Part shown: in pieces, positions 1-64,000 of the stretch
Layout of the letters: each line of letters begins with the position of its first letter
Position numbering within the stretch: the stretch's first letter is position 1
Source of the DNA: SAR116 cluster bacterium AG-390-L20
GTDB taxonomy: Bacteria > Pseudomonadota > Alphaproteobacteria > Puniceispirillales > Marisalimonadaceae
DNA: 64,000 nt
NCBI GenBank assembly: GCA_003278095.1
Contig: QCHB01000005.1
Span: 43,977 to 107,976 of the forward strand
Direction of reading: 5' to 3'
Made by a program: the position numbers and the translations under genes
The notes under the pieces: generated by a model
Seen by the model: the letters and a program-made list of their open reading frames with translations, nothing else
What the model was told of the DNA's origin: nothing
The model's database searches: none

Positions 1-2279
1 CCAAATACTTTTGAGGCAGTATCGGCGTGAATATCTAAATTATCATTAAACGCATCCAACATCTTATTTTCATCTGCAATATGAGCAATCAACCTTAATT
101 CAATTTGAGAATAATCCATTGAAACTAATTTGAAGCCCTGCTTTGGCTCAAAAGCTGTTCTAATTAACCTTCCTTCTTCAGTTCTAATTGGTATATTTTG
201 TAAATTTGGATTTGAAGAAGACAGCCTTCCTGTGCTCGCTCCAACCATAGAATAGTTAGTGTGAACTCTATGAGTTTTTGAGTTTATTTGTTCAACTAAT
301 GCATCCGTGTAAGTGCTTTTAAGTTTAGAAAAATGTCTCCAACTCAAAATAACGTCTCCAATTGCATATCCCATATCAGAAATTTTTTCTAATATTTCAA
401 CACTTGTTTGCCAGGAGCCATTTTTTGAACGTTTGCCACCTTCAATTTTCATCTTATCAAATAAAATTTCTCCTAACTGTTTGGGAGAACCTATATTGAA
501 ATTAGTTTTACTCATTTTGAATATTTGCTCTTCCAATTTATCAATCTGACTTGATAAATTTTTAGAAATTTCATTGAGTTTTTTAGGATTAATGATTATT
601 CCTGTATTTTCCATTTCTAACAATACATTAATCAATGGATTTTCTAGTCTTTTATAAACTGAAAACTTTTTATCATTAATTATTCTTGGTAAAATTCTAT
701 TGTAAATTGATAGAGTTATATCAGCATCTTCAGCCGCGTAATTTAGAGCATCTAAGGGAGACAATTGATTAAATGAAATTTTATTTTTTCCTTTTCCACA
801 AATATCATCATATTTGATGGTATCATGGTTCAATTCACGCAAAGCTAAAGCATCTAATTTGTGACTATCCACTCTTCCTGGATCTACCACATATGAAATA
901 CACATAGTATCACTAACAGGATTTAAATTAATATTACCATTATGTTCTTGTTTCATTACTAATGAATCGTATTTAATGTTATGGCCAATTTTTAAAATTG
1001 AACTATCCTCTAGAAGTGGTTTAATTAAGGAAATTGCATCGTCAAATGGAATTTGTTTAAATAATTTTTCATCGTCAAAAATAAACCCTGACTGATTATT
1101 TTCCAAATTTATTCCATGCCTTAAAGGTATATAACAGGCCTCACCTTCTTCAAATGACAATGATAGACCAACTAAGTTAGCATTTTTAGCATTTAAAGAG
1201 TCCGTTTCACAATCTACAGCAATAGTAGATTTATCATAACATCTATCTAAAAAAAGTTTTAAGTCCGATAAATTTTCAATTAAATAATAATTTTTTGAAA
1301 TGGATTTGAATTCCTGATCATTTTTAATAACATCTAATTTTGAAACTTTTGATTCTTCTTTGATTTCTTCTTTCACAACATTTTCATATTTATTTAATAA
1401 GCTTTTAAATCCGTGGGCTTTTAAAAAAGGAATTAATTTATTAAGTTTCAAAATAGAATTTATTTTGAACTCATCAATTTTTGAATTAACTGGTACATCT
1501 TTTTTTAAGGTTACTAATGATCTAGATAATCTTGCTTGATCAGCATATTCTATTAAATTTTCTCTTCTTTTATTTTGTTTTATTTCAGTTGCTCTGGTTA
1601 ACAGTTGTTCTAAATCACCGTATTGATTTATTAACTCCGCAGCTGTTTTAACACCAATTCCAGGAACTCCAGGTATATTGTCACTGCTGTCACCTGCAAG
1701 TGATTGAACATCGACCACTTTACTTGGATAAACCCCAAATTTTTCAAAAACTTGCTCATCATTAATCCAATATTGTTTCATTGGATCAAATAAAATTGTG
1801 TTATCATCAACTAATTGCATAAGATCTTTGTCACTAGAAATTATGATTACCTTTTTATTTGTTTTTTGGGCAATGTTTGAATATGTTGCTATTAAGTCGT
1901 CAGCTTCAAAACCTTCCATTTCGACAACAGGTAAGCCAATAGCATTAGTTGCTTCTCTAATAATTGAAAATTGGGGGATTAGTTCTTCTGGGGGGTCAGA
2001 TCGATTAGCTTTGTATAAATCATAAATATCATTCCTAAATGTTTTTCTTGCAACGTCAAATATAACAGCTACGTACATCGGTTTAAAATCATCAATCAGC
2101 TTAAGTAACATTTTTGTATAACCAAAAACTGCATTGACAGGCACCCCATTTTCATTTGTCATAGAAGGTAACCCATAAAAAGCTCTAAAAATATACCCTG
2201 AACCATCAATTAAGATTAAATTATTCGGGTCATTGAGTTTTATATCTGGTCTTTTATTGTGTTTTAAATTATCGCTCAT
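1..2279 (-). CDS. polA: DNA polymerase I, partial (C-terminal end lies beyond window start)
   Basis: Absent from the ORF track because the stop is off-window. My translation from ATG at 2279 reads MSDNLKHNKRPDIKLNDPNNLILIDGSGYIFRAFYG (5'-3' exonuclease N-terminus). The frame is still open at base 1, where it reads LDAFNDNLDIHADTASKVFG (polymerase domain). Confidence 0.9.
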   Translation of the reverse strand, partial: MSDNLKHNKRPDIKLNDPNNLILIDGSGYIFRAFYGLPSMTNENGVPVNAVFGYTKMLLKLIDDFKPMYVAVIFDVARKTFRNDIYDLYKANRSDPPEELIPQFSIIREATNAIGLPVVEMEGFEADDLIATYSNIAQKTNKKVIIISSDKDLMQLVDDNTILFDPMKQYWINDEQVFEKFGVYPSKVVDVQSLAGDSSDNIPGVPGIGVKTAAELINQYGDLEQLLTRATEIKQNKRRENLIEYADQARLSRSLVTLKKDVPVNSKIDEFKINSILKLNKLIPFLKAHGFKSLLNKYENVVKEEIKEESKVSKLDVIKNDQEFKSISKNYYLIENLSDLKLFLDRCYDKSTIAVDCETDSLNAKNANLVGLSLSFEEGEACYIPLRHGINLENNQSGFIFDDEKLFKQIPFDDAISLIKPLLEDSSILKIGHNIKYDSLVMKQEHNGNINLNPVSDTMCISYVVDPGRVDSHKLDALALRELNHDTIKYDDICGKGKNKISFNQLSPLDALNYAAEDADITLSIYNRILPRIINDKKFSVYKRLENPLINVLLEMENTGIIINPKKLNEISKNLSSQIDKLEEQIFKMSKTNFNIGSPKQLGEILFDKMKIEGGKRSKNGSWQTSVEILEKISDMGYAIGDVILSWRHFSKLKSTYTDALVEQINSKTHRVHTNYSMVGASTGRLSSSNPNLQNIPIRTEEGRLIRTAFEPKQGFKLVSMDYSQIELRLIAHIADENKMLDAFNDNLDIHADTASKVF

Positions 2280-2415
2280 TTAAGATTATTTTATAAAAAA
2301 AATTACAGTTATTTTATTGATATTATATCATATATAAATTGATGTAATTGTCATTAAATCATAAAGATCTGATATTTTTTTTTAAATATGAGGAAAATAA
2401 TTAGAAAGTTTATAA

Positions 2416-3384
2416 ATGAATAAAAATTATTGGGAAGTTCCAGATAATAAATTAGCCTTAGAAATTAAAAATCTTAATAAATTCTATGATGGAGAAACAA
2501 AAAATATTGCATTAAACAATGTATCTCTAAATATTCCAGCTGGAAGTATTTTTGGTCTTTTGGGCCCTAATGGTGCAGGTAAATCAACTCTGATAAATAT
2601 TATTTCTGGAGCGGTAATTAAAAGTTCTGGCAAGGTAATTGTTTGGGGTTATGATATTGATAAAAACAGAAAACAATCAAAACTAGCAATAGGTGTTGTT
2701 CCACAAGAGTTAAATGTTGATGCTTTTTTTACTCCTCAAGAAACTTTAAATTTACATTCTGGAATGTTTAATGTTCCAAAAAAATCTTGGCGGACAGATG
2801 AATTATTAAAGTTAATGGATTTAAGTAATAAAGCTAAGAGTTATAGTCGAACGTTATCTGGTGGAATGAGAAGAAGATTACTAGTGGCTAAAGCAATGGT
2901 ACATTCACCTCCAATTGTTATACTAGACGAGCCTACTGCAGGGGTAGATGTAGAGTTGAGACAAAAATTATGGAAATATTTTAAAAAATTGAATGAACAG
3001 GGTGTTACTATAATATTAACTACGCACTATCTAGAAGAGGCAGAAAATTTGTGTGACCACATAGCTATTATTAGTAAAGGTGAAATTGTTGCAAATGAAA
3101 CTACAAATTCTCTTCTTACAAAATCAAACAAAAAAATTATTAAAATTACATTAAGTGAAAATGAGATTTCGACAAAAGATAAAAATTTTCTTAAAAATAT
3201 TGGACATATAATAATTCATGAAAATAAAGTGCAATTGCACTTTAATCCTAATAAAATATCTACGAAAAAAATTATTGAGACCTTATATAAATCGAAGTTG
3301 AATATAGTAGATTTATCTACGAAAGATGTAAGTCTTGAAGATATTTTCATTGATATAACAAGAGAAAACAATAGTAAAATATAA
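2416..3384 (+). CDS. ABC transporter ATP-binding protein
   Basis: Walker A GPNGAGKST, ABC signature LSGGMRRR, Walker B ILDEPTAGVD. Confidence 0.9.
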   Translation: MNKNYWEVPDNKLALEIKNLNKFYDGETKNIALNNVSLNIPAGSIFGLLGPNGAGKSTLINIISGAVIKSSGKVIVWGYDIDKNRKQSKLAIGVVPQELNVDAFFTPQETLNLHSGMFNVPKKSWRTDELLKLMDLSNKAKSYSRTLSGGMRRRLLVAKAMVHSPPIVILDEPTAGVDVELRQKLWKYFKKLNEQGVTIILTTHYLEEAENLCDHIAIISKGEIVANETTNSLLTKSNKKIIKITLSENEISTKDKNFLKNIGHIIIHENKVQLHFNPNKISTKKIIETLYKSKLNIVDLSTKDVSLEDIFIDITRENNSKI

Positions 3385-3639
3385 ATGATATGGTTTGTTT
3401 ATATGTTAAGATGTAGAGATAATTCAATCTATACTGGCATAACTAATAACTTAGACAAACGAATTGGAGCACATATGTCTGGAAATGGCTCCAAATATGT
3501 TAGAGGAAGATTACCTGTGCAATTGATTTATAAAGAAGATTTTTCAAATAGAAGTAGCGCTAGTAAAAGAGAAATAGAAGTTAAAAAACTAAACAAAAAA
3601 GAAAAAGAATTATTAATAAATTCTGCTAAACAACTTTAA
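3385..3639 (+). CDS. GIY-YIG nuclease superfamily small protein (UPF0213-like)
   Basis: 84 aa; VYMLRC..SIYTGITNNLDKRIGAH and KREIEVKK resemble the GIY-YIG fold; start abuts upstream stop (TAAATG). Confidence 0.75.
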   Translation: MIWFVYMLRCRDNSIYTGITNNLDKRIGAHMSGNGSKYVRGRLPVQLIYKEDFSNRSSASKREIEVKKLNKKEKELLINSAKQL

Positions 3640-3649
3640 AGGAGAAAAT

Positions 3650-3994
3650 ATGTCTAAATCAAAATATATTTTTATAGTTTCTATGAATGTAAAGTCTGAG
3701 TTTGAAAGTCTGTTTAATGAAGTGTACGACAAGGAACACATACCTTATTTATTGGAAGTACCAGGAGTTAATAAAGTCACAAGAGGTCAAGGCGTTCCTT
3801 TTATGTTCTCTATTGGAGGTGAAACTAAGTCAATGGATGCTCCAAGTCAAAAGTTTGTGGCAATGTATGAAATAGAAAATCCAGACGTAGTTAACAGTAG
3901 TGAATGGTCTGTAGCCGTAGAAAAAGGACGATGGAGTACTCACGTAAGGCAACATACAAGCGAAAGATCTCATTTTATGTACAAATACTGTTAA
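3650..3994 (+). CDS. hypothetical small protein, possibly ferredoxin-like alpha+beta fold
   Basis: 114-aa ORF with GGAG RBS upstream; fold assignment is only a guess from the sequence pattern. Confidence 0.5.
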   Translation: MSKSKYIFIVSMNVKSEFESLFNEVYDKEHIPYLLEVPGVNKVTRGQGVPFMFSIGGETKSMDAPSQKFVAMYEIENPDVVNSSEWSVAVEKGRWSTHVRQHTSERSHFMYKYC

Positions 3995-4089
3995 CCTTTA
4001 AAGTATAACAATTAAAATTTATTTTTTGACTTTTTCAAAGATATTAGTTCATACTAATTTTACTTATTTATACTTTGGGGGGTGTAGAG

Positions 4090-4320
4090 ATGACAAATAT
4101 AATTGAAACAAAGTTTGGAACCTTAGTTAATACAAGTAAAATTGCTGCAGGTAGCGCGTCTAGCATAAAAAAAACTGGAGCTTTTTATAATTTTTCTATC
4201 AGAGTTAGCCAAGATGATATTCGTGAGTACTCCTTTACAGACTTGGCCAGAGCTGAATATATGAGAAGAATTATGATAGGTCATCTGGAAGAAAAAATTA
4301 AAAAAGAGTCTAAAGGCTAA
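4090..4320 (+). CDS. hypothetical protein
   Basis: ORF track 4075..4320; I prefer the internal ATG at 4090 (MTNIIETK) preceded by a G-rich RBS; no recognisable motif. Confidence 0.4.
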   Translation: MTNIIETKFGTLVNTSKIAAGSASSIKKTGAFYNFSIRVSQDDIREYSFTDLARAEYMRRIMIGHLEEKIKKESKG

Positions 4321-4606
4321 TACATTATATATTGTATAATGCAAATACTTAATTTTATTTAATAACTCATTATAATAAATTATTATTATTAAAGATATTT
4401 TAGTTGATAGATATATGTCAGCTTTTCAAGCTTATACATATTGTTGAATTATGAAACATTCATATAAAATGATTAATTTTTAATAACACAGATAGTTTCT
4501 GCATAAATAAATTACATAAACCCAATTTGTATTGAAAAAAACTTTGAGATACTTCAAGTTTTGTTCAATATAATTTTAACCATGGGGGAAATCATGGAGA
4601 ATAAAT

Positions 4607-4819
4607 ATGTTTTTTGCAGTTATGTTAGTATGTTCGCCAATGAACTTAATCCACCACGAAAAAGAATGTTTTGGGATTGAGGATACTAAAGGTTATTATT
4701 CAACAGAGGCTAAATGTAATAAAAGAATAAATGAAATGGAAAATGAGTTGTTACACGTTATAAATTATCCAGCAGTTATTAGTAAGAATTGCATTAAAGT
4801 TAAATTAGAATCTGTATAG
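4607..4819 (+). CDS. hypothetical small protein with hydrophobic N-terminus
   Basis: 70-aa ORF, GGAGAA RBS upstream, N-terminal MFFAVMLVCSP signal-like segment. Confidence 0.35.
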   Translation: MFFAVMLVCSPMNLIHHEKECFGIEDTKGYYSTEAKCNKRINEMENELLHVINYPAVISKNCIKVKLESV

Positions 4820-5086
4820 CTTAACTAAAACAATTAAGAATTTTTATTAAATTCATTAGATAAACTCTTTTAAAATTATTAGTTTTGACAAACATTTATC
4901 GTTGTGTGCATAACCTTGCAAATGAGATACATTATAATTTATTATTTTCAACTAAACCAATTATCATATTCTAGATAAGTTACAATAATTGCTAAAATAA
5001 TATATGCACTAGCATACCATTTAAAAATATAGGGGTGTGGTTTTCCATTTTTTTTCAATTTGTGTCCTTTTAAAAAAATATTGTTA

Positions 5087-5290
5087 TTAAAATATGTACC
5101 CTATGCCAAGGCTAAGCAGCCAAAAAAAACCAAACAAAAAATGTAAAAAAATAGAAAAATAAATTGCTTTTAAAAACTTGTTTTTACCATTATCCCACCA
5201 ACTAACAAATATATATATAAACTTTGAAAATTTATTCTCTCCGTCATTCCACCAATTAGTGAATTTTTTTTCTGTCAGTTTTCTGTTCAT
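5087..5290 (-). CDS. hypothetical small membrane protein with internal repeat
   Basis: 67 aa; repeated unit FTNWWNDGENKFSKFIY / FVSWWDNGKNKFLKAIY followed by a hydrophobic tail. Confidence 0.4.
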   Translation of the reverse strand: MNRKLTEKKFTNWWNDGENKFSKFIYIFVSWWDNGKNKFLKAIYFSIFLHFLFGFFWLLSLGIGYIF

Positions 5291-5630
5291 AAGTCATTTT
5301 AGGACAAGCAATAAATATTTTCAATTTTTAAAATTTGAAGTATGGTATGACTTATATGTTAATTTAATTTTATTAAAAAATAAATCGTAACATTAGTGTA
5401 TAATTATACTTTAAAGTTTTAATCATCAATAAGAACATATATCATTTTATTTAACTATAAATTGGTACCCCATATTTGGATTGGTAAGTATAGAAGGGCT
5501 AATAAAAAAGAAAATATAACCCTTTAACAAAATAAAAAATGTTACAACACATAAAAATATTTTTAGTTCTTTTCTCATAATTAATACTTAACATGTATTA
5601 ATCAATTTTAATAATAGATTATTATTTTCA

Positions 5631-5999
5631 TTATTTACATTCATCAGATGCCACCCACTCTGGCAAAGGTTCACCTCCGGTGTAATGATTATGTGCCGGT
5701 GTTTCTCTAAACAGACAATATACATCTTCTTTAGTAATATTTAGTGTTTCTTTGAGAACTTCAGATATACCGTCAACAAGAGCTTTTTTTCTTCTCGCAT
5801 CTCTCCCGGGTCTCAAATCCACATCAATAACTGGAAGACCATCACCTATAAAACCAAAAGCCTCTCTAATAGAAACATAGTCATATTTAACTTCTTTAGG
5901 AGCTAATGTTTTTAATACAACTTCTCTTACTTTGCTGTGTATTTGTTTTTTAATATCTTTAGAAATACCTTCAGGAACATCTATTCTTATTAATGGCAT
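5631..5999 (-). CDS. tautomerase family protein (4-oxalocrotonate tautomerase-like, long form)
   Basis: Starts MPLIRIDV (Pro-1 after Met removal), typical of the tautomerase superfamily; GGAG RBS upstream. Confidence 0.65.
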   Translation of the reverse strand: MPLIRIDVPEGISKDIKKQIHSKVREVVLKTLAPKEVKYDYVSIREAFGFIGDGLPVIDVDLRPGRDARRKKALVDGISEVLKETLNITKEDVYCLFRETPAHNHYTGGEPLPEWVASDECK

Positions 6000-6194
6000 T
6001 TTATCTCCTATAACTATTTTTAAATATTAAGTAGGAATATACTAATCTAACCAGATATTATCCATAAAGTATTATCCATTTAGTTTATGCATCTAGTAAT
6101 AAAGCAGAGTTATTGTAATCAAAATTATTGGTACATGATTAGTGCTCAACATGTTTATGTAAGTCTATGTAATTCAGAAAGAATGAAGTTATTT

Positions 6195-6980
6195 TTATTT
6201 AAAAATTGCTGAAATGTTTCCAAACAAACTAGAGTTAACCTCTATCAGTTTTTTATCAACTATTGGAATTGGAGGACCATATGCCCCTGTCAAAATAAGA
6301 TCCCCTTTTTTTATTTGATTATTCATCTTAGCTTGTTCAATAACAAACCACTCAACCGCTGATAACATGTCAATAGGCCATATTTTATTTGTCCATTTAT
6401 CTATTATGATTTTATCATAAATCAATTTTAGGTCAGTAATTTCTCCAAATTCTGGTTTGTCTATTCCAAGACCACAAACCACGCCGGCATTTATTGCATT
6501 GTTTGAAATATGTTCTGCACCATAGGGTTTATCACCATAAAATATTAGATTATGTATTTCAATTATTGGGTGAATTGTGTCAATTGAAGCTAATATATAT
6601 TCAAAACTAACTTCTTTAGGATGTAAATCACGATTGAATCTTATACCAAATTCAGCTTCCATTGCTGGATTTGAATAATTTTCTTTATTTAATTTTATTC
6701 CATTTGAATGAAGTTCACTTTCCCATAAACGTCCCCAAGCTGGATAGGAAAAACCGTATTTTTTTTGTGTTTGTTTTGAAATACTACCAATTTTGTAACC
6801 AATTACTTTTTCACCTCTTTTGATTCTGAGATCAGTTAGTATTGATTGAATTTTATAAGCATCTGAGATACTAATCTTGATATTTTTATTTTTAAACAAA
6901 GCACTATGATTTTTCGCATCGTAATCGTTTAAAATTTTCTGGGCATGGCTCTCTAATTTATTTTGAGTTAATTCATTCAT
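6195..6980 (-). CDS. 2-keto-4-pentenoate hydratase / FAH-fold hydratase-decarboxylase family
   Basis: 261 aa; GYKIG motif and overall MhpD/HpcG-like pattern; adjacent to the tautomerase gene. Confidence 0.65.
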   Translation of the reverse strand: MNELTQNKLESHAQKILNDYDAKNHSALFKNKNIKISISDAYKIQSILTDLRIKRGEKVIGYKIGSISKQTQKKYGFSYPAWGRLWESELHSNGIKLNKENYSNPAMEAEFGIRFNRDLHPKEVSFEYILASIDTIHPIIEIHNLIFYGDKPYGAEHISNNAINAGVVCGLGIDKPEFGEITDLKLIYDKIIIDKWTNKIWPIDMLSAVEWFVIEQAKMNNQIKKGDLILTGAYGPPIPIVDKKLIEVNSSLFGNISAIFK

Positions 6981-7247
6981 ATTGTATTTTTATTTAATTA
7001 AATATTGTGCCTAACTCAACATTAAGAGTATTATGAATTTAGTATAGAATAAACGTATATCTCATTAATAAAATAACTAACTTATATGATCAGTTATGTT
7101 ATGATGAGAATTATTTATACCAGAAGAATATATTTTTTAGTTTTCAATAATATAATCCAAAATAGTAATTGCTTTGCTTAAAGCTAATTTAGACATCATT
7201 AAAAAATTTTTAAGGATAAAGTATAGACGTCCAACAAACAAAATATT

Positions 7248-7997
7248 TTATAAATTTTTGATCAATAATGAAAAACCAATAACAATTAAAATCATTAAAA
7301 TAGTTTTTCTAAATATTATGTTAGATAATTTCATCCTAATTTTAGTTCCTAAATACTGTCCTAACAAAGCTGGTGCAGTAATGATCAGACTCACCAACAA
7401 ATCATAAAAGTTACCTAAACCATGAAAAATAAGGGATGAATATAATGGTATAGAAGCTAAGAAATACATTGTTGCTGTAGTTCTTATAAAATTCTCTTTT
7501 GCTAAATTTAATGAGACTAAAAAGGTAATTATAGGCGGTGCGTAGAAGGTAGACACCCCCCCCAGAATACCTGAAAAAAAACCAATAAAGATTGATATTA
7601 TTTTCTCATATTTTGGTTTAAGCCAATTTAGATTTAATCCTAAAAAGTTTAAACCCGTAAAAATAATAATTGTCAACGCAATTATTATTGAAATTGTTTT
7701 CAAATTTAAACTTAATATTAGTTTTCCACCGATAAGTATACCTAAAAAAAGTGTTATAAACATTGGAAAAAACCTATAACTGCTTATTCCTCTTTTGATA
7801 TCCATTTGGATGAAGTTTGTTATAATAACTGGAAAGCATAAAAACATCATTGCTTTAGTAGGTGGCAAAATAAAAGCTATCAATGGAACTGAAAACATAG
7901 ACATTCCAATACCAACCGATCCTTTAACTATTCCTCCAAAAAATACAGAGCACAAAATTACAGAAAAAGTAATAGTTTCAAAATATTCTAAAAACAT
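7248..7997 (-). CDS. TauE/SafE (TSUP) family anion exporter membrane protein
   Basis: 249 aa, about 8 hydrophobic helices, GGIVKGSVGIG and GILGGVS glycine motifs typical of DUF81/TSUP. Confidence 0.75.
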   Translation of the reverse strand: MFLEYFETITFSVILCSVFFGGIVKGSVGIGMSMFSVPLIAFILPPTKAMMFLCFPVIITNFIQMDIKRGISSYRFFPMFITLFLGILIGGKLILSLNLKTISIIIALTIIIFTGLNFLGLNLNWLKPKYEKIISIFIGFFSGILGGVSTFYAPPIITFLVSLNLAKENFIRTTATMYFLASIPLYSSLIFHGLGNFYDLLVSLIITAPALLGQYLGTKIRMKLSNIIFRKTILMILIVIGFSLLIKNL

Positions 7998-8025
7998 ACT
8001 TTTATATTAAGTGGAATGATCACGC

Positions 8026-8037
8026 CTCGTAAAGTGA
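8026..8037. repeat. orphan CCTCGTAAAGTG box (5' box of type-A repeats) at the distal edge of the cassette array
   Basis: cctcgtaaagtg matches the start of A1 (tctcgtaaagtg), A3 (cctcgtaaagta) and A4 (cttcgtgaagtg), but the rest of the repeat is absent. Confidence 0.5.
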
Positions 8038-8073
8038 ATTGAGAAAGACCTTATTTTTATTATTTATTAATTT

Positions 8074-8412
8074 TTAAAAACCAGAGTATTTAACATTTTC
8101 AAAAAGATTAAAATCACTCTGAGTTGACATTCTTCCTTGAGTTTCACCTCCAACTATTGTCATTGTGGCTCCCATTTCTGTGATCTGTTTTTTTAAATCT
8201 GAATATTCACCTGCTTGTTTAAAAGATTTATCCCATTCTTTTTTTGACTTCCAAACAGTTAAAAATTGAAAAGAGATATCTGAAATATCAATAAATAATG
8301 AAAAATTTAAACCATCTTTAAATAAAGAATCTGTATAATTTATACAAAAAAATTTAAAAGAGTCCCTTGAAACCTTGTTTACAAATTTAAAAACATGGGT
8401 TCTCGTATACAT
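8074..8412 (-). CDS. hypothetical small protein, family 2 (paralog of 8752..9075)
   Basis: FLTVWKSKKEWDKSF..ITEMGATMTIVGGET aligns with MFHLWKDKSSLIKTR..IKEMGGIVSKSEGET of the neighbour; possible ABM-like alpha+beta barrel. Confidence 0.5.
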   Translation of the reverse strand: MYTRTHVFKFVNKVSRDSFKFFCINYTDSLFKDGLNFSLFIDISDISFQFLTVWKSKKEWDKSFKQAGEYSDLKKQITEMGATMTIVGGETQGRMSTQSDFNLFENVKYSGF

Positions 8413-8470
8413 ATTTTTTCCTTTTTTCTCATTTTTAATTTTTTAAATATAATTTAATGAAATTAGATTA

Positions 8471-8752
8471 TCAATCTAAACAGTACTTAATTGGTCCCTC
8501 AAATGACCTTATTTTTAAGTTAGTTTTCAATTCATTAATTTCTAGATTATTCATGATTTTTATTCTATCTGTAGATTTCTTATCTTTAAATCTAGCAACA
8601 ACAAACGCTGACATATCATTTACTCTGAAAACTTTTGCAGACTTTTGACCCTATTCAAAATTTTTTGGAAAATGAGTAATTCTTAAATAATCTAAAAAAA
8701 TATTTAATTGAAGTTTAGTTGGAGCTGTTATTTCTACAATTCTAACGTACAT
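8471..8752 (-). pseudogene. small ORF interrupted by an in-frame TAG (8651-8653)
   Basis: My translation: MYVRIVEITAPTKLQLNIFLDYLRITHFPKNFE*GQKSAKVFRVNDMSAFVVARFKDKKSTDRIKIMNNLEINELKTNLKIRSFEGPIKYCLD*. Its ATG overlaps the TGA of the upstream ORF (TGATG at 8750-8754). Confidence 0.45.
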
Positions 8753-9075
8753 CACTTAACCTGTACATTAGCATTATTTATTAGTTTTGACATTTCAACT
8801 ACCGTTTCACCCTCTGATTTACTTACTATTCCTCCCATTTCTTTTATATCATTCCAAAACTTATTGGAAAACTTTGTTCTTGTTTTTATTAAAGATGATT
8901 TATCTTTCCATAAATGAAACATATCTATTTGAGTATCTGATACTTCCGTGAAGCACCTAATTAACAAGCCTCCACTTTCATTAAACAACTCTTCACTCAT
9001 ATTTTTGAGGGACATAACTATAGAATCTTTGGCTAATTTATTTTGTAATTTTACAGTAACTGTTATTCCATACAT
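8752..9075 (-). CDS. hypothetical small protein, family 2
   Basis: 107 aa, paralogous to 8074..8412 (see that entry). Confidence 0.5.
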   Translation of the reverse strand: MYGITVTVKLQNKLAKDSIVMSLKNMSEELFNESGGLLIRCFTEVSDTQIDMFHLWKDKSSLIKTRTKFSNKFWNDIKEMGGIVSKSEGETVVEMSKLINNANVQVK

Positions 9076-9112
9076 ATTTTAAATTCCATAAGCATTTTGA
9101 TACTGACATATT

Positions 9113-9244
9113 TTAATCAAATCGAACATATCTCGTAAAGTGTTAAACATTTTAATGTCTAATATAAAGTCTTTCAGAAAGGCTAATGCAATCGAAGTAA
9201 TAGTTTTAGTTGTTGTCGCTAAGTAAGGCTGTATGAGCCAGGAG
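9113..9244. repeat. type-A structured repeat, copy A1 (most diverged)
   Basis: tctcgtaaagtgttaaacattttaatgtctaatataaagtct...ggctaatgcaatcgaag...aggctgtatgagccagga aligns with A2-A5; abuts the stop of ORF 9245..9583. Confidence 0.7.
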
Positions 9245-9583
9245 TTAGACTCTCAAATCCTGAAGAACAATGTTTCTACTTGCCTCTATAACAGGGTCTG
9301 CGGCTTGAAGTTCTTTCATAATGTTTTTGGTAAAATTTTCTAATTCATTTTGAGATTGTTTAAATGAAGTTGGACTTTCATACTCAAACAAAATAGATAT
9401 TTTAAATGTTCCCTTCATATTCCATATTTGATTAAGACAAAATCTTGTACATCCTTTTTTTTTAAGTTTGTCAAACAATGCTGTACCATTATCTTCCCAA
9501 ATTCTTCTAAAAAGAAGCATTTGCGCTTCTGTCTTGAAAGTAAAAGTATTGTAAGTCATTAAATTTGCTTTTGTATCCAACAT
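9245..9583 (-). CDS. hypothetical small protein, family 1 (WN-x-G...FEY motif), diverged member
   Basis: KKKGCTRFCLNQIWNMKGTFKISILFEYESPTSFKQSQ aligns with the other three members. Confidence 0.55.
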   Translation of the reverse strand: MLDTKANLMTYNTFTFKTEAQMLLFRRIWEDNGTALFDKLKKKGCTRFCLNQIWNMKGTFKISILFEYESPTSFKQSQNELENFTKNIMKELQAADPVIEASRNIVLQDLRV

Positions 9584-9702
9584 AAACTCCTAGTCTGCAA
9601 AAATTTATAATAAATTAAGGTATCAATCAAACCTATCTATGTTAAGTAAAAAGGAACCAAAACTTTAACACTTTGTTTCATCGTTTTGATTAAAGATAAT
9701 AA

Positions 9703-10045
9703 AATTTTATAATTACATTAAGTTAAATTTTAGATTAATGCGATTGAGAAGCAGTTCCATACTCTACTTATGCATCGTGTCCTATCACAATCAAGCTATA
9801 TATTGAGATATGGATACATATGGCATTGTCAATAGGCACCATATGTTTCACACTTTGTTTTACATCTTAATTTAGCGTTCTTAGTATAGAAAAATGGGTC
9901 ACTAAATATGTATAAATATACCTAATTATAATAACACTTCTATGTATCACTTAAGTGTAACACTATAAGTGTAATCCTGCCCCACACGTGTGCCACCCGA
10001 CCCTTGTCGGTATAGTATACATAGGCTTTGCAGCAGATGAAGGTA
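9703..10045. repeat. type-B non-coding module, copy B1 (contains decayed tRNA-Leu 3'-end fragment)
   Basis: 9710-9735 matches 14851-14876 at 25/26. 9862-10040 is roughly 85% identical by eye to 15012-15194. Ends in tatagtatacataggctttgcagcagatgaagg. Confidence 0.75.
9736..9751 (-). repeat. degenerate copy of the tRNA-Leu 3' end
   Basis: taatgcgattgagaag versus tggtgcggctgagaag (12/16), in the same position relative to the conserved flank ttaaattttagat as the exact copy at 14877. Confidence 0.5.
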
Positions 10046-10112
10046 TTTACAATAATTAGACAGTGAAATATTCTACTATTAATCACTTTAACTTTTTAAA
10101 TAGGACACTTTT

Positions 10113-10457
10113 ATGACTTCTTCAAAACTAGTAAATTATACCACAAGAGAATTTATGTCAGACCATGAACTTGAACATTACATAGTTAAACAAAACGAAA
10201 TATTTACACCAAAAGTTGTTGAAGAATTTACGAAAGCTGGAATGTTAAGAAGAGTTTTGACAAAACTTTGGAATAAAGAAGGTGTCCATAGAGTTGGTAT
10301 ATTATTTGAGTATAGAGACGAAAAAGCATATGTTGCATGTCAAAGTCTATTAGAAAAGCATTATATCCCAATGGTAAAAACATTTATTACTAAAGTAATA
10401 GGAAGCCGGGGTATAGTAGTCCATGAATTTAGTTCTGAAGAATTTACGAAGGGATAA
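10113..10457 (+). CDS. hypothetical small protein, family 1 (only plus-strand member)
   Basis: KAGMLRRVLTKLWNKEGVHRVGILFEYRDEKAYVACQ; lies between B1 and A2. Confidence 0.6.
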   Translation: MTSSKLVNYTTREFMSDHELEHYIVKQNEIFTPKVVEEFTKAGMLRRVLTKLWNKEGVHRVGILFEYRDEKAYVACQSLLEKHYIPMVKTFITKVIGSRGIVVHEFSSEEFTKG

Positions 10458-10463
10458 AATAAC

Positions 10464-10580
10464 TAAAGTGTTTACCATTTTAATGACTAATACAGAGTTA
10501 TACAGCAAGGTTAATGTAATCAGATTCAATTAATATCAGCTATAGTTTTAGTGGTTGTGTCAGTCTGAATGAGTCAGGAA
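10464..10580. repeat. type-A structured repeat, copy A2
   Basis: taaagtgtttaccattttaatgactaatacagagtta..cagcaaggttaatgtaatcagattca..cagtctgaatgagtcagga. Arms 10484-10500 and 10561-10576 pair at 12/16. Confidence 0.75.
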
Positions 10581-10594
10581 TTTATAGTCTGATT

Positions 10595-10969
10595 TTATTT
10601 ATTATTTTCATACCACTTATCTAAGTTTATTATTTCATCTTTTGGTTTTAAACTTGACGTAAACCTCTCTACTTCAACAACAAAAAAACTAGCATACTTA
10701 TCTGTTCCCCAACTTTGAACTTGCTTTTCTACATCTTCCTTTGAGTTAGCTAAATAATGAGAACAAAAAAAGGTACTATTGTTTCCAAGCCACGTTTGAG
10801 AGCATGTTGCAAACTCTCCAACTGCATCTTCAGCCCATTTGCCGTGAGTAACACCTTTTGGATACAATTTGTTAAAAGAGGATTTATATTCATCTGACTT
10901 TTTCTCTGACAGAAAGTCATAAATAACAATATAGTTATTCTTTCTATTTTCAGTATTTGTTTTCACCAT
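10595..10969 (-). CDS. hypothetical protein
   Basis: 124-aa ORF between A2 and B2; no motif recognised. Confidence 0.5.
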   Translation of the reverse strand: MVKTNTENRKNNYIVIYDFLSEKKSDEYKSSFNKLYPKGVTHGKWAEDAVGEFATCSQTWLGNNSTFFCSHYLANSKEDVEKQVQSWGTDKYASFFVVEVERFTSSLKPKDEIINLDKWYENNK

Positions 10970-10992
10970 CTACCTATCAATACTTTTGCAAT

Positions 10993-11280
10993 AGCATCAG
11001 TTTATGTGTTCCTAAATCTGTGTCAACAGGCACATAATGGTCTGCCGTTTGGTGTACCCTTAGAAATCTTCTGGTAATGTAAAGAACCTTCAAATTTATA
11101 CACATATAAATATACTCAACTACATACTATCTTCTTCATTAGTCAGTTAATATATTACAATTAATATGTAGTCATTTAGGTGTGCAGTTATATGTATTAT
11201 TTAAGTGACCCTACCCACAGATGGGACATAGGACGGTGTACGTATAGTATACATAGGCTCTGCAACAGATGGAGTGTTAA
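10993..11280. repeat. type-B non-coding module, copy B2 (left end truncated, no tRNA fragment)
   Basis: gcatcagtttatgtgttcctaaatctgtgtcaacaggcacataatggtctgccgtttggtgtaccc and tatagtatacataggctctgcaacagatggagtgttaa match B4; the middle is diverged. Confidence 0.7.
11036..11058. repeat. tandem direct repeat, 12-bp period (aatggtctgcc g tttggtgtacc)
   Basis: Same position within the B module as 14983-15005. Confidence 0.6.
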
Positions 11281-11636
11281 TAATTATAATCTAATAAATT
11301 AAGTGTTCTTGTAGTTAATCTTTTCACAGTGATTTTCTTAAAGAAATTTTCATTCTCTTTAAAATGTTTTTCTATAACTTTTTGTCCCTTAACATAGGCA
11401 TTTTCGTCTTTATATTCAAATAACGTTGACAAAGCAAAACCACCTTCTTTGTTCCATACCTGATTCAATCTAAAGCGCATCAATCCAATTTTTTTCATGC
11501 TTTCATAAAAGTTTGAACCTGTTCTTTCTACATAATTTATAAATAATTCCATTTCGGCTTCACTAGAAAAATCTATTAAAACATGACTAATTAGTTTTGC
11601 TGATGGTATTGAATTTTTATGTTCGTTCATACACAT
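11277..11636 (-). CDS. hypothetical small protein, family 1
   Basis: KKIGLMRFRLNQVWNKEGGFALSTLFEYKDENAYVKGQ; its TAA stop (11277-11279) lies inside the AGTGTTAA box that ends B2. Confidence 0.6.
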   Translation of the reverse strand: MCMNEHKNSIPSAKLISHVLIDFSSEAEMELFINYVERTGSNFYESMKKIGLMRFRLNQVWNKEGGFALSTLFEYKDENAYVKGQKVIEKHFKENENFFKKITVKRLTTRTLNLLDYNY

Positions 11637-11697
11637 AACCTATTTACTAATTTAAAATATTAAAAAATAAAATTATAACTTTGTAGTTACTATATTA

Positions 11698-12000
11698 TTA
11701 TATTCCTTCAACCATAAGTATGTTTGAAGTAGAATTTTCTAATCTTACTTTTTTATAAGGTCTGTATTCTTCACTATCATACCATTTCATAGCTGATTTT
11801 TTGTCAGGAAATTTTACTAATACCATTCTAGTAGGTTTCCATAAATTTGTTTCCAAAGAATCTATCTCTCCACCCCGAATTAAGTATTCACCACCATAGC
11901 TTTCAATCATAGGTTTAACTTTTTCCATATATTTCTGGTATTCTTCTATGTTGTGTATATCCACGTCACCAATCATATAAACTGACATAATCGTCTCCAT
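11698..12000 (-). CDS. DUF1330-like protein
   Basis: SVYMIGDVDIHN..EEYQKYMEKV.P.IESYGGEYLIRGG...MVLVKFPDKKSAMKWYDSEEY matches the DUF1330 pattern as I recall it; the true start may be the ATG at 11985. Confidence 0.65.
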   Translation of the reverse strand: METIMSVYMIGDVDIHNIEEYQKYMEKVKPMIESYGGEYLIRGGEIDSLETNLWKPTRMVLVKFPDKKSAMKWYDSEEYRPYKKVRLENSTSNILMVEGI

Positions 12001-12116
12001 GCTTTCTTTTTCATATTTATATCGCTAATCAAATACCTACAAACAAAATATATAAACTACCAAACAATAAAAAATCAATTATGACAATTTTCATAAAGCT
12101 ATTCATGCTAATAGTT

Positions 12117-12259
12117 TAATCCAAAGAAACACTCCTCGTAAAGTATTAACCAATTTAATGACTAATACAGAGTCATGCAGCAGGGTTAATGTAATCAGAG
12201 TCAAAATGGGTGCATGAGATGTTGTTATAGTGATTGAATGAGTCTGTATGAATCAGGGA
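12117..12259. repeat. type-A structured repeat, copy A3
   Basis: taatccaaagaaacactcctcgtaaagtattaaccaatttaatgactaatacagagtcatgcagcagggttaatgtaatcagagtca...tgagtctgtatgaatcaggga. Arms 12159-12175 and 12239-12255 pair at 14/17. Confidence 0.8.
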
Positions 12260-12357
12260 TGGGTGTGGTAACACTTATATCAAAATTCGTAGAAAGCTAT
12301 TAAATGGAAATCCAACTCTGAGTATTTTATAGGATAGATTACAATTTAAATTTGTAA

Positions 12358-12783
12358 TTATTTGGCGAATACAGTAAGTGGTCCAAGACCTTCAGCTCCA
12401 GCAATTACAGCATACACTATTGTGGGCGTTTTAGCTGTGTTTGTAACAGTGTGAGGTGAATTTGTTGCTTCAACAAACGTATCTCCGGCCTTATAGACTA
12501 CCTTTTTTCCATTAGGACGTTCTGAGGTAACCTCCCCTGACATTATATGCACGATAAGGGGTGCAGGATGAGTATGCTTTGGTAATTTTCCACCCACTGG
12601 AAATATTACCTGAACAATAGTCATTTTTGGAGTACCTTTAGGGTAAGAAATAGCTTCACCTGCACTAGATTTAGAACTTGAATGTAACACTGTTACTTGT
12701 GGTTTTAATTGTTTTGAATTGGCCACATTTGCAAATACTGCTATAGTTAATATAATTATCAATTTTGTAATTAATTTATTCAT
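12358..12783 (-). CDS. secreted cupin-domain protein
   Basis: N-terminal signal-like MNKLITKLIIILTIAVFANVANS; cupin motifs HTHPAPLIVHIMSGEV and GDTFVEATNSPHTVTN. Confidence 0.75.
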   Translation of the reverse strand: MNKLITKLIIILTIAVFANVANSKQLKPQVTVLHSSSKSSAGEAISYPKGTPKMTIVQVIFPVGGKLPKHTHPAPLIVHIMSGEVTSERPNGKKVVYKAGDTFVEATNSPHTVTNTAKTPTIVYAVIAGAEGLGPLTVFAK

Positions 12784-12892
12784 TAGATTTCCCTTTTAAC
12801 TTATTTAAACCAAAAATTTATACTCATTTATAATGATTTGTCTGTAAAGTATTTACATATTTAAAAATATAAGACTGTACAAATAATAAGCA

Positions 12893-12945
12893 TATATGAG
12901 GGTGTAGCTATATATGTATAGTTAGCGTCTGTAGCAGATGGGATT
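12893..12945. repeat. type-B module fragment, copy B3 (3' end only)
   Basis: tatatatgtatagttagcgtctgtagcagatggg aligns with tatatacataggctctgcagcagatgggg of B4. Confidence 0.5.
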
Positions 12946-13006
12946 TTAGAATTGGTATAGTACGTAGATGAATATTATTGTTAGCCCAAGCATAAGTATA
13001 AACTTC

Positions 13007-13360
13007 TTATATACTCCAATCATATTTAAACTCAGAAACCACTATTCCCCTATTATTAAATATTTTGAAAACAAATTTTGCTAAGGTTGGACAATTTTCA
13101 GGTGTGAAAGCAACATTTAAAATATTTTCACATTTTTTAAAAGATGTCTCACTGTCATATTCAAAAACTTGAGTAATTCTATGATGTCCTTTATTCCATA
13201 CTTTAGAAATTACATGACGAATTAAACCATTTTGCTTCAATTGAGAGTAAAGTTTATCTGTCCATATTTCATCAAGAGATTTCAAAAATAAATCTAATTC
13301 ATTTTCAGTTGAAAAATCCATATACAGTGAGTTAAGAAAAGCCGTATCTTTATTTTTCAT
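13007..13360 (-). CDS. hypothetical small protein, family 1
   Basis: KQNGLIRHVISKVWNKGHHRITQVFEYDSETSFKKCE. Confidence 0.6.
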   Translation of the reverse strand: MKNKDTAFLNSLYMDFSTENELDLFLKSLDEIWTDKLYSQLKQNGLIRHVISKVWNKGHHRITQVFEYDSETSFKKCENILNVAFTPENCPTLAKFVFKIFNNRGIVVSEFKYDWSI

Positions 13361-13441
13361 TTATTTCTAAAAACCTTAAAGTTTCATTTTTAAAAAATTA
13401 GTTTTATTTTTTACATATTAATTTTTTATATCTATATATCC

Positions 13442-13581
13442 TAATCCAAACAAACACCCTTCGTGAAGTGTTAACTATTTTAATGACTCTTACAGAGTCA
13501 TATAGCAGGGTTAATGTAATCAGAGTCATTGATATATGAAATATAGTTGAAGTGGCTTTATGAAACTGAGTGAGTCAGGGA
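13442..13581. repeat. type-A structured repeat, copy A4
   Basis: taatccaaacaaacacccttcgtgaagtgttaactattttaatgactcttacagagtcatatagcagggttaatgtaatcagagtca...actgagtgagtcaggga. Contains a perfect 7-bp palindrome, tgactct tac agagtca, at 13484-13500. Confidence 0.8.
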
Positions 13582-13596
13582 TTAATAAAACTATCT

Positions 13597-14742
13597 CTAA
13601 TTAATCTCTTCTACTATTTTAGAAACAACACCTTTTTTGAATAAGTTTCCATATTTATATTTTTCATCAACTGAAAACATAGTTAAGATTGTGTTTTTAG
13701 TAGTATTAATAACATTAAAAAATCCACCATGACCTGTCATAGTTAATGTTGGTACGCCATTTACTTCGTATACCCAAAACTGATATCCGTATCGTACTCC
13801 ATCTCTTTTTGTCTCAACTGCATTTTCAATACCTTCTTTATAAAATTTACCTAAACACGTATTATTAATCATTTCGTCATGTATAAATTGACCAAAGTTT
13901 GACCAATCTAATACACTCATTGTCAACCTAGCTTGGGCAACTGTAATTCCTTTTTTATCTGAAACCCAATGCATGAATTTATTTTGGCTAAATTTTTTAA
14001 AAGCATTTTCATAGAAAATTTGACTTGCTGGTCTGTTTGTTAAATCAGTAATCATAATTGAAAGTGCGAATGGGTCTGATGAAAAATAAAAATGTTTTGA
14101 GCCTTGTTCTCTGTCATTATCCTTTAAAATTGAAATAGCCTTAAACATACTAGCTTTTCCTTCATATTTTCTCAGCCCCATTGCCATTTGGTTCATCTTT
14201 CTTCTTAGCTTATAATCATTTTGTATTGGCGCCACTCCACTATTCATCTGCAGTGTGTTTCTTATAGTTATTTTAGAGTATGGAGTTTGCTTGAGTGAAG
14301 AAGAATATTTACCTAATTCATCATCTAATGATTCAATTTTACCGATGCAAACAAGACTACCAATTGCCGTAGCCAATGCTGTTTTTGCCATAGACATACC
14401 GTGTAATATCGTATTACTATCAATATTTCTTTTTTTATTAAATCTTGCATAAACTAAATCATTATTTTTTCTTATTAACGCAGCTAAATTGTTTTTATCT
14501 TTAAAAATATTGTCATAATTTTCTTTTTTCAAATTGACACTATCAAGATTTTGTTTTTCCCCATAACTATGAATATTTATTTTAAAAGGACCAAACTTTT
14601 TTGTTTCATGAACATTAAAATAGGGCTTTATTTGCCTTTTCCACATTTTTTTAGGCCCATGGTCAGCGTAAGAAATAAAGAAAAATGAAAAATAAATTGT
14701 TATAGATAAAAATAACTTGAACATAAATAGCCTCAAATACAA
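13597..14742 (-). CDS. serine hydrolase, beta-lactamase/transpeptidase-like family, membrane-anchored or secreted
   Basis: 381 aa; hydrophobic N-terminus; S-x-x-K motif SMAK in GMSMAKTALATAIG. Confidence 0.7.
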   Translation of the reverse strand: MYLRLFMFKLFLSITIYFSFFFISYADHGPKKMWKRQIKPYFNVHETKKFGPFKINIHSYGEKQNLDSVNLKKENYDNIFKDKNNLAALIRKNNDLVYARFNKKRNIDSNTILHGMSMAKTALATAIGSLVCIGKIESLDDELGKYSSSLKQTPYSKITIRNTLQMNSGVAPIQNDYKLRRKMNQMAMGLRKYEGKASMFKAISILKDNDREQGSKHFYFSSDPFALSIMITDLTNRPASQIFYENAFKKFSQNKFMHWVSDKKGITVAQARLTMSVLDWSNFGQFIHDEMINNTCLGKFYKEGIENAVETKRDGVRYGYQFWVYEVNGVPTLTMTGHGGFFNVINTTKNTILTMFSVDEKYKYGNLFKKGVVSKIVEEIN

Positions 14743-14876
14743 TTAATTAATATGTTAATAATAAACATATTAATTAATTTTAAAACAAAAAAATAAGCAC
14801 CAAATTTTTCAATCTATTTCACAGTGTTAATTTAAAAAAATAAAATTTAATAATTACAGTAAGTTAAATTTTAGAT

Positions 14877-14893
14877 TGGTGCGGCTGAGAAGA
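14877..14893 (-). repeat. exact 17-bp duplicate of the tRNA-Leu(GAG) 3' end (candidate att core)
   Basis: tggtgcggctgagaaga is identical to 16101-16117 (3' strand of the T stem, acceptor 3' strand and ACCA). Confidence 0.85.
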
Positions 14894-14982
14894 TTTAAGT
14901 TAATCTAAGATGCACCACTTGAGGTTGTATACAAGCTCTATGCTCAGTTTATGTATTACCGAATCCGTGTCAACAGGCACAT

Positions 14983-15005
14983 TTTGGTCTACCGTTTGGT
15001 CTACC
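14983..15005. repeat. tandem direct repeat TTTGGTCTACC g TTTGGTCTACC
   Basis: Perfect 11-mer twice with a 12-bp period, about 90 bp from the 14877 core copy. Confidence 0.8.
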
Positions 15006-15201
15006 CTAAATGTTACATCTTAATTTAGCGTTCTTAGTATAGAGAACATAGAAATGGATATGTGTAAATATACCTAAACTATAATAACATTTATATGTAT
15101 CATTTAAGTGTAACACTATAAGTGTAATCCTACCCCACAAGTGAGCCACCCCACCCTTGTACGGATATATACATAGGCTCTGCAGCAGATGGGGTATAAA
15201 T

Positions 15202-15316
15202 AGTGTTAACCATTTTAATGTGTCATAGAGGTTCAAGCAGTAGGGTCTATTTAATCAGAGCCAATGGTACATTGGATGTGTTTATAGTAGTTGTTTGAGT
15301 CTATGTGAATTAAAGA
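15202..15316. repeat. type-A structured repeat, copy A5 (fused to B4)
   Basis: agtgttaaccattttaatgtgtcatagaggttcaagcagtagggtctatttaatcagagcca...tgagtctatgtgaatta. The stem cataga/tctatg shows two compensatory changes relative to tacaga/tctgta of A3. Confidence 0.7.
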
Positions 15317-15507
15317 TGGAGAGTTAAAGTTTACTACCACTAACTTTTATTAATTAATTTAATTTGTTTTTCATTCATATTTTTTAACTGATTTGGTAAA
15401 GTTATTTCATCAGTCCATAAAAGCTTAATATTCAAGCCAACATTAACATATTATAATGATACGTAATCTAGGCTTCTTATAAATATTCAACCTATAAATA
15501 TTAAACC

Positions 15508-15864
15508 TTAAGCATTAACCTTCTTTTTAGATTTCCAAATTAAAAAAACTAGAGATAAAACTTGAGCTGCAAGTAAAAACCACACAAGTCCTGCTATTGA
15601 ATTTTCATCTGCATTTTCAGCACTTGCTGCAACCCATAAAAGAGGAGAAAGGAAAAACAAGCTTAAAAAATTGACTCCAATTGCTATATACCCTAAAAGC
15701 GCACTTTTTCCATAAGATAATGCAGCAAGAATTGCAGAAACTACAGTAAGGTAAACACCGATAACTGGAATAAAAATGGATATCCCGGCTAGAACAATAG
15801 ATAATATACCCATTACTTTACCACGAGAACCTTCTTGTGAAACAACTTCATTAGATTCATTCAT
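15508..15864 (-). CDS. hypothetical small membrane protein
   Basis: 118 aa, 3-4 predicted hydrophobic helices, lysine-rich C-terminus; only ORF inside the mini-element. Confidence 0.55.
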   Translation of the reverse strand: MNESNEVVSQEGSRGKVMGILSIVLAGISIFIPVIGVYLTVVSAILAALSYGKSALLGYIAIGVNFLSLFFLSPLLWVAASAENADENSIAGLVWFLLAAQVLSLVFLIWKSKKKVNA

Positions 15865-16012
15865 AATTTTTTCCTTTAGTTCAATTATAAAATTAAATAA
15901 TTAATTTACATAAAAATAAGTCTATTTAAATGTACTTAAAAAATTTAAATAGTCAATTTTTAAAATTAAAAGTAATTTTATAATCAAATATGGAATGTGA
16001 AGGGAACATTTA

Positions 16013-16035
16013 AATGGTCTACTATTTGGTCTACC
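16013..16035. repeat. tandem direct repeat aatggtctact a tttggtctacc
   Basis: Same motif, orientation and 12-bp period as 14983-15005; lies 65 bp from the tRNA 3' end. Confidence 0.75.
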
Positions 16036-16100
16036 CTCCAAGGACACATTACAAAATATGCTTACACATCAACTACTTAGGATGACTGAATCACTTGAAA

Positions 16101-16187
16101 TGGTGCGGCTGAGAAGACTCGAACTTCCACGGGTTTTACCCCACAGCGACCTCAACGCTGCGCGTCTACCAGTTCCGCCACAGCCGC
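16101..16187 (-). tRNA. tRNA-Leu (anticodon GAG), CCA encoded
   Basis: Reverse complement is GCGGCTGTGGCGGAACTGGTAGACGCGCAGCGTTGAGGTCGCTGTGGGGTAAAACCCGTGGAAGTTCGAGTCTTCTCAGCCGCACCA. Features: 7-bp acceptor stem, anticodon loop TTGAGGT, long variable arm. Confidence 0.9.
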
Positions 16188-16277
16188 ATATAAAAAGTCA
16201 TGTTTGCGATAACAAAACAATTTGTATAATGCAAGTTAAATAATATATTAGCAAATGATAGGATTAGGGTTATTAAA

Positions 16278-16928
16278 TTGACACAGACTGTTGAATGGAA
16301 AATATCGAATAAGTTGATAAATTATGATTTTGCCATCTCAGTAATGGAAAAAAGAGTTTTAAATATAAAAAGAAACTCTGAGAAAGAATTAGTTTGGCTT
16401 TTAGAACATGAGTCTATCTACACAGCAGGAACATCTGCAAAAGATAACGATCTGATAAATAATAGAGTAGAAATTCGTCGTACTGGAAGAGGAGGACAAT
16501 GGACATGGCACGGTCCAGGTCAGAGAGTAGTATACTTGATGCTTAATCTTAAAAATAGAATACAAGACGTAAAAGCATATGTACATGCTCTTGAAGAATT
16601 AGTTATCTTATCATTAAGTGATTTCGATATCTATGGAGTAAGAATAAAAAATCAGCCAGGTGTCTGGGTAAATACAAACAACAGATTTGATAAAATTGCT
16701 GCTTTAGGCATTCGAATTTCTAGTTGGATCACTTATCATGGCATATCTATAAATCTAAATCCTAATCTAGAGGAATTTAAAAACATTGTACCATGTGGAA
16801 TTAAAGATAGTGGGATAACTAGCCTACATAAATTAAATAAGAATGTTTCATTTGACGAATTAGATAATAGTTTAAAAAAATATTTTGAAAAAATTTTTGG
16901 TGAAAATGGTTCATTTTTTATAAAGTAA
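16278..16928 (+). CDS. lipB: lipoyl(octanoyl) transferase
   Basis: RTGRGGQWTWHGPGQRVVY and ALGIR...HGISINL motifs; TTG start. Confidence 0.85.
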   Translation: MTQTVEWKISNKLINYDFAISVMEKRVLNIKRNSEKELVWLLEHESIYTAGTSAKDNDLINNRVEIRRTGRGGQWTWHGPGQRVVYLMLNLKNRIQDVKAYVHALEELVILSLSDFDIYGVRIKNQPGVWVNTNNRFDKIAALGIRISSWITYHGISINLNPNLEEFKNIVPCGIKDSGITSLHKLNKNVSFDELDNSLKKYFEKIFGENGSFFIK

Positions 16929-16934
16929 TTAATG

Positions 16935-17303
16935 TTATTTAAAAAAGTTGGTAAAACATTTCTTCAATATTTTGTGAGCTCTTAAACTATCTAATTTCAA
17001 GACATTGACACTATCTTTACTTTCAAAAAAACCTTCTTTTGGCCCTTCATAATGTAGTATCTGATTTCTTCTTAATCTTAGCCAATGAAAATCTCTAGAG
17101 TTTTTAAAATGATTGATATCTAATCCGTCAATATAATCTAAATTATTTTCATCTGATAAAATATTATCTATAATTGTGAGTGACAAAATTATAGTCGTTA
17201 CCCACATTTGATTTTGTGTAGATTTTTTATATTCTTCTAACAAAACCCTATTTTGTGGATTTAAATATTTGAAGTAATTATCTACACTCATTTTAGAAGT
17301 CAT
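16935..17303 (-). CDS. hypothetical protein
   Basis: 122-aa ORF, one hydrophobic segment, no motif recognised. Confidence 0.45.
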   Translation of the reverse strand: MTSKMSVDNYFKYLNPQNRVLLEEYKKSTQNQMWVTTIILSLTIIDNILSDENNLDYIDGLDINHFKNSRDFHWLRLRRNQILHYEGPKEGFFESKDSVNVLKLDSLRAHKILKKCFTNFFK

Positions 17304-17331
17304 TATAAGTAATATTTGTCATTAATGGGCA

Positions 17332-18039
17332 TTACGACCTAAGACAGTCTAAAAAATACATTGTTCTATTTAACTGAATATTAATCTTCTCTCTGTTTTT
17401 AGAAGCTTCATCTTCATAACCCCAGTTTTCAGCCTGCCATAATTCATCTAAATGTGATAGTTCAAAGACTTTTTCTTTAATTATGTCATTATTTAATATG
17501 CATAATGATAAAAATATAGATCCAGTTATGTTTGTAATTTTATGCAAAGCTATAATTTCTAAATCAGAAAATTTAGTTAAAAATTTAGTTATTTTAAACT
17601 TAATTCCTTTGTTTTGTTTTAAAGGCATTATACCTTTAAAAACATCTATTTTATTATTAATATATTTTTCAACTTTCAGCAAAATTGGATCCCAATTTTT
17701 ACTTTGCCATTGGACTAAATCATTAGGTTCTTCTGCTCTATAACAAATTAGGTCTGTATCAATAAAATTTAAAATCTCATTAACATATAATATTCTATTA
17801 TTACTAATTTTATCAATAGATGTAGATATAATTCCATAAAAAATCATAGCATCAGTGTCTATAATATTTTTATCTTGGTTCCACTCCCTATATATTTCTT
17901 CCGCTATTTTATAATTTTGGATTGTTATTTTTTTTTTCATAGGAGTTTTAAGAACATTTTCATCTAATAAAATTTCATATGAATTAATAGATTGTTTTTG
18001 TATTTTAACTGTTTTCCAAAACTTTCTCATTTTAAGCAA
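17332..18039 (-). CDS. ATP12 family F1-ATPase assembly chaperone
   Basis: N-terminal KFWKTVKI...YEILLDENVLKTPMKKKITI...IAEEIYREWNQ pattern typical of alphaproteobacterial ATP12, from memory of the family. Confidence 0.6.
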   Translation of the reverse strand: MLKMRKFWKTVKIQKQSINSYEILLDENVLKTPMKKKITIQNYKIAEEIYREWNQDKNIIDTDAMIFYGIISTSIDKISNNRILYVNEILNFIDTDLICYRAEEPNDLVQWQSKNWDPILLKVEKYINNKIDVFKGIMPLKQNKGIKFKITKFLTKFSDLEIIALHKITNITGSIFLSLCILNNDIIKEKVFELSHLDELWQAENWGYEDEASKNREKINIQLNRTMYFLDCLRS

Positions 18040-18715
18040 AAATAGTCTTCATTAATTTACCTAAATCATTTGCATTATTGACCAAATGCGTTGCTCCTGC
18101 AGTTGTTAATAACTCTCTACTATTATACCCCCAAGTTACACCTATACTGGTTATACCTGCATTTACACCTAATCCAATATCATTTATTGTATCACCAATT
18201 ATTACACAAAATTTATTTTGCACTCCCAAATCTTTCATTGCTTTTATAGCCATAGCAGGATTAGGCTTTGGAATATTCTCATCTGTACTTAAAGTAATAT
18301 CAAAAAATTCTGACAAATGGTGTTTTGCTAGACCATTAGTTAAGCCCACACGTGATTTATTTGTGGCTATCCCAATTAACCACCCATTAGTTTTCAGCTC
18401 TTTTATTAAATCAATGACCCCAGGGTAAAGTGGTTCATTTTGCAACCCTAATCTTCCTTGTTCTGCGTACCATGATCTATATGCTTCAGATATTTGCTCT
18501 GGTGTTACCTTAAATCCAGGTGGCATATATTCATCTAATGCAATATCAAGTGGTTTTCCTATATTTTCTCTTACTTTTTTTGGATCAGGGTCTGGTAAAC
18601 CACACATTCTAAACGCTGCAATCGCACCTTCGACTATCATAATTGCTGAGTCTACTATTGTTCCATCATAATCAAACAACGCTAATTTTACATTTTCAGA
18701 CAAAAAAAACTCCAA
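18032..18715 (-). CDS. HAD-superfamily hydrolase (phosphoglycolate phosphatase-like)
   Basis: Motif I LFDYDGTIVDS, motif II GIATNKS, motif IV GDTINDI. Confidence 0.8.
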   Translation of the reverse strand: MEFFLSENVKLALFDYDGTIVDSAIMIVEGAIAAFRMCGLPDPDPKKVRENIGKPLDIALDEYMPPGFKVTPEQISEAYRSWYAEQGRLGLQNEPLYPGVIDLIKELKTNGWLIGIATNKSRVGLTNGLAKHHLSEFFDITLSTDENIPKPNPAMAIKAMKDLGVQNKFCVIIGDTINDIGLGVNAGITSIGVTWGYNSRELLTTAGATHLVNNANDLGKLMKTIFA

Positions 18716-18718
18716 TAA

Positions 18719-19723
18719 TTACGTGAAAATTTTATCGATATTTTTTGGTAATTGTAAACCAAGAAATTTTAAATTTTTTTTAAAATCTTCAGAAACTTCA
18801 GCTTCAATTAAATCATTTGAAGGCATTCTAATTGAATAAGCATGTAATTGTAAATTCTTTATGCCGTAGTGACCCCATTTAATTTGCGAAATACTTTCAT
18901 GTTCTAATAATTTATGGTCTGAAGGATAGACTTTCAATGAACCAGTATACTTTTTATCCCCAACGATAGGAGTGTTTATATGCTCTAAATGGACTCTTAA
19001 TTGGTGAGTTCGACCTGTCTTTGGATAAAGAGCCAATAGAGCAATTCGTGAACTAACTTTGTCTAAAACTTTATATTCAGTAATTGCTTTTTTTCCTTTA
19101 TGATGATTAACAATCATTTTTTTTTGATCTTTAATACCCCCTTTAAAAATAGGTAAGTCAATAACTCCCATTTCAGTTGATGGACAAGGTGACACTATAG
19201 CTAAATAAGTTTTAATTATTTTTCTTTGCTTGAAGTAATTTGAAAATGTTTTAGCCGTTTGTTGATCTTTTGCAACTAGTAATAATCCTGAAGTATCTTT
19301 ATCAATTCTATGAACAAGTTTAGTGAGGTTAGCATCTTTGAATAAATATCTTAACATACCATCGATGTGATATTTTTGTGAAGTTCCACCCTGTACAGCA
19401 AGACCTGAGGGTTTATTTATAGCTATATATTCTTTAGTCTCCTTGATTAAAATCTTGTTATAGAGGTTTCTATAAAATAATATAATATTTTCATCCCAAT
19501 GCTCCTTGATATTTTTTTTCTCAAAGTTTATTTTATTAGTATATGATATTATTTGATCTGACTTGACTTTAACCGATGACTTTATTTTTTTGTTATCTAA
19601 TAAAATCAATCCTAATCTTAAATGTTTTTCTAATACTGATTGATTTATATATCCTAATAATCTTCTTAAACATCTATCAAACCTAGATCCATCCTCTGAA
19701 TTTGGAACCTTAATATTTCTCAT
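18719..19723 (-). CDS. RluA-family 23S rRNA pseudouridine synthase (RluC/RluD-like)
   Basis: Catalytic HRIDKDTSGLLLVAK motif, GRTHQLRVH motif, N-terminal S4-like segment. Confidence 0.85.
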   Translation of the reverse strand: MRNIKVPNSEDGSRFDRCLRRLLGYINQSVLEKHLRLGLILLDNKKIKSSVKVKSDQIISYTNKINFEKKNIKEHWDENIILFYRNLYNKILIKETKEYIAINKPSGLAVQGGTSQKYHIDGMLRYLFKDANLTKLVHRIDKDTSGLLLVAKDQQTAKTFSNYFKQRKIIKTYLAIVSPCPSTEMGVIDLPIFKGGIKDQKKMIVNHHKGKKAITEYKVLDKVSSRIALLALYPKTGRTHQLRVHLEHINTPIVGDKKYTGSLKVYPSDHKLLEHESISQIKWGHYGIKNLQLHAYSIRMPSNDLIEAEVSEDFKKNLKFLGLQLPKNIDKIFT

Positions 19724-19756
19724 TTAAATTAATCCATTTTTGATTATAATTTTTAG

Positions 19757-20611
19757 TTAAACACCAAATATCCATCCTTCTTTTTTAGACATATTTGGAA
19801 CGTTCCATATATGTTTTTGAGAAGAAAAATATCTTAAAGCTGCACAAGAAATAATTGCATCTGCATCATCTTGGTCTGGACCACCAATTACTTGATTTTT
19901 AACAAGCGGCTTTGAATTAAAAAAACTCAAACATTTATTAATATTTTCAAACGTGTATCCAACATTTTTTTCAGGCTTAATTGAAGAAAGTCTAAAATAA
20001 TAAGTAGGGAAAATTTCTACAAAAACACTTTTGTTTAATATTTTATAATTATCAAAAGGCCATATATTTACTTGGTTATTAAATAAATTAAGCATTCTCA
20101 TTCCTGCCAAAGATCCTGTCCCTACTGCACCTGGGCCTACACAATTGAAAGTTGGACTAGGTGAATGCATTTTGTTTTTTGCATGAATTTCTGTTATTCT
20201 TCTTCTACTAATATAAAGCTTACCTTTTGAATTTGGAGCATTGTAAAAGTAACAATATGGTTTTTGGTTCCATATTTCTCCACCATATAAATTTCCTTTT
20301 TCTTGGTTAATTATATCAATAATTGACCATAAACTTTTAACATTTGTCGGGCTTTCTTTGATACCAGGGAAATATGAAAAACGATCATAAAATGGATAAG
20401 AAAATGCAAAATCAAATCCTACCAGTGATTTTTCTTTGACTAATATTTTATTTAGCCAATCTATTAAGTTATGACGCGACCAATACTTGTCTGGCGATTT
20501 AATGATTTTTGGGACATCAACTCCATTTTTACATAAGGAAACACTTATACCTTTTTGAAATTTATTTTTGTCTCCCGACCAATCTATTCCAATATAATTT
20601 TCAAAATACAT
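19757..20611 (-). CDS. conserved hypothetical protein
   Basis: 284-aa ORF starting MYFENYIGIDWSG; possibly an RNase H-like/DUF429-type fold, which I cannot confirm. Confidence 0.5.
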   Translation of the reverse strand: MYFENYIGIDWSGDKNKFQKGISVSLCKNGVDVPKIIKSPDKYWSRHNLIDWLNKILVKEKSLVGFDFAFSYPFYDRFSYFPGIKESPTNVKSLWSIIDIINQEKGNLYGGEIWNQKPYCYFYNAPNSKGKLYISRRRITEIHAKNKMHSPSPTFNCVGPGAVGTGSLAGMRMLNLFNNQVNIWPFDNYKILNKSVFVEIFPTYYFRLSSIKPEKNVGYTFENINKCLSFFNSKPLVKNQVIGGPDQDDADAIISCAALRYFSSQKHIWNVPNMSKKEGWIFGV

Positions 20612-20620
20612 AGTTTTCTC

Positions 20621-20652
20621 AAAAAAAAACCGTTCCTAAGAAAAGAACGGTT
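20621..20652 (-). terminator. Rho-independent terminator after rplQ
   Basis: On the minus strand: AACCGTTC-ttttcttag-GAACGGTT followed by a run of T. Confidence 0.75.
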
Positions 20653-20675
20653 TGTGTTCTAATTTAATATTGTTA

Positions 20676-21116
20676 CTAACTAACAACAGCTTCTTTAAGT
20701 TCGTCTGAACTCTCAGTTGTATTTTGAACTGGCCCACTGTCTAACCCTCTTGCATCTTCGTCACGGTCGACTAATTCTATAACAGCCATTGCAGCAGCAT
20801 CTCCATACCTATAACCAGCCTTTAAAACACGTGTATATCCACCCGCTCTATCAGCATATCGTGAAGCAAGGGTTCCAAATAGTTTTGTTACCATTTTATC
20901 GTCTCGCAATTTCGAATATGCTTGTCTTTTAGCATGTAGACTTCCTTTTTTGGCTAAAGTAATGAGTTTATCTACTATAGGTTTCATGGTTTTAGCTTTT
21001 GGTAAAGTGGTTATTATTTGCTCATGCTTAATAATAGCTTGGGCCATATTTTTAAATAAAGCTTTCCTATGAGAGGAAGTTCTATTTAATTTTTTACCTT
21101 TAATTTTATGTTTCAT
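20676..21116 (-). CDS. rplQ: 50S ribosomal protein L17
   Basis: [25 protein letters not shown]; follows rpoA. Confidence 0.95.
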
Positions 21117-21144
21117 CTGTGTCTCCTAAGGAATTTTTTAAAAG

Positions 21145-22161
21145 CTAAAACGGTTCTTCAATTCTTTTAACTAATTCTTCAATATTCTCGGGTGGCCAAT
21201 TCTCTACATCCATTCCAAGTTCTAAACCCATCACTTTTAACACTTCTCTTATTTCATTCAAACTTTTTCTACCGAAATTAGGAGTTCGTAACATTTCAGG
21301 TTCTGATCTTTGAACTAAATCTCCTATATATACTATATTGTCATTCTTTAAACAATTTGCAGATCTGACTGAAAGTTCTAACTCATCAACTTTACGTAGA
21401 AGATTCTTATTGAAAGGTAAATCTTCAAGAACTTCTGGAACCTCTTCTTCTTCTGGTTCTTCAAAGTTAATAAAGTTATTTAATTGATCTTGCATAATTC
21501 TAGCAGAAAATGCAACCGCGTCTTCTGGTGAAACTGATCCATCAGTTGTAACCATTAAAGATAATTTATCATAATCTGTTTGTTGACCAACACGAGCATT
21601 ATCAACATTATATGAAACTTGAACTACAGGGCTAAAAATTGCATCAATCGGAATAACACCGATTGGAATGTCTTCTTTTCTGTTAATTGAAGAGGAAACA
21701 TATCCTTTTCCATTTTCTACAGAAAACTCTATATTAAGTTTGGCTCCTTGATCTAAAGTACATATTTCATGATCTTTATTCATTATTTCAACTTCGGGTG
21801 GACATACTATCATGCCTGCAGTTATTGTTGAAGGTCCGTCAACATTTAATTGAATTTTTTTAATTCCATCAAAATCCATTCTGACCTTTATACCTTTTAC
21901 ATTCAATATTATGTCAGTAAGATCTTCTCTAACACCTGGTATTGAAGAAAACTCATGAAGTACACCTTGAACTTGTATTGAAGTAATAGCGGATCCTTGG
22001 AGTGAAGATAATAATATTCTTCTAAGAGCATTTCCAATGGTCACTCCATAACCTCTCTCAAGAGGTTCTGCTATTATAGTTGAAGTGTATTCAGGATTTT
22101 GCTCATTTCTTACTTCTAACTTAGAAGGCTTTATTATTTCTTTCCAATTCTTTTCAATCAT
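21145..22161 (-). CDS. rpoA: DNA-directed RNA polymerase subunit alpha
   Basis: 338 aa; [11 protein letters not shown] and C-terminal [12 protein letters not shown] motifs. Confidence 0.95.
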
Positions 22162-22216
22162 GATTGCTCTCTATAAATAAAAAACTTAGTTTTTGTAATT
22201 GTTTTAAATAAATTGT

Positions 22217-22612
22217 CTAAACTCTTCTTCTTTTTTTTGGTCTACAACCGTTATGTGGTATAGGTGTAACATCTCTTATCGAGTTAACTTGAAATCCAAT
22301 GGTTTGAAGAGCTCTTAGAGCAGACTCTCTTCCAGAGCCAGGACCTTGCACTTGAATATCAACAGTTTTTACACCATGTTCTGAAGCTTTTTTGCCAGCA
22401 TCCTCTGCAGCTAGTTGAGCAGCATAAGGAGTAGATTTTCTAGATCCTTTAAAACCCATACTTCCTGATGAAGACCATGAAATGGCATTTCCTTGAATGT
22501 CCGTTATTGTAACGACAGTATTATTAAATGATGAATTAACATGAGCTACAGCATTAGTAACATTCTTTTTTTCTTTACGTCGTATTCTTGTTTGAATAGG
22601 TTGTTTAACCAT
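22217..22612 (-). CDS. rpsK: 30S ribosomal protein S11
   Basis: [16 protein letters not shown]...[14 protein letters not shown]. Confidence 0.95.
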
Positions 22613-22636
22613 AATATTAAATTCTCCTTTTAAGGA

Positions 22637-23005
22637 TTACTTCTTTTTACCTGCAATTGCCTTTGCAGGACCTTTTCTAGTTCTAGCATTTGTATGAGTT
22701 CTTTGTCCTCTAACTGGTAAATTTTTTCTATGTCTTAAGCCCCTTAAACAACCTAAATCTAAATACCTTTTAATATCCATAGAAGTTTTTCTTCTTAAAT
22801 CACCTTCAACAAGGTAATCAGCGTCAATTATATCTCGTATTTTGGTAAGTTCATCTTCAGATAAATTATTAATTCTTTTATCTTCAGTTATTCCCACCTT
22901 TTTACAAATATTTTTTGAACCCGTTAATCCTATACCATGAACGTAAGTAAGTGCAATGTGAACACGCTTATTAGTTGGTACATTTACTCCTGCAATTCTT
23001 GCCAC
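22637..23005 (-). CDS. rpsM: 30S ribosomal protein S13
   Basis: GTG start at 23005 ([10 protein letters not shown]) preceded by AAGGAG; the 16-aa extension in the ORF track is not S13-like. Confidence 0.9.
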
Positions 23006-23102
23006 TAATTTCTCCTTTTCTACCAAAATTAAGGATCTATTTAAACCTAACAAATCCGGGATTGTAATCTTTACAAAGACACAGTCAACTTTTTTTACAT
23101 CA

Positions 23103-23666
23103 TCACAAAATATTGAGAATATCTTGAGATACCTTTTCTATACTTTGCATTCCATTTATTGTGTTAAGTTTTTTTAAATTTTTATAATAATCTATTACAG
23201 GCATAGTATCTTTTTTGTATACTATTATACGATTTTTTAGAATTGCAGAGTTATCGTCATTTCTAATACTTTCATTTTCTAATGCTCTTTTATTTATTCT
23301 TTCTAACAACAAGTTTTCATCAACTTCAATTTGTATAACATTGTCTATTTTAATCTTTAAATCTTCTAATAATCCGTCTAACTCTACTGCCTGATTTAAA
23401 GTTCTAGGAAAACCATCTAATATGAACCCATTATTACAATCTGACATTTGTATTCTTTTTTTAATCATAGCAATTATTATGTTATCTGAAACTAAATCTC
23501 CACGGTCCATTATAGATTTAGCACTTTTACCTAAGTCAGACTGAGACTTAACTTCATCTCTTAACATATCGCCTGTAGAAATTTGAACTATATCGAACTT
23601 ATCAATTAACATTTTGGCTTGTGTACCTTTGCCAGCACCTGGAGGCCCAAATAATATAAAATTCAT
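23103..23666 (-). CDS. adk: adenylate kinase (short form)
   Basis: P-loop [10 protein letters not shown]; 187 aa; between secY and rpsM. Confidence 0.9.
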
Positions 23667-24995
23667 CTACCGCCTACTTCCTCTTAATTTTGATTTTTTA
23701 ATTAATCCTGAGTATCTGTGTGCAATTAAATGTGATTGAGCTTGAGATACTGTATCCATAGAAACGGTAACAACGATTAGTAAACTAGTACCACCTAAAT
23801 AAAAAGGAATTGAGTATTTTGATATTAAAATTTCTGGTAAAATACAAACAGCAGCTAAATAAGTAGCTCCAATTGCTGTAAGTCTTGTTAACACAAAATC
23901 TAAATAATCAGCAGTTGGAGGTCCAGGTCTAATACCTGGTACATAACCACCATTCTTTTTCAAGTTATCTGCGGTTTCATCAGGGTTAAAAACTATTGCT
24001 GTATAGAAAAATGCGAAAAACACAATTAAGCTAATGTATAATGCCAAATATAAAGGTTGCCCTCTTCCAAAATATGAATTCAAAGTTAAGATCCATTCGG
24101 AACTGTTATTATCCAAACCCGAAAAAGAAGATAATGACGTAGGTAATAGTAAGAGGGCTGATGCAAAAATTGGAGGAATAACACCAGGAACATTAATTTT
24201 CAATGGCAAGTGAGATGAATCACCTGCAAACATCTTATTGCCCATTTGCCTTTTTGGATATTGTACAATTATTTTCCTTTGCGAACGCTCTATAAATACA
24301 ATAAAAACTATTACCGCTATGGCAAGCATTAGAATTGCAATAATTAAGAATGTAGAAATTGACCCAGTTCTACCTTGTTCTAAAATTTGTGCAATAGCTC
24401 TAGGTAATTCAGCAACGATCCCTGAAAAAATAATTAATGAAACACCATTTCCTATGCCTCTTGATGTTATCTGCTCCCCTAGCCATAACAAAAACATAAC
24501 TGATCCAACCAAAGTAACTACAGTAGTTACTTTAAAAAAAACACCAGGATTATTAACTAGTGAACCTGAAGCACCTGTTGTGCTTTCTAAAGCTACTGCA
24601 AATCCATAAGCTTGGACTGTTGCTAATAAGACAGTTAAGTATCTAGTATATTGATTAATAGTTTTTCTTCCTGACTCGCCATCTTTTTTTAATTGAGACA
24701 TTTGAGGAGAAATAGAAGTCATCAATTGCATTATTATTGAGGCCGATATATATGGAAGAATTGTTAGCGCAAAAATTGTCATACGACCTAAAGCACCACC
24801 AGAAAACATATTGAACATTCCAAGAACGCCATTATTAGCATTATTAACAATTTCCGATAAAGCAACTGCATTAATGCCTGGAACAGGTATATAAGTCCCT
24901 AATCTGTATACGATTAAAGCTATAAGAGTAAATATAATTCTTTGACGTAGCTCAGTGGCCTGACCTAAAACCCCGAACATACTTTCGTTAGCCAT
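23667..24995 (-). CDS. secY: preprotein translocase subunit SecY
   Basis: 442 aa, 10 hydrophobic helices, conserved position in the spc operon. Confidence 0.95.
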   Translation of the reverse strand: MANESMFGVLGQATELRQRIIFTLIALIVYRLGTYIPVPGINAVALSEIVNNANNGVLGMFNMFSGGALGRMTIFALTILPYISASIIMQLMTSISPQMSQLKKDGESGRKTINQYTRYLTVLLATVQAYGFAVALESTTGASGSLVNNPGVFFKVTTVVTLVGSVMFLLWLGEQITSRGIGNGVSLIIFSGIVAELPRAIAQILEQGRTGSISTFLIIAILMLAIAVIVFIVFIERSQRKIIVQYPKRQMGNKMFAGDSSHLPLKINVPGVIPPIFASALLLLPTSLSSFSGLDNNSSEWILTLNSYFGRGQPLYLALYISLIVFFAFFYTAIVFNPDETADNLKKNGGYVPGIRPGPPTADYLDFVLTRLTAIGATYLAAVCILPEILISKYSIPFYLGGTSLLIVVTVSMDTVSQAQSHLIAHRYSGLIKKSKLRGSRR

Positions 24996-24998
24996 TAA

Positions 24999-25499
24999 TT
25001 AAACTCCAGATTTCTTTGGTGGGATTTTAACCAGTTTATTATTTTCTATGATAGTGATTGAACCGCCTACTTTATCCACAATCTCTTTTGCTGAATTAGA
25101 AGCAGCAGCAACTTCAATATTAATTTTAGTTTTTATTTCGCCTTTAGCCAAAAGTTTAATCTTAGATCTCAAAGTTTTAACTATGCCTAAATCAAATAAC
25201 GTTTGATAATTAATTATTTTTTTTGGATCAATTTTGTTATCATTTATTAGACTTTGTATTCTGTTAAAATTTAATACAACATAAGGCACTCTATTTATAT
25301 TGGTAAATCCTCTTTTTGGTAATCTTCTGTGGATAGGCATTTGGCCACCTTCAAAACCTTTAATAGATACTCCGGACCTAGCCTTTTGACCTTTATGACC
25401 TTTTCCAGAAGTTTTTCCAGTTCCAGAACCTATACCTCTGCCAACTCTTTTTTTATTTTTTGTTGAGTGTTTGTTATCTTTAATTACATTTAAATTCAT
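24999..25499 (-). CDS. rplO: 50S ribosomal protein L15
   Basis: KRVGRGIGSGTGKTSGKGHKGQKARSG. Confidence 0.95.
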   Translation of the reverse strand: MNLNVIKDNKHSTKNKKRVGRGIGSGTGKTSGKGHKGQKARSGVSIKGFEGGQMPIHRRLPKRGFTNINRVPYVVLNFNRIQSLINDNKIDPKKIINYQTLFDLGIVKTLRSKIKLLAKGEIKTKINIEVAAASNSAKEIVDKVGGSITIIENNKLVKIPPKKSGV

Positions 25500-25531
25500 A
25501 TTTAACCCCTAATCCAGTCTAATTTTATTTT

Positions 25532-25714
25532 TTAGCTAACTTCAACCAGATGTTTTACCTTATTTATCATGCCCCTAATTGAAGGGGTGTCATTTAAAAC
25601 TTTACTTCTACCAATTTTATTTAAACCCAGACCTATCAATGTTTTTTTCTGATCTGATTGTCTACCAATAGGACTTTTCTTTTGAGTAACAACGAGTGTA
25701 TTCTTATCTGACAT
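25532..25714 (-). CDS. rpmD: 50S ribosomal protein L30
   Basis: 60 aa; [12 protein letters not shown]...[11 protein letters not shown]. Confidence 0.9.
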
Positions 25715-25722
25715 TACAACAC

Positions 25723-26289
25723 CTAACTAGCTTTAGAATTTTTGTTTATTTCTGATTTAGGTTGATTACCAAAAATTTCAGCAACTTTCATACTTCTTTT
25801 ATTGGCAATGCTTCTTGGGGAATTCATTGAGTTGAAGGCATCAAATGTTGCTTTTATCATATTATGGGGGTTTGACGTTCCTATTGATTTTGCAACTACA
25901 TCTTGTACCCCAAGTGTTTCAAATACAGCCCGCATAGGACCACCAGCAATTATACCAGTTCCAGATGGTGCACTCCTTAATACAACTCTTCCAGCACCAT
26001 AGTGACCTTTCATATCGTGATGCAAAGTTCTTCCTTCCTTCATTGGAACCTTAACCATATTTTTTTTTGCATCGTCAGTAGCTTTTTTTATAGCTTCAGG
26101 TACCTCTTTAGCTTTACCAGTTCCAAAACCAACTTTACCTCTTTGGTCCCCAACTACAACTAGAGCAGCAAATCCAAAACGTCTTCCACCTTTAACAACT
26201 TTAGCAACACGATTTATACCAACTAACTTATCAACTAAGTCGTTATCTTCTTTATTATTTTTTTTATCTTGTTTATCAATTCTTGCCAT
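25723..26289 (-). CDS. rpsE: 30S ribosomal protein S5
   Basis: [24 protein letters not shown]. Confidence 0.95.
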
Positions 26290-26298
26290 TACAAACCC

Positions 26299-26661
26299 CT
26301 AAAATATTAATCCGCCTTCTCTAGCTGCTTCTGCTAGGTTCTTAACTCTGCCATGATAAATATATCCACCTCTATCAAATACAACTTTTTTTATTCCTTT
26401 TGTAAGAGCCTTTTCAGCTATTAATTTACCTACTGAGGTTGCCGCTTCTTTATTTCCACAATTTTTAAATTGTTTTTTTACGTTAGTTTCTAGACTTGAA
26501 GCAGATGCAACAGTTATACCTTTATTATCGTCAATTATTTGACCATAAATATGTTTACTTGACCTAAATACAGTTAATCTTAATTTACCATTTGACTTAG
26601 TTTTCAAAGCTTTTCTATTTCTATTTTTTCTTCTATTATGAAGGGTCATTGAATTATTCAT
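26299..26661 (-). CDS. rplR: 50S ribosomal protein L18
   Basis: [18 protein letters not shown]...[24 protein letters not shown]. Confidence 0.95.
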
Positions 26662-26669
26662 AAATACCT

Positions 26670-27203
26670 CTATTTTTTCTTACCTTCTTTACGTAAAATA
26701 AATTCGTCAGCATATCTTATTCCTTTTCCTTTAAATGGTTCGGGAGGTCTTTTTGATCGTATCATTGCTGCAAATTCACCAAGTTTCTGTTTATCAGCAC
26801 CAGAAATTGTAAATTTTGTGTTTCCATCCATCTTCACCATAATACCCTCGGGCACTTCAATTTCAACGGGGTGACTAAGACCTAGACTAAGTGATAATGT
26901 CTTACCTTGTAATACACCTCTATAACCAACGCCAACAATCTCCATATCTTTTGTAAAACCTTGACTAACCCCTGAAACAGCATTATTTATGAGTGCTCGG
27001 GTTGTACCCCAGATCGCCTTACTTTTTGCATCATTATTTTTTGGTTCAACTGATATTGTCTTATCTTTTATAGTAACATTAACAGTACTACTCACTGGAG
27101 CAGTTAATTCACCTTTTAACCCCTTTGCCCAAAAATTATTACCTTCATGCTTAACTTCAATACCATCAGGGATTTTTATAATGGCCTGACCAATTCTAGA
27201 CAT
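26670..27203 (-). CDS. rplF: 50S ribosomal protein L6
   Basis: [17 protein letters not shown]...[10 protein letters not shown]. Confidence 0.95.
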
Positions 27204-27215
27204 CTATTTATACTC

Positions 27216-27614
27216 CTAAAATACTTGACAAAGAACTTCGCCACCAACATGGGCAGCTCTTGCTTCATTATCGCTCATAACACCTCTTGGAGTTGATAAT
27301 ATTGATATTCCAAGACCATTATATGTTCTAGGTAAATCGCTTATACTTGAGTAAACTCTTCTACCAGGGGTTGATACTCTTTTTATTTCACTTATTACAG
27401 GCTTACCTTCATAATATTTTAGTTCTATTTTAAATTCATGAATTCCAGGCCGCCTTTCAAATTTAGAGAAATTACGAATATAACCCTCCCTTTTTAAAAC
27501 ATCTAAAACGTTTGCCCTAAATCTAGACGCAGGAGCTTCTACAACTGTTTTATTAGCTGTCTGACCATTTCTAATTCTAGTTAACATATCTCCAAGCGTA
27601 TCACTCATTGACAT
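27216..27614 (-). CDS. rpsH: 30S ribosomal protein S8
   Basis: [14 protein letters not shown]...GGEVLCQVF. Confidence 0.95.
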
Positions 27615-27627
27615 AATTAATACCTTT

Positions 27628-27933
27628 CTACCAACTTGATTTAACCATACCCGGAATCTGTCCAGATAAAGCTAATTCTCTTAATGCAATACGTGACATT
27701 TTAACTTTCCTATAATAGCCACGAGGCCTACCTGTAATTAGACATCTATTTCTAAGCCTAATCTTTGCTCCATTTCTGGGCATTTCAGATAATTTGAGTT
27801 GAGCTTCAAAACGCTCTTCAATAGAAAGAGATCTATTACTACAAATTGCTTTTAATCTATCTCTTCTTGATTTATTTTTTTTAACCTGTATTTCTTTATT
27901 CAGGTTTTTTTGGATAGCACTTTTTTTGGCCAT
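27628..27933 (-). CDS. rpsN: 30S ribosomal protein S14
   Basis: 101 aa; [37 protein letters not shown]. Confidence 0.95.
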
Positions 27934-27952
27934 CTATATCTCCTAATAAAAA

Positions 27953-28498
27953 TTATTGTGAACTAAATGGAAAATCAAATCCGCTTAATAACTCTTTTCC
28001 TTCATCATCTGATTTAGCTGAAGTAACAAAAATTATATCCATTCCTCTAACAGAATCCACGTTGTCATACTCAATCTCAGGAAAAACAAATTGTTCTTTT
28101 AAGCCAAGTGCGTAATTGCCATTACCATCAAAACTCTTTGGATTAACTCCTCTGAAATCTCGTACTCTCGGTAACGCTACATTTACAAATCTATCTATGA
28201 ACTCATACATCTTATTTTTTCTAAGAGTTACTTTAACTCCAATAGGCATCCCTTCTCTTAATTTAAAGCTCGCATTAGCTTTTTTTGATTTGGTTACTAA
28301 AGGTTTTTGGCCGCTTATTGCAGCCAACTCCCTGACAGCAACTTCAATTTTTTTACTGTCTTTTACTGCTTCACCTACACCCATGTTAATTACGATCTTT
28401 TCAAGTTTTGGTATTTCTAAATCATTTTTATAATTAAATTTGTCTTTTAGAGTGCTAGTAATTTCTTTTTTATATTTTTCATACAAGCGGACTGTCAT
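27953..28498 (-). CDS. rplE: 50S ribosomal protein L5
   Basis: [15 protein letters not shown]...[19 protein letters not shown]. Confidence 0.95.
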
Positions 28499-28511
28499 TT
28501 AAATCTCCATT

Positions 28512-28832
28512 TTACTTGTCTAATAAAGAGCCTGACACAACAGACATTCTTTTCTTGACACCATCTTTAATCTCGTACTTAACTCTTGTTGGTTTACCAT
28601 TATCAGGATCAACATGCGACACATTTGAAATATGAAGAGAGGCCTCTATTTCTTCAATTTTACCCGGGCTTTCTTGTGTTGCTTTTCTGTGTCGCTTAAT
28701 AATATTAATCCCTTGAACAATTACTCTATCTTTATCCTTTAATATAGATAAAACGTTACCTGTCTTACCCTTGTCCTTACCGGTAATTACAATAACTGAA
28801 TCACCCTTTTTTATTTTAAACTTTTTATTCAT
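28512..28832 (-). CDS. rplX: 50S ribosomal protein L24
   Basis: KIKKGDSVIVITGKDKGKTG. Confidence 0.95.
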   Translation of the reverse strand: MNKKFKIKKGDSVIVITGKDKGKTGNVLSILKDKDRVIVQGINIIKRHRKATQESPGKIEEIEASLHISNVSHVDPDNGKPTRVKYEIKDGVKKRMSVVSGSLLDK

Positions 28833-29200
28833 TATAAAACCTCAGGAGCTAGAGATACTATTTTCATAAATTTTCTACTGCGTAATTCTCGTGTAACAGG
28901 ACCAAATATTCTTGTACCTATTGGTTCGTTACTCTTATTTACTAAAACCGCAGCATTTTTATCAAATCTAATGCAAGTACCGTCATTTCGTCTAACTTCT
29001 TTCGCAGTTCTTACTATGACAGCTCTATGAACGTCGCCTTTTTTTACTCGACCTCTAGGAATTGCTTCTTTAATTGAAACTACTATAACATCTCCTACAG
29101 CAGCTGATGTACGACCAGATCCACCCAGAACTTTAATACATTGAACTCTTCTTGCACCTGAGTTGTCAGCAACTTCGAGATTACTTTGCATTTGTATCAT
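28832..29200 (-). CDS. rplN: 50S ribosomal protein L14
   Basis: Start taken at [18 protein letters not shown] (122 aa); the ORF track adds a 14-aa extension that is not L14-like. Confidence 0.93.
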
Positions 29201-29225
29201 ATTATATCTCCAAGAAAAATTCCAA

Positions 29226-29453
29226 TTAATATATAACCTCAAAACGCTTATTTTTAGAAATAGGGTTGCACTCTCTTATGCTTACAATATCCCCAATATT
29301 GAACTTATTTTGACTATCATGAACAGAAAACCTTTTAGATTTTGTCACAAATTTTTTGTACATCGGATGCATAATTTTTCTTTCAACTAAAACAGTTATG
29401 GTTTTATCTAACTTGTTACTTGTAACTTTACCTGTTAAAATTCTTTTTGGCAT
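29226..29453 (-). CDS. rpsQ: 30S ribosomal protein S17
   Basis: Start taken at [10 protein letters not shown] with GAGGA RBS; the longer ORF-track start would overlap rpmC. Confidence 0.9.
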
Positions 29454-29464
29454 ATAATTTGTCC

Positions 29465-29671
29465 TCAAACTTTGGTTAATACAACATTATTCAGAATTGT
29501 TTTTATACAGGCTATCTCTTTTCTAATTTGCCTAAATCTGGCAGGATTTTCATTCTGTCCATTTGAAACTTGGAAGCGAAGGTTAAACTGTTCTTTTCTT
29601 AACAATTTTATCTGCTCTTTTAGTTCATCATTAGTCTTAACTATTAAATCTTTGGACTTGTACTTTGCCAT
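29465..29671 (-). CDS. rpmC: 50S ribosomal protein L29
   Basis: 68 aa; [18 protein letters not shown]. Confidence 0.9.
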
Positions 29672-29684
29672 TTATTCCTCTTTT

Positions 29685-30098
29685 TTATTCACCTAATCTT
29701 TTAACAACTTTGGTATGCATAGGCAGTTTTGCCGCTGCTAAACTCAAAGCTTCTTTAGCAGCAATTTCTGAGATGCCATCAAGTTCAAACATAATTCTAC
29801 CAGGCTTGACTCTGCAAATCCAAAAATCAGGTGACCCCTTACCTTTACCCATTCTAACTTCGGCTGGCTTACTTGAAACTGGAACATCTGGAAATATCCT
29901 TATCCATACCCTACCTGCTCTCCTTAGATGCCTAGTTATAGCTCTTCTAGCAGCTTCTATTTGTCTAGCTGTAACTCTTTCAGGCTCAACAGCTTTGAGC
30001 CCAAAGGATCCAAAATTAAGTTTTGTTCCACCCTTTGCAAGGCCATGAATTCTGCCTTTATGAGCTTTTCTAAATTTTGTTCTTTTAGGCTGTAACAT
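29685..30098 (-). CDS. rplP: 50S ribosomal protein L16
   Basis: [16 protein letters not shown]. Confidence 0.95.
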
Positions 30099-30100
30099 TT

Positions 30101-30802
30101 TTACCCCTGATCCATAGATTTGATATTTGAACCTTTGACAGCACCTTGCATTTTTTTATCTTGAGCCATAGGGTCATGTTCCATAACTTCACCTTTGAAA
30201 ATCCAAACTTTTATTCCAGTCGCGCCATAAGTCGTAAATGCGGTTGCCTCTCCATAATCAACATCTGCCCTCAATGTATGTAAAGGGACTCTACCTTCTC
30301 TATACCATTCAGTTCTAGCAATCTCAGCACCGCCAAGCCTGCCTGCGCAATTTATTCTTACACCTTCAGCTCCAAGTCTAATTGCACTCTGAACAGCCCT
30401 TTTCATTGCTCTTCTGAACGCGACTCTTCTTTCAAGTTGCTGAGCGATGCCGTCAGCTACTAATTTGGCATCAATCTCTGGTTTCCTAATTTCTATTATA
30501 TTAAGGCTTACATCAGAACCAATTTGCTTACTTAATGTATTTTTTAAAGTTTCGATATCTTGACCTTTTTTACCAATAACTAATCCTGGCCTTCCAGCAT
30601 AAATAGAAATTTTAGCTCTTCCAGCAGGTCTTTCAATAACAATTTTACTAACTGCGGCTGCTTTTAACTTATCAAACAAATATTTTCTAAGATTTATATC
30701 TTGGTGAAGCAAGTCAGCATAAGACTTTCCACCAAACCACCTAGAGTCCCAAGTACGGTTAATGCCTAGCCTAAATCCAATTGGCTGTGTTTTTTGACCC
30801 AT
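30101..30802 (-). CDS. rpsC: 30S ribosomal protein S3
   Basis: [14 protein letters not shown]...[31 protein letters not shown]. Confidence 0.95.
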
Positions 30803-30803
30803 A

Positions 30804-31181
30804 TTATTTACCTTCCTGTTCGGACAATAAAATTGTTAGATGAGAAAAAGGTTTGATAATTTTGGCACCACGACCTCTAGCGCGAGCATGAAAACGTTTC
30901 ATAACCAACCCTTTGCCAACATAGGCTTCTTTTACAATAAGTTTGTCTATATCTAGTGAATGATTATTTTCAGCGTTAGCTATAGCAGACCTTAGTGCCT
31001 TTTCAACATCATTTGATATTCTTCGTTTACAAAATTGTAAAACAGAAATAGCCTTAGATGCGGTTTGCTTTCTAATCATTTGAGCTACAAGGTTAAGTTT
31101 TTGCGGACTAATTCTAATATTTTTCAACACAACTTTTGCCTCGTTGTCCAGTTCTCGTCTTTTGTTTTTCTCTTTTCCCAT
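30804..31181 (-). CDS. rplV: 50S ribosomal protein L22
   Basis: [17 protein letters not shown]...[23 protein letters not shown]. Confidence 0.95.
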
Positions 31182-31189
31182 CTTTTCCT

Positions 31190-31465
31190 CTATCGCTTTG
31201 CTTTTTTGTCAGCTGTATGACCATAGTAAGTCCTTGTAGGTGAAAATTCTCCCAATTTATGCCCCACCATTGTTTCAGTGATTGTTACAGGTATAAATTT
31301 TTTACCATTATACACACCAAATGTAAGCCCTACGAATTGAGGCATAACAGTGGATCTCCTCGACCAAGTTTTTATTACATCATTTCTTCCTGATTCTCTT
31401 GCTATATCAGCTTTTTTTAGTAAATAGCCGTCCACAAAGGGGCCTTTCCAAATAGATCTAGACAT
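31190..31465 (-). CDS. rpsS: 30S ribosomal protein S19
   Basis: [12 protein letters not shown]...[15 protein letters not shown]. Confidence 0.95.
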
Positions 31466-31475
31466 TTAGTTAACC

Positions 31476-32300
31476 TTACGCTTTTCTTCTTCTAATTATT
31501 AATTTATCAGTTCTTTTATTATTTCTTGTTCTATATCCTTTTGTAGGCTTGCCCCAGGGAGTAACTGGGTGCCTACCACCAGATGTTCTTCCTTCACCTC
31601 CACCATGAGGATGGTCAACTGGATTCATGGCAACACCTCTTACAGAAGGTCTTTTTCCCAACCATCTATTTCTACCAGCCTTTCCTAAGTTAGTGTTTTG
31701 ATTATCAGGATTTGAAACAGCTCCAATAGCACACAAGCAAGAAGAGAGCACAAATCTGACTTCACCAGATACTAATCGCAGAATTGAATAAGATAAATCT
31801 TTACCTATAAGTTGAACGTAGGATCCTGCTGAACGAGCAATTTGCCCTCCCTTGCCAGGTTTAAGTTCAACGTTATGGATGATAGTTCCAACTGGCACTG
31901 ATGAAAGTGGCATACAATTTCCAGGCTTAATATCAGCCTTATTGGAAGATATAACTTTATCTCCCACATTTAGTCTTTGAGGGGCTATAATGTACCTCAA
32001 TTCATTATCTTCATATTTTATTAGAGCAATATATGCTGAACGGTTTGGATCATATTCTATACGTTCAACCATACCATTTATATCAAACTTATTCCTTTTA
32101 AAGTCTATTATTCTATATCGTCTTTTGTGTCCACCACCTCTTTGCCACATTGTAATTTTACCAGAGTGATTTCTTCCTCCATTTTTACTGAGACCTTCGG
32201 TTAATCTTTTTTCAGGCTTACCTTTGTACAATTCGGATTTATCTACAAGTACTAATCCTCTTTGTCCAGGTGTATTGGGTTTATATTGTTTTAATGCCAT
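31476..32300 (-). CDS. rplB: 50S ribosomal protein L2
   Basis: [22 protein letters not shown]...[15 protein letters not shown]. Confidence 0.95.
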
Positions 32301-32301
32301 A

Positions 32302-32631
32302 TTATACCCCCACTGACAAATCTATCGTATTACCAGGTGCAAGAGTTATTATAGCTTTTTTTGTATTTGCTCTTCGACCTAAAATTCCTTTAAATCTTTT
32401 AACCTTTCCTTTAAGAAGTATGGTGTTAACAGACTTAACTTTTACTGAAAAAATTTTTTCTATTGATAATTTTATGTCAAATTTGCTTGCGGAAAGTGGG
32501 ACAGAAAATACCATTTTGTTAAATTCTGACATTTGAGTTGCTTTTTCTGTAATTAGAGGATTTAAAACAACCTGGTAAGCTTTATTAAGACTAATTAAAG
32601 TTTCATTTTTTTTTCTAGGTCTTATGCTCAT
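32302..32631 (-). CDS. rplW: 50S ribosomal protein L23
   Basis: [12 protein letters not shown]...KKAIITL; overlaps the rplD stop by 4 nt. Confidence 0.9.
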
Positions 32632-33260
32632 GACAACCGTTCCTCAACAAATTTAAGTGCATCGTCAATAATTATTAAGTTTTCTTTTTTAACAATATCG
32701 TAGACATTAATTCCTTCGTAGGAAAGCACATCTAAATTTTTAATATTATTTGCAGCTTTAACAAAATTTGATTCAACATCATTACCTGAAATAACTAGAG
32801 TTTTGCCCACTCCCATCTTATCTAATTTTTTCTTTAAAGTAGAGGTCTTTCCATCACATTTTGAGCCATCTAAAATAATAAGTTTTCCAAGTTTGAATTT
32901 ATCAGATAATGCAGATTTTAAACCAAGTTTCCTTACTTTTTTATTTAAGTTATGAGAATGCGAATGAACAACTGGCCCATGAGCCATCCCGCCACCTCTA
33001 AACTGTGACACTGAACCCGAACCGTGCCTAGCTTTACCAGTTCCTTTTTGCTTATACATTTTAGCTGTAGTCATTTTAATTTCACTTCGCGTTTTAACAG
33101 AGTGGTTACCCAAACGTCTTTTAGCTAATTGCCATCTTATAACTCTGGCCATTATGTCAGGTCTAGGAGATATTCCAAAAACATTAACATCTAGCGTTAT
33201 TTCTTTACCTGACTTGTTATTTAAATTTAAAGATTTAATTTTCACCTTAGGCTCCTTCAT
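32628..33260 (-). CDS. rplD: 50S ribosomal protein L4
   Basis: [24 protein letters not shown]; start placed at the internal ATG (MKEPKVKIK); exact start uncertain. Confidence 0.88.
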
Positions 33261-33996
33261 TCTCTGATAAATTACCACTGGTATTTTCAGAAACTGGTAT
33301 TGTTTTATCATGCGAAGCATCAGACGTTCTTAGACCAGCAGGAAAGGGAGCCTCCTTGGGGAGATCATGTTTAACTGCATCAGACAAAGTTACAATTCCA
33401 TTTTTTGATCCCGGAACTGAACCTTCTACCAAAATTAAATCTTCATCTTCTAAAAGTTTCACAACTTTGAGATTTTGAGTTGTAACTCTAACATTACCGT
33501 ATTGCCCTGCCATTTTTTTGCCTTTCCAAGTCCTACCTGGATCCTGGCTATTTCCAGTTGAACCGTGGGCCCTATGACTGATTGACACACCATGTGTAGC
33601 CTGCATTCCACCAAAATTATGTCTCTTCATTGAACCTGCAAAACCTTTACCTTGTGAAATTCCCATTACATCAACCTTTTGACCGGGTATAAAATGATTT
33701 ACGCTAATTTTATCACCAATTTTCAGTAAAGCATCTTCACTAACTCTAAATTCTATAATTTTTTCTTTAGGTTCAGTTTTGGCTTTTGCAAAATGACCTT
33801 TTAGAGGCTTATTAATATTCTTTAACTTTTTATTGTTAAAGCCTAATTGAACAGCAATATAGCCATCTTTTTTCATAGACCTTGTAGACAAGACTTCAAC
33901 ATCTTCAATTCTTAAAACAGTTACAGGAACGTGTTCACCTTTATCGTTGAACATTCTTGACATTCCTAATTTTCTAGCTATAACGCCACAACGCAT
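33247..33996 (-). CDS. rplC: 50S ribosomal protein L3
   Basis: [13 protein letters not shown]...[27 protein letters not shown]. Confidence 0.95.
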
Positions 33997-34007
33997 AATT
34001 AAATCCT

Positions 34008-34316
34008 TTAAATCTTAATTTCGACATCAACTCCAGATGCCAAATCTAGTTTCATAAGAGCGTCTACAGTTTGCGGGGTCGGTTCAATTATATCTAACAC
34101 TCTCTTGTGAGTTCTCATTTCAAATTGCTCACGGCTTTTTTTGTCTACATGAGGCCCCCTGAGAACTGTAAATCTATTGAGAGATGTAGGCAATGGAATC
34201 GGCCCTCGAATTTTAGCACCAGTCCTTCTTGCAGTATTGACTATTTCAGAAGTAGATTGATCTAATATCCTATGATCAAAAGCCTTTAATCTAATTCTAA
34301 TATTTTGACCGTCCAT
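34008..34316 (-). CDS. rpsJ: 30S ribosomal protein S10
   Basis: [14 protein letters not shown]...RGPIPLPT. Confidence 0.95.
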
Positions 34317-34321
34317 TAAAT

Positions 34322-35572
34322 CCTCACTACATTAACTATTAAATGTTATCAGTTAAGACTGAATACTCGAAACAACCCCAGCACCAACTGTTCTTCCACC
34401 TTCTCTTATTGCAAATCTTAAACCTTCATCCATTGCAATTGGTGCAATTAACTCAACAGTTATTGCTATATTATCCCCAGGCATAACCATTTCTGTTCCT
34501 GATGGAAGCTCTACAGCCCCAGTTACGTCAGTAGTTCTAAAATAAAATTGTGGACGATAATTACTAAAAAAAGGTGTATGCCTTCCACCTTCATCTTTAG
34601 TTAATATGTAAGCCTCGCCTTTAAATTTTGAATATGGCTTGATTGAACCAGGTGCAGATAAAACTTGACCTCGTTCGACTTCTTCTCTTTTTGTACCTCT
34701 TAAAAGAACACCAACATTATCACCAGCTTCACCAGAATCTAATAACTTACGAAACATTTCAACACCAGTACATGTTGTCTTAGTTGTTTCCTTTATGCCA
34801 ACAATCTCTATTTCTTCACCAACTTTCACAACACCTCTTTCCACACGACCCGTAACAACAGTTCCTCTTCCAGATATAGAAAAAACGTCTTCAATAGGCA
34901 TTAAAAAAGGCTTATCTTTGTCACGAGCTGGTTGAGGAATATAAGTATCAACAGCAGTCATTAATTCTGTAATCGAATTCAGACCAATAGCTTCATCACG
35001 ATTCTCTAAAGCCGCTAGTGCACTTCCTTTTATAATAGGAATGTCGTCACCAGGAAAATCATAACTACTTAAGAGTTCACGAATTTCTAATTCCACTAAT
35101 TCTAATAATTCTTCATCATCAACTTGATCGACTTTATTCATATAAACTACTAATGAGGGAACACCTACCTGACGCGCTAAAAGTATATGCTCTTTAGTTT
35201 GAGGCATAGGACCATCCGCAGCATTCACAACTAAAATAGCGCCATCCATTTGAGCCGCGCCGGTGATCATGTTCTTGACATAGTCAGCGTGACCTGGACA
35301 GTCAACATGAGCATAATGACGATTTTCAGTAGAATATTCAACATGAGCAGTAGATATAGTTATACCTCTCTCTCTTTCTTCAGGCGCTTTATCAATTTGG
35401 TCATAAGCAGAAAAGTCAGCACGACCAGCATCAGCCATAACTTTTGTAATTGCTGCAGTTAAAGTAGTTTTCCCATGATCAACGTGGCCTATTGTGCCAA
35501 TGTTAACGTGTGGTTTACTACGATCAAATTTTTCTTTAGACATCTTATATGACCTTTCTGTATATAATTGTT
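34322..35572. repeat. 1251-bp repeat, copy 1 (tuf plus 31 bp 3' flank and 29 bp 5' flank)
   Basis: Matches 50500..51750 at a constant offset of 16178. Both-strand ORF translations are identical and every stretch I compared base by base is identical. Confidence 0.85.
34353..35543 (-). CDS. tuf: elongation factor Tu (copy 1, str-operon copy)
   Basis: [22 protein letters not shown] motifs; 396 aa. Confidence 0.97.
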
Positions 35573-37710
35573 TAGGCTAACTTCGCCTTAACCTCGTCTG
35601 CAACAGCTTGAGGAACTTGATCATAATGATCAAAAATCATTGTATATTGAGCCCTGCCTTGACTCATTGACCTCAGGTTATTTACATAACCAAACATATT
35701 GGCTAAAGGAACCATAGCATTAATTACTTGGGCATTACCCCTAGCATCCATTCCATTAACTTGACCTCTTCGGCTATTTAAATCACCTATAATATCGCCC
35801 ATGTATTCTTCAGGTGTAACACATTCAACTTTCATTATAGGCTCAAGTAAAACTGGCGAAGCCTTTGCCATACCTTCCCTGAATGCTGCTCTCGCGGCTA
35901 TCTCAAAAGCCATAACTGAAGAATCCACGTCATGATATGCGCCATCATGAAGATTAACCTTAAAGTCGATAGCTGGAAAACCCGCTATTATACCAGCATC
36001 CTTAGCTTGTATTAAACCTTTTTCAACGCCAGGTATGTATTCAGTAGGAATATTACCACCTTTAATTGAATTCAAAAATTCGAAGTCTTTATCAGGGTTT
36101 GGCGAAAATGTCATTTTAACACGAGCAAATTGACCAGACCCACCAGATTGTTTTTTATGAGTATAGTCAACTTCGATTTCTTTCGTGATAGTTTCTCGAT
36201 AGGCAACTTGCGGAGCACCAATGTTAGCCTCAACCTTAAATTCACGTTTAAGTCGATCTATTAATATATCAAGATGAAGTTCACCCATACCTTTCATAAT
36301 GGTTTGACCTGATTCAATGTCTGTAGACACCTGAAAAGATGGATCTTCAGCAGCTAATCTTGCAAGGCCTGTAGACATTTTCTCTTGATCGTTCTTAGAC
36401 TTAGGTTCAACTGCAATTTCGATTACCGGATTTGGAAATGACATTGTTTCCAATACAACAGATTTTAATGGATCACACAAGGTATCTCCAGTAGTTGTCT
36501 CTTTCATACCAGCTAATGCAACAATATCGCCAGCAAATGCCTCATCTATTTCCTCTCTATTATTAGAGTGCATCATCATCATTCTACCAACTCGCTCTTT
36601 TTTTCCTTTGGTAGAGTTAAGAAGAGAATCCCCTTTTTTTATGGAACCTGAATATATTCTTAAAAAAGTTAAAGAACCAACAAATGGATCATTCATAATT
36701 TTAAAGGCGAGACCAGAAAAAGGCTCTTGATCGCTAGCCTTTCTTTCAACATTTCTAGTTTCAGTAACATCACCAGGTAAAAAACCAAGATAAGCAGGCA
36801 CATCTAATGGATCAGGAAGGTAATCAATTACTGAGTTTAACATCGTCTGAACACCTTTATTTTTAAATGCGGACCCACACAAAATTGGAACAAAATCCAT
36901 AGCAAGGGTACCTTTCCTAATTAAATTTCTTAAAGAAATTTCATCAGGCTCCTCACCTTCTAGATATTTTTCCATCCAAGCATCATCTTGCTCAACTGCT
37001 AACTCTATTAGATCCGCCCTCATAGACTTAGACTTTTCCAGCAAATCTTCTCTGATTTCACGTATAGCCCAGGAAGCGCCTAAATCTTCTGAGTCCCATA
37101 CCCACTCTTTCATGGAAACTAAATCCACAAGACCTGCAAACTCATTTTCTGCACCAATTGGTAAATTAATAGGTAAAGGAGTAGCTCCCGTCCTATCTTT
37201 TACCATATCCACACACTTAAAAAAATCAGCACCAATCTTATCCATTTTGTTAACAAATACTATTCTAGGCACTTTGTATCTATCGGCCTGCCTCCATACT
37301 GTTTCGGTTTGCGGTTCAATCCCAGCATTAGCGTCAAGAACAACAACAGCACCATCAAGTACCGCTAATGATCTTTCTACTTCGATAGTAAAATCAACAT
37401 GACCAGGTGTATCTATAATGTTAAACCTAAATTTAGCCTCATCTTCCGAGGATCCATAATGTGAATCATAACCTTTACCGTCTTCTGTTCTAGTCCAAAA
37501 ACATGTTGTTGCAGCAGAAGTAATTGTAATACCTCGCTCTTGCTCTTGCTCCATCCAATCCATTGTAGCGTTTCCATCGTGGACCTCACCAATCTTATGT
37601 GATCTGCCAGTATAATAAAGAACTCTTTCGGATGTTGTAGTCTTACCGGCATCAATGTGAGCAATAATACCAAAATTTCTATATCTATTTAAATTGTATC
37701 CACGAGACAT
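35572..37710 (-). CDS. fusA: elongation factor G
   Basis: Start taken at [25 protein letters not shown] (712 aa); the 38-aa upstream extension in the ORF track overlaps rpsG and is not EF-G-like. Confidence 0.95.
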
Positions 37711-37726
37711 TTTAATTCCTATAATT

Positions 37727-38197
37727 CTACCAACGGTAATGTGAAAAGGCTTTGTTTGCTTCAGCCATTTTATGAGTATCTTCTCTTTTCTTAACAGAAG
37801 CACCTCTGTTTGAAGAAGCATCAATTAGCTCACCACTAAGTCTTTCTGTCATTGAATTTTCTGACCTATTTCTACTACTATTTATAAGCCATCTAATTGC
37901 GAGCGCCAAGGCCCTATCTGAACGAACTTCTACCGGGACCTGATAAGTAGCACCACCGACACGCCTAGATCTAACTTCAAGTTGGGGTTGAACATTACCT
38001 AAAGCTTCGTGAAAAATTTTCACAGGCTCTACACCAGCTTTCTTCTCAATTACGTCAAATGCACCATAAACTATCTTCTCAGCAGTAGACCTTTTACCGT
38101 CAAACATCAAACAAGATGTAAATTTTGATACAATTTTATCGTTGAACTTCGGATCAGGCATAACTTCTCTTTTTATAGCTTTTCTTCGTCTTGACAT
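37727..38197 (-). CDS. rpsG: 30S ribosomal protein S7
   Basis: [17 protein letters not shown]...[19 protein letters not shown]. Confidence 0.95.
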
Positions 38198-38211
38198 TTA
38201 AAATTTCCTTT

Positions 38212-38583
38212 TTATTTAGGTCTTTTCGCACCGTATTTTGATCTTCTTTGACGCCTATCTGAAACACCTTGTGTGTCCAAAGTTCCTCTTATAACGTGAT
38301 ATCTTACACCAGGTAGATCTTTAACCCTACCACCCCTTATCATCACAACAGAATGTTCTTGTAAATTATGACCTTCACCAGGTATATAGGACGTGACTTC
38401 AAAACCATTTGTAAGCCTAATTCTAGCAACCTTTCTTAGAGCAGAGTTTGGCTTTTTGGGAGTGGTCGTATATACTCGTGTACATACACCTCTTTTTTGA
38501 GGACAAGATTGCATAGCAGGAACTTTTGTTTTATTAACTGGTCGGTTACGACCATGCCTTATAAGCTGATTAATAGTAGGCAT
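38212..38583 (-). CDS. rpsL: 30S ribosomal protein S12
   Basis: MPTINQLIR...[19 protein letters not shown]. Confidence 0.95.
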
Positions 38584-38768
38584 TTAGACATCCTTCATAA
38601 AAACGAATAGCTGAAACCAGCATTATAAATAGTGCGAATAAGGGCTAGCGTCTAATTAAAATTACAACCAGAACCCAATATTTGCGGAATTATAATCTTA
38701 ACTTAGTCAATGGTCAAGGACAAAATACATACTAAAGTTAAATTTACATATTAGTTCGTATACATTCG

Positions 38769-42959
<4,191 letters not shown>

Positions 42960-42967
42960 TCAATAAA

Positions 42968-45900
42968 TTATTCAACTAAATCCATGTTTACATTTAAGCC
43001 TAAAGATTTTAACTCTTTGATTAACACATTAAATGATTCTGGAATACCTGCTTCAAAATCGTCATCACCCTTGATTATAGATTCATAAACTTTTGTTCTA
43101 CCAGAAACGTCATCAGATTTAACAGTAAGCATTTCTTGTAGGGTATAGGCAGCACCATATGCTTCTAAAGCCCACACTTCCATTTCACCAAATCTTTGAC
43201 CACCAAATTGAGCCTTGCCGCCTAAAGGTTGTTGCGTAACGAGTGAATAAGGGCCAATCGATCTTGCATGTATTTTATCATCTACTAGATGATGTAATTT
43301 TAACATGTAAATATAACCAACCGTAACTTTTCTATCAAAAACTTCTCCTGTTCTACCGTCAGTTAACCAAACTTGACCAGTTTCGTCTAAGTCTGCCAAA
43401 TTAAGAATATTTCTAACATCTTTTTCACTAGCTCCGTCAAAAACTGGGGTAGCCATCGGGACACCTCTTCGTAAGTTAAGAGCTTGCTGCATTAAATCGT
43501 TATCATTCATCTTTGAAAAATCGGATTTATATTGCTTTTCTCCATAAACTTGAATTAAAAAATTTCTAATATTTTTGTTTTTAGCATCGTTATTACTCTC
43601 AATCATTTTTCCAATCTTATCTCCTAAACCAGAAGCAGCCCAACCCAAATGAGTTTCTAATATCTGCCCAACATTCATTCTAGAAGGAACACCTAAAGGA
43701 TTCAAAACAACATCAACAGGTGTACCATCTTTTGTGTAAGGCATATCTTCAGAAGGAATAATTCTTGAAATAACCCCTTTATTGCCATGTCTTCCTGCCA
43801 TTTTGTCCCCTGACTGAAGTTTTCTTTTTACTGCAACAAAAACTTTAACCATCTTCATGACACCAGGCAATAATTCGTCACCTCTTTGTAACTTATCAAC
43901 CCTGTCATTAAATCTATTTTCTAAAGTTTTTATGACCCCATCAAAATGGTTAGATAATTTTTCAATCTTTTTTTGAACTTTATCGTCTTCAATGCTAATT
44001 GCTCTAAGATCATTTCGTGATAATTTTGCAATAATTTCCTCAGTTAATAAATCCCCATTTTTTATTGTTTTAATAGATGAACGTTGTATCTTATTACCAA
44101 TAATATATTCTTTAAGACGTCCATAAAAACCTCTTTCGAGGATAGTTTTTTCATCATCTCTATCCTTAGCAAATTTTTCTATTTCAGCCCTTTCAATGGC
44201 TCTAGCTCTTTCATCTTTATCAACACCTCTTCTAGAGAAAACTCTGACATCAACAATGGTACCTGAAACTCCTGGTGGAACTTTTAGTGATGTATCACGA
44301 ACATCTGAGGCCTTCTCTCCAAATATGGCTCTAAGCAATTTTTCCTCTGGTGTCATTGGGCTTTCACCTTTAGGAGTTACTTTACCAACCATTATATCAC
44401 CTTGTTTAACTTCAGCACCAATATATACCATACCAGCCTCATCTAAATTTCTTAGAGCTTCTTCGCCAATATTTGGAATATCACGAGTAATTTCTTCCTG
44501 GCCTAACTTTGTATCTCTAGCCATTACTTCAAACTCTTCAATATGGATAGAAGAAAAAACATCTTCTTTAACAATTCTTTCAGAAATCAGAATTGAATCT
44601 TCAAAATTGTAGCCATTCCAGGGCATAAATGCCACCAAGACATTTCTACCTAAGGCTAATTCTCCATCGTCAGTAGCTGGGCCATCAGCAATTATGTCTC
44701 CACTGTTAATTATGTCACCCACTTGAACCAATGGCCTTTGATTAATACAAGTATTTTGATTACTCCTTTGAAATTTTAATAATGAGTAAATATCCACAGG
44801 ACTTACGTCAGCTGCATCAGCAGAATGAGCTCGAATGACTATCCTTGTAGCATCAACTTGGTCAACAATTCCTGATCTTCGCGCTACTAATGTTACACCT
44901 GAATCCTGCGCCACTGTGGCTTCTATCCCAGTCCCCACAAGAGGACTTTCAGATTTTACTAATGGAACAGCTTGTCTCATCATATTAGACCCCATTAAAG
45001 CTCTGTTTGCATCATCATTTTCTAAAAACGGTATTAAAGCAGACGCGACGGATACCAATTGTTTAGGAGAAACATCCATAAGATTAATATCACCTGGGTT
45101 AGCCAAACCAATATCCCCTCCTTTTCTGACAGGAAGTAGATCGTCAGTAAAATTATCAGAACTATCTAATTCCGCATTAGCTTGTGCAATTGTAAACTTA
45201 CCTTCTTCTATAGCAGAAACGTAAACTACGTCTTTAGTCACTTTACCATTGTCTACTTTCCTGTAAGGTGTTTCAATAAAACCGTATTGATTAATCTGAG
45301 CAAAAGTTGCCAAAGAATTTATTAGTCCAATATTGGGTCCTTCTGGTGTCTCAATAGGGCAAATTCTACCATAATGTGTAGGATGGACATCTCTAACTTC
45401 AAACCCCGCTCTTTCTCTTGTAAGTCCACCTGGCCCTAGTGCAGAAACTCTTCTTTTGTGAGTAATTTCTGAAAGAGGATTGGTTTGATCCATAAATTGA
45501 GATAATTGGCTTGAACCAAAAAACTCTCTAAGCGAGGCTGCAGCTGGCTTTGCATTAATAAGATCTTGGGGCATTAAATTTTCAATTTCATTTGCTGAGC
45601 TCATTCTTTCTTTAATTGCTCTTTCCATTCTTGAAAGACCTACCCGATATTGATTCTCTAATAACTCACCAACTGACCGTACCCTTCTATTACCCAAATG
45701 GTCTATATCGTCAATTTCTCCATGGCCATCTTTAAGAGAAATTAGTTCTTTTATAATTTCCAGAACATCAACTTTTCTCAAAATTCTTATACTGTCATCA
45801 ACTTCTAGGTTTAAACGTGCTGACATTTTAACCCTACCTACTGCAGACAAATCATATCTTTCTTCATCAAAAAATAAATTTTTAAATAAAATCTCAGCCG

Positions 45901-47146
45901 TTTCATGAGCAGGAGGTTCACCAGGTCTCATAACTCTATATATGTCGACTAATGCCTCTTCCCTAGAAGCATTTTTATCCAATGCCAATGTATTTCTTAT
46001 CCAAGGTCCAACAGAAGAGCTATCTATAGATAAGATATTCAAATTATGTAGACCATTTAACTTGAATAACTTTATAAGCTCCTCAGTAACTTCATCACCA
46101 GCTTCTGCATAAACTTCACCAGTATTTTCATTTATGATGTCCTCAGATATGAATTTTCCAATTATTTCTTCTTCTTTTACTTCAATTAATTTTAAACCAT
46201 CTTCTACTAGAGATTTGATCTTTATTTGGGTAATTTTATCTCCTGCTTTAGCAAGGACTTCATTTTTAGAGGCATCGATTAAATCGAAGTTCAATCTTTG
46301 GCTCTTATAATTATCTGCAAAGAATTCAGTAATCCATTTTTCTGCTTTTAATTGATATGTCTGTGATCTGTAAAAATATTTTAAAATATCCTCTCTTGTC
46401 ATACCAATAAGTTGGGTCCTGTCAGGCTCTAAGTTTTTTTCACTACATTCTTTTAAATACTCCTCGGAATTATTGTCTAATAATGCCATTAAAAAAGTTG
46501 TACATGGTAATTTTCTTCTTCTATCAATCCTTACATTTAAAATATCCTTTGGATCAAATTCAAAATCTAACCAAGATCCTCTATAAGGAATTACCCTTGC
46601 AGCAAAAAGGAATTTACCAGATGCATGAGTTTTACCTTTATCGTGATCAAAAAAGACCCCAGGAGATCGATGCATTTGTGAAACTATAACTCTTTCAGTT
46701 CCATTTACAACAAAAGTTCCATTTGGAGTCATAAGAGGCATATCACCCATATAAACATCTTGTTCTTTCATATCTCGAATTGATTTAGCGCCAGTATCAG
46801 GATCTAAGTCCCATACTATTAATCTTAAGGTTAATCTTAGTGGAGAAGCAAAAGTTAAACCTCTTTGATGACATTCGTCAACGTCATATTTAGGTTGTTC
46901 TAAAGTGTAAGAAACAAATTCTAACATTGATCTACCTGCAAAATCTTTAATTGGAAAAACCGAATTAAACACAGCCTGCAAACCTACATCAATTCTTTCA
47001 TCAACTGGATCATACATCTGAAGAAATTGTTCGTAAGAATTTCTTTGAACCTCAATTAGATTTGGCATCTCTGCTACTTCGCTAATTTTACCAAACGTTC
47101 TTCTAACTCTTCTTCTATTCATTAATGTACTTTGCTGAGCTGACAT
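42968..47146 (-). CDS. rpoB: DNA-directed RNA polymerase subunit beta
   Basis: 1392 aa; [23 protein letters not shown] (rifampicin region) and [13 protein letters not shown]. Confidence 0.97.
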
Positions 47147-47205
47147 TTATTATCCTTTTAAAACTTAATTAGCCAATACGACCATATGAAAAAACGTATT
47201 TATAA

Positions 47206-47229
47206 ACAGACTTAAATAATTAAGCCTGT
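47206..47229 (-). terminator. candidate rplL-rpoB intergenic attenuator hairpin
   Basis: acagacttaa-ataa-ttaagcctgt (9/10 bp) in the 108-bp spacer. The T-run is weak on the minus strand (TTTAT) and stronger on the plus strand. Confidence 0.35.
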
Positions 47230-47254
47230 TTTTTATTAAAGGTAAAAGACAAAC

Positions 47255-47629
47255 TTATTTTACCTCAACGGAAGCACCAGCTTCTTCGAGTTTACCTTTA
47301 ATTTCGTTTGCTTCAGCCTCAGGAACCCCTTCTTTAACCATTGATGGAGCTGCCTCAACTAAATCTTTAGCTTCTTTCAACCCTAGCCCCGTTACTGCTC
47401 TAACTTCTTTGATGACGTTTATTTTCTTTTCACCAATTGCTGTTAACATAACATTAAATTCAGTTTTAGCTTCGGCTGAAGGAGCTGCTTCAGCACCACC
47501 TGCAGCAGCTACAGCAACAGGTGCTGATGCTGATACACCCCATTTATCCTCAAGAAGCTTAGCTAGATCAGCTGCCTCTAGAACCGTTAATGAACTCAAA
47601 TCTTGTGCAATTTTTTCTAAGTCTGCCAT
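47255..47629 (-). CDS. rplL: 50S ribosomal protein L7/L12
   Basis: Ala-rich hinge [13 protein letters not shown] and [22 protein letters not shown]. Confidence 0.95.
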
Positions 47630-47656
47630 TTTTTTCTCCTAATAATATATTAATTG

Positions 47657-48163
47657 TTATTGTTGTGATTTTTGTGAAATTGTTCTTAAAACTTGTGAAG
47701 CTGGCTCCATTGTTAATCTTAAAATCTTTGAAGCTGGTGCTTGAAGCAAACCAACAATTTTACCTCTTAAATCAGATAGGCTTGGGAGCTTTGCAAGTGC
47801 TTCCACATCTATTTTTGAAAGTGGTTTATCTTCTAAACCTCCTCCAATTATAACTAGCTTTTCATTCTCTTTAGCAAAATCAACCAAAATCTTTGCGGCC
47901 ATTACCGGATCTTTAGATGAACCAATCGCTGTCGGTCCTCTAAACATTTCATCCATATGCTGATACTTGGTTTCTTTTAATGCTAATCGAGTAATTTTAT
48001 TTTTTGTAACTTTAAAATAACAATTTTCATTACGCATTTTATTTCGGAGATCTGTACTCTCCGCGACCGTTAGACCAACACAATGAACGACAACTACTGA
48101 AGCAGCATCTTCGAATGTATTATGCAAAGTTTTGACTAGATCAGTTTTTTGTTTTTTATCCAC
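47657..48163 (-). CDS. rplJ: 50S ribosomal protein L10
   Basis: 168 aa, upstream of rplL; typical L10 N-terminal pattern. Confidence 0.93.
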   Translation of the reverse strand: MDKKQKTDLVKTLHNTFEDAASVVVVHCVGLTVAESTDLRNKMRNENCYFKVTKNKITRLALKETKYQHMDEMFRGPTAIGSSKDPVMAAKILVDFAKENEKLVIIGGGLEDKPLSKIDVEALAKLPSLSDLRGKIVGLLQAPASKILRLTMEPASQVLRTISQKSQQ

Positions 48164-48387
48164 CGATAAGTCTCCACGTTTTTGTCATAACAATATGTCA
48201 TGACAGTTGTTGCATTCCAGGTAATAAATTACCCACGGCCCGTCCCTTTCAAATCAAGCAGATAACTGCTCTAATTGTCTATGTAGGATATTAAGAAAAA
48301 ATTCCCCTACAGTCTTGGACAGGATCAGTCTAGTTAAAGACTGATAGAGAATAATAAAATTACTCTCTAAATAAATATATATTTAAA
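48164..48387 (-). promoter_or_regulatory. candidate L10 (rplJ) leader RNA
   Basis: 224-nt untranslated spacer that is locally GC-richer (cccacggcccgtccc). Contains a perfect 8-bp hairpin, atcagtct-agttaa-agactgat (48324-48345), and the palindrome tgtcatgaca. L10 leaders occupy this position in many bacteria. Confidence 0.45.
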
Positions 48388-49062
48388 CTATATATTTATA
48401 TTTATACCAGCTCCCATTGTAGAGCTGATTGATATTTTCTTTATAAACGTGCCTTTTGCACCAGAAGGTCTAGATTTTTGAATTGAATCTATAAATGAGT
48501 TAACATTTTCAACTAATTTATCTGAACCAAAGCTAATTTTTCCAACCCCTGCCTGTACTATACCAGTTTTTTCGGCCCTGTATTGGACTTGTCCTGATTT
48601 AGCTGCTTCAACTGCAACTTTTACGTCTGCTGTAACTGTTCCCAATTTTGGATTAGGCATTAAACCTTTTGGGCCCAAAACTTTTCCAATTCTACCAACC
48701 AGCCCCATTAGATCAGGTGTTGCTATAATTCTATCATAATTTAAATTACCCTTTTGCATATCTTCTGCCAAGTCCTCCGCGCCAACAACATCTGCACCAG
48801 CTTCTTTAGCCTCAATTGCTTTCTGATCCCTTGCGAATACAGCAACTTTCATATTTTTTCCATTACCATTCGGTAAAGATACAACGCCTCTTACCATTTG
48901 ATCGGCATGTCTCGGGTCAATGCCTAAATTCATAGAAATCTCAATTGTTTCGTCAAACTTTTCCCTCTTACTTTCAACAAAAAAGTCGATTGCGTCTTTA
49001 ACGGTAAAAGATTTGTTTTCTAAATTTTTATATACATCAGTTAAAAATTTTCCCTTTTTCAT
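48388..49062 (-). CDS. rplA: 50S ribosomal protein L1
   Basis: [24 protein letters not shown]...LPNG.GK. Confidence 0.95.
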
Positions 49063-49065
49063 TAT

Positions 49066-49494
49066 TTACTCCAAAACCTCTAATCCCATTGATCTAGCTG
49101 AACCTCTTACCATTTCAATTGCCCCTTCTATATTAGCAGCGTTGAGATCTTTCATTTTATTTTCTGCAATTTCTCTAATTTGATCTATTTTAACTGAACC
49201 ACCTACAGTTCTACCAGGCTCACTAGAACCTTTATCTTTACCTGCAGCTTTTTTAAGGTAAAAAGAAACAGGTGGTGTTTTAGTAACAAAACTAAAGCTC
49301 TTATCTGAAAATACTGTTATAACAACTGGTATAGGCATATTTTTTTCTAAGGAATCTGTTGAAGCATTAAAGGCTTTACAAAATTCCATAATATTTACAC
49401 CTCTTTGACCCAATGCAGGACCTACAGGAGGGGAAGGGTTAGCTGCTCCAGCTGGTATATTTAGCTTTATGTATCCATCAATTTTCTTTGCCAT
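49066..49494 (-). CDS. rplK: 50S ribosomal protein L11
   Basis: [29 protein letters not shown]. Confidence 0.95.
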
Positions 49495-49537
49495 TTTTCT
49501 CCCTTACAACAAATATTGTTGGTTGTATAATAATTGT

Positions 49538-50068
49538 TTAAATTTTCTCAACCTGACTATACTCAAGATCCACAGGAGTTGATCTACCAAAAATAGAAAC
49601 AGCAACTTTTAGTCTTGATTTATCTTCATCAATTTCTTCAACCAGACCATTAAAACTTTGAAATGGGCCTTCAGACACTCTTACTTCTTCTCCGACTTCA
49701 TATATAATACTAGATCTAGGTCTTTCAATACCTTCACTTATTTGATCAATTAGTCGTTTAGCTTCAGCTTGGCTTATGGCAATAGGTTTGCCCTTACCAC
49801 CTAGAAAACCAGTAACTTTTGACTGAGATTTAATTAAATGCCAAGATTGATCTGTCATTTCCATTTTGACTAAGATATAACCTGGAAAAAATTTCTTTTC
49901 AGATTGAATTTTACTGCCGCGTCTAACTTCTACTACCTCTTCTGTTGGTACTAAAACTTCTTCAATCAAATCTTGCATGTTCTTTGAAATAACTTGCTCT
50001 TCAATACTTTGAGAAACTTTTTTTTCAGAACCTGAAAAAACATGAATAACATACCATTTTTTAGACAT
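49538..50068 (-). CDS. nusG: transcription termination/antitermination factor NusG
   Basis: [18 protein letters not shown]...FPGYILVKM and C-terminal KOW G..VRV..GPF. Confidence 0.93.
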
Positions 50069-50119
50069 ATTTGCCTTCCAATTTCGCGATTAGAATTGAG
50101 AAAAGTATAAACAATGTAA

Positions 50120-50317
50120 TTAACCACCAAAACTTAATAAATACTGGACAATATTAGAAAGCATAAGATCAACTAATAAGAAAAAAATAGAAGCTATTAA
50201 TGCCATAACGAAAACACTTAATGATGCGAACAAAGTTTCTCGTCTAGAAGCCCAAGTTATTCTGTTAATTTCTTGTCTTACCTGCCTAACAAATTGCGCG
50301 GGGTTTGTTTTAGCCAT
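50120..50317 (-). CDS. secE: preprotein translocase subunit SecE
   Basis: Start taken at MAKTNPAQFVRQVRQEINRITW; single C-terminal TM helix; upstream of nusG. Confidence 0.85.
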   Translation of the reverse strand: MAKTNPAQFVRQVRQEINRITWASRRETLFASLSVFVMALIASIFFLLVDLMLSNIVQYLLSFGG

Positions 50318-50406
50318 GAGAAACCTTTCTTGCAAGAACAAAAATGTCTATTTACATTTTTTTTTTTTATAAGTCAAAGTCATTAATAATTTATCATGCA
50401 TATAAT

Positions 50407-50482
50407 TGGCAGGAGTGGAGGGGCTCGAACCCCCAGCCCCCGGTTTTGGAGACCGGTGCTCTACCAGTTGAGCTACACTCCT
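50407..50482 (-). tRNA. tRNA-Trp (anticodon CCA)
   Basis: Reverse complement is AGGAGTGTAGCTCAACTGGTAGAGCACCGGTCTCCAAAACCGGGGGCTGGGGGTTCGAGCCCCTCCACTCCTGCCA. Confidence 0.9.
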
Positions 50483-50499
50483 TTATTTAAATAATAAAC

Positions 50500-51750
50500 C
50501 CTCACTACATTAACTATTAAATGTTATCAGTTAAGACTGAATACTCGAAACAACCCCAGCACCAACTGTTCTTCCACCTTCTCTTATTGCAAATCTTAAA
50601 CCTTCATCCATTGCAATTGGTGCAATTAACTCAACAGTTATTGCTATATTATCCCCAGGCATAACCATTTCTGTTCCTGATGGAAGCTCTACAGCCCCAG
50701 TTACGTCAGTAGTTCTAAAATAAAATTGTGGACGATAATTACTAAAAAAAGGTGTATGCCTTCCACCTTCATCTTTAGTTAATATGTAAGCCTCGCCTTT
50801 AAATTTTGAATATGGCTTGATTGAACCAGGTGCAGATAAAACTTGACCTCGTTCGACTTCTTCTCTTTTTGTACCTCTTAAAAGAACACCAACATTATCA
50901 CCAGCTTCACCAGAATCTAATAACTTACGAAACATTTCAACACCAGTACATGTTGTCTTAGTTGTTTCCTTTATGCCAACAATCTCTATTTCTTCACCAA
51001 CTTTCACAACACCTCTTTCCACACGACCCGTAACAACAGTTCCTCTTCCAGATATAGAAAAAACGTCTTCAATAGGCATTAAAAAAGGCTTATCTTTGTC
51101 ACGAGCTGGTTGAGGAATATAAGTATCAACAGCAGTCATTAATTCTGTAATCGAATTCAGACCAATAGCTTCATCACGATTCTCTAAAGCCGCTAGTGCA
51201 CTTCCTTTTATAATAGGAATGTCGTCACCAGGAAAATCATAACTACTTAAGAGTTCACGAATTTCTAATTCCACTAATTCTAATAATTCTTCATCATCAA
51301 CTTGATCGACTTTATTCATATAAACTACTAATGAGGGAACACCTACCTGACGCGCTAAAAGTATATGCTCTTTAGTTTGAGGCATAGGACCATCCGCAGC
51401 ATTCACAACTAAAATAGCGCCATCCATTTGAGCCGCGCCGGTGATCATGTTCTTGACATAGTCAGCGTGACCTGGACAGTCAACATGAGCATAATGACGA
51501 TTTTCAGTAGAATATTCAACATGAGCAGTAGATATAGTTATACCTCTCTCTCTTTCTTCAGGCGCTTTATCAATTTGGTCATAAGCAGAAAAGTCAGCAC
51601 GACCAGCATCAGCCATAACTTTTGTAATTGCTGCAGTTAAAGTAGTTTTCCCATGATCAACGTGGCCTATTGTGCCAATGTTAACGTGTGGTTTACTACG
51701 ATCAAATTTTTCTTTAGACATCTTATATGACCTTTCTGTATATAATTGTT
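50500..51750. repeat. 1251-bp repeat, copy 2
   Basis: See copy 1 at 34322..35572. Confidence 0.85.
50531..51721 (-). CDS. tuf: elongation factor Tu (copy 2)
   Basis: Protein identical to copy 1. The ORF-track start at 51841 runs through tRNA-Tyr and is rejected; the true start is [10 protein letters not shown] at 51721. Confidence 0.97.
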
Positions 51751-51762
51751 GTAAAAATAAAA

Positions 51763-51847
51763 TGGTGGTGGGGGTAGGATTCGAACCTACGTACGCTACG
51801 CGGGCAGATTTACAGTCTGCTGCCTTTAACCACTCGGCCACCCCACC
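51763..51847 (-). tRNA. tRNA-Tyr (anticodon GTA), long variable arm
   Basis: Reverse complement is GGTGGGGTGGCCGAGTGGTTAAAGGCAGCAGACTGTAAATCTGCCCGCGTAGCGTACGTAGGTTCGAATCCTACCCCCACCACCA. Confidence 0.9.
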
Positions 51848-52006
51848 AAATTTTTAAATAATTTCTTTTTTATTAATTTTAAAAAAATACCCTGTTAAAT
51901 TAATTAATTATGGTAAGTTTATATACACAAGCATTGCGAAATATAAAAGCTTTATTTCAATGTCAATAAAAAAACATATAAAAACCAATTTGCTTTAGAT
52001 AAAAAA

Positions 52007-52864
52007 ATGAAAAGAAATTTTACAAGATCAAAAAAAAATGAAAAATTTCTATTTTTTAAAAACAAAAATGTCATAAAAGAAAGTAAAAATGTAATTCTGA
52101 AAAAGGATTTAAATCTGAAGCCCAATCAATTAATTATATCTGGTAAACATGCAGTGCTTTCAGCTTTGCAAAACAAACAAAGAAAATCATTTTATCTTAT
52201 TTCAACAAAAGATCATCACGTAAAATGGGAAAAAAGTATCAAAGATTTAGGACTTAAAACTAAAATAAAAATAAAAACTAAAGAACAACTAGATATAATC
52301 AATGATTTTAAACCCCATCAAAATGTAATTTTAATCACAGAGCCTCTTAAAAGAATTTCATTAGATGAGTTTTTAATTGATAAACAATATGAATCTGAAC
52401 AACCCATAAGAATTATAATTTTAGATCAAGTATCCGATCCCCAAAATGTTGGTGCTATAATTAGGTCAGCTTTTGCTTTTAAAATGAATGCATTGGCATT
52501 ATCCCAAACAAATAGTCCAGTAGAGTCTACTAGCATGTCAAAAGCTTCATCAGGTACAATTGAAAAATTAAAAATTATAGAATTATCTAATATGTCAAGG
52601 GCAATAAGAAAACTTCAAGATGCAAATTTTCGTGTCTATGGTTTGGCTAATGGTGGAAATGGAAATGTTTTTGATCTTGAAAAAGAAGTTGGGAACGTTG
52701 CTGTTATTGTTGGCTCAGAGGGCAAAGGCCTAAGAAGATTAACAAAGGAAAAAGTAGATCAACTATTAGAGATACCAATTAATCCTGACAGCGAGTCATT
52801 AAATGTTTCAAACGCCGCTTCAATATCTATGTTTCAGTTACAAAAAAATATTATAAAAAATTAA
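52007..52864 (+). CDS. rlmB: SpoU/TrmH-family RNA 2'-O-methyltransferase (RlmB-like)
   Basis: DQVSDPQNVGAIIRSA, IVGSEGKGLRRLT, SLNVSNAASI motifs. Confidence 0.75.
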   Translation: MKRNFTRSKKNEKFLFFKNKNVIKESKNVILKKDLNLKPNQLIISGKHAVLSALQNKQRKSFYLISTKDHHVKWEKSIKDLGLKTKIKIKTKEQLDIINDFKPHQNVILITEPLKRISLDEFLIDKQYESEQPIRIIILDQVSDPQNVGAIIRSAFAFKMNALALSQTNSPVESTSMSKASSGTIEKLKIIELSNMSRAIRKLQDANFRVYGLANGGNGNVFDLEKEVGNVAVIVGSEGKGLRRLTKEKVDQLLEIPINPDSESLNVSNAASISMFQLQKNIIKN

Positions 52865-52911
52865 ATAAGTACTTGTCTATAAAATAAATATCTATTATTG
52901 ATTTGATCAGT

Positions 52912-52987
<76 letters not shown>

Positions 52988-52994
52988 TAATTTG

Positions 52995-54023
52995 TTAAAC
53001 AAGATCTAATAATTTTTTCTTAAAATTTGACTTGTATATATATTCTTCAACTTTGAGATTTTCTAAATATTCTTCTGCAGTATTCATTAACTTCTCGCCT
53101 TTTAAAAAATGATTAAGGAGATGTTTTTGAAATCGAAAAACGCTATCTCCCGCAAACCCTTTTTTAAACCATTTATAATTTACTTTTTTTTCTATATTAT
53201 CCCCAAATTTTCTTTTAAAAATTTCTCCATTTCCATTTAATCTTAATGTACCCATAGAGCCTTCAATGAGCATTTCACCGATCGTTAGTCTTCGGTCTAG
53301 AGCAATATGATCAGACAGTCTATTACCGTCGAATAAACCTCTTATTCCATTTTTAAATTCAAAGAAAACAATTCCTGCATCTTCTCCATTTATGTTAGTG
53401 TTTAATTTAGACAAATTAGCAAAAACACTTTTTATATCGCCAAATAAAAATCTAAAGACATCAATTAAATGAATAGCGGTTTCATGTATTAAAAATCGTT
53501 CCATTTTTTGGAAATAAGGTTGTCTTTCTAAATAAGCTTTTTCACCTTGCCCGTCGCCAGGGCGCATCCTAAAACTTACTTGATATAAGTCGCCTAATAA
53601 TGAAGTTTTTAGGATTTCATCAATTTTAATATACCATGGTTGAAATCTAAAATTTTCGTGAACTGCTATCTTCACTTTTTTTCTTTTTGTAAAACTTATT
53701 GCTTCTTTAGCTTCTTTAATAGAAGTGGTAAAAGGCTTTTGACAAATAATATCAACTTTGTTTCTTGCAGCAATTTTAATAAATTTAAGATGATTTAAAG
53801 GTGGAACAATTATATCAACAAGTTCTGGTTTAGTAGTTTTTATCATAGTTTCAAAATCAGAAAAAACCTCACAATTTTCAAACTGTTTAGAATATTTACT
53901 GGCCTCATTTTTATTCAATGAACATATTCCTACCAAATTTACATTTAATCTTTTCCAAGCATCATAGTGAAATTGACTAAAGTAACCTGTTCCTACAACT
54001 ACTAATCTAATACTTTTTTTCAT
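52995..54023 (-). CDS. Gfo/Idh/MocA family oxidoreductase
   Basis: N-terminal Rossmann RLVVVGTGYFSQFH; 342 aa. Confidence 0.75.
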   Translation of the reverse strand: MKKSIRLVVVGTGYFSQFHYDAWKRLNVNLVGICSLNKNEASKYSKQFENCEVFSDFETMIKTTKPELVDIIVPPLNHLKFIKIAARNKVDIICQKPFTTSIKEAKEAISFTKRKKVKIAVHENFRFQPWYIKIDEILKTSLLGDLYQVSFRMRPGDGQGEKAYLERQPYFQKMERFLIHETAIHLIDVFRFLFGDIKSVFANLSKLNTNINGEDAGIVFFEFKNGIRGLFDGNRLSDHIALDRRLTIGEMLIEGSMGTLRLNGNGEIFKRKFGDNIEKKVNYKWFKKGFAGDSVFRFQKHLLNHFLKGEKLMNTAEEYLENLKVEEYIYKSNFKKKLLDLV

Positions 54024-54046
54024 TGAATTTGACTTTGACTAATTCT

Positions 54047-54484
54047 TTAATTTTTATACTTCATTGCAATATGAGGAATTCCATCTTCATAAAATGTATT
54101 ACCATAGGAAATGAAATTAAGACTTTTATAAAAATCTTCTACAGCGACTTGACTATGTAAAATTAATAAGTTGTCTTTTTTATTAATTAAATATGTCTCT
54201 ATTATTTTATTAATCAGCAAGGATCCTACTTTCAGCCTCCTAAATTCAGGTAAAACTGCCACCCTTTCTATCTTAAAAGTATTTTCAGTTTTTGGACGAA
54301 CTCTAGCGGTCGCAATAAAAATTTTATCTTTGCTAATTAAAAAATGTTGGCATAAATGATCTAGATTATCAAACTCAATTTTTTGAGAAATTTTTTGTTC
54401 CTCACAAAAAACTTTTTTTCTAATTTTATAAGAAATATTTAACTTTTCAGTGGAAGTTATCTTTAAAAATCTATATGTTTTCAT
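54047..54484 (-). CDS. GNAT family N-acetyltransferase
   Basis: 145 aa; acetyl-CoA binding segment VAVLPEFRRLKVGSLLI. Confidence 0.75.
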   Translation of the reverse strand: MKTYRFLKITSTEKLNISYKIRKKVFCEEQKISQKIEFDNLDHLCQHFLISKDKIFIATARVRPKTENTFKIERVAVLPEFRRLKVGSLLINKIIETYLINKKDNLLILHSQVAVEDFYKSLNFISYGNTFYEDGIPHIAMKYKN

Positions 54485-54524
54485 ATGTGAATTTTCTTAA
54501 ATTAATTTAACAATAAAACTGCTA

Positions 54525-55217
54525 CTACAAAGGTAAAATACTACCATCATAGTTAAAAAACTTTCCCGTATCTTCCTTCTTCAAATTTAAGAAGTGTTTA
54601 AGTAAACCAGCAGCACTCTCTTCTGGTGATATATCAGCTAAATTTCCTCCCATGTCTGTTCTGACCCAACCAGGATGATAAGATGTTACAACAATGTTTT
54701 CATTAATAAATTGATTGGATATAGTTCTCATTAAGTTATTAGCTGCTGCTTTAGAAGCTCTATAAATTGCTGCATTAGATGAAGAATGAGTTTGGCTACC
54801 CATTAGTGAGGAAATGATAGCTACTTTAGATCCATCAATTTTGTTTAAGTTATCATAAAGATTTCTGATAGTTAGAAAAGGTCCTGCAACATTTACCATC
54901 ATGACGTCTAAAATGTTTTTTTCATTATGCTCTTTACTAAAAATATCACCCTTTCCATTATTAATACCTGCATTACAAACAAGTAAATCAATGGGATTTT
55001 TAAACTCTTTAGCAGCTTTTAAAATACTTTTTGTATTTGTAACATCCATTTTAATAATATTTAAATCTGGATATTCATCAGCAAGTTTTTTTAATTCAAT
55101 AGAATTATCTAAATCTCGGCAACATGCTTCAACCCTATTTTTTTTTGTAAGTGCTAATTTTGTTAAAGCTAAACCTATTCCTCTATTAGCTCCCGTAATA
55201 AGAATTGTTTTAATGAT
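54525..55217 (-). CDS. SDR family oxidoreductase with apparent non-ATG (ATC/ATT) start
   Basis: The ORF track starts at an internal Met (55049). The same frame stays open upstream and encodes I-I-K-T-ILITGANRGIGLAL (the cofactor motif), preceded by AAGGAG (55223-55228) and an in-frame TAA at 55227-55229. YRASKAA catalytic motif lies downstream. Confidence 0.7.
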   Translation of the reverse strand: MIKTILITGANRGIGLALTKLALTKKNRVEACCRDLDNSIELKKLADEYPDLNIIKMDVTNTKSILKAAKEFKNPIDLLVCNAGINNGKGDIFSKEHNEKNILDVMMVNVAGPFLTIRNLYDNLNKIDGSKVAIISSLMGSQTHSSSNAAIYRASKAAANNLMRTISNQFINENIVVTSYHPGWVRTDMGGNLADISPEESAAGLLKHFLNLKKEDTGKFFNYDGSILPL

Positions 55218-55256
55218 AAAATCTCCTTAAAAAAATAAGTCTGATAAATTAATATT

Positions 55257-56126
55257 CTATTTTTTGGACTTTATATAATTTCGCCAAGCAGCAAAAATAC
55301 CACTAGCTACAACTATACTTCCACCTAGAAAAATTGACAAAGTAACTTTATCATTAAAAATATATATTCCTATGATAGATGCAAAAAATAATTGGAAATA
55401 TGTAAATGGTTGCAAAACACTTGCTTCCGCATTTTCATACGCTTTTATTAATAAAAAATGACCAGCAGTGCTAAGGATACATAATAAAGCCATCAAGGTC
55501 CAATCTTTAAAAAAAATTGGCTCCCAAAAAAATGGTCCTATAATCGACATTAATGCACAACCTACAATGGCAACCCAAAAAAAACTTGTTTCAGAAGTGT
55601 CTGTTTCAGAAACTTTTCTGGTTAAAATAGTGTAAAAACCTAATACAAAAGCTCCCGCTACAGGAAGTAAAGCATCGAAACTTATTATAAAATCTGTAGG
55701 GTTTAAAATAATTAAAACACCAATGAAACCAAATAAAACTGCCATCCATCTTTGAATCCCTATTTTTTCTTTCAATATTGGCCCCGAAAACGCAACAACT
55801 ATTAGAGGAAAGGAGGATAATATTGAATGAGTTTGAACCAGACCTAACGTCGTGAAGGAGTAAACTCCAATTAGTATGGCCGAAATTAGTAATATTCCTC
55901 TTATAAATTGTATATATGGCTGTTTAGTAGTTATAACTTTTTTAATGCCATTTTTTTTTCTTAAACTGATTGAAATAACTAGTATTGCTAAAACCCAGCT
56001 TCTAATCATATTAATAACAAAAACATTGTATGTTTCTGCTAAATATCTTGATACTCCGTCCATAGTAGCAAAAAATAAAGTAGCGAATATTATTAATAAA
56101 ATTCCATTTTTAACGTTATTAATCAA
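55257..56126 (-). CDS. DMT superfamily (EamA-like) transporter
   Basis: 289 aa, about 10 hydrophobic helices in two halves. Confidence 0.75.
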   Translation of the reverse strand: MINNVKNGILLIIFATLFFATMDGVSRYLAETYNVFVINMIRSWVLAILVISISLRKKNGIKKVITTKQPYIQFIRGILLISAILIGVYSFTTLGLVQTHSILSSFPLIVVAFSGPILKEKIGIQRWMAVLFGFIGVLIILNPTDFIISFDALLPVAGAFVLGFYTILTRKVSETDTSETSFFWVAIVGCALMSIIGPFFWEPIFFKDWTLMALLCILSTAGHFLLIKAYENAEASVLQPFTYFQLFFASIIGIYIFNDKVTLSIFLGGSIVVASGIFAAWRNYIKSKK

Positions 56127-56268
56127 AACGAGTTAATTCCTAAAGTTATTTTATGTCTGAATAAAAAAGCAATTGTTAACTTATGAATTATACTTTTTAT
56201 TTATTTGTGTTTACATATAAATTTTATTATTGACGATTAACATATAATTTTATTTACAAGAGAAACAC

Positions 56269-57162
56269 ATGAGCAATCATTTAAAACCATTGGGCTTTGT
56301 TGGCATAGGATTAATGGGAAACTGTCTTGTAAAACGTTTAATAGAAAAAGAATATAATGTTAGTATTTATGATAAAAATAAAAATAACCTAAAACATTTG
56401 ATTAATAAAAAAAGAATTTCGTTATCGAGAAGTCCAGCTGAATTATCTCAAGATTGTGAGATAATATTTATATGTGTAGATAAAACAGAAAGTGTAGAGG
56501 ATGTAGTTTTTAAGGAAAGTGGAATTATTAAAAATGCTTCTAAAACTACTATTATAGTGGATTTATCTACTACCTTAGCCAATGAAACAGTAAACTTTTC
56601 AAATAAAATAAGTACTAAAAAAGGAGCATCATGGATTGATGCTCCTATGTCTGGAGGACCAGACAAAGCTTTAGATGGTACCTTAGCTTTAATGATCGGT
56701 GGAGAAAAAAAGATTTTTGAAAAAGTATCACCCATCTTAAAAAATATTTCATCTAATTTCACTTATTTTGGACCAACTGGATCAGGTCAAATTGTAAAAA
56801 TGATAAATCAAATTTTAGTCCTCAATAATTACACAATTTTAGCAGAGGCATTGTCATTTGCTGAGGCTTGGAAGATTGATTCAAAAAAAATTCCAGAAGC
56901 ACTAAGTGAAGGTCACGCAGGTTCAAATTTGTTAAAACATTTATTTCCAAGAATGATAAATAGAGATTTTAAACCACAAGGTTATATATCTCAAATTCTT
57001 AAAGATTTAACTATGGTTTTAGAACTTGGAGATAAAAAAAAAATACCTCTTCCAATGTCAAATCTAACTAAACAATTATTTACACTATTATCTGAAAAAT
57101 CGAAGGAAAATTTAGACGGGACATCTATTATTAAATTATTTAACAAAGATGATAAATTTTAA
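56269..57162 (+). CDS. NAD(P)-dependent 3-hydroxyisobutyrate/6-phosphogluconate dehydrogenase-like oxidoreductase
   Basis: GFVGIGLMGNCL dinucleotide fold, DAPMSGG, GSGQIVKMINQ. Confidence 0.8.
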   Translation: MSNHLKPLGFVGIGLMGNCLVKRLIEKEYNVSIYDKNKNNLKHLINKKRISLSRSPAELSQDCEIIFICVDKTESVEDVVFKESGIIKNASKTTIIVDLSTTLANETVNFSNKISTKKGASWIDAPMSGGPDKALDGTLALMIGGEKKIFEKVSPILKNISSNFTYFGPTGSGQIVKMINQILVLNNYTILAEALSFAEAWKIDSKKIPEALSEGHAGSNLLKHLFPRMINRDFKPQGYISQILKDLTMVLELGDKKKIPLPMSNLTKQLFTLLSEKSKENLDGTSIIKLFNKDDKF

Positions 57163-57174
57163 AGAAATATTAAA

Positions 57175-58077
57175 TTGAAAAATTTACCTATTATTGACGC
57201 TCATCACCATTTTTGGGACTTAAGCCTTAAAAAAAATCCTTGGTTAGATAAAAATAACCAAATACCTTTTAGATATGGTGATTACAGCTCAATTTGTAAA
57301 AACTTTTTGCTAGCTGACTATAAAAAAGTAAGTAAAAATCACAACATAGTTAAAACTATTCATATGGAAACTGAGTGGGACCCCAAAGATCCTGTCGGAG
57401 AAACAAAGTGGCTTCAAGAATTATTCGATATATCAGGCTTTCCAAATGCTTTAGTTGGACAAGCTTGGTTTGATAGAGAAGATATTGAATTAGTTTTAAA
57501 AGGTCATACACAGTTTCCTTTGATTAGAAGTATAAGGCATAAACCAAAGTCTTCACTATCTCCAAATATTAAAACATTGAATTCAAAAGGAACTCTTAAT
57601 GATCCATTTTTCAGAAAGGGATATTCTTTGCTTAAAAAATACAAACTTCATTTTGATCTTCAAACACCTTGGTGGCATTTAGACGAGGCTACAAAATTAG
57701 CAAAAGATTTTCCAGATACAATTATTATTTTGAATCACACTGGTCTTCCTGCTGACAGATCGAAGGAAGGCCTAGGTAATTGGAAAGCTAACTTAGAGAA
57801 TTTTGCTGAACAACCTAATACTGCAATTAAAATATCTGGCATTTGTGTTCCTGGTAAACAATGGACAGTCAAACTCAATAAAAGTATTATTCTAGATGCT
57901 ATTAATATTTTTGGATATCAAAGATGTATGTTTGCATCTAATTTTCCAGTGGATGGGGTTTTAGCATGCTTTGACGACATATATTATGGTTTTAAGGAAA
58001 TAACTTCCGAGATGAGTGATGATAAAATTAAATGTTTATTTCATGATAATGCCATAAAATATTATAATCCATTGTGA
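57175..58077 (+). CDS. amidohydrolase-2 family protein
   Basis: IIDAHHHFWD N-terminus, ILNHTG, FASNFPVD; TTG start. Confidence 0.75.
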   Translation: MKNLPIIDAHHHFWDLSLKKNPWLDKNNQIPFRYGDYSSICKNFLLADYKKVSKNHNIVKTIHMETEWDPKDPVGETKWLQELFDISGFPNALVGQAWFDREDIELVLKGHTQFPLIRSIRHKPKSSLSPNIKTLNSKGTLNDPFFRKGYSLLKKYKLHFDLQTPWWHLDEATKLAKDFPDTIIILNHTGLPADRSKEGLGNWKANLENFAEQPNTAIKISGICVPGKQWTVKLNKSIILDAINIFGYQRCMFASNFPVDGVLACFDDIYYGFKEITSEMSDDKIKCLFHDNAIKYYNPL

Positions 58078-58093
58078 AATATTTTAATAGAAG

Positions 58094-58882
58094 TTAAGCA
58101 CCTTTAAAATTGGCTTGTCTTTTTTCCATAAATGCTCTCCTTCCTTCTTTATAATCTTCACTGTCAAAACATGCGGACGCAAGTTTCTCACATATTGCAA
58201 GGTCTCTTTCATCTGGATTTTTTAATATTTCCACCCCAATTTTTTTCATAGCTTTGATAGTTAAGGGAGCATTTTTAGATATAGTAAGAGCATAATCTTT
58301 TACAAAAGTTTCTATGTCATCTTCACTAATTAATTTTTGAATTAACCCACATGTCAAGGCCTCTTTTGCAGAAATTTTATCTGCTGTAAACATGAAATGT
58401 TTAGCCATTCCTGGTCCCAAAACATCAAATAATCTTTTTATTGAAGAAAAAGGGTAACCCAAAGATAATTTTGCTGCTGGCATTGCAAATTTAGATTTTT
58501 CAGAACATATCCTTATATCACAACATACAGCCAAATTCAGACCACCACCTATGCAATACCCATCAATCATTGCAATAGTTGGTTTTGGAAATGTTTCAAG
58601 GTTCTCATACACTTTTTGTGTTCTTTTATTATAACTTAAAACAGCTTCCTTAGAACTTCTCTCTTTGTCAAATTTAGAAATATCTGCTCCAGAAACAAAT
58701 GACTTTCCACCTGCCCCGTTTAACACTATCACTCTTACAGTATTATCACTTCTAAAATTATCAAGTATTCTCTCTAAAGCATCCCACATTTCAATTGAGA
58801 CAGCATTATGTTTTTCTGGATTATTAAACGTAATATAACCAACACCATTTTCAATTCTTGATAACATTTTATTAGTTGTCAT
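58094..58882 (-). CDS. enoyl-CoA hydratase/isomerase (crotonase) family
   Basis: ITFNNPEKHNA, FVSGADI, IDGYCIGGGLNLAVCCD. Confidence 0.85.
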   Translation of the reverse strand: MTTNKMLSRIENGVGYITFNNPEKHNAVSIEMWDALERILDNFRSDNTVRVIVLNGAGGKSFVSGADISKFDKERSSKEAVLSYNKRTQKVYENLETFPKPTIAMIDGYCIGGGLNLAVCCDIRICSEKSKFAMPAAKLSLGYPFSSIKRLFDVLGPGMAKHFMFTADKISAKEALTCGLIQKLISEDDIETFVKDYALTISKNAPLTIKAMKKIGVEILKNPDERDLAICEKLASACFDSEDYKEGRRAFMEKRQANFKGA

Positions 58883-58898
58883 AATTACCCCACTTATT

Positions 58899-60092
58899 TC
58901 AAATAATATTTTTTGATTTTAACTCATCAAGTTCTTCACTGCTATAACCTAAATCTAACAAAACATCTTCATTATGCTCACCTTTTTCAGGAGGCCTTTG
59001 TTTCATTATGCTAGGAGAACGAGATAGGTTAAAAGGTTGGCCTACTAGTTCAGTCTGTCCAAATGGAATAGTATCAATGGATTGGGCAATACCCAAATGC
59101 TTAACCTGTGGATCGTCAAATACTTTATCTATAGAATTTATAGGACCACATGGTACCCCAACTTTTTCTAATTTCTCAACCCATTCATCTGAGGTTTTAG
59201 TGATAGTAACCTCCTCAATAAGCTTGTTTAAGTAATCTCTATTCATAAGACGTTCTTTGGCATTTTTAAATTCATCCATTTCAAGCCATTCTCCTTTATC
59301 TACAGCCTCTGCAAAACGTTTCCAAATTGTTTCACCTGCTACTGCTAGATTAATTGACCCATCAGATGTGTTAAAAACTCCCGTAGGTACACTGGTTGGA
59401 TGATTGTTACCAGCTTGGCCTGCAACATGATTTTCGCTTAACCAACGTGCAGCTTGAAAATCAAGCATAAAAATCTGTGCTTGTAATAAAGATGTATTTA
59501 CCCATTGACCTAACCCAGACTTTTCTCTCTCAAGAAGAGCAGTTTGTATTCCCATAGCACAAAACAACCCTGCTGTAAGATCTGCTACTGGGATGCCTAC
59601 TCTCATTGGGCCTTCTCCAGGAGCACCAGTTATACTCATCAATCCACCCATTCCCTGTGCAATTTGATCAAACCCTGGTCTTTTAGCATAAGGGCCATCT
59701 TGTCCAAAACCAGATATACTTGCTAAAATAATTTTTGGATTTCGTGACTTTAAGCTTTCATAGTCGACACCTAATCTTTCTTTAACGTCAGGACGAAAGT
59801 TTTCAACAACTACATCAGAGGTTTCAACAAGCTTCATCAAAATTTTAATCGCCTCTGGTTGTTTTAAGTTTAAAGTAATGCTTCGTTTATTACGATGTAA
59901 ATTTTGAAAATCTGAGGTGTGTCGAGATGCTCCAAGTGCACCATCGGGCTCAACACTTTCTGGAGCTTCTACTTTTATTACATCTGCTCCCCAGTCTGCC
60001 AACTGCCTCACAGCAGTCGGACCAGATCTTACTCTTGTTAGATCAATAACCCTAATATGTGATAAAGCATCTGAGGCAGGTAGATGAGCCAT
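58899..60092 (-). CDS. family III CoA-transferase (CaiB/BaiF-like)
   Basis: IRVIDLTRVRSGPTAVRQLADWGADVIKVE and VVENFRP. Confidence 0.85.
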   Translation of the reverse strand: MAHLPASDALSHIRVIDLTRVRSGPTAVRQLADWGADVIKVEAPESVEPDGALGASRHTSDFQNLHRNKRSITLNLKQPEAIKILMKLVETSDVVVENFRPDVKERLGVDYESLKSRNPKIILASISGFGQDGPYAKRPGFDQIAQGMGGLMSITGAPGEGPMRVGIPVADLTAGLFCAMGIQTALLEREKSGLGQWVNTSLLQAQIFMLDFQAARWLSENHVAGQAGNNHPTSVPTGVFNTSDGSINLAVAGETIWKRFAEAVDKGEWLEMDEFKNAKERLMNRDYLNKLIEEVTITKTSDEWVEKLEKVGVPCGPINSIDKVFDDPQVKHLGIAQSIDTIPFGQTELVGQPFNLSRSPSIMKQRPPEKGEHNEDVLLDLGYSSEELDELKSKNII

Positions 60093-60226
60093 AAATATTT
60101 TCCCCTTTTTTGTTTTTAAAAAACTTACGCAAATTATATCTCAAAGATATTGACTATATCAACAAATTGCTTGTTTAAAAGTCAAAAAAAAATTATTACT
60201 TTTTTCAAGTTTAATAAGAAAGAAAA

Positions 60227-61093
60227 ATGGCAGTGAAAAAATTTAATTTCAAAAAACATCATAAAGATTTGTCAAAAATAGAAAGCAAGTCTAAAAAACT
60301 CTTTATTAAATCAAGAGATTCAAATGTGTGTTGGAGAATATGGGGCAAGGGTAATCCTATAATCTTTTTACATGGTGGTTACGGAAGTTGGGCGCATTGG
60401 ATTAAGCAAGCACTTCCGTTTTCAAAAAATCATAAGGTACTCATTCCAGACATGCCTGGGTTCGGTGAATCTGATGATTTAAGTTTTCCACATAACCCCG
60501 AAAAAATCGCGTCTAATTTAGCTGATACACTTGAAGCATTAATTGCACCACACGATAATGCAATAATATGTGGGTTTTCTTTTGGAGGCCTCATATCAGG
60601 TCATTTGTCAAATGAATTAATCCAAAGAAAATTTATACCTACAAAGTTAATATTAATTGGTCCCGGTGGGTTAGGCGCCAAAAGAGGTGATATGAAGACA
60701 ATGATAACAAGACATTCTAAAATGTCTGAGGAAGAAATTTATAGTGCCCACCAAACAAATCTTGAAATTTTAATGATGCATAATTCTCAAAAAGTTGATG
60801 ATTTTTCAGTTCATATACAAAAGCAAAATACTGATGCCCATAGGATTAAAAGTCGCCCAATATCTGCAACAGATACCTTAACTAAGATTTTAGAAAAACA
60901 AGATGTACCACTTTATGTGATATGGGGAGAAAAAGATGCTAGCGTTGGGGCCTATCTTGAGGATAGGATGGCTATTTTAAGAAAAGTTAACAAAAATGTG
61001 CGCTTTCATGTGGAATACAATGTTGGTCATTGGATAATGTACGAAAACGAAAAAATATTTAATAAACTTTTAGAAGATATTATTCAAGATTAA
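60227..61093 (+). CDS. alpha/beta hydrolase
   Basis: LHGGYGS oxyanion region, nucleophile elbow GFSFGG, C-terminal GHW. Confidence 0.8.
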   Translation: MAVKKFNFKKHHKDLSKIESKSKKLFIKSRDSNVCWRIWGKGNPIIFLHGGYGSWAHWIKQALPFSKNHKVLIPDMPGFGESDDLSFPHNPEKIASNLADTLEALIAPHDNAIICGFSFGGLISGHLSNELIQRKFIPTKLILIGPGGLGAKRGDMKTMITRHSKMSEEEIYSAHQTNLEILMMHNSQKVDDFSVHIQKQNTDAHRIKSRPISATDTLTKILEKQDVPLYVIWGEKDASVGAYLEDRMAILRKVNKNVRFHVEYNVGHWIMYENEKIFNKLLEDIIQD

Positions 61094-61916
61094 AACCGTG
61101 ATTTTTTAACCATTTTTTAAAGTCTTTTCTTTCAACTACAGAAAGTTGCCTACTAATATTTTCTGACCAGGTTCCCTTTTTCGCTACTCCATAAATATCT
61201 ATATGTCTCTGATTGTTTCTTTCTATAGGAGCAACTTTAAATACTCGTTCATCATATTGATTAATTTTATCCATTAAATTTTTTTCATTATATGTATTAT
61301 AATGGATTACTATATCTTGAGGCAGCCTTATAGATACTGGTGACCTTTCATCTGGCCAACCTAGAGCAAGTCCAGCAATTGGAAAAACACCTTTAGGTAA
61401 TTTGCAAAGATTTTTTACTTCTTCAATTATATTTCTAATCATGCTTATTGGGCATATGCCTAAGCCAATTGACTCTGAAGCACTTATCATAGACTGCATT
61501 GATAGAGCCGCATCTATAACACCATTCATAAACGTATCTACATTATTATTTTTATGATTATATCCCTTATGATTTGTAATTTTAATATTTCTTCTAATGT
61601 CAGCAAGGAATAATAGAAAAACTGGTGCTGTAAGTGCCCATTTTGTATCACCAATCAATTTTGAAATTTCATTTTTTAAGGATTGATTTTGTATTACCAT
61701 AATTGAGTATTGCTGAAGATTCGACTTGGACGGGGCTGATTGTGCAGCTGTCAAAAGTAGCGTTAAAAGTTCTTTAGAAATATTTTTTTTTGAAAATTTT
61801 CTTACACTGGCTCTAGATATAATAGAATTTATTAGAGGTGTAACATCAATTTTGGAAAAATTTTGATCAGTTTTTTTTCTATACCTATTATAATATAAGT
61901 TTGATACATCAATCAT
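61080..61916 (-). CDS. nitroreductase family protein
   Basis: SRASVRKFSKK and APSKSNLQQYS motifs; 278 aa. Confidence 0.7.
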   Translation of the reverse strand: MIDVSNLYYNRYRKKTDQNFSKIDVTPLINSIISRASVRKFSKKNISKELLTLLLTAAQSAPSKSNLQQYSIMVIQNQSLKNEISKLIGDTKWALTAPVFLLFLADIRRNIKITNHKGYNHKNNNVDTFMNGVIDAALSMQSMISASESIGLGICPISMIRNIIEEVKNLCKLPKGVFPIAGLALGWPDERSPVSIRLPQDIVIHYNTYNEKNLMDKINQYDERVFKVAPIERNNQRHIDIYGVAKKGTWSENISRQLSVVERKDFKKWLKNHGFNLE

Positions 61917-61992
61917 TAACTATACTTTCATTAAAATTTTCTTTAAGTTTATGTTACAATGGTTACCAAAAATTTATTAGGATTTTTTTGAT

Positions 61993-62787
61993 ATGTTAGA
62001 TCTAAAAGATAAAATTGCCATTGTGTCAGGATGTGGATCAATTGGAGATGGTTTTGGCAATGGTAGGGCAATAGCAACTCTTTTAGCACGCCAGGGTGCA
62101 AAAGTTATTGGAACTGATATCAATGAGGAAGCAGGTAACAATACGTCCGATTTTATAAAAAAAGAAGGTAATGATTTTACTTTTTATAAGGTCAACATGA
62201 TTAATGAAACTAATGTAAAAGAATTTTTTAATAAAGTTGAAGCCCAAAATAAAAAAATTGATATTTTAGTTAATGTTGTTGGTCAATCTGAACCTGGAGG
62301 ACCAGTAGAGATTAATACAATCACATGGCAACAACAATTTATGTTAAATTTAAATACTGCCTATTTTTGTATTAAATGTGCAATTCCAATTATGGAGAAA
62401 AACTCAGGTGGTTCAATTGTTAATATTTCCTCAGTTGCAGCACTAAGGTATGTAGGTAAACCTCAAGTTGCTTATAGTGCCTCAAAAGCAGCACTTATAC
62501 AGATGACTAAAACCACTGCAGTAATTGAAGCGAAAAAGAATATTCGACTGAACTGCGTTGTTCCAGGTTTGATGCATACCCCTTTAGTAGACCGATTGGC
62601 ACAAAAATATGCAGGTGGTGATTATGAAGGATTTGTTAGAAAAAGGCATGATCAAGTTCCAATGGGAAGGATGGGTGAATCATGGGATGTTGCCAATGCC
62701 GTATTATTTCTATGTTCTGACGAAGCAAAGTATATTACTGGAACTGAGCTAATAGTTGATGGAGGGCTTGTTGCGTCGACACCCTAA
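61993..62787 (+). CDS. SDR family oxidoreductase
   Basis: VSGCGS.G.GFG..RAIA, NISS, YSASKAA. Confidence 0.85.
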   Translation: MLDLKDKIAIVSGCGSIGDGFGNGRAIATLLARQGAKVIGTDINEEAGNNTSDFIKKEGNDFTFYKVNMINETNVKEFFNKVEAQNKKIDILVNVVGQSEPGGPVEINTITWQQQFMLNLNTAYFCIKCAIPIMEKNSGGSIVNISSVAALRYVGKPQVAYSASKAALIQMTKTTAVIEAKKNIRLNCVVPGLMHTPLVDRLAQKYAGGDYEGFVRKRHDQVPMGRMGESWDVANAVLFLCSDEAKYITGTELIVDGGLVASTP

Positions 62788-62839
62788 GAGAGTCTCTAAA
62801 TATTAATTCTGTTTCAACAAAACTTCTACATTAGGTTTA

Positions 62840-63748
62840 ATGATGTATTTAAAAATTCAAAAACGTACCAGCCAACTTTTATCTAAAGGTAATGTGGCAG
62901 ACAAGCCTAGTCAGTATGTTGATATGATTTTATTTATACTTATAGTTTTAAACATTGCTGCTGTGTGTTTAGAATCAGTGAAACATATTGGAAATGAATA
63001 TAAAGTAGCTTTCAGCGCATTTGAGTTTTTTTCGGTTGTAATTTTCAGCATTGAATATTTATTAAGGGTCTGGTCTGCTCCTGCAAGAAATGACCTAGGT
63101 GACTCAACTAATTTTATAAAAAGAATAAAATATATATTTAGTTTTACAGGCTTGATAGATTTTTTAGCTATTATACCTTCTATTTTACCATACTTTTTTG
63201 GAGGCTTAGATCTTAGGTGGCTCAGGGTATTAAGATTATTAAGATTATTGAAAATATCTAATTATAGTTCAGCACTTGAGGATTTTTTTTCTGCAATTAA
63301 AGCAGATTGGAGATCTTTTAGTGCCGCGTTATATTTGATGGTAATAGCATTATTCCTATCAAGTGCATTGATGTATATTGCAGAACATGATAGCCAGCCA
63401 GAAAAATTTAGTTCAATTCCAGAAACAATGTGGTGGGGACTTATTACCTTAACAACTGTTGGTTATGGGGATGTATCACCAGTTACCCCGTTAGGAAAAA
63501 TAATTGGAGCTTTTACAGCAATAATGGGAGTTTGTACTGTAGCACTTTTAACTGGTATAGTTGCTTCTGCTTTTGCTAATCAAAGAGCTCAAAAAGCTGC
63601 AATTTTGGAAGCCGAAATAAATCAAGCATTAAGTGATGGTGTAATAAGTGACGATGAAGCTCAGAAAATTGAAAAGTTAAGAAAAGAACTTAATTTGTCA
63701 CCAGAGCATTCTAAATCACTTGTTGATATACTTTCAGAAAAAAAGTAA
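62840..63748 (+). CDS. voltage-sensor-containing potassium channel-like protein
   Basis: K+ selectivity filter TTVGYGD; S4-like arginine repeat LRWLRVLRLLRLLKI. Confidence 0.8.
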   Translation: MMYLKIQKRTSQLLSKGNVADKPSQYVDMILFILIVLNIAAVCLESVKHIGNEYKVAFSAFEFFSVVIFSIEYLLRVWSAPARNDLGDSTNFIKRIKYIFSFTGLIDFLAIIPSILPYFFGGLDLRWLRVLRLLRLLKISNYSSALEDFFSAIKADWRSFSAALYLMVIALFLSSALMYIAEHDSQPEKFSSIPETMWWGLITLTTVGYGDVSPVTPLGKIIGAFTAIMGVCTVALLTGIVASAFANQRAQKAAILEAEINQALSDGVISDDEAQKIEKLRKELNLSPEHSKSLVDILSEKK

Positions 63749-63757
63749 TTTTAATAT

Positions 63758-64000
63758 CTATAATCTTCTCGCATATTGAGGTGGAACATTTATAGAATGA
63801 TTTAAAATTTTTGCAGCATCCCAAACCCATCTTGGATTGGAAATAAATGCTCTTGCCATTGCAACCATATCAGCTTCCTTATTAATAATTATGTCATTAG
63901 CTTTTTTAGGATCTGAAATCAATCCCACTGCTCTTATGATCATATTAGTTTTATCTTTAATCATTTTAGCTAAGTGAACCTGGTAGTGAGGTCTAATTGG
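63758..64000 (-). CDS. NADH:flavin oxidoreductase (Old Yellow Enzyme family), C-terminal part, partial
   Basis: ADMVAMARAFISNPRW...PPQY resembles the OYE C-terminus; the frame appears open to the window end. Confidence 0.6.
   Translation of the reverse strand, partial: PIRPHYQVHLAKMIKDKTNMIIRAVGLISDPKKANDIIINKEADMVAMARAFISNPRWVWDAAKILNHSINVPPQYARRL

Follow-up and report, generated by a model that had tools for sequence, protein, structure and literature searches.

A palindromic repeat at gene-cassette joints in a tRNA-linked genomic island of SAR116 bacteria

Introduction

SAR116 is among the ocean's most abundant heterotroph clades. How streamlined ocean bacteria of this kind (SAR116, SAR11, OM43) gain and exchange their flexible genes, with very few classical mobile elements, is a question that has yet to be settled. 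The locus described here, from a low-GC SAR116 bacterium (Puniceispirillales), raises that question in concrete form: what is the role of a palindromic repeat, repeat A, that recurs between small genes beside a tRNA gene? The first-pass annotation of the window (the whole 64-kb stretch of DNA analysed) had likened the repeat to integron attC sites and proposed a search of SAR11-like genomes, a label that was mistaken, the window genome being SAR116. About 110 copies of A were recovered from 61 related loci, a data set that is biased towards conserved copies because the loci were fetched by sequence pattern.

Results

Repeat A and its distribution

Five copies on one strand had been annotated, and nhmmer recovers all of them at nearly the same positions (A1 to A5, E-values 5e-21 to 9e-37) together with a sixth, degenerate copy, A0 (Table 1). 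The six copies occupy 9.3 kb (6.0-15.3 kb) near tRNA-Leu(gag), all on the + strand, and nhmmer finds no copy in the remaining ~54 kb of the 64-kb window. The consensus of ~115 nt comprises a left box TTAACCATTTTAA, 23-nt inverted arms that each contain a TGACTC-N5-GAGTCA palindrome, an almost invariant centre CAGCAGGGTTAATGTAATCAGAGTC and a GGGATT end; its sequence is ~77% conserved, loop included. The 3' box matches three times in the window against zero expected by chance, and TGACTC-N5-GAGTCA occurs six times against 1.3 expected. The box layout, the complementarity of the 5' and 3' arms (in the window copies, 14-19 of 22 positions can pair), the perfect local palindrome of A4, the intergenic position of the copies and the contact of A1 with a stop codon had all been described correctly. 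The copies are clustered in islands and do not show the dispersal through core intergenic regions that would mark a generic REP-like element and would have spoken against the annotated reading. A genome scan likewise matched one DNA stretch in each genome hit, the complete Levibacter genome included, although this test of dispersal is limited by its strict search pattern.

Table 1. Coordinates of the features discussed, in window positions (a slash within a sequence marks a joint)
Feature	Position	Strand	Remarks
A0	6059-6180	+	Sixth, degenerate copy; nhmmer E = 1.3e-15; covariance model 73 bits; right end 15 nt from stop of ORF 6195-6980(-)
A1	9127-9248	+	Diverged copy; nhmmer, covariance model; right end overlaps stop codon of DUF6974 gene 9245-9583(-)
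A2	10460-10585	+	nhmmer, covariance model; flanked by convergent genes DUF6974 10113-10457(+) and ORF 10595-10969(-)
A3	12129-12264	+	nhmmer, covariance model; after cupin gene 12358-12783(-), before leader of DUF1330 11698-12000(-)
A4	13454-13586	+	nhmmer, covariance model; 15 nt past stop of beta-lactamase-family gene 13597-14742(-); palindrome TGACTCT-TAC-AGAGTCA
A5	15194-15320	+	nhmmer; directly joined to D4 end of B4
B1	9648-10057		Repeat B
B2	10997-11289		Repeat B
B3	12917-12958		Repeat B
B4	14789-15209	+	Second repeat family, alternating with A; ends in D4 box ...GCAGCAGATGGGGTATAAATAGTG/TTAACC
GGTAGACCA pair in B4	14985-15005
Promoter-like site in B4	14973-14946	-	TTGACA-16-TAAACT
Leader (i) TAATCCAAACAAACACCCTTCGTGAAGTG	13437-13470	-	Family D2; ends at AAGTG/TTAAC joint; further copies 8003-8036, 9109-9142, 12112-12145
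Joint without A copy	8025-8037	+	TauE leader ...CCTCGTAAAGTG joined at 8036/8037 to tail of next cassette
Cargo genes	6195-15864	mainly - (one DUF6974 on +)	261-aa ORF, TauE, two f1 ORFs, four DUF6974 genes, 124-aa ORF, DUF1330, cupin, beta-lactamase-family gene, 118-aa membrane ORF
Direct repeat of tRNA-Leu 3' end	14877-14894	+	17/18 nt; two matches against zero expected
Integrase remnant	16001-16100	-	DUF6538/Phage_integrase tyrosine integrase, reduced to its upstream region plus the first 8 codons; ATG changed to ATA; remainder of gene missing
GGTAGACCA pair in remnant region	16015-16035
tRNA-Leu(gag)	16101-16187	-	Integration target; bounds island

The tRNA-linked island

The direct repeat of the tRNA-Leu 3' end is the attachment-site scar left by an element that integrated at this tRNA, and it delimits the newest element, of 1.2 kb (14895-16100). 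The DUF6538 tyrosine integrase that is a remnant in the window is intact in loci L004, L007, L041 and L062, its family domains in the related loci being DUF6538 and Phage_integrase. In L004 the intact gene adjoins the same tRNA-Leu, and in L062-L065 the integrase adjoins tRNA-Gly. An additive tRNA-linked island is marked by insertion at a tRNA 3' end, of which it carries a direct repeat, and by a tyrosine recombinase beside the tRNA; both marks are found here, the recombinase in the window as an 8-codon remnant. The annotation had held that no intI is present, and this is confirmed: no integrase ORF is found in the window (tblastn), and the DUF6538 integrase of related loci scores 20-26 bits against NCBIfam cut-offs of 220-335 (XerA/integron-integrase and XerC/D models), reaching no dedicated IntI model. 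The adjacency of tRNA-Leu, the direct repeat and the integrase remnant had been overlooked in that first reading.

Joints and cassette shuffling

In 35 of 51 copies (69%) a gene reads into A and stops at its right end, at a median distance of 11 nt, and in 22 of the 51 a gene also ends at the left side, so that A often lies between convergent genes. Of the 26 loci with several copies, 22 have them all in one orientation. Three classes of left flank (a promoter-like leader, repeat B or a gene end) converge at AAAGTG/TTAACC. Directly downstream of A on the - strand, leader (i) has the form TTTACG-18 nt-TAnnnT and is probably promoter-like for the next gene, as judged from its sequence; repeat B carries a partial tRNA-Leu end. 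The left half-site of A overlaps the promoter-like -35 element, an overlap that could alone explain its conservation. The joint can be traced through the TauE leader, which joins A in L043, L055 and L012, the tail of another cassette in the window (8036/8037) and in L011, and other DNA in L020; L016 lacks exactly window positions 8037-9142. Where the joined sequence is not A, the four independent joints all lie within a span of 9 nt.

The earlier comparison with recombination sites is supported in part: the repeats lie at the joints of a cassette-like array, and across A the same genes are found with many different neighbours. Among 68 A copies, 53 distinct left/right combinations occur: the beta-lactamase-family unit has four different left neighbours and the cupin unit three, the DUF6974 gene on the + strand has eight different right neighbours, and the B/D4 end is followed by A and by 14 different genes. 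The same cassettes, at 89-96% nucleotide identity, stand in islands at tRNA-Leu, tRNA-Gly(tcc) and tRNA-Arg, and chimeric A copies and an integrase::A fusion are present. Apparent crossovers within A are scattered (at the left box, at about position 60 and at about positions 93-104), a scatter more easily reconciled with homologous exchange or gene conversion than with a single fixed point of crossover.

Folding and alternative readings

Compensatory stem changes had been taken in the first-pass annotation to argue that the fold of A is selected, as it would be in a structured non-coding RNA; the argument does not hold, and we consider such an RNA very improbable. The consensus forms a near-perfect 23-bp stem (z = -6.2) and the family stem pairs at a median of 19 of 22 positions (median z about -2 to -2.6), but of the window copies only A5 (z = -4.6) and A4 (z = -1.9) do better than shuffled sequence, A5 alone being clearly non-random in its fold, and A0-A3 do not. 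The supposed two compensatory pair changes of A5 are really a register shift, since the cataga/tctatg pairing forms in a register slid by 2 nt, and copies with G at the altered column mostly keep the uncompensated partner. When covariation is assessed over more copies, as had been proposed, pairing lies only 1-2 points above shuffles: 83.8% of stem cells pair against 82.8% in a 57-copy alignment, and 80.2% against 78.2% among 105 copies aligned to the covariance model. RNAalifold returns zero consensus pairs on the 57 copies, in which the loops are conserved as much as the stems. A small excess of double changes in the 105-copy alignment (58 against 35.4 in shuffles, with none of 500 shuffles as high) would favour an RNA, as would G-U pairs favouring the + strand, but that alignment was fitted to the structure model, which biases pair counts towards that structure, and the 58 stand against some 420 unpaired cells, or about seven unpaired per compensated. 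An Rfam scan leaves A unmatched, with only tRNAs reaching the gathering score and nothing relevant in 8000-16500 at E up to 10; the SAR11_0636 motif has no homology to A; and neither promoter nor terminator frames the + strand of A. Read as its reverse complement, A might instead serve the gene reading in as a hairpin terminator, as an insulator or as a 3' element that stabilises the mRNA, forming with the leader a terminator-promoter module between independently expressed cassettes and recurring because cassettes carry it along. This would suit the stop codons at its right end and the gene ends at its left, the leader directly downstream on the - strand and the long family stem, and we regard it as unlikely. 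However, no U-tract follows the stem, a terminator scan misses the A stems, and the better stem is on the + strand, antisense to the adjacent genes (83.8% of stem positions pairable against 77.5% on the - strand; MFE of -29 kcal/mol against -17). Loops conserved like stems and weak covariation are also difficult for a transcript-level role, and A0-A3 fold no better than shuffles though their genes are intact.

Mobility of A itself has been considered as well. A selfish palindromic repeat, that is, a non-autonomous REPIN, MITE or IS200/IS605-derived element that targets cassette joints, could be moved in trans by an unseen transposase, its role at joints being a by-product; two similar subterminal TGACTC-N5-GAGTCA palindromes (14 nt and 6 nt from the ends) that form a long hairpin, many copies near one consensus in varied contexts and an interior unlinked to either flank are what such an element would leave. 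It is nonetheless decidedly unlikely, for an empty site is never found among the locus pairs, every pair that conserves both flanks also having A between them. The inverted repeats are subterminal and show no target-site duplication, and copies are island-clustered and co-oriented rather than dispersed; tblastn and a motif scan of the window and the 61 loci, which together are a weak test, gave no RAYT or other HUH/Y1 transposase. That A is an ordinary attC site, with its integron integrase elsewhere in the genome (CALIN), is barely credible, even if repeats of 115-135 nt with imperfect dyad symmetry stand in one orientation, each after a small ORF, and the GTTAAC box resembles GTTRRRY. The boxes had rightly been called non-canonical, the inverted R'' (RYYYAAC) and R' (GTTRRRY) core sites not being at the paired ends: in the 57-copy alignment a single GTTAAC box lies at the left end, 14 nt outside the stem, without a RYYYAAC partner at the other end, where nothing complementary lies beyond GGGATT. 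Cassettes moreover stand in both orientations with promoter-like leaders of their own, and the only recombinase in these loci is the DUF6538 integrase. What characterises an attC site is a 57-141-nt imperfect palindrome, more conserved in structure than in sequence; in A the palindrome is present while the sequence is conserved and covariation weak.

Discussion

The reading that we favour, and to which we give about an even chance, makes A both the boundary of gene cassettes and the module at which they recombine, within an additive tRNA island that is integron-like without being an integron. A tRNA-targeting tyrosine integrase would have built the island in low-GC SAR116 bacteria, with small cassettes accumulating and A serving as the conserved end module of each. 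On the - strand, a cassette would then open with its promoter-like leader (or with B, which is longer), continue with one ORF or a few and close with A in reverse complement right after the stop; at A's left edge the units are joined through the narrow joint ...GTAAAGTG/TTAACCA.... The inverted arms and centre may be the protein-binding or hairpin-forming body of a putative recombination site that is used when cassettes are gained, lost or exchanged, and A would thus be functionally analogous to the VCR/attC sites of chromosomal integrons. The strong consensus stem, together with the decay of the copies farthest from the tRNA (decay is greatest in A0 and A1), is in keeping with a site that mobility requires and the running of the gene does not.

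Recombination at A would accordingly be what shuffles the cassettes, whether site-specifically, by the DUF6538 integrase or another enzyme, or by a RecA-dependent route between repeats; no circular cassette or excision product was seen. Several observations weigh against the favoured reading, among them the scattered crossovers, the promoter overlap of the left half-site, an interior that is unlinked to the flanks (similarity 0.70-0.79 among loci sharing one flank, 0.74-0.79 among random copies), an integrase whose own site lies elsewhere, at a tRNA 3' end with GGTAGACCA arm motifs that A lacks, and the island of L065, which has the same integrase family yet no A. A bolder proposal, which is doubtful, is an integron-independent cassette system of low-GC SAR116 bacteria in which promoter-bearing cassettes ending in a hairpin-capable ~115-nt A are inserted and exchanged site-specifically at GTAAAGTG/TTAACCA, preferentially beside the integrase-proximal B/D4 arm, which would act like attI, the enzyme being the tRNA-targeting DUF6538 integrase or another partner; if true, the integron principle would have been invented a second time, convergently.

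The locus offers a concrete, repeatable architecture, a tRNA-linked integrase island split into promoter-gene-repeat cassettes that apparently recombine combinatorially at one conserved repeat, with the same cassettes at three different tRNA sites. Should recombination at A prove site-specific, the cassettes would form an integron-like system made of different parts, and even if exchange is only homologous, A is a marker with which to find and delimit cassettes in SAR116 metagenomes. Experiments are within reach, since Ca. Levibacter, a clade member with a closed genome, has been brought into culture (PMC12421898).

Comparison with known systems

REPIN/BIME, ERIC and Correia repeats share with A a length of 100-150 nt, a long imperfect hairpin and a position at gene 3' ends or between convergent genes, but they occur genome-wide in both orientations with presence/absence polymorphism or target duplications, whereas the copies of A form clusters, point one way and have given no example of an empty site. 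The lack of dispersal in the window (six copies in 9.3 kb, none in the other 54 kb) speaks against a REPIN/REP assignment of A, and its subterminal repeats, with neither duplication nor empty site, against a Correia- or ERIC-like MITE.

Parallels may also be drawn with the additive flexible genomic islands and tycheposon-like elements of marine and freshwater oligotrophs. These abut a tRNA and carry a direct repeat of its 3' end, have a tyrosine recombinase or its remnant and gain variable cargo in tandem in streamlined planktonic hosts, as here, and they are described as punctuated by partial-tRNA repeats (PMC10872708 and the tycheposon work cited there); a separate ~115-nt palindromic repeat family at every cassette joint is not described for them in the papers that could be searched.

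The array also resembles the VCR-type attC sites of the Vibrio superintegron and CALIN clusters, with ~120-nt repeats of imperfect dyad symmetry and high mutual similarity in one orientation per cluster, each behind a small ORF that is often uncharacterised; in both, cassettes recur beside different neighbours and carry small alpha+beta, cupin and similar proteins. Unlike these, it has neither IntI nor paired R''/R' core sites, its joint lies outside the hairpin, its cassettes stand in both orientations with promoter-like leaders, repeat B alternates with A, and the whole is tied to a tyrosine integrase that integrates at tRNA genes.

Repeat family A and its host

The roughly 115-nt repeat A is a real and previously undescribed family that marks cassette joints in tRNA islands of SAR116, and no description of such repeats or of SAR116 islands was found in the searchable literature. 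The first-pass annotation had listed five copies on one common strand; all five are real and correctly placed and oriented, but the list was incomplete, as a profile search recovered a sixth, degenerate copy (A0). Profiles built from the five copies and later from 57 both give exactly six in the 64 kb, all on the + strand between 6.0 and 15.3 kb (see table). The consensus comprises, from left to right, five segments, TTAACCATTTTAA, TGACTCATACAGAGTCATACAGC, AGGGTTAATGTAATCAGAGTCAATGGTGCATGAGATGTGGTTATAGTG, GCTGTATGAGTCTGTATGAGTCA and GGGATT, the second and fourth of which are 23-nt inverted arms, each containing the palindrome TGACTC-N5-GAGTCA. This palindrome has six matches in the window against 1.3 expected, and the 3' box three against none expected by chance.

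This consensus derives from about 110 copies, collected across 61 loci. A strict sequence pattern for A was also run against species-representative genomes, marine metagenome contigs and viral contigs: it matched 10 stretches among the genomes, mostly SAR116 SAGs and MAGs and including the closed genome of Ca. Levibacter (Puniceispirillales), together with 41 marine metagenome contigs, and found no copy in viral contigs. Two matches, on short contigs from MAGs with Pelagibacterales and Flavobacteriales labels, are regarded as mis-binned, and one in a Spirosomataceae MAG was set aside as a chance match. Given these genomes and the about 90% identity of the window DNA to the SAR116 single-cell genomes AAA536-G10 and AG-337-N21, the host is a low-GC SAR116 and the earlier SAR11-like attribution was wrong.

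Several other identities for A were rejected. Rfam excludes a known RNA family, with only tRNAs matching, whether at the gathering score or with E relaxed to 10; a phage or plasmid origin likewise returned only tRNA matches and no viral-contig copies. By eye, a Xer/dif-like core agrees with the XerD half-site at no more than 6 of 11 positions and has no XerC arm, and a short encoded peptide is precluded by indels of 1–5 nt that break the frame. The SAR11_0636 motif of Pelagibacter has similar GAGTC/GAATCA boxes and lies at the edge of a variable region (PMC2704228); neither nhmmer nor blastn matched it to A.

Coordinates of repeats, genes and elements in the window and in related loci (L numbers)
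Feature	Location	Remark
Repeat A0	window 6059-6180	+ strand
Repeat A1	window 9127-9248	+ strand
Repeat A2	window 10460-10585	+ strand
Repeat A3	window 12129-12264	+ strand
Repeat A4	window 13454-13586	+ strand
Repeat A5	window 15194-15320	+ strand
Repeat B	window 9648-10057, 10997-11289, 12917-12958, 14789-15209	modular; alternates with A
tRNA-Leu(gag)	window 16101-16187	small-gene array adjoins
tRNA-Leu 3' end, 17/18 copy	window 14877-14894	inside B
Newest element	window 14895-16100	1.2 kb, includes A5
DUF6974 paralogues	window 9245-9583(-), 10113-10457(+), 11277-11636(-), 13007-13360(-)	four, diverged, in one array
ABC ATPase gene	window 2416-3384	
Short GIY-YIG nuclease-domain ORF	window 3385-3639	follows the ABC ATPase gene
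300-nt direct repeat	window 34317-34616, 50495-50794	second copy beside tRNA-Trp
463-494 aa protein	L002 15073-16464; L050 1861-3345; L020 5869-7167; L057 3398-4789	in A-bearing arrays
tRNA-sited integrase family	L001 15022-15095; L003 15831-15907; L062-L065 about 9851-9925	
Inverted brackets of integrase	L007 8-96, 1217-1308; L062 9945-10021, 11146-11209	

An additive island at tRNA genes

The array holds the four DUF6974 genes, DUF1330, a cupin, a beta-lactamase-family protein, TauE and several unknowns. The tRNA 3'-end copy, the tyrosine integrase remnant directly beside tRNA-Leu (the upstream region and first eight codons, with a mutated start codon) and the intact copies of the same integrase in other loci mark the array as an additive island that arose by integration at tRNA genes. 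The integrase has DUF6538 and Phage_integrase domains. Intact genes for it adjoin the same tRNA-Leu in L004 and tRNA-Gly genes in L062-L065, and are also present in L007 and L041; L001 has a pseudogene of it, and in L003 it is fused with an A copy, of which the right half is left. One integrase family (83-100% identical) occurs at four tRNA genes, Leu(gag), Gly(tcc), Gly(gcc) and Arg(tcg).

The second family of the array, repeat B, has GGTAGACCA motifs in pairs and several CAC...GTG palindromes, and on the - strand a promoter-like site (TTGACA-16-TAAACT) is conserved in it. It stands directly before or after the integrase gene, and in the related loci L002 and L062 it borders whole islands as inverted copies. 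L001 and L002 share an island segment between ferrochelatase and EamA, inverted in one relative to the other. The intact integrase gene is itself bracketed by ~65-90-nt inverted copies of its upstream region, which include a few tRNA-end bases, and many integrase-bearing metagenome contigs measure just 1.25-1.5 kb, as though assembly stopped at the inverted repeats; the brackets and short contigs suggest that the integrase may form an invertible or separately mobile module.

In L012, L016 and L043 the ABC ATPase/GIY-YIG gene pair adjoins A-bearing arrays on their left. Elsewhere in the window, the perfect 300-nt direct repeat, with copies 16 kb apart, presumably reflects two tuf (EF-Tu) genes.

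Cassette joints and shuffling

In 35 of 51 evaluable copies an inward-reading gene has its stop codon at the right end of A (GAGTCAGGGATT), the median distance being 11 nt. On the left, three kinds of flank, namely the leader TAATCCAAACAAACACCCCTCGTAAAGTG, the D4 box that ends B, or a gene stop, converge on ...A(A/T)AGTG|TTAACC. The leader appears promoter-like on the - strand (TTTACG-18-TAnnnT), and one copy of it was flagged in a promoter/terminator scan. Orientation of A is uniform in 22 of the 26 multi-copy loci. What follows the leader of TauE varies: it is A in L043, L055 and L012, another cassette's tail in the window (8036|8037) and in L011, and unrelated DNA in L020; further joints that do not involve A fall after TTAACCAA and after TTAACCC in L001/L002 and L012, and there are thus four independent joints within nine bases. 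Window positions 8037-9142, a two-gene f1 cassette with its leader, are exactly absent from L016.

Gene neighbourhoods across A are reassorted: the 68 copies show 53 different combinations of left and right genes. Four different neighbours occur to the left of the beta-lactamase-family unit and three to the left of the cupin unit, and eight to the right of DUF6974(+). After the D4 end of B comes A, with 14 different genes beyond it. Islands at tRNA-Leu, tRNA-Gly(tcc) and tRNA-Arg share cassettes with 89-96% identity. One A copy in L004 resembles A3 on its left and A4 on its right, the switch lying inside TTTAATGACT.

No other cargo family near A comes close to DUF6974 in frequency (44 ORFs across the 61 loci); the DUF6974 fold is dimeric ferredoxin-like and matches PDB 2op5 and 2od6, annotated only as hypothetical proteins. 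The 463-494 aa array protein matches PHROG 4756 (function unknown) strongly and Pfam, NCBIfam and PDB not at all, and carries an ...ILTIHDSFVVP... motif; it could be a replication or mobility protein of the elements.

Folding of the repeat

As single-stranded DNA the A consensus folds at -22.8 kcal/mol (z = -6.2) and its other strand at -17.9 kcal/mol (z = -4.8). Of the window copies, A5 (z = -4.6) and A4 (z = -1.9) alone are more stable than shuffles. RNAalifold returned zero consensus pairs on 57 copies, for which a 22-pair stem is paired in 83.8% of cells against 82.8% when shuffled, with 17 double changes against 11.3. An alignment of 105 copies made with a covariance model, and so leaning towards structure, is 80.2% paired against 78.2% shuffled and contains 58 double changes and about 420 unpaired cells. 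The + strand pairs slightly better through G-T/G-U (83.8% versus 77.5%), though much of this difference is base composition. The central region is no less conserved than the arms.

Compensatory pair changes had been read in the stem of A5, but the register has slid by two bases, which the repetitive CATACAG motif allows, and the matching 3' change is mostly missing from copies that share the 5' change of A5. The covariation claimed in the first pass lacks support, and the fold is not demonstrably under selection.

What the repeat may do

Recombination between cassettes at A is the reading that we rank first, mainly because of a gradient of decay. A0 and A1, farthest from the tRNA, are the most degenerate window copies, and metagenomic copies lie near a perfect-stem consensus, as would be expected of a site that matters during mobility and not for gene expression. 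A terminator or insulator-plus-promoter module would fit the position of A, but the U-tract is missing, the antisense strand folds better, the loops are conserved and copies have decayed beside intact genes, so that we consider such a module unlikely. Were A instead a selfish palindromic repeat, its subterminal palindromes and near-consensus copies would be accounted for; this is distinctly doubtful, however, as there are no terminal repeats, duplications or dispersal, and no empty site that would mark A as an independently inserted element was found among the compared loci with both flanks conserved. Nor was a HUH/Y1 transposase found by tblastn and motif scan of the window and 61 loci, itself a weak test. 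That A is a canonical attC is highly improbable, as it fails on IntI and on paired core sites, bearing out the first-pass annotation on both its non-canonical status and the absence of intI from the window.

Several observations limit the reading of A as a recombination site. In its interior, loci sharing one flank are no more alike than random copies. A single fixed crossover point inside A was rejected, as change-point analysis gave scattered positions, with further apparent breakpoints around positions 60 and 93-104. Exchange therefore extends beyond a single point, and homologous recombination or gene conversion between repeats accounts for this no worse than a classical site-specific reaction would. 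No circular intermediate of the cassettes was seen in the loci examined. The integrase has its own site at the tRNA 3' end, with GGTAGACCA pairs to either side that are missing from A, and the L065 island has the same integrase and no A-like repeats, only duplications of DUF6974 and integrase fragments. Weak HMM hits (E about 1e-3) that would derive A from the integrase 5' coding region are an artefact, because they vanish once the integrase::A fusion copy of L003 is left out of the model; all that remains is a short resemblance, by eye, of the left box of A to the GGTAGACCA motif.

The closest framework for these observations is that of additive tRNA-linked flexible genomic islands in marine and freshwater oligotrophs, including tycheposon-like elements (PMC10872708). 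The repeats themselves have their nearest analogue in the VCR/attC repeat array of chromosomal integrons; the A array is integron-like in layout, and it is not an integron.

What the first reader, a model, noticed from the sequence alone, without database searches (positions are those of the whole stretch)
9703..14893. A second, decayed tRNA 3'-end copy with a better-conserved outer flank suggests tandem accretion of elements at the same tRNA
Seen: 9736-9751 (taatgcgattgagaag) matches the tRNA 3' end at only 12/16. The 26 nt just outside it (taattacattaagttaaattttagat, 9710-9735) match the equivalent flank of the exact copy (14851-14876) at 25/26. So the tRNA-like core and its outer flank were propagated together as part of the type-B module. 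This is not what one simple integration predicts, because in a single insertion the outer flank is unique chromosomal DNA. It fits repeated insertion of related elements whose attachment region carries both sequences, or internal duplication within the island.
Basis: partly seen in the sequence, partly recalled or inferred. Interest (0 to 1): 0.65.

Follow-up and report, generated by a model that had tools for sequence, protein, structure and literature searches.

The report
Stacked integrase-less elements at tRNA-Leu
The decayed tRNA-end copy and its conserved flank are the displaced attachment site of an older mobile element, pushed away from tRNA-Leu by later insertions of related elements in a marine SAR116 bacterium; this is an ordinary, well-known way for genomic islands to grow.

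Summary
Window 14877-14893 is an exact 17-nt copy of the tRNA-Leu(GAG) 3' end. Window 9736-9751 matches it 12/16, and all four differences are G/C-to-A/T changes. The adjoining 26-nt flanks match 25/26.

The reading of tandem accretion is supported, with corrections.
- The 'outer flank' is not chromosomal DNA. It is the P' arm of an attP-type site, made of an IHF-like box and a pair of 7-9-nt direct repeats.
- In relatives L004, L007, L011 and L046 the same flank and its DUF6974 gene sit directly against the genuine tRNA. L006 holds an intermediate displaced copy (15/16).
- In relatives a tyrosine integrase (Pfam DUF6538 + Phage_integrase) starts right after such arms. The 64-kb window has no integrase.
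- The island is larger than assumed, about 4820-16100 (11.3 kb). TauE (7248-7997) lies inside it. In 12 more distant SAR116 genomes the flank gene lies 40-49 nt from the tRNA.

Each unit carries matching arm repeats at both ends: TGGTCTAC in 14894-16100, TTTCACA-type in 9752-14876.

This is a new member of a known kind, comparable to tycheposon-type islands, Dehalococcoides ssrA islands and integrase-less cis-mobilizable elements.

Two things remain unexplained: the type-A modules, and an inverted attP copy behind every intact integrase in relatives.

The parts
16101..16187 (-). tRNA-Leu(GAG) gene. Its last 17 nt (16101-16117) are the attachment core O in its current attL position.
   Evidence: ARAGORN; Rfam tRNA 50.9 bits; exact repeat.
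16001..16100 (.). P' arm of unit E2. It holds the direct repeats TGGTCTACTATTTGGTCTACCCT (16015-16037) and an IHF-like box cATCAACTACTTA (16067-16079).
   Evidence: 92-93% identical to the stretch between the integrase start and tRNA-Leu in L003 and L009. Repeat table.
14894..16100 (.). Unit E2, the youngest insertion (1207 nt, no integrase). Order: P arm, A module, ORF118 (15508-15864, -), a 33-41-nt relic of an inverted DUF6974 gene (15981-16021), P' arm.
   Evidence: Bounded by exact 17-nt direct repeats. TGGTCTAC repeats at both ends, 14985-15007 and 16015-16037. Inverted match to 9394-9434 (pair I2).
14877..14893 (.). Displaced attachment core O1, an exact copy of the tRNA 3' end.
14748..14876 (.). 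Repeats TTTTTCA/TATTTCA(CA) lie at 14805-14823.
   Evidence: Same arm family as the tRNA-adjacent arm of L004, L007, L010, L011 and L046.
9752..14876 (.). Unit E1 (5.1 kb, composite). Its P arm (9752-10057) has repeats GTTTCACA/GTTTTACA at 9845-9864. Cargo: three DUF6974 genes (10113-10457 +, 11277-11636 -, 13007-13360 -), DUF1330 (11698-12000 -), cupin (12358-12783 -), a beta-lactamase-fold gene (13597-14742 -) and ORF124 (10595-10969 -). Inner P-arm relics lie at 10964-11289 (no core) and 12917-12958.
9736..9751 (.). Displaced, decayed attachment core O2 (12/16; four G/C-to-A/T changes).
   Evidence: In register with the genuine tRNA end of L004, L007, L011 and L046, and with the 15/16 displaced copy of L006.
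9608..9735 (.). Repeats CTTTAACA/GTTTCATC lie at 9663-9682. The DUF6974 gene 9245-9583 (-) follows it.
   Evidence: Orthologous block [A module - DUF6974 gene - arm] abuts the genuine tRNA in L004, L007, L011, L046 and L100.
4820..16100 (.). The whole variable island (11.3 kb) between the conserved gene 4607-4819 (+) and tRNA-Leu. Its distal, older part holds a tautomerase-family gene (5631-5999), ORF261 (6195-6980), TauE (7248-7997), and the small ORFs 8074-8412 and 8752-9075.
   Evidence: The homolog of 4607-4819 lies 40-49 nt from the tRNA end in 12 genomes. Pfam.
15197..15335 (.). Type-A module, about 140 nt. The other copies are at 6037-6197, 9108-9260, 10441-10598, 12111-12275 and 13436-13596. 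In intact elements it is the distal part of the P arm. Its role is unknown.
   Evidence: nhmmer finds only these six copies in the 64 kb. No consensus RNA fold on either strand. It lies inside the 466-nt repeat of the Levibacter element.
14946..14973 (-). Sigma-70-like TTGACA-N16-TAAACT inside the conserved P-arm box GTGTCAACAGGCAC, reading towards the core, the P' arm and the next gene. A second copy lies at 10999-11026.
   Evidence: the consensus scan as a whole is at chance level. The box is invariant in 8 aligned modules. Function is inferred.

Best explanation
The region is a stack of small integrative elements that entered, one after another, the 3' end of tRNA-Leu(GAG) next to lipB in a low-GC SAR116 (Puniceispirillales) genome.

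Mechanism. Each incoming circle carried an attP-type site, P'-O-P.
- O is the last 16-17 nt of the tRNA.
- P' carries an IHF-like box about 20-35 nt from O and two 7-9-nt direct repeats about 75-87 nt from O.
- P carries the same repeats about 90-94 nt from O.
A tyrosine integrase with a DUF6538 N-terminal domain recombined O with the tRNA end. This rebuilt the tRNA and pushed the previous core, together with the previous element's P' arm, further into the island.

Consequence. Each junction between neighbouring units is a complete attP-like 'type-B module': the older unit's P' arm, then O, then the newer unit's P arm. That is why the tRNA-like core and its 'outer flank' recur together.
- 14877-14893 is the core displaced by the youngest unit (14894-16100).
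- 9736-9751 is an older displaced core, decaying by G/C-to-A/T changes.

The window's units have no integrase. They are decayed or cis-mobilizable remnants that could move only with an integrase supplied in trans.

Shown: the repeats, the orthology to tRNA-adjacent DNA in relatives, the empty sites, the integrases in relatives, and the matched arm repeats. Inferred: that the repeats bind integrase, the order of the events, and any present-day mobility.
For: - Exact and decayed cores with a 25/26 flank match. The module homology runs 458 nt.
- Empty site: the flank gene lies 40-49 nt from the tRNA in 12 genomes. Island length is 0.1-7 kb in others, 11.3 kb here and 17.7 kb in the complete Levibacter genome.
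- Window 9584-9751 is orthologous to the DNA abutting the genuine tRNA in L004, L007, L011 and L046. L006 has the displaced copy at 15/16.
- Integrases of 375-380 aa (DUF6538 + Phage_integrase) start right after the P' arm in at least 10 genomes, and truncated relics occur in others.
- Arm repeats sit at fixed distances from the core. Their sequence differs by lineage (TGGTCTACC, TTTCACA, TTTGTACAT and others) but is the same at both ends of a unit.
- Close relatives (lipB 94-97% identical) have four different tRNA-proximal states.
- The DUF6974 gene next to the flank is 96% identical in a contig whose lipB is only 70% identical, which points to horizontal transfer.
- In metagenome contigs the arms are far deeper than the cargo gene ORF118. 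Alternative P' arms abut the tRNA. One contig joins 16100 to 14877, the junction expected of a circle or a tandem pair.
Against: - No integrase lies in the 64-kb window.
- No excision product specific to this strain was seen. The single 16100-to-14877 joint rests on one metagenome contig with only 46 nt on its shorter side.
- The two full B modules of the window are each other's nearest relatives apart from the L006 ortholog, so an old internal duplication is not excluded.
- E1 is a mosaic. Its inner P-arm relic has TGGTCT-type repeats, unlike its ends, so events other than simple stacking also shaped the island.
- Cassette order differs between the window and L004.
- The empty sites are in more distant relatives (lipB 65-70% identical), not in the same species.
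Confidence: 0.85

Rival explanations
1. Internal segmental duplication. One B module, with its tRNA fragment, was copied inside the island by unequal or replicative recombination. On this view the second copy records no separate integration.
For: In the module tree the two window modules group together with the L006 ortholog at 100/99 support. They share a long, locally conserved P-arm core.
Against: - The modules are only 72-73% identical.
- Their arm repeats differ (TGGTCTAC versus GTTTCACA) and match the other end of their own unit.
- The older flank abuts the genuine tRNA in four relatives and in one metagenome contig.
- The same junction is shared with L006.
Confidence: 0.07
2. The B modules are chiefly regulatory or RNA-coding cassettes (a promoter plus leader, or an ncRNA) spread by homologous recombination. 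The tRNA-like piece is a functional part of them, not an integration scar.
For: An invariant box GTGTCAACAGGCAC holds a TTGACA-N16-TAAACT match that reads towards the downstream gene. The modules always precede a gene.
Against: No Rfam match. The core equals the tRNA end exactly and identity stops at its edges. Integrase genes and empty sites tie the modules to site-specific integration. A promoter inside an attP arm is compatible with the main explanation.
Confidence: 0.05
3. Chance similarity in an AT-rich genome.
For: A 12/16 match alone occurs by chance about twice in this window.
Against: It lies in register next to a 25/26 flank, inside a 458-nt alignment. It is orthologous to genuine tRNA ends in relatives.
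Confidence: 0.01

Closest known systems
Tycheposon-type tRNA islands of Prochlorococcus (Hackl et al., bioRxiv 10.1101/2020.12.28.424599)
   Same: A streamlined marine bacterium. Tyrosine-integrase elements enter a tRNA 3' end, and later arrivals push earlier ones into the island. Partial tRNAs and integrase fragments are scattered through the island, and variability is highest next to the tRNA.
   Different: No replication module (primase or helicase), the tycheposon hallmark, was seen in the intact relatives. The Levibacter element carries caspase-like, MORN-like and GYD genes. It is closer to that paper's 'cryptic' elements that have only an integrase. The host clade and target tRNA are different.
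Dehalococcoides ssrA genomic islands and cis-mobilizable elements (PMC3146451)
   Same: Tandem islands are delimited by direct repeats of the 3' end of a small RNA gene. Extra nucleotide conservation surrounds each repeat. Some units lack an integration module and are read as cis-mobilizable elements moved by accretion.
   Different: Those islands use a serine recombinase (DsiB, CcrB-like) and the tmRNA gene. Here the recombinase is a tyrosine integrase, the target is tRNA-Leu, and the units are much smaller (1.2-5 kb).
P4/lambda-type attP architecture (own knowledge)
   Same: A core flanked by arms that carry direct-repeat arm-type sites and an IHF-like WATCAANNNNTTR box. As in P4-like islands, the integrase gene starts beside the P' arm, downstream of the tRNA.
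   Different: Binding has not been tested. Intact elements in relatives also carry a second, inverted attP copy right after the integrase stop codon. I do not know of this feature in those systems.
Integron cassette arrays
   Same: An array of mostly single, small, same-strand genes separated by repeated recombination-type modules. No recombinase lies inside the array.
   Different: There is no IntI and no hairpin-forming attC. The A modules have no consensus fold. The sites are 450-nt attP-like modules, and the anchor is a tRNA.

Membership tests
tRNA-targeting tyrosine-integrase integrative element / genomic island | Direct repeat of the tRNA 3' end bounding the inserted DNA | tested here: met
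   17/17 at 14877-14893 against 16101-16117, and a decayed 12/16 copy at 9736-9751.
tRNA-targeting tyrosine-integrase integrative element / genomic island | Tyrosine integrase encoded next to the attachment site | tested here: not met
   No integrase homolog in the 64-kb window (tblastn E<1e-3). It is met in relatives at the same site: L003, L005, L009, L012, L032, L035, L036, L041, L057 and L069. The window therefore holds remnants or integrase-less derivatives, not autonomous elements.
tRNA-targeting tyrosine-integrase integrative element / genomic island | Unoccupied site in related genomes | tested here: met
   The flank gene lies 40-49 nt from the tRNA end in 12 genomes. These are more distant relatives (lipB 65-70% identical).
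tRNA-targeting tyrosine-integrase integrative element / genomic island | Arm-type integrase sites in P and P', and an IHF site | tested here: inconclusive
   Paired repeats sit at fixed distances, co-vary between the two ends of a unit, and differ by integrase lineage. IHF-like boxes are present. Protein binding was not tested.
Cis-mobilizable element (CIME) | Flanked by intact att sites, with no integrase or transfer genes | tested here: met
   E2 (14894-16100) has exact 17-nt cores and both arms, and carries only ORF118.
Cis-mobilizable element (CIME) | Excision or mobilization by an integrase supplied in trans | not testable with these tools
   One metagenome contig joins 16100 to 14877. 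This could be a circle or a tandem pair in another strain.
Tycheposon | Integrase together with a replication module (primase/helicase) | tested here: not met
   Pfam marks on the complete Levibacter island show no replication genes, and there are none in the window.
Integron | IntI integrase with attI, and hairpin-forming attC sites | tested here: not met
   No integrase in the window. RNAalifold predicts zero pairs for the A modules on either strand. The B modules are attP-like.

The most novel reading that the evidence does not exclude
The low-GC SAR116 clade may carry a distinct cassette platform anchored at a tRNA. On this reading, one- or two-gene mini-elements, each with a 450-600-nt attP-like B+A module, are stacked and shuffled at tRNA-Leu by DUF6538-type tyrosine integrases acting in trans. 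The intact elements have their integrase flanked, in the circular form, by two inverted attP copies of about 0.5 kb. That layout resembles the yeast 2-micron plasmid, and it could serve inversion, amplification or antisense control of the integrase.
Probability: 0.15. Interest if true: 0.7.

Novelty: new member of a known kind. Interest (0 to 1): 0.4.

Why it matters
The result explains a puzzling repeat pattern by a known process. It also documents that tRNA-Leu/lipB is a hot spot of gene gain in the abundant, streamlined low-GC SAR116 lineage. I found no paper in the held library that describes this island.

The site shows, at single-locus resolution, how integrase-less remnants with intact attachment sites accumulate and decay. 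It also offers a set of natural attP variants whose arm repeats co-vary with integrase lineage, which could be used to study integrase specificity.

The inverted attP copy behind the integrase and the A modules are leads for follow-up.

Tried and rejected
- Rfam, at gathering and E-value thresholds, found only the tRNA.
- RNAalifold on 14 A modules gave no pairs on either strand. I therefore dropped the structured-RNA and attC-like readings of A.
- Viral contigs hold neither the core+P-arm pattern nor the integrase, so there is no support for a phage.
- The integrase has no sequence match in the PDB.
- A possible third, more decayed core at about 8033-8049 (gtgaattgagaaagac) needs gaps to reach about 12/17, and the B model does not find it. 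I list it only as a possibility.
- The far end of the island after 4819 shows no recognisable core remnant.
- The loose ends at 15981 in metagenome contigs are paralogous DUF6974 genes, not junctions.
I could not check the window's own genome for an integrase or for further A/B copies.
Full report
**Observation.** The tRNA-Leu(GAG) gene lies at 16101-16187 on the minus strand.
- Its last 17 nt, TGGTGCGGCTGAGAAGA on the plus strand, recur exactly at 14877-14893. Identity stops on both sides.
- At 9736-9751 the sequence TAATGCGATTGAGAAG matches 12/16. The 26 nt to its left match the 26 nt left of the exact copy at 25/26. The same position beside the genuine tRNA matches only 7/26.
- A 12/16 match alone is at chance level, since two others occur in the window. 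This one sits in register beside the flank, inside a 458-nt alignment of 9608-10046 with 14748-15197 at 72% identity.
- All four differences are G/C-to-A/T, as expected for neutral decay in a genome of about 30% G+C.

**Context and true borders.** A lipB-based scan of one genome per species places the window in the low-GC SAR116 clade (Puniceispirillales). The closest lipB matches are 94-97% identical single-cell genomes.
- In 12 more distant relatives the homolog of the small gene at 4607-4819 ends 40-49 nt from the tRNA end. This is the empty site.
- In others the gap is 0.1-7 kb. It is 11.3 kb in the window and 17.7 kb in the complete Candidatus Levibacter genome.
- The island is therefore about 4820-16100. 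A sixth A module at 6037-6197 also lies left of TauE.

**What the flank is.** In L004, L007, L011 and L046, and in metagenome contig L100, the block [A module - DUF6974 gene homologous to 9245-9583 - flank] lies directly against the genuine tRNA-Leu. In the alignment the window's decayed core stands exactly where their tRNA end stands. L006 has the same block displaced, with a 15/16 core.

Across 60-odd genomes the DNA next to the tRNA end has a regular anatomy wherever the site is occupied:
- an IHF-like box (WATCAANNNNTTR) 20-35 nt from the core;
- two 7-9-nt direct repeats, one helical turn apart, 74-87 nt from the core.

On the other side of displaced cores the same repeats recur 90-94 nt away. 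The repeat sequence differs between lineages: TGGTCTACC, (C/G)TTTCACA, TTTGTACAT, TTGTCTACC, GTACGACC and others.

Right after such an arm, a 375-380-aa tyrosine integrase (Pfam DUF6538 plus Phage_integrase) begins in L003, L005, L009, L012, L032, L035, L036, L041, L057 and L069. The box I TGMR, HGFRH and SY motifs are visible in the sequence. Truncated relics occur in L001, L002, L008, L012, L029, L030 and L065.

The 'outer flank' is thus the P' arm of an attP-type site. A type-B module is a complete junction: the older unit's P' arm, the core, and the newer unit's P arm.

**Units in the window.**
- **E2 (14894-16100)** has TGGTCTAC repeats at both ends, 14985-15007 and 16015-16037. Its P' arm is 92-93% identical to the arm in front of the L003/L009 integrases. 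Where the integrase should begin there is only a 33-41-nt relic of an inverted DUF6974 gene, then ORF118.
- **E1 (9752-14876)** has TTTCACA-type repeats at both ends, 9845-9864 and 14805-23. Inside it are P-arm relics without a core (10964-11289 and 12917-12958), so it is itself composite.
- **E0** lies left of 9735.

No integrase homolog exists anywhere in the 64 kb. Cargo consists of four DUF6974 paralogs, DUF1330, a cupin, a beta-lactamase-fold protein, TauE, a tautomerase-family protein and unassigned small ORFs.

**Population evidence.**
- Genomes with 94-97% identical lipB show four different tRNA-proximal states.
- The DUF6974 gene beside the flank is 96% identical in a contig whose lipB is 70% identical, which argues for horizontal transfer.
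- In marine metagenome contigs the two arms of E2 are 20-100 times deeper than ORF118, and other P' arm types abut the tRNA.
- One contig joins 16100 to 14877 through the 17-nt core. This is the junction expected of an excised circle or a tandem pair; the evidence is weak, with 46 nt on the shorter side.
- Metatranscriptome contigs cover the beta-lactamase-fold gene at 13571-14753.
- A and B modules were found only together, in such arrays, in 64 metagenome contigs.

**Mechanism.** The best-supported reading is successive site-specific integration at the tRNA-Leu 3' end. Each event rebuilds the tRNA and displaces the previous core together with the previous element's P' arm. Loss of integrases and mutational decay follow.

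The near-core part of the arm is better conserved than the decayed core. Related elements share it, and it may still be under selection: an IHF-like box and a promoter-like TTGACA-N16-TAAACT in the P arm read towards the next gene. That last point is inference.

An old internal duplication is the main rival. The two window modules are sisters in the module tree. The orthology to tRNA-adjacent DNA and the matched arm repeats at unit ends argue against it.

**Comparison with known systems.** The process matches the tycheposon island model. It also matches the tandem ssrA islands of Dehalococcoides, where conserved nucleotides around each direct repeat and integrase-less cis-mobilizable units were described.
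- Tycheposon membership fails on the replication module.
- Integron membership fails on IntI and attC hairpins.
- E2 meets the structural definition of a cis-mobilizable element.
- I found no paper describing this SAR116 island.

**Unexplained.**
1. The A modules have no conserved fold and contain GAGTC/GACTC boxes. In intact elements they form the distal P arm, yet in the window several are separated from the B end by one or two genes.
2. In all 12 relatives or contigs with an intact integrase and enough sequence, a second attP copy (partial P' arm, intact core, P arm, A) lies inverted right after the integrase stop codon. In the complete Levibacter genome it is 98.1% identical over 466 nt to the element's distal end.

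**Limits.** Nothing is known about integrases or module copies elsewhere in this genome. No binding or recombination was tested.

Noticed in passing
L012:5758-6131 (= L145, reverse-complement coordinates 15082-15564); also L009, L032, L035, L036, L057, L069, L085, L116, L135, L138: Every intact integrase at tRNA-Leu is followed, right after its stop codon, by an inverted attP-like copy: a partial P' arm, an intact 16-nt core, the P arm and the A module. Sometimes a convergent DUF6974 gene lies between. In the complete Levibacter genome this copy is 98.1% identical over 466 nt to the element's distal O-P-A end. The circular form would therefore have the integrase between inverted repeats of about 0.5 kb.
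   Followed up: partly
window 6037-6197, 9108-9260, 10441-10598, 12111-12275, 13436-13596, 15197-15335: Type-A modules occur only in this island within the 64 kb and have no consensus RNA fold on either strand. Four of five directly abut the stop codon of the preceding minus-strand gene. The B end runs straight into the A start at 15197-15216 and in relatives, but one or two genes lie between them elsewhere.
   Followed up: partly
window 15981-16021 versus 9394-9434: A 41-nt inverted match (90%) shows a relic of a DUF6974 gene beside the P' arm of E2, at the place where relatives L003 and L009 have their integrase start.
   Followed up: partly
window 8020-8049: The left box of the A module (CCTCGTAAAGTG) is followed by aattgagaaagac, which may be a third, strongly decayed tRNA-end core between the small-ORF units and TauE. 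It is not statistically supported.
   Followed up: partly
L007:8957-9166 and L034:9191-9397: The small gene that marks the conserved flank in most genomes (the homolog of window 4607-4819) lies inside the island in L007 and is inverted in L034. Even this flank gene has therefore been rearranged in some lineages.
   Followed up: no
L145:7073-8416 and 10001-12100: The cargo of the intact Levibacter element includes two caspase-family (Peptidase_C14) proteins, one with faint MORN repeats. They may be defence or cell-death genes.
   Followed up: no
window 13597-14742: Close relatives of the beta-lactamase-fold cargo gene (381 aa, with an N-terminal hydrophobic segment) are represented in several marine metatranscriptome assemblies.
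   Followed up: partly

Follow-up and report, generated by a model that had tools for sequence, protein, structure and literature searches.

Here we report the anatomy of a tRNA-linked island in SAR116 cluster bacterium AG-390-L20, contained in a 64,000-nucleotide stretch of contig QCHB01000005.1 that we refer to as the window. The window is AT-rich, with a G+C content of ∼28%. To the left of a tRNA-Leu(gag) gene, a 120-nt repeat, A, occurs five times on the plus strand, with starts at 9139, 10467, 12142, 13467 and 15202, and alternating with these repeats are four copies of a second module, B. The probe AGTGTTAACCATTTTAATG, with up to three mismatches allowed, gave five matches, all on the plus strand, against 0.08 expected, and a probe for the B core gave three matches where none is expected by chance. 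The repeats and the tRNA gene are laid out as follows:

6067-6178: weak sixth A-like copy, found by profile search
about 9137..9248, plus strand: A1 (probe matches and profile search)
9648..10043, plus strand: B1, an older attR-like arm that ends in TAGGCTTTGCAGCAGATGAAGG and whose tRNA-Leu end (9739-9760) is degenerate
about 10465..10583, plus strand: A2 (probe matches and profile search)
10970..11275, plus strand: B2, a truncated arm without a tRNA copy, ending in TAGGCTCTGCAACAGATGGAGT
about 12140..12263, plus strand: A3 (probe matches and profile search)
12900..12944, plus strand: B3, a 45-nt short form of the B end
about 13465..13585, plus strand: A4 (probe matches and profile search)
14894..15195, plus strand: B4, the P arm of an attachment site (14877-15195 with the adjoining tRNA-end copy)
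15196..15203, plus strand: AT-rich, variable 8-nt linker ATAAATAG joining the conserved B end to the A box
about 15202/15204..15319, plus strand: A5 (nhmmer E 1.7e-28; alignments of 31 and 72 copies)
16101..16187, minus strand: tRNA-Leu(gag), the integration target and attL

Module A is separate from and independent of B. It opens with the almost invariant box TGTTAACCATT, preceded immediately by a semi-conserved TAAAG. The two inverted arms that follow flank a variable centre and are composed of a 10-nt unit (AGTCATACAG) in one to three copies. The arms can pair over 22 positions in 82% of cells, a value equal to that of shuffled sequences, and the conserved box sits outside the stem. Neither 31 nor 72 distinct copies held an excess of compensatory changes and RNAalifold returned no consensus fold for the A copies, on which grounds we rejected a folded RNA and a single-stranded hairpin of the attC type; the covariance models of Rfam 15 matched tRNAs alone, both at the gathering score and at E up to 1. 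A small gene was likewise rejected because indels of 10 and 20 nt break every reading frame. The arms therefore appear to be conserved as sequence rather than as structure, that is, as double-stranded repeats that are probably protein-binding sites. The same box TGTTAACCATT also precedes several unrelated sequences.

According to the original prediction, B4 runs straight into A5, and this is what the nucleotides say: the 22-mer that terminates B4, TAGGCTCTGCAGCAGATGGGGT (15174-15195), is followed by the linker ATAAATAG and then by the A5 box, in one uninterrupted reading across 15174-15214. The same prediction described the other three B modules as parted from the next A by coding DNA that always includes a member of one small-protein family, once inverted. 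All three filled intervals are present as described and each encodes one protein of the Pfam family DUF6974 (E 1e-43, 4e-10 and 6e-16), one of them on the opposite strand. Every A-to-B interval carries cargo as well, in each case on the minus strand, so that the cargo of the island reads:

9245-9583, minus strand: a fourth DUF6974 gene, between A1 and B1
10113..10457, plus strand: DUF6974 cassette, between B1 and A2
10595-10969, minus strand: cargo between A2 and B2
11277-11636, minus strand, and 11698-12000, minus strand: two ORFs between B2 and A3
12358..12783, minus strand: cupin cassette, between the end of A3 and B3
13007-13360, minus strand: ORF between B3 and A4
13597-14742, minus strand: beta-lactamase-like gene, between A4 and the B4 arm

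We considered DUF6974 as a possible recombination protein and set this aside; solved relatives (2op5 and 2od6), which we take to be small alpha+beta proteins, are annotated just as “hypothetical”, and the family is treated here as cargo.

The identity of B follows from its left-hand neighbours. B4 is the ∼300-nt P arm of an integrase attachment site, and it carries at its outer end a copy of the tRNA-Leu 3′ end (O), beyond which lies a stretch, Ba, whose homologue in metagenome contig L041 is found directly 3′ of the tRNA-Leu end without any insertion, as an empty target site. Since Ba is the sequence that comes right after tRNA-Leu in this unoccupied contig, Ba, O and B4 together constitute attR. 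Arms homologous to B4 also adjoin tRNA-end copies in the related loci L017, L002 and L027, and the attR of L017 has the same arrangement as that of the window, with a 19-nt tRNA-Gly end. Three sequence features can be distinguished within B4: a box TGGTCTACCGTTTGGTCTACCCT at 14985-15007, direct repeats TAAGTGTAA at 15105-15130, and the terminal 22-mer TAGGCTCTGCAGCAGATGGGGT. The box at 14985-15007 corresponds to the region around the integrase start codon of relatives, where the motif AGGGTAGACCAAAYGGTAGACCA overlaps that codon, and the occurrence of this motif in both B and the integrase-start arm suggests that motifs of its type are candidate arm-type integrase sites.

Together with the tRNA gene, this attachment arm delimits a ∼1.2-kb element: 14789-16187 (14877-16117) is the integrase-less remnant of a family of tyrosine-integrase elements that integrate at tRNA 3′ ends. 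From the tRNA outwards its order is tRNA-Leu (attL core), P′ and eight integrase codons, a membrane-protein gene, A5, B4, the 17-nt attR core and the native flank. Besides the tRNA gene, B4, the linker and A5, it comprises:

14789..14876, no strand assigned: Ba, sequence natively found downstream of tRNA-Leu and serving as the B′ flank of attR (homologue in L041)
14877..14893, minus strand: O, a 17-nt exact copy of the tRNA-Leu(gag) 3′ end and attR core (17/17 nt, 100% match to 16101-16117), forming the direct repeat at the far end of the element
15508..15864, minus strand: predicted membrane protein of 118 aa, the sole intact gene of the remnant
15981..16021, plus strand: inverted DUF6974 gene fragment fused to the integrase remnant, 90% complementary to 9394-9434
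16002..16025, minus strand: integrase remnant, with the start ATG changed to ATA and seven further codons (VDHLNVP), from alignment with the start of the L017 integrase
16026..16100, minus strand: P′ arm, the region upstream of the integrase, between the tRNA and the integrase start

No integrase match was found in the 64-kb window apart from this eight-codon remnant with its mutated start. The nature of the missing gene is evident from relatives. The 120 nt between the membrane-protein ORF (15508-15864) and the tRNA recur downstream of tRNA-Gly(tcc), tRNA-Gly(gcc) and tRNA-Phe, where they run into the start of an integrase; the P′ sequence follows these three tRNAs in L017-L021 and L002, and in the same loci an intact integrase gene occupies the position corresponding to the remnant. 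The integrase is a tyrosine-type protein of 381-389 aa with the Pfam domains DUF6538 (PF20172) and Phage_integrase (PF00589). It is associated with four tRNA-specific sites, being integrated at tRNA-Gly(tcc), tRNA-Gly(gcc) and tRNA-Phe and represented at tRNA-Leu by an attP junction, and it has 5738 homologues at E up to 1e-20, the best 120 of which are 80-92% identical. A search against NCBIfam left the integron-integrase family unmatched and gave only weak XerA/XerC/XerD-like matches (E 7e-7, 29 bits against a cut-off of 220). Among GenBank phages the B-A stretch found no match and relatives of the integrase were distant (32%), neither A nor B was found in the IMG/VR viral collection, and no primase or helicase was seen among the neighbour genes of integrase-bearing relatives.

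Two of these relatives display the element in a more complete form. L017 holds the whole integrated version, reading tRNA-Gly, P′, integrase, cargo (two DUF6974 genes and a cupin), A, B, the 19-nt tRNA-Gly end and then chromosome. The 11-kb contig L027 contains the attP junction for tRNA-Leu, with B, CTCTTCTCAGCCGCACCA, P′ and the integrase in succession and with A adjoining B. Both ends of this contig are exact inverted copies of the attP junction, which fits a putative circle of ∼11.2 kb, a tandem array being the other reading; in such a circle the two 100% identical inverted attP copies would split an integrase arc from a cargo arc. A second complete attP lies, inverted, directly after the integrase gene, and in L017 as in L027 full inverted attP copies flank the cargo, as recombinase sites would in a putative invertible, shufflon-like segment.

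Because B meets A directly in L017, L027 and L002, the “empty” state of B4-A5 is what the distal end of such an element canonically looks like. This changes the meaning of the junction, which had been taken as a single contiguous B+A site that cargo could split: B is one arm of an attachment site and A is a module in its own right. The part of the island between 9.1 and 14.8 kb is an older mosaic of the same A and B modules as the remnant at 14789-16187. It includes a second, diverged copy of Ba at 9648-9735, which is 76% identical to 14789-14876, and that attR occurs twice, with a separate native flank in each case, is best explained by the import of a neighbouring island segment through homologous recombination.

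To follow the junction through related DNA we relied on two collections. A scan for the A box in one genome per species returned 16 loci with many A and B copies, nearly all of them in single-cell genomes labelled SAR116 cluster (the AAA536-G10 group), and a metagenome scan with the B-end 22-mer returned 105 stretches. Conservation of the 22-mer among the latter is partly by construction, since they were selected by it, and two unbiased sets were kept apart: 37 B ends from loci not selected by the B-end motif and 49 A copies not selected by the A pattern. In the 121 distinct B ends, homology does not extend past GCAGCAGATGGGGT. Conservation falls at the first position after GATGGGGT, also in the 37 B ends from unselected loci, and it rises between TAAAG and TGTTAACC, also in the 49 unselected A copies. 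Among the 121 distinct B ends with enough flank, 33 (27%) reach the TGTTAACC of A within 14 nt, and the remaining 88 continue into unrelated sequence that groups into 47 clusters; over 40 different cargos have their start within ∼2 nt of the GATGGGGT break. Where room downstream could be assessed, 36 of 133 B-end occurrences lead into cargo of 421-2694 nt and then into A, and 64 of 133 lead into cargo with no A before the contig ends.

The original prediction had proposed comparison of related islands for cargo polymorphism at the junction, and the related genomes and metagenome contigs bear this out: cargo is present, absent or replaced between B and A. As to where exactly the boundary falls, the prediction placed it at the AGTGTTAA box, which is half correct. 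The left edge of A, between TAAAG and TGTTAACC, does lie inside the box, but the break on the B side comes after GATGGGGT, 7-9 nt before it. The AGTGTTAA at the end of B2 (11273-11280) does hold the stop codon of the ORF at 11277-11636 on the minus strand (tta, 11277-11279), yet it is not a conserved feature of B, the same cargo being preceded by GATACTGAAATATAATT in L001. Positional coupling of the two modules did not hold up either: arrays of A without B occur in L098, L114 and L041, the 64 B ends just mentioned have no A up to the end of their contig, and 11 cases have the reverse order, with A directly followed by a 45-nt short B.

The segment between the B end and A consists of 7-9 AT-rich bases that are inherited with the sequence that follows and not with B. 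Linkers that lead from B into A vary from junction to junction (GTAAATAG, GAATATAT, GTTGAGAG, CATATAGC and others) and form a family of their own, distinct from the linkers that precede cargo; in filled copies, the cargo begins at the linker position. The gap of 7-9 bases between the B end GCAGCAGATGGGGT and the A box TGTTAACCATT is a recombination hot spot in the population, and cassettes of 0.4-2.7 kb, often encoding DUF6974, reassort freely relative to whatever precedes the B end and follows A. An identical cassette can be found behind at least four B variants and before different neighbours. The plus-strand DUF6974 cassette keeps constant bounds behind different B variants, between GATGGGGT and GTTTACAATAATTAGACAG on the left and between AACTAAAG and TGTTAACC on the right, and the copy at 10113-10457 recurs with the same boundaries in L011, L012, L013, L015, L055, L060, L095, L097 and L102. 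Recombination at the junction is deduced from such sequence comparisons, no event having been observed directly.

Three types of junction can be distinguished: B end to cargo, cargo to A box, and A end to short B. Arrays of short B, ORF and A also occur, three in a row and with co-oriented ORFs in L009, and comparison of L009 with L001 reveals two additional cassettes in the former that are bounded by the 45-nt short-B repeats. A block of 1659 nt that starts at the B end in L055 is absent from L107. The cupin cassette lies between an A end and a short B in the window, L010, L015 and L017, is missing in L003, and is bounded by a direct repeat, GGGTGT, of 6-7 nt. GTGT is found at the cargo side of the B end, the A start and the A end alike, and junctions read G/TTTACA, G/TTAGGG and G/TTAACC (the slash marking the junction). 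At least one breakpoint lies inside a module: the left part of B1 and the right part of B2 align to a single uninterrupted B in L111 and L032, which places a breakpoint within B and points to homologous or unequal recombination. Both L041 and the window (6.0-9.6 kb) also have arrays of A plus gene on the far side of the native flank Ba, outside the bounds set by the tRNA copies, and integration at the tRNA alone therefore does not build the arrays.

On the reading that we prefer, the integrase would place elements at the tRNA 3′ end, and the B-end and A modules (45-120 nt, often more than 85% identical) would then act as portable homology for the swapping, duplication and loss of cassettes. 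In a highly recombining population, such exchange would occur between co-occurring strains as well as between tandem copies, in addition to tRNA integration, and selection would keep the cis-acting modules whole. We think that this combination of integrase placement with cassette traffic through the repeated modules is probably correct, and are less confident of the final step, the maintenance of the modules by selection. Two observations sit uneasily with it. Random illegitimate events would be expected to leave less sharp breaks than those at GATGGGGT, and the GGGTGT around the cupin cassette, like the GTGT at the junctions, looks more like a site-specific core.

The main alternative to recombination between repeated modules is a site-specific reaction at the GTGT-containing junctions. 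In its most explicit form this would be an integron-like platform, in which the B end is comparable to attI, A with a short B (∼190 nt) is comparable to attC, and a tyrosine recombinase, the DUF6538 protein or another, moves circular cassettes at a GTGT/GTT core. The three co-oriented units of L009, the presence or absence of two whole cassettes between short-B repeats, the direct GGGTGT on both sides of the cupin cassette and the three junction readings given above would all be natural on such a platform. So would the order of L027, where an integrase on the reverse strand is followed by the B end, A and cargo, the sharpness of the edges, and the several unrelated sequences that follow the box TGTTAACCATT, as expected of a core site. 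The components themselves fit poorly, however. The integrase has no integron-integrase match and its Xer-like resemblance stays far below the cut-off; the A arms lack structural conservation, pairing no better than shuffles; the ends lack an inverse-core/core pair; cargo occupies both strands, with 27 ORFs co-oriented with B and 21 opposed in the whole set; genes lie between A and short B, that is, within the supposed attC; and breakpoints fall inside B as well. We consider an integron-like platform unlikely on balance. A related proposal accepts these departures and posits an undescribed cassette-capture system of low-GC SAR116-like alphaproteobacteria, with an integrase that has two inverted attP sites, an attI-like arm end at GCAGCAGATGGGGT and attC-like A/short-B units, amounting to a functional integron put together from a non-IntI recombinase and double-stranded repeats; this too we regard as a doubtful, if attractive, possibility.

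The edges of the modules might instead reflect selection on gene expression, with the B end acting as a promoter whose linker resembles a -10 element (TATAAT, TACAAT, TAAATA), A acting as a two-way terminator or insulator, and cargo entering by any mechanism. The linker after GATGGGGT is indeed -10-like in most copies (GTTTATAAT, GTTTACAAT, TTTTATAGT), and the disposition of genes has some of the order that such modules would impose: in the window the gene right of each A converges on that A, with stops ∼15 nt from the ends of A2 and A4, genes diverge from B in five of seven cases, 22 of the 36 cargo intervals contain solely ORFs co-oriented with the B end, and a B-end-like motif, GAGGGGTGTTT, lies immediately to the left of A1, A3 and A4 on the opposite strand, before leftward genes. 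On the other side, a -35-like hexamer is absent at 16-18 nt, A lacks a GC-rich stem with a T run, and 12 of the 36 intervals contain solely opposed ORFs. A generic promoter scan performed no better than shuffles and placed zero sites at the B end, and on the basis of such scans we rejected both a sigma-70 promoter and an intrinsic terminator for the B end and for A. The proposal also leaves cargo entry unexplained, and as a full account of the junction we find it improbable. An expression role for the modules can coexist with either recombination model.

Least credible is the suggestion, made in the original prediction as an equivalent reading, that B4-A5 once held a cassette that has since been deleted; cassettes have been lost between short-B repeats elsewhere (L001 compared with L009), but direct contiguity is the state of the integrase-bearing L017, L027 and L002 and of about a quarter of all B ends, and the B-A linkers differ from those that precede cargo, which makes a secondary deletion very improbable. 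What endures of the prediction is the polymorphism of cargo at the junction, and not the single site or the deletion.

Streamlined ocean bacteria are said to lack the usual mobile elements, and yet their flexible genes cluster beside tRNA genes. Islands of this kind, with partial tRNA repeats and stacked remnants, are already known, whereas the A and B modules are undescribed in the literature that we searched, which held no description of these modules, of elements with a DUF6538 integrase or of an inverted second attP. What the present locus offers is an island whose anatomy can be read base by base, from an integrase that is widespread in marine metagenomes through its attachment arms to a cassette junction a few bases long. 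In different cells this one defined junction is occupied by dozens of distinct small cassettes, and this gives a testable handle on the exchange of accessory genes in streamlined ocean genomes. On a practical level, the B-end 22-mer and the A box are motifs with which further cassettes can be retrieved from metagenomes.

Several classes of mobile element were weighed and rejected. A MITE or insertion sequence does not suit the locus, given that the arms of A are internal, that no constant duplication surrounds A or the cassettes and that no transposase is encoded in the region; ends of the IS200/IS605 or IS91 type were dismissed for the absence of matching anatomy and of a transposase. Compared by eye with the 28-nt Xer/dif site (XerC and XerD arms around a 6-nt spacer), the junction has only GTTAA in common with the XerD arm (7/11) and no XerC-like arm.

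Among systems that invite closer comparison, the yeast 2-micron plasmid, with its FLP/FRT inverted repeats, resembles L027 in geometry only: an inverted pair of recombinase sites splits the putative circle into two arcs. The present element, in contrast, is bacterial and tRNA-integrating. The likeness to integrons (IntI, attI, attC) goes further, in that the cassettes are small, mostly with a single gene, and alternate with a repeated element of 100-200 nt that contains an inverted repeat, the cassette edges bear a short conserved box, the gene for a tyrosine recombinase points away from the array and the element may be free of cargo. Unlike in integrons, the recombinase is not IntI, there is no R″/R′ pair, the repeat is kept in sequence and not in structure, genes are found on either strand and within the repeat unit, and the platform is itself mobile and tRNA-specific. 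Module shuffling in mosaic phages and replacement genomic islands maintained by homologous recombination (PMC4033161) share with our locus the exchange of variable genes between conserved flanks in a recombining population; here the flanks are short non-coding modules that are repeated many times per island. The closest parallels are the tRNA-linked islands of other marine bacteria, namely the tycheposons of Prochlorococcus, with partial tRNA repeats and stacked remnants (bioRxiv 10.1101/2020.12.28.424599), and the islands of SAR11, likewise with partial tRNA repeats (PMC11796062). As in these, integration occurs at the tRNA 3′ end, the ends are recognizable by complete and partial tRNA copies, degenerate remnants accumulate beside the tRNA of a streamlined marine bacterium, and the cargo consists of small metabolic or unknown genes. 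The SAR116 element differs from them in that no replication or packaging genes were seen in it, that a 120-nt A alternates with a B of 45-400 nt to give sharp cassette edges, and that a second complete attP, in inverted orientation, comes right after the integrase gene.

Integration at the tRNA gene alone is insufficient to explain the arrays of the ~120-nt module A, since arrays in which A alternates with a gene also lie outside any segment bounded by tRNA-end copies. In the related locus L041 (4253-4400) tRNA-Leu is followed directly by its native flank Ba, past which comes an array of units, each consisting of A and a minus-strand gene; this layout recurs in the window at 6067-9735, with an A-like copy at 6067-6178 and A1 at 9137-9248. 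On the left border of the window's variable region, an ABC-transporter ATPase gene is followed by a small, putatively GIY-YIG-like ORF of 84 aa (3385-3639; motif recognised by eye).

A 25-nt extension, TAATCCAAACAAACACCCCTCGTAAA, lies directly to the left of A1, A3 and A4 and is absent before A2 and A5, being present exactly at those copies whose left-hand gene is on the minus strand. Its reverse complement includes GAGGGGTGTTT, a near-match to the B-end core GATGGGGTGTTT of the attachment-site arm B.

Copies of the 25-nt extension in the window
9114-9138, left of A1
12117-12141, left of A3
13442-13466, left of A4

The cupin cassette lies between an A end and a short B (the 45-nt B-end form) and shows a clean presence/absence polymorphism (window 12264-12900; related loci L017:12925-13571 and L003:277-301). 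Direct GGGTGT repeats stand on both sides of this cassette, and GTGT at the cargo side is common to the B end, the A start and the A end. Three other loci (L035:3000-3100, L087:150-260 and L039:3175-3290) contain mini-units with no gene, each made up of a B end, the A box, ~55 nt and then a further B end and box, giving cassettes of ~90 nt.

A 5.3-kb stretch of the window (8074-13360) holds four clear DUF6974 paralogues with pairwise identities of 23-33%, together with two more divergent small proteins, encoded at 8074-8412 and 8752-9075, that have no significant DUF6974 match and may be related to the family. In relatives at least two DUF6974 genes adjoin the integrase; for the solved relatives 2op5 and 2od6, 'hypothetical protein' is the sole annotation.

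The left part of B1 (9728-9953) and the right part of B2 (11062-11275) align at 91% and 86%, respectively, to a single unbroken B in the related loci L111 and L032. The intervening 1.1 kb, which holds the B1 end, a DUF6974 gene, A2, ORF 10595-10969 and the B2 start, resembles what unequal recombination within B would leave. At 15981-16025 an integrase remnant (an ATA start and seven codons) is joined to an inverted 41-nt piece of a DUF6974 gene, 90% complementary to 9394-9434, the scar left by an old rearrangement. B also contains a conserved promoter-like site, TTGACA-16 nt-TAAACT (window 14946-14973 and 10999-11026, minus strand; also in L002, L017 and L027), directed outwards, facing the tRNA-end copy and, farther on, the gene on the minus strand.

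In related loci the integrase stop codon is directly followed by a second attP, inverted and complete with P', tRNA-end copy and B.

Stretches of related loci in which the second, inverted attP was seen
L027:1-11005
L017:11146-11532
L019:11146-11184
L021:11156-11540
L002:4595-4975

The two attP copies of L027 are 100% identical to each other and its contig ends are compatible with an 11.2-kb circle, so that inverted recombinase sites would part an integrase arc from a cargo arc. Such a geometry could permit flipping of the cargo, and it is in this geometry of inverted recombinase sites that the putative L027 circle resembles the 2-micron plasmid.

Follow-up and report, generated by a model that had tools for sequence, protein, structure and literature searches.

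A probable decaying CIME-like remnant beside the tRNA-Leu(GAG) gene of a SAR116 alphaproteobacterium

In a 64-kb stretch of DNA from a low-GC SAR116 alphaproteobacterium (the window), a segment of 1.24 kb is bracketed by a direct repeat of the 3' end of a tRNA-Leu(GAG) gene. The DNA between the two copies, positions 14894-16100, is here called E1. Our analysis points strongly to a tandem array of site-specific integrative elements, now decayed, at this tRNA gene, with E1 as its tRNA-proximal unit, that is, as a CIME-like remnant which is most likely decaying. E1 itself is ordinary genomic-island debris and belongs, as its tRNA-proximal unit, to an island of about 11 kb (~4.8-16.1 kb) that consists of several decayed units.

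Results

The 17-mer TGGTGCGGCTGAGAAGA is present in exactly two copies in the 64 kb, at 14877-14893 and at 16101-16117, in agreement with a preliminary description made from the sequence. No further copy was found in the window on either strand when up to two mismatches were allowed, and two matches to the 17-mer were obtained in none of 100 dinucleotide shuffles. When the sequence is read, the 17-mer is composed of the last T-loop base, the 3' strand of the T stem, the 3' strand of the acceptor stem and ACCA, so that at one end the direct repeat is the 3' part of an intact tRNA gene, as is expected of an island integrated at a tRNA. Identity between the copy at 14877 and the tRNA breaks off at both of its ends, as had been described. 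A larger tRNA-Leu duplication, which would have spoken against recombination at the tRNA, is not seen, because the duplication reaches no further into the tRNA than the 17-mer. tRNA-Leu(GAG) adjoins lipB in those SAR116 relatives whose tRNAs were scanned. The features of the locus are listed in Table 1.

Table 1. Features of E1 and of the island around it (positions in the window)
Feature	Position	Strand	Basis
tRNA-Leu(GAG), intact; attB, now attL	16101..16187	-	ARAGORN; Rfam tRNA 50.9 bits
Core repeat, tRNA copy, 17 nt	16101..16117	-	exact match
S arm, integrase-side att arm, int9 subtype	16001..16100	-	93-95% identical to tRNA-Leu-to-full-integrase region of L003, L009
Shine-Dalgarno GGAGG of lost integrase	16035-16039		S arm
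Tandem GTAGACC in S arm (GGTCTAC on +)	16016-22 and 16028-34		motif comparison
Mutated integrase start codon, ATG to ATA	16023-25		S arm
About 8 integrase 5' codons	~16002-16025	-	tblastn of integrase residues 1-20, E 7e-5
DUF6974 gene fragment (NQIWNVKGTFK)	15981..16014	+	97-100% identical to DUF6974 genes of L004, L006, L007, L011, L046
Cargo gene, small membrane protein, 118 aa	15508..15864	-	ORF; ~3-4 hydrophobic segments
D2 module, innermost distal arm; promoter/operator-like	15182..15320	-	nhmmer E 1e-30
Rest of P' arm: repeat families D3, D5, D8	14894..15181	-	repeat families; homology to L091, L009
Tandem GTAGACC in P' arm (GGTCTAC on +)	14986-92 and 14998-15004		motif comparison
Promoter-like TTGACA-16-TAAACT, pointing at core	14973->14946	-	promoter scan
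Core repeat, distal copy (attR core)	14877..14893	-	exact match
F arm, decayed S36-type integrase-side arm of older unit E2; TGTGAAA motif, ~6 integrase-like codons	14789..14876	-	homology
Body of older composite unit E2	9752..14788	-	Pfam, repeats, alignment
E2 P' arm	9752-10060	-	repeats, alignment
Degenerate third core copy	9735..9751	-	alignment
Arm F', beside third core	9648-9733	-	alignment
Oldest island part, unit E3 and beyond; left limit approximate	4820..9734	-	relatives' synteny, D2 matches
D2 modules in E3 and beyond	9117-9248 and 6047-6179	-	D2 search

Relatives of the source genome carry, 50-70 nt from the tRNA-Leu 3' end and on the same strand, a gene for a tyrosine integrase of 380-389 aa with the Pfam domains DUF6538 and Phage_integrase. 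It is classified in PHROGs as a phrog_1 integrase, and in NCBIfam it gives a weak, sub-threshold match to Xer/XerA. In genomes whose LipB is at least 94% identical, the slot next to the tRNA is occupied by a full int9 integrase (L003), a full int36 integrase (L005) or truncated integrases (L001, L002), or an older unit follows directly (L004). The arm repeats, namely the tandem repeat of the P' arm and the repeat at the integrase start, covary with the integrase subtype: GTAGACC goes with int9, TGTGAAAGA with int36 and TGATGTACAAA with the type of L057/L069. Judged by this covariation only, they are candidate arm-type integrase-binding sites. E1 carries the int9 motif at both of its ends, and the arms of the neighbouring unit differ. 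In addition, its positions 14894-15301 match the P' arm found directly upstream of core, S arm and int9 in two relatives (81% over 431 nt in L091; 87% in L009). The attL/attR origin proposed for the repeats is thus borne out by an integrase family at the exact site in relatives and by the two attP arms that form the ends of E1.

The distal non-coding arm of E1, about 430 nt long, had been described as conserved non-coding modules. Conserved they are, but they are not unrelated modules, since their homology to the P' arms of L091 and L009 identifies them as the distal arm of the element. In a search of Rfam over 8900-16250, at the gathering threshold and at E<=1, the tRNA was the sole match; by this search the non-coding modules of E1 belong to no known RNA family. 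Readings of D2 as a structured RNA or as an attC site were dropped because RNAalifold gave no consensus structure (0 pairs) for 15 copies. Within the window, nhmmer found D2 copies in the island only.

Could the direct repeat have arisen by homologous recombination or gene conversion within an existing cassette array, or by a duplication that included the tRNA end? The island is a mosaic: in L176/L177 cassettes have been removed by D2-to-D2 recombination, a 388-nt gene unit stands in a different place in L004 than in the window, and cargo genes of the island are also present at tRNA-Ser(GGA) islands of other genomes. However, identity to the tRNA is confined to the 16-17 nt that form the core of every attP-like site in the family, with no longer tRNA fragment copied, and the ends of E1 are matched arms of one integrase subtype, unlike those of its neighbour. 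Such a non-integrative origin is therefore regarded as very improbable.

No integrase or recombinase gene was found in E1 or in the whole 64-kb window by inspection of the ORFs, by tblastn or with a profile HMM built from 14 integrases of the family, none of which gave a significant match to such a gene. The lack of a recombinase gene in the segment, noted earlier, hence extends to the window. The one notable tblastn match was the 5' remnant of an integrase gene in E1. It follows that E1 once had an integrase of its own; and since the gene is absent beside the att site of E1 and present in the same position in relatives, E1 is a derivative and not an autonomous member of the family. The 118-aa membrane protein is the sole credible gene in the bracketed DNA, as had been noted. 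Marine metagenomes and one NCBI record supply 20 homologues of it, at 47-98% identity, and against Pfam it gave a sub-threshold match to DUF5684 only. Exact-protein look-ups for this protein, LipB and the beta-lactamase-like protein returned no match.

The way in which the integrase was lost can be read at the proximal end of E1. Homology to the int9 upstream region and first codons stops at about 16002, inside a microhomology of 10-12 nt, and in the junction alignment the 5' end of the integrase passes, across the microhomology aacatttaaa (16005-16014), into a 34-nt piece of a DUF6974 gene in antisense orientation. A metagenome scan with the E1 deletion junction as an exact pattern returned nothing. 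The same integrase-deletion junction, at about 92% identity, is carried by four metagenome contigs (L081-L084), yet these are without the distal arm and core. This indicates that the integrase deletion is old and, secondly, that E1-type units are not always bracketed by repeats.

The preliminary description had predicted an empty site, and such sites were found in L004, L007, L010 and L011, where the tRNA is followed directly by a homologue of the window sequence beyond 14877 or beyond 9735. Presence or absence of the elements is thus polymorphic with precise empty sites, and distant relatives are without the whole island: there, window positions 1-4314, with or without 4606-4821, abut the tRNA. 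An empty site matching E1 would read tRNA-core-atctaaaatttaactt and then the beta-lactamase-like gene. No empty site was met in the strain itself, and in no genome did the F arm of the window, with the beta-lactamase-like unit, stand directly at tRNA-Leu; in L010 an F-type arm lies at the tRNA, and the cargo behind it differs from that of the window. The junction 16100-core-14894, which had been proposed as the sign of a circle, does occur in L009 and L091. There the copy is chromosomal or a tandem attP-like one, and inverted repeats may mislead short-read assemblers, so this junction was rejected as evidence of a circular form.

The F arm left of 14877 is homologous to the sequence directly after the intact tRNA in L004, L007, L010 and L011 and to S36-type integrase-side arms, and it recurs at 9648-9733. 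For these reasons the sequence left of 14877 was rejected as ancestral chromosome. The older unit E2 behind it carries a beta-lactamase-like gene, three DUF6974 genes, a cupin gene, a DUF1330 gene, a 124-aa ORF and D2 modules. From its tRNA-proximal position, E1 is probably the youngest unit of the array.

The island contains six D2 arm modules in one orientation, spaced at about 1.3-3 kb, and four of these lie 40-120 nt upstream of a small cargo gene. This arrangement, the shuffling of cargo genes between islands and the position of the relatives' integrase next to the primary site would also suit an integron-like platform, in which a resident integrase at the tRNA end captures promoter-bearing single-gene cassettes and E1 is one such cassette. 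Against it, D2 has neither an attC-like hairpin nor a conserved fold, a core is kept by just two or three units of the island, the integrase lacks an integron-integrase signature and has arms of the phage type, and E1 itself carries an integrase 5' end. We give very little credence to this reading.

Taken together, the results suggest the following course of events for the remnant. Judging by the anatomy of the locus, the parent would have been a circular element. In its attP, 16-17 nt copied from the tRNA 3' end would have stood between the P' arm and the S arm, with the integrase gene after the S arm. The int9-subtype tyrosine integrase of the element itself would have recombined attP with the tRNA 3' end; in this way the tRNA was presumably restored, and a partial copy of 17 nt came to lie at the distal end of the insert. 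A microhomology-mediated deletion may then have joined integrase codon ~8 to a convergent DUF6974 gene, at the junction now seen, and a second deletion probably took out the rest of the DUF6974 module. What is left comprises the two att arms, the two cores and the gene for one small membrane protein, and excision of E1 would need a cognate int9-type integrase from elsewhere.

A different possibility is that E1 is an active non-autonomous miniature unit, CIME- or MITE-like, which an int9-type integrase from another tRNA island of the same genome or from an incoming element excises and re-integrates in trans or, once accretion has taken place, in cis. The cores are exact (17/17), and both arms have the conserved -35 region and two perfect copies of GTAGACC. 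Integrases of the int9 type that share this S arm and motif occur at tRNA-Gly(TCC), Gly(GCC), Phe, Arg and Leu, which makes it plausible that the genome encodes a helper at another place. In the complete genome of L012 (Ca. Levibacter), a 2.5-kb unit with a truncated integrase and exact cores separates the tRNA from a full integrase unit and so occupies the slot expected of a later arrival, and four or more different cargoes are found attached at one and the same point to F-type integrase-less arms. However, no circular form, excision product, second copy of E1 or E1 at another site was found among the sequences examined, and L081-L084 represent the same unit with its distal arm destroyed. The junction with a 34-nt gene fragment and the mutated start codon are as random decay predicts, and the integrase remnants in the window's array and in relatives are of many lengths (about 6, 8, 27, 67, 85 and 217 codons, and one frameshifted copy). 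Activity of E1 is therefore considered unlikely. As relatives with the same deletion have a broken distal arm, E1 is most likely simply decaying in place.

The int9 subtype retains 77-94% identity across its five tRNAs, and at the level of the family inverted att copies lie on either side of the integrase gene. The second, inverted attP at the integrase gene might, by analogy with the yeast 2-micron plasmid, serve inversion, dual targeting or copy amplification. Four sequences with different tRNAs on either side of the integrase (L098, L110, L094, L147) were excluded as evidence because they may be assembly chimeras. In IMG/VR, a scan with int9 brought up no relative, nor did the int36 arm pattern match anything; these scans gave no evidence that the family is phage-borne. 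No mention of integrases, of inverted att copies or of one subtype at five tRNAs was met in the SAR116 genomics papers compared, and the parent element family appears to be undescribed. It is conceivable, if rather doubtful, that it forms a SAR116 system in its own right, in which one integrase lineage with fixed arm sites, interchangeable tRNA cores of 15-17 nt and a second inverted attP, together with integrase-less units moved in trans, would build integron-like arrays at tRNA genes.

Discussion

CIMEs were defined in streptococcal ICE/IME systems as elements that have lost the integration and transfer genes and kept attL and attR (PMC5704250). E1 has exact cores and arms homologous to those of integrase-bearing relatives; of its integrase, about 8 codons and the RBS are left; and the near-identity of its S arm to that of L003 and L009, which have full integrases, together with the microhomology junction marks it as the decay product of an autonomous element. 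Since both att arms are kept, the integrase is lost and empty sites exist in relatives, E1 fits the structural definition of a CIME. Like a CIME, it has both att sites at a tRNA 3' end and lies in an accretion-like tandem array with related units. It is far smaller (1.2 kb), and the SAR116 elements show no transfer genes or known conjugative partner.

The island resembles integron arrays in its small, same-orientation, mostly single-gene units, in the conserved non-coding module between them and in its place beside a tyrosine recombinase site. It differs from them in that the 15 D2 copies have no attC-type fold, the integrase is not of the IntI type, a tRNA 3' end serves as the primary site and the units retain pieces of integrases that were once theirs.

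In phages and islands with tyrosine integrases, the lambda-type attP consists of a core flanked by arm-type integrase sites. The SAR116 family shares with it a short core formed by the tRNA end, repeat-bearing arms and an integrase gene abutting attP, whereas the P' arm is unusually long here (~430 nt) and the arm sites are predicted. A similar lambda-type layout is seen in the unrelated IMG/VR contig L088, where GGTAGACCAAAAAGTAGACC stands on both sides of a tRNA-derived core beside an integrase; that integrase lacks DUF6538 and has no detectable similarity to int9.

The closest parallel in a streamlined marine bacterium is given by the tycheposons and 'cryptic' integrase-only elements of Prochlorococcus islands (bioRxiv 10.1101/2020.12.28.424599). 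In both cases a tyrosine recombinase acts at tRNA genes, older elements are displaced inward by newer ones, and the islands collect partial tRNAs and broken integrases. The site-specific tyrosine (or large serine) recombinase of tycheposons, aimed at the tRNA of the island, has its counterpart in the parent family and not in E1 itself. Tycheposons carry a replication hallmark module, whereas no primase, helicase or polymerase is present in the cargo of L091, L012, L036 and L003 or in the island of the window. Compared by description, tycheposon integrases form a clade and cluster by target tRNA (bioRxiv 10.1101/2020.12.28.424599), unlike the int9 subtype with its five tRNAs, and inverted att copies flanking the integrase are not described in that preprint. 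The comparison of E1 with an integrase-less CIME or a decayed tycheposon-type element, made at the outset, is upheld in its structural steps by the site integrase, the matched attP arms and the empty sites. The peculiarities of the family, namely subtype-covarying arm repeats, swappable tRNA cores and inverted att copies around the integrase, would, if true, bear on how integrases change target and how oligotrophic ocean bacteria build up their flexible islands. At this locus a streamlined genome gains small cargo genes and later loses the machinery that delivered them. E1 agrees with the model of tRNA-seeded islands put forward earlier for Prochlorococcus, and its value lies in offering a clean case, dissected in full, from the abundant marine clade SAR116.

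The tRNA-Leu repeat and the gene it encloses

The locus has a G+C content of about 30%, and the window is AT-rich. A tRNA-Leu(GAG) gene was identified by ARAGORN, with which Rfam concurs. The 17-mer TGGTGCGGCTGAGAAGA at its end, composed of the last T-loop base, the 3' T-stem strand, the 3' acceptor strand and ACCA, recurs exactly at a distal site (Table). No third site with two or fewer mismatches was found on either strand of the window, and two matches were obtained in none of 100 shuffles. The preliminary description had reported this exact repeat of the tRNA 3' end and an abrupt end of identity around the distal copy. The first was borne out by exact-match search, ARAGORN and Rfam; comparison with the tRNA confirmed the second, since similarity stops abruptly at both edges. 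It had also stated that the bracketed DNA (E1, the tRNA-proximal unit) encodes only a 118-aa protein, and indeed a single credible gene lies there. Its hydrophobic product has 20 homologues of 47-98% identity (marine metagenomes and one NCBI record) and matches DUF5684 only below threshold.

The lipB gene adjoins the tRNA, and its product is 90-97% identical to those of low-GC SAR116 cluster single-cell genomes, as against 70% for cultured Ca. Levibacter (locus L012), a lineage named in PMC12421898. Synteny is kept to the right of the tRNA in the compared relatives and lost to the left. Window 1-4314 (with or without 4606-4821) lies directly against the tRNA in distant relatives, and therefore the region of about 4.8-16.1 kb is an island. 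Different subsets of it are common to closer relatives. Many single-cell contigs stop 0.4-5 kb from the tRNA, as expected for a repetitive, variable region.

Features of the locus (window positions; an arrow gives the tRNA's reading direction)
Feature	Position	Strand	Remark
tRNA-Leu(GAG)	16101-16187	minus
lipB	16278-16928
Core, tRNA copy	16101-16117		exact 17-mer
Core, distal copy	14877-14893		exact 17-mer
E1	14894-16100		between the cores
S arm	16100->16001		integrase-side att arm
GTAGACC pairs of E1	16016-16034; 14986-15004		two at each end
int9/DUF6974 overlap	16005-16014		aacatttaaa
118-aa protein gene	15508-15864	minus	sole credible gene between repeats
Non-coding stretch	15320->14894		~430 nt
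F arm	14789-14876		TGTGAAA-type remnants
E2 far-end remnants	near 9838-9860		TGTGAAA-type
E2			beta-lactamase-like gene, DUF6974 x3, cupin, DUF1330, 124-aa ORF
Beta-lactamase-like gene	13597-14742		E2
Degenerate core	9735-9751
E3			DUF6974 ...
DUF6974 genes	9245-9583	minus
	10113-10457	plus
	11277-11636	minus
	13007-13360	minus
DUF6974 fragment	15981-16014	plus
D2 copies	6047-6179, 9117-9248, 10447-10584, 12120-12263, 13445-13585, 15182-15320	minus	~140 nt
124-aa ORF piece	10594-10981		no Pfam match
tRNA-Trp	50407-50482
tRNA-Tyr	51763-51847
tRNA-Thr(TGT)	52912-52987

An integrase family adjoining tRNA-Leu

At ten homologous loci (L003, L005, L009, L012, L032, L035, L036, L041, L057 and L069) the tRNA-Leu 3' end is followed, at a distance of 50-90 nt, by an ORF of 377-389 aa on the tRNA's own strand. 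It carries the Pfam domains DUF6538 and Phage_integrase, belongs to phrog_1 (integrase) in PHROGs and gives only weak Xer-like matches in NCBIfam. At least three subtypes occur at this tRNA: int9 (L009 and L003, 91%), int36 (L036, L012, L035 and L005; about 65% to int9) and the L057/L069 type (about 60%). Remnants of 27, 67, 85 and 217 codons remain in L001, the proximal copy of L012, L002 and L008 respectively, and the gene of L065 is frameshifted. The SAR116 genomics papers compared make no mention of integrases, and the term DUF6538 was not found in a literature search.

Within the 64-kb window, neither tblastn nor a profile HMM of 14 members detected a family integrase, bar one short tblastn match of int9 residues 1-20 at 16049-15990 (65% identity, E 7e-5). 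This agrees with the earlier statement that no recombinase gene lies between the repeats.

Among finished genomes, the nearest counterpart of E1 is a 2.5-kb unit of Ca. Levibacter sp. Uisw_134_01 (NZ_CP159808, L012 7340-9841), placed between the tRNA and a full integrase unit. It has exact cores at both bounds, a 279-nt direct repeat (98% identical), a 67-codon integrase stub, three unknown ORFs and a distal att arm (P' arm).

E1 retains both att arms and a deletion junction

The locus is described in the tRNA's reading direction. The S arm, the first 100 nt past the core, is 93-95% identical to the tRNA-integrase interval of L003 and L009, and the identity takes in GGAGG and the start codon, which is ATA in E1, as well as the first codons MVDHLNVS. 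The int9 homology stops at about 16002, where the sequence runs over into the antisense of a DUF6974 gene (plus-strand NQIWNVKGTFK), 97-100% identical to the DUF6974 genes of L004, L006, L007, L011 and L046. The two homologies overlap in aacatttaaa, which is found in both parents. In L009 the DUF6974 gene is convergent with the integrase, and the loss of the integrase may therefore be due to a deletion between short direct repeats in an L009-like ancestor. Such a deletion at aacatttaaa would have removed the integrase, and a second break near 15981 would have taken away the remainder of the DUF6974 gene.

The junction is followed by an AT-rich spacer, the 118-aa gene, about 430 nt of non-coding DNA and the distal core. 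In L091, a metagenome contig of 11 kb, this non-coding stretch immediately precedes core-S-int9 (81% over 431 nt); it is 87% identical in L009 and is inverted beside the integrase in L036. Therefore the ends of E1 are the two attP arms, S and P', of this family. The preliminary description had called the rest of the bracketed DNA conserved non-coding modules; the conservation stands, and the modules are now recognized as the P' arm.

Arm repeats vary with integrase subtype

Every P' arm has a tandem direct repeat about 95-115 nt from the core, just upstream of the conserved gtgcctgTTGACAc, and the S arm has a copy of it around the integrase start. The repeat varies with the subtype: GTAGACC (variants GTTGACC and GCAGACC) for int9, TGTGAAAGA for int36 and TGATGTACAAA for the L057/L069 type. 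E1 has GTAGACC at each end, and the neighbouring unit E2 has TGTGAAA-type remnants at both ends (Table). This covariation indicates that both ends of each unit belong together, and it suggests that the repeats are candidate arm-type or autoregulatory integrase-binding sites.

An independent example of a core between arm repeats is the viral, higher-GC IMG/VR contig L088 (UViG_3300025645_000807), in which GGTAGACCAAAAAGTAGACC, the same motif as that of SAR116 int9 arms, flanks a tRNA-derived core on both sides (1392-1412 and 1658-1678) next to its own tyrosine integrase. That integrase lacks DUF6538 and has no detectable similarity to int9.

Empty sites and a tandem array

The sequence just past the distal core (atctaaaatttaactt...) directly follows the intact tRNA in L010, and its paralogue beyond 9735 does so in L004, L007 and L011; the empty site predicted earlier is thus present in related genomes. 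Rather than being ancestral chromosome, the flank matches S36-type arms, with which it can be aligned as far as a vestigial start (GTGAGAAACATTTTGTGC vs ATGAGAAATAAATGTGTC). Hybrids exist in L006 and L007. The order in the window is tRNA[core] - E1 - [core] - F arm - E2 - P' - [degenerate core] - F' arm - E3, where the F and F' arms are decayed integrase-side arms and E2 and E3 older units; all arm pieces share one orientation.

The six copies of D2, the inner module of the P' arm, are confined to the island; the other 48 kb of the window contain none. D2 has neither an Rfam match nor a conserved fold, and looks like a putative shared promoter/operator. It contains TTGACT and a GTTAAC palindrome, and four of the copies are followed by a small cargo gene at a distance of 40-120 nt.

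Is E1 still mobile?

Continued mobility of E1 would accord with its exact cores and intact arm motifs, with the possible existence of a helper elsewhere in the genome, given int9-type integrases with the same S arm at five tRNAs, and with the exact-core, stub-bearing unit in the complete L012 genome. However, the junction contains debris, and protein look-ups and metagenome scans found E1 neither in a second copy, nor as a circle, nor at another location. Moreover, its deletion junction and gene recur at about 92% identity in four metagenome contigs (L081-L084, from four ENA assemblies), yet past D2 these contigs continue into another D2 and an E3-type DUF6974 gene, with core and outer arm absent. 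The deletion is therefore of old date, and some lineages are losing the distal arm. Most likely E1 is decaying in place, and its mobilization is hypothetical.

Cargo shared between tRNA islands

Close homologues of the E2 beta-lactamase-like gene number 228. In L176 and L177 (93% nucleotide identity) the place next to this gene towards the tRNA is taken not by E1 but by a DUF6974 unit with a full P' arm, and D2-to-D2 recombination deleted two genes. In three contigs of 50-97 kb (L169, L170 and L179) the gene is found beside lepA, some 230 nt downstream of tRNA-Ser(GGA) and behind an integrase-less arm with tandem TGTACCCAG (L169 5684-6000). L178 has cupin, DUF1330 and the beta-lactamase-like gene in a different order. 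Thus this cargo is common to, and shuffled among, tRNA islands. The TGTACCCAG repeat is a fourth type of arm motif, at a seventh tRNA.

DUF6974 is the signature cargo of these elements. One 7-kb island holds four paralogous genes and one fragment. The 124-aa ORF piece corresponds to L004 8175-8562, a single-gene piece at a different island position in a close relative; neither a repeat module nor an obvious target duplication was found at its edges.

Targets and inverted att copies

A metagenome scan with the integrase alignment gave 80 loci. Where a tRNA was found, the integrase lies just downstream of Leu(GAG), Gly(TCC), Gly(GCC), Phe(GAA), Arg(TCG) or Thr(TGT). Proteins of int9 type, 77-94% identical and with near-identical S arms, occur at the first five (L092, L094, L096, L097, L098, L104, L107 and L110), and tRNA-Leu is host to three subtypes. 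Integrase subtype is decoupled from target tRNA. The attP-like sites have the same arms around cores of 15-17 nt from different tRNAs, and the swappable core appears to set target choice. The Tyr/Thr site is unoccupied in this genome: neither partial repeats nor an integrase were seen at tRNA-Trp, tRNA-Tyr and tRNA-Thr(TGT) of the window. In L151, L152 and L155 a family integrase directly follows the tRNA-Thr of the same pair.

An inverted copy of core and S arm flanks the integrase gene, at times with one small gene, and is followed by an inverted P' arm. The inverted S copy was present in 46 of 72 loci with enough flank. The arms measure 79-80 nt (100% identical) in single-cell L036 (3944-4022 / 5173-5251) and L035 (6013-6092 / 7240-7319) and 242 nt (90%) in the complete genome L012 (5885-6126 / 7277-7518); a copy also lies at L009 1-174. 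Short-read assembly may falsely join such repeats, and contigs with different tRNAs on either side were left out of the evidence. The full element reads core - S - int - S(inv) - core(inv) - P'(inv) - cargo - P' - core (L035, L091). The inverted att site might serve inversion, antisense control of the integrase or as a spare or second attP.

L091 1-11005 (JGI contig Ga0209337_1003544) reads P'(inv, partial) - 8.6 kb cargo - P' - core - S - int9 (91%) - ORF175 - S(inv) - core(inv), its cargo including M48/MORN and trypsin-like peptidases and HNH. Both contig ends lie within 100% inverted repeats. An ~11.2-kb circle with two inverted attP sites and a tandem chromosomal copy are equally compatible with this contig.

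Comparison with known systems

In structure and in the way it works, E1 is a remnant of a tRNA-specific integrative element of the CIME type (cis-mobilizable element, with the integrase lost and attL and attR kept). E1 itself is of moderate-to-low surprise; its parent family has features deserving dedicated study. An integron cassette was rejected, there being neither a folded attC nor IntI. E1 is not a tycheposon either: a replication module is a hallmark of that family and none was found in the SAR116 units examined, and tycheposon integrases cluster by target tRNA (bioRxiv 10.1101/2020.12.28.424599), whereas those of the SAR116 family do not. In the model proposed for Prochlorococcus tRNA islands, elements enter at the tRNA and shift their predecessors inward, with partial tRNAs and integrase fragments left behind (bioRxiv 10.1101/2020.12.28.424599), and the array in this window matches that model.

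What the first reader, a model, noticed from the sequence alone, without database searches (positions are those of the whole stretch)
14983..16035. Tandem 12-bp-period TTTGGTCTACC direct repeats near both ends of the mini-element (candidate recombinase arm-type sites)
Seen: tttggtctacc-g-tttggtctacc at 14983-15005 lies about 90 bp inside the left 17-bp core. aatggtctact-a-tttggtctacc at 16013-16035 lies 65 bp inside the right core, in the same orientation. A third copy, aatggtctgcc-g-tttggtgtacc at 11036-11058, sits at the same position in module B2. The units are one helical turn apart, and the motif is GC-richer than its surroundings. Established: lambda-type attP arms carry directly repeated arm-type integrase or excisionase binding sites at similar distances from the core. 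Inference: these are protein-binding sites kept by non-autonomous elements.
Basis: partly seen in the sequence, partly recalled or inferred. Interest (0 to 1): 0.65.

Follow-up and report, generated by a model that had tools for sequence, protein, structure and literature searches.

The report
Integrase arm sites on mini-island
The paired TGGTCTACC repeats are real and are most likely docking sites for a tRNA-targeting integrase, kept at both ends of a small gene-carrying island that has lost its own integrase gene; this is a familiar kind of site in an undescribed, widespread marine element family.

Summary
Exact 12-bp-spaced TGGTCTAC pairs lie at 14985-15004 and 16015-16034, inside exact 17-bp copies of the tRNA-Leu(GAG) 3' end. 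A decayed pair lies at 11038-11057.

Comparison with public genomes supports the arm-site reading and refines it.
- **tRNA-side pair.** In six other Alphaproteobacteria, beside five different tRNA species, the same pair lies 66-68 nt past the tRNA 3' end. There it overlaps the ribosome site and ATG of a tyrosine integrase with a DUF6538 N-terminal domain. In the window only about 35 nt of that gene remain and the ATG is ATA.
- **Far-side pair.** It always follows a constant box, GTCAACAGGCAC. This box holds the -35 of a conserved sigma-70-like promoter that points at the core.
- **Covariation.** Across 80 metagenomic integrase loci the repeat unit differs by integrase subfamily, and it changes in step at both arms (permutation p about 3e-4).
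- **Integrase fold.** The modelled integrase aligns end to end with full-length lambda Int.

The window holds no cognate integrase, so the 1.24-kb element would need one supplied from elsewhere. Binding itself is untested.

Seen in passing: most integrase genes of this family are flanked by near-perfect 80-105-bp inverted repeats of tRNA end plus arm.

The parts
16101..16187 (-). tRNA-Leu(GAG), the integration target. Its last 17 nt (16101-16117) form the right-hand core repeat.
   Evidence: ARAGORN, Rfam tRNA 50.9 bits, exact 17-mer search.
16036..16100 (.). tRNA-side arm (X arm) spacer: 65 nt between the repeat pair and the tRNA end.
   Evidence: The same 66-68 nt spacing is seen in six other loci at five tRNA species. 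This stretch is about 90% like the X arms of the closest integrase subfamily, loci L198-L207.
16013..16035 (+). X-arm repeat pair, with units at 16015-16022 and 16027-16034. On the - strand it reads GGGTAGACCAAATAGTAGACCA. 16023-16025 is the former integrase start codon, ATG in relatives and ATA here.
   Evidence: Alignment with L015, L058, L080, L085, L086 and L095. In 80 metagenome loci the integrase ATG lies in or beside the pair.
15981..16012 (-). Remnant of the integrase 5' coding region, ending at a deletion point.
   Evidence: The - strand reads ...GTAGACCATTTAAATGTTCCC..., against ATGGTAGACCATTTAAATGTTTCC (MVDHLNVS) in relatives. Metagenome unitigs from seven of the eight runs laid switch to other sequence exactly at 15981.
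15508..15864 (-). Only cargo gene of the mini-element: a 118-aa predicted membrane protein.
   Evidence: ORF list. Only a weak DUF5684 hit. Depth about 0-6 in metagenomes, against tens to about 2000 for the arms.
14983..15005 (+). Far-side arm (Y arm) repeat pair, with units at 14985-14992 and 14997-15004.
   Evidence: Same layout in 32 distinct Y arms.
14946..14980 (-). Constant Y-arm box GTGTCAACAGGCAC (14967-14980). It contains a sigma-70-like promoter on the - strand: -35 TTGACA at 14973-14968, a 16-nt spacer, and -10 TAAACT at 14951-14946. It points towards the core.
   Evidence: Promoter scan, 10 of 12 matches. TTGAC(A/G)-N16-TAAnnT is kept in 23 of 29 low-GC Y arms whatever the repeat unit. 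Coordinates.
14894..14945 (.). Core-proximal part of the Y arm: a stretch specific to the target tRNA, a TGCACC box (14911-14916) and an inverted repeat CTTG..CAAG (14919-14936).
   Evidence: Y-arm alignments. The roughly 35 nt next to the core differ between tRNA-Leu and tRNA-Arg targets, while the rest of the arm stays about 90% identical.
14877..14893 (.). Left-hand core: an exact 17-bp copy of the tRNA-Leu 3' end.
10999..11058 (+). Module B2 Y arm, older and internal. Promoter: -10 at 10999-11004, -35 at 11021-11026. Box at 11022-11033. Decayed pair at 11036-11058, with one mismatch per unit. No core remains. The promoter runs straight into ORF 10595-10969 (-).
   Evidence: (families D6, D9).
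9805..9864 (+). Module B1 Y arm. It has the same promoter box (9828-9839) but the repeat pair of a different integrase subfamily, TGTTTCACACTT-TGTTTTACA (9844-9864). A decayed core lies at about 9735-9751.
   Evidence: The unit matches the X and Y arms of L259-type integrases.

Best explanation
The TGGTCTACC pairs are most likely arm-type binding sites for the N-terminal (DUF6538) domain of a lambda-like tyrosine integrase. This integrase family inserts elements into the 3' ends of tRNA genes in marine Alphaproteobacteria.

In the joined, circular-type site the order is: X arm (pair, then about 66 nt), core (the tRNA 3' end), then Y arm (about 90 nt, a promoter box, then the pair). All four units point the same way. 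I infer that an integrase bound to the arms also binds the core and so assembles the recombination complex.

Two further roles are inferred. The X pair overlaps the integrase's own ribosome site and ATG, so occupancy would repress the integrase. This is the arrangement shown experimentally for KplE1 IntS. The Y pair lies just upstream of the -35 of a conserved promoter that reads across the core. That promoter would read into the integrase in a circle or tandem junction, and in this window it reads into the next cargo gene.

The window's 1.24-kb element (14877-16117) keeps both arms intact and both cores exact, but has lost the integrase apart from about 35 nt. It is therefore a non-autonomous element that a same-subfamily integrase encoded elsewhere could move. 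The older modules to its left are earlier insertions pushed away from the tRNA.

Shown here: the anatomy, its conservation, the tRNA and integrase linkage, and the covariation. Inferred: binding by the integrase, autoregulation, promoter activity and present-day mobility.
For: 1. **Fixed position next to tRNAs.** In the window and six loci (L015, L058, L080, L085, L086, L095) the exact pair lies 66-68 nt past the tRNA 3' end, pointing at it. The tRNAs are Leu-GAG, Gly-CCC, Thr-TGT, Arg-TCG and Gly-GCC. The hosts range from 29 to 64% GC.
2. **Link to an integrase.** In L015 and L086 the second unit contains the ATG of a DUF6538 tyrosine integrase (Phage_integrase catalytic domain hit in intact L015, SAM-like domain in the truncated L086 ORF).
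3. **A complete relative.** L015 plus L096 form a roughly 6.1-kb element with an intact integrase. It has the pair at both ends in the same orientation, 67 and 62 nt from the tRNA and from a 51-nt partial tRNA copy.
4. **Unbiased test.** 80 loci were fetched by integrase similarity only. Most subfamilies show a roughly 12-bp-period repeat at or near the ATG, though it is weak in some. The unit differs by subfamily (GGTAGACCA, GGTAGACAA, GTACAACA, GGTATACC, TGACGTACA, TGTGAAAGA and others). Its register relative to the ATG also differs, so it is not a coding or ribosome-site constraint.
5. **Covariation between arms.** The Y arm keeps a constant box but carries the same subfamily-specific unit as the X arm. 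Own-versus-other match gives a permutation p of about 3e-4.
6. **No other conserved gene.** The integrase is the only gene between the conserved flanks in many loci.
7. **Integrase fold.** The AlphaFold model built on 61 sequences has pLDDT 83.5, with a small N-terminal beta-sheet plus helix domain. Foldseek aligns it over 370-389 columns with full-length lambda Int (E about 5e-9). The top hit is Tn1549 Int.
8. **Arms are shared, cargo is rare.** In eight seawater metagenomes the arm bins reach word depths from tens to about 2000, against about 0-6 for the cargo gene. Other cargo joins the same X stub at 15981.
9. **A joined junction exists.** One unitig joins 16100 to 14877 through the 17-nt core, giving the X|core|Y junction.
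10. **Published precedent.** Arm sites overlapping the integrase promoter, with negative autoregulation, are described for KplE1 IntS and P4 (PMC2951348) and for ICEMlSymR7A IntS (PMC11963761).
Against: - No binding or recombination experiment exists for this family.
- X-arm covariation with the integrase is partly explained by physical linkage. The independent signal is the X-Y concordance, and it is imperfect: L198, L202 and L273 sit next to a Y arm of another subfamily, which I read as mixed tandem arrays.
- The X|core|Y unitig was seen in one of eight runs, and it could be a tandem junction in a relative and not a circle.
- The promoter is a consensus match plus conservation. No transcript data were obtained.
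- The N-domain similarity to lambda Int comes from a whole-protein alignment with high rmsd. It is not a domain-level superposition.
Confidence: 0.75

Rival explanations
1. The pairs are bound by some protein other than the integrase. Candidates are an excisionase or directionality factor, an element-encoded repressor, or a host regulator.
For: Short direct repeats next to a promoter and over a start codon are also typical operators. Directionality factors bind direct repeats in att arms, as RdfS does (PMC11963761) and TorI does (PMC2951348).
Against: The unit changes with integrase subfamily at both arms. A conserved host factor would be expected to keep one site sequence, so it would not explain these changes. 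Many loci hold only the integrase between conserved flanks, and no small helix-turn-helix gene is consistently present. The constant box GTCAACAGGCAC is a better candidate for a shared factor or for RNA polymerase.
Confidence: 0.12
2. The pairs are purely transcriptional or translational control elements of the integrase gene and of the outward promoter. They play no part in assembling the recombination complex.
For: The X pair overlaps the ribosome site and ATG. The Y pair lies roughly 45-70 nt upstream of the promoter's start, where activators and UP elements act.
Against: The pairs sit at fixed distances from the crossover core in both arms. The window's mini-element keeps them perfect although no integrase gene is left to regulate. 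Older internal copies that have lost their core have decayed (B2).
Confidence: 0.07
3. The pairs have no present function. They are a relic of the integrase 5' end and of an old duplication, or they are replication-origin repeats (iterons).
For: The right copy is indeed a gene remnant. 12-bp direct repeats resemble iterons.
Against: All four units are perfectly kept in genomes from 29 to 64% GC, including synonymous positions. The same units recur in a non-coding arm. No replication gene is present, and each arm has only two units.
Confidence: 0.04

Closest known systems
Lambda-type integrases that bind both arm and core sites, with arm-type sites in attP (lambda Int P1, P2, P'1-3)
   Same: A tyrosine recombinase with a small N-terminal domain, a core-binding domain and a catalytic domain. 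Short direct repeats unrelated to the core lie in both arms, tens of bp from the crossover site.
   Different: The N-domain belongs to Pfam DUF6538 and shows no sequence match to lambda Int. There are two units per arm, all in one orientation. One pair overlaps the integrase start codon. No IHF, Xis or Fis sites were identified.
KplE1 (CPS-53) IntS at argW, and P4 Int: integrase promoters that overlap attL arm sites and are negatively autoregulated (PMC2951348)
   Same: A co-oriented tRNA followed by the integrase gene, with the integrase's own sites between them.
   Different: Here the tRNA-to-integrase gap is only 64-126 nt, and the units cover the ribosome site and ATG, not the -10. Regulation is untested. 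Many copies have an added inverted repeat after the integrase.
ICEMlSymR7A IntS and its attP with five arm motifs TGKTGGTATC at tRNA-Phe (PMC11963761)
   Same: An alphaproteobacterial, tRNA-targeting element with the integrase gene next to attL. Its repeated arm motifs are required for integration, and the integrase represses its own gene.
   Different: That element is a 502-kb conjugative element (size from my own knowledge) with a separate directionality factor. Here the elements are 1-6 kb with no transfer genes visible.
Tycheposons of Prochlorococcus (bioRxiv 10.1101/2020.12.28.424599)
   Same: Small cargo elements at tRNA-proximal island ends in streamlined marine bacteria. Tandem copies are separated by partial tRNAs, and degenerate remnants build up the island.
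   Different: Different host phylum. No relationship between the integrases was tested. Arm repeats, an outward promoter and an inverted-repeat-flanked integrase were not found in term searches of that paper. There each tRNA has its own integrase clade, whereas here one arm type is found at several tRNAs.
Cis-mobilizable elements: att-flanked islands without an integrase. The definition is from my own knowledge; the term occurs in PMC5704250.
   Same: The window's 1.24-kb element has both att sites and arms but no recombinase.
   Different: The described examples derive from streptococcal conjugative elements. Mobilization is not shown here.
Integrons (IntI, attI, attC cassettes)
   Same: An array of single-gene units separated by conserved non-coding repeats, built at one site by a tyrosine recombinase.
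   Different: The recombination sites here are tRNA-derived cores with arm sites, not folded attC hairpins. The integrase has an arm-binding domain. Each unit carries its own promoter. NCBIfam gives only a weak sub-threshold integron-integrase hit, and only for L015 (19.8 bits against a cutoff of 265).

Membership tests
Arm-type sites of a lambda-like tyrosine integrase that binds both arm and core | The cognate recombinase has a separate N-terminal DNA-binding domain in addition to its core-binding and catalytic domains. | tested here: met
   Tested on relatives only. Pfam finds DUF6538 plus a SAM-like or catalytic domain. The AlphaFold model (pLDDT 83.5) has an N-terminal beta-beta-beta-alpha-beta-helix domain. 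Foldseek aligns 370-389 columns with full-length lambda Int chains. No integrase is present in the window.
Arm-type sites of a lambda-like tyrosine integrase that binds both arm and core | Repeated short motifs, unrelated to the core, lie in both arms at set distances from the crossover region. | tested here: met
   The X pair lies 65-68 nt from the core and the Y pair 89-104 nt from it, in the window and in relatives.
Arm-type sites of a lambda-like tyrosine integrase that binds both arm and core | The core is a segment identical to the chromosomal target and is duplicated at both element ends. | tested here: met
   Exact 17-bp tRNA-Leu 3' end at 14877-14893 and 16101-16117.
Arm-type sites of a lambda-like tyrosine integrase that binds both arm and core | Motif sequence tracks integrase specificity. 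| tested here: met
   Subfamily-specific units are shared by X and Y arms. Permutation p is about 3e-4, with three mixed-array exceptions.
Arm-type sites of a lambda-like tyrosine integrase that binds both arm and core | The integrase N-domain binds the motif directly, and the motif is required for recombination. | not testable with these tools
   Needs gel-shift or footprint assays and an in vivo recombination assay.
Autoregulated tRNA-then-integrase arrangement (KplE1 IntS paradigm) | A co-oriented tRNA lies directly upstream of the integrase gene, with integrase sites over the gene's expression signals. | tested here: met
   35 of 53 loci have a co-oriented tRNA ending 64-126 nt upstream of the ATG. 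The units overlap the ribosome site and ATG.
Autoregulated tRNA-then-integrase arrangement (KplE1 IntS paradigm) | The integrase represses its own expression. | not testable with these tools
   Needs reporter fusions with and without the integrase.
Tycheposon | The integrase belongs to the tycheposon tyrosine-recombinase clades. | not tested
   No tycheposon integrase sequence was on hand. The papers were used only to compare how the elements work.
Integron | An IntI-type integrase and attC hairpin sites. | tested here: not met
   NCBIfam integron-integrase hit of 19.8 bits against a cutoff of 265. The sites are tRNA-derived cores with arm repeats.
Known structured RNA (Rfam) | A match to a curated covariance model over the arm or the non-coding modules. 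| tested here: not met
   Only the tRNA matches, both at gathering threshold and at E up to 1 over 8000-16200.

The most novel reading that the evidence does not exclude
These islands may be built by an integron-like platform anchored at a tRNA. In about two-thirds of the usable integrase loci (47 of 73), the gene lies between near-perfect 80-105-bp inverted repeats made of tRNA-end core, X arm and first unit. Sites in inverted orientation can only invert, not excise, so the integrase would stay resident. It might flip between two inward-facing promoters: tRNA read-through on one side and the Y-arm promoter on the other. Meanwhile small promoter-bearing cassettes with X|core|Y sites, such as the window's 1.24-kb element, would be captured and released at either core. 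The repeat unit would then act as a compatibility code that sorts cassettes among integrase subfamilies sharing the same tRNA.
Probability: 0.25. Interest if true: 0.8.

Novelty: new member of a known kind. Interest (0 to 1): 0.55.

Why it matters
Low-GC SAR116 and related marine Alphaproteobacteria carry hypervariable islands next to tRNAs, and the mechanism that builds them is undescribed. These repeats give a sequence-level handle on that mechanism.
- They mark both ends of each inserted unit.
- They identify the integrase family responsible. Its DUF6538 domain has no assigned function, and no paper in the searched library mentions it.
- The subfamily-specific unit predicts which integrase could move which cassette.

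This makes a tycheposon-like island-building process testable in heterotrophic marine bacteria. It also supplies compact att sites, with a readable arm code, for recombination assays.

Tried and rejected
- **Own-genome search.** Whether the genome has a cognate integrase elsewhere is unknown.
- **Public genome scan.** By my own estimate, about 280 chance hits are expected in 596 Gb. Most of the 120 loci were indeed chance or coding matches, for example a conserved Lachnospiraceae gene. Only the subset that shares flanking context was used.
- **Viral contigs.** These gave essentially one relevant locus, L189. The elements do not look like phages.
- **Rfam.** Nothing but the tRNA, at either threshold. 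I therefore dropped the idea that the pair is part of a known RNA.
- **Single-sequence AlphaFold.** The model of the L015 integrase was unusable at pLDDT 34. It was replaced by the alignment-based model.
- **Second set of metagenome runs.** Four more runs did not repeat the X|core|Y joint. I treat that joint as weak evidence.
- **Literature.** Searches for DUF6538, for the motif itself, and for SAR116 islands with integrases found no description of this system.
- **Coding explanation.** I considered that the repeat merely encodes M-V-D-H. I rejected this because its register relative to the ATG differs between subfamilies and the same unit recurs in the non-coding arm.
- **Origin of the inverted repeats.** I tried to derive the inverted-repeat-flanked integrase from ordinary integration, tandem insertion or a single inversion. 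No scheme avoided special breakpoints, so it is left unexplained.

Full report
**1. What is in the window**

The window is about 30% GC. tRNA-Leu(GAG) lies at 16101-16187 on the - strand, next to lipB. The last 17 nt of the tRNA recur exactly once more, at 14877-14893. These two copies bracket a 1.24-kb segment with one small membrane-protein gene and no recombinase.

To the left, up to the TauE gene at about 8000, lies an array of one- or two-gene units. The cargo includes four DUF6974 proteins, a DUF1330 protein, a cupin and a beta-lactamase-fold protein. The units are separated by two kinds of conserved non-coding repeat.

The repeat pairs named in the finding are exactly where stated. Four of the six exact TGGTCTAC 8-mers in 64 kb are these two pairs.

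**2. The tRNA-side copy is the start of a lost integrase gene**

I scanned one genome per prokaryotic species for TGGTCTAC-N4-TGGTCTAC. Most hits were chance or coding matches, but one subset shared flanking context with the window. In six loci plus the window, the pair lies 66-68 nt beyond a tRNA 3' end and points at it. The tRNAs are Leu-GAG (three times), Gly-CCC, Thr-TGT, Arg-TCG and Gly-GCC. The hosts are SAR116 single-cell genomes, a Marivivens genome and other Alphaproteobacteria.

When aligned, every locus but the window reads: tRNA end, about 66 nt, then GG(G/T)GTAGACCA-N-ATGGTAGACCA. Where a gene follows (L015, L086; a short remnant in L085), the ATG starts a tyrosine integrase with a DUF6538 N-terminal domain. 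The window has ATA in place of ATG (16023-16025). Only about 35 nt of integrase coding sequence remain before the similarity ends at 15981.

**3. The far-side copy belongs to a conserved arm with a promoter**

Thirty-two distinct far-side arms were aligned. Reading towards the core, all have the same order:
- two repeat units, 12 bp apart;
- 3-4 nt;
- GTGCCTG-TTGAC(A/G), then 16 nt, then TAAnnT;
- a small inverted repeat with compensatory variants (CTTGTA..TACAAG against CTCAAG..CTTGAG);
- a GGTGCA-like box;
- about 35 nt that differ according to the target tRNA;
- the tRNA 3'-end copy.

The TTGACA-N16-TAAACT element is a good sigma-70-type promoter on the strand that points at the core. In the window these promoters face the next cargo gene to the left. 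That gene is ORF 13597-14742 for module B4, ORF 10595-10969 for B2 (its ATG is 30 nt after the -10), and ORF 9245-9583 for B1. In a circle or a tandem junction the same promoter would read across the core into the X arm and the integrase.

**4. A complete relative**

L015 and L096 are neighbouring pieces of one contig. Together they hold a roughly 6.1-kb element with an intact 374-aa integrase. The pair is present at both ends in the same orientation: 67 nt from tRNA-Leu(GAG), and 62 nt from a 51-nt partial tRNA copy. This is the same topology as the window's mini-element.

**5. Test that does not depend on the motif**

I fetched 80 metagenome loci by integrase similarity alone (47-66% identity). 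The scan confirmed 461 relatives and was capped. Most subfamilies show a roughly 12-bp-period direct repeat at or near the integrase start, but it is weak or unclear in some. The unit differs between subfamilies: GGTAGACCA, GGTAGACAA, GTACAACA, GGTATACC, TGACGTACA, TGTGAAAGA and others. Its register relative to the ATG also differs. The repeat is therefore a DNA-level feature. It is not a coding or ribosome-site constraint.

Where a Y arm follows, it keeps the constant promoter box but carries the subfamily's own unit. Over 10 distinct unit types, own-arm matches beat cross matches, with 2.5 against 4.6 mismatches and a permutation p of about 3e-4.

Exceptions exist: L198, L202 and L273 each sit next to an arm of another type. 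The window's own module B1 also carries the TGTGAAACA-type unit. So arrays mix elements of at least two integrase subfamilies at one tRNA.

35 of 53 loci with enough upstream sequence have a co-oriented tRNA ending 64-126 nt before the ATG. Ten tRNA species are represented.

**6. The integrase**

With a 61-sequence alignment the AlphaFold model reaches pLDDT 83.5. It has an N-terminal beta-sheet plus long helix, followed by core-binding and catalytic domains. Foldseek finds Tn1549 Int (E 1.5e-10) and full-length lambda Int chains aligned over 370-389 columns (E about 5e-9). A profile search of PDB sequences also finds Tn1549 Int. NCBIfam has no specific model for it. The integrase is the only gene between the conserved flanks in many loci. 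That makes it the obvious binder of units that covary with it.

**7. Population evidence**

In eight seawater metagenomes the Y-arm bins (tens to about 2000) and the X-stub bins (57-845) have far higher word depth than the cargo gene (about 0-6). Unitigs from seven of the runs join other sequence to the X stub at exactly 15981. The arms are therefore a shared backbone with variable cargo. One unitig joins 16100 to 14877 through the 17-nt core, which is the X|core|Y junction of a circle or a tandem copy. It was seen in only one run, so it is weak evidence.

**8. Interpretation**

The pairs are best read as arm-type integrase sites. They play a second role as an operator over the integrase start, as shown for KplE1 IntS and P4 (PMC2951348) and for ICEMlSymR7A IntS (PMC11963761). 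The Y pair may also modulate the outward promoter.

The window's element is non-autonomous. No DUF6538 integrase is present in the 64 kb, and the rest of the genome could not be searched. Its perfect units and exact cores contrast with the decayed B2 copy, which has lost its core. This fits the tRNA-proximal unit being the youngest insertion, as in the tycheposon island model.

**9. Unexplained extra**

In 47 of 73 usable integrase loci, the 80-105 bp just upstream of the ATG (core, X arm and first unit) recur as a 90-100% identical inverted copy downstream of the integrase. It starts within a few nt of the stop codon where I checked (L086, L189) and lies further out in some loci. The Y arm follows on the outside. 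Some integrases lie between two convergent tRNAs. This happens in a single-cell genome, in an isolate provirus and in many metagenome contigs with long flanks, so it is not an assembly artefact. Sites in inverted orientation allow inversion but not excision. I could not derive the arrangement from ordinary integration.

**10. Verdict**

The pairs are a new member of a known kind: arm sites of a lambda-like integrase, belonging to an undescribed and widespread marine element family.

Noticed in passing
L086:810-2150; L189:257-1597; also L199, L203, L204, L208, L212, L213, L231, L262-L268, L276 and others: In 47 of 73 usable loci the integrase gene lies between near-perfect 80-105-bp inverted repeats of tRNA 3'-end core, X arm and first repeat unit. 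The right-hand copy starts 1-3 nt after the stop codon in L086 and L189, the two loci checked, and lies further out in some others. It is followed on the outside by the Y arm. The layout resembles an insertion sequence. Inverted sites would allow inversion of the integrase but not its excision.
   Followed up: partly
window 14946-14973, 10999-11026 and 9805-9832 (- strand): Each Y arm carries a conserved sigma-70-like promoter, TTGACA-N16-TAAACT, pointing at the core. It is kept in 23 of 29 low-GC Y arms. In the window it faces the next cargo gene to the left.
   Followed up: partly
window 9844-9864; L092:3946, 6009 and 7405; L198, L202, L273: Arms of two different integrase subfamilies (GGTAGACCA type and TGTGAAA(G/C)A type) occur in the same island and at the same tRNAs. 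One metagenome unitig shows the other unit grafted onto the same downstream module, as a loose end at 15013 in run X13.
   Followed up: partly
window 9113-9244, 10442-10580, 12117-12259, 13442-13581 and 15202-15316; also L086:2330-2520: The second repeat family (type A, about 115-145 nt, with GAGTC/GACTC inverted boxes) lies downstream of cargo genes. It is also present in L086 in diverged form. It has no Rfam match. It may be a terminator-like or structured 3' module.
   Followed up: no
window 9245-9583, 10113-10457, 11277-11636 and 13007-13360; L085:2030-2359; L092:2855-3184: DUF6974 proteins recur as cargo: four paralogues in the window, plus ORFs in L085 and L092 with a similar N-terminus that I did not scan against Pfam.
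   Followed up: partly
L200, L221, L230, L237, L259: Some integrase genes have a tRNA gene on the opposite strand downstream; in L200, L221 and L237 a co-oriented tRNA also lies upstream, so two convergent tRNAs of different species flank the integrase. An X-arm-like sequence faces both in at least L200 and L237. This hints at integrase-linked rearrangements between tRNA loci.
   Followed up: no
L006, L049, L068, L093 (Collinsella): A triple TGGTCTAC repeat (tttggtctacatt-TGGTCTACGTTT-TGGTCTACgg) is conserved in four Collinsella genomes. It may be arm sites of an unrelated element that uses a similar unit.
   Followed up: no
L013:280-320; L189:130-215: Other repeat pairs were seen. GGTCCACAGGA-GGTCCACAGG lies at the start of a 467-aa integrase without a DUF6538 hit. 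CGTGGTCC-type pairs lie upstream of the L189 integrase. This suggests the same design in more distant integrases.
   Followed up: no
window about 32895-33200 (- strand): Weak tblastn similarity to tyrosine-recombinase catalytic motifs. This is probably the chromosomal XerC or XerD and not an element integrase.
   Followed up: no
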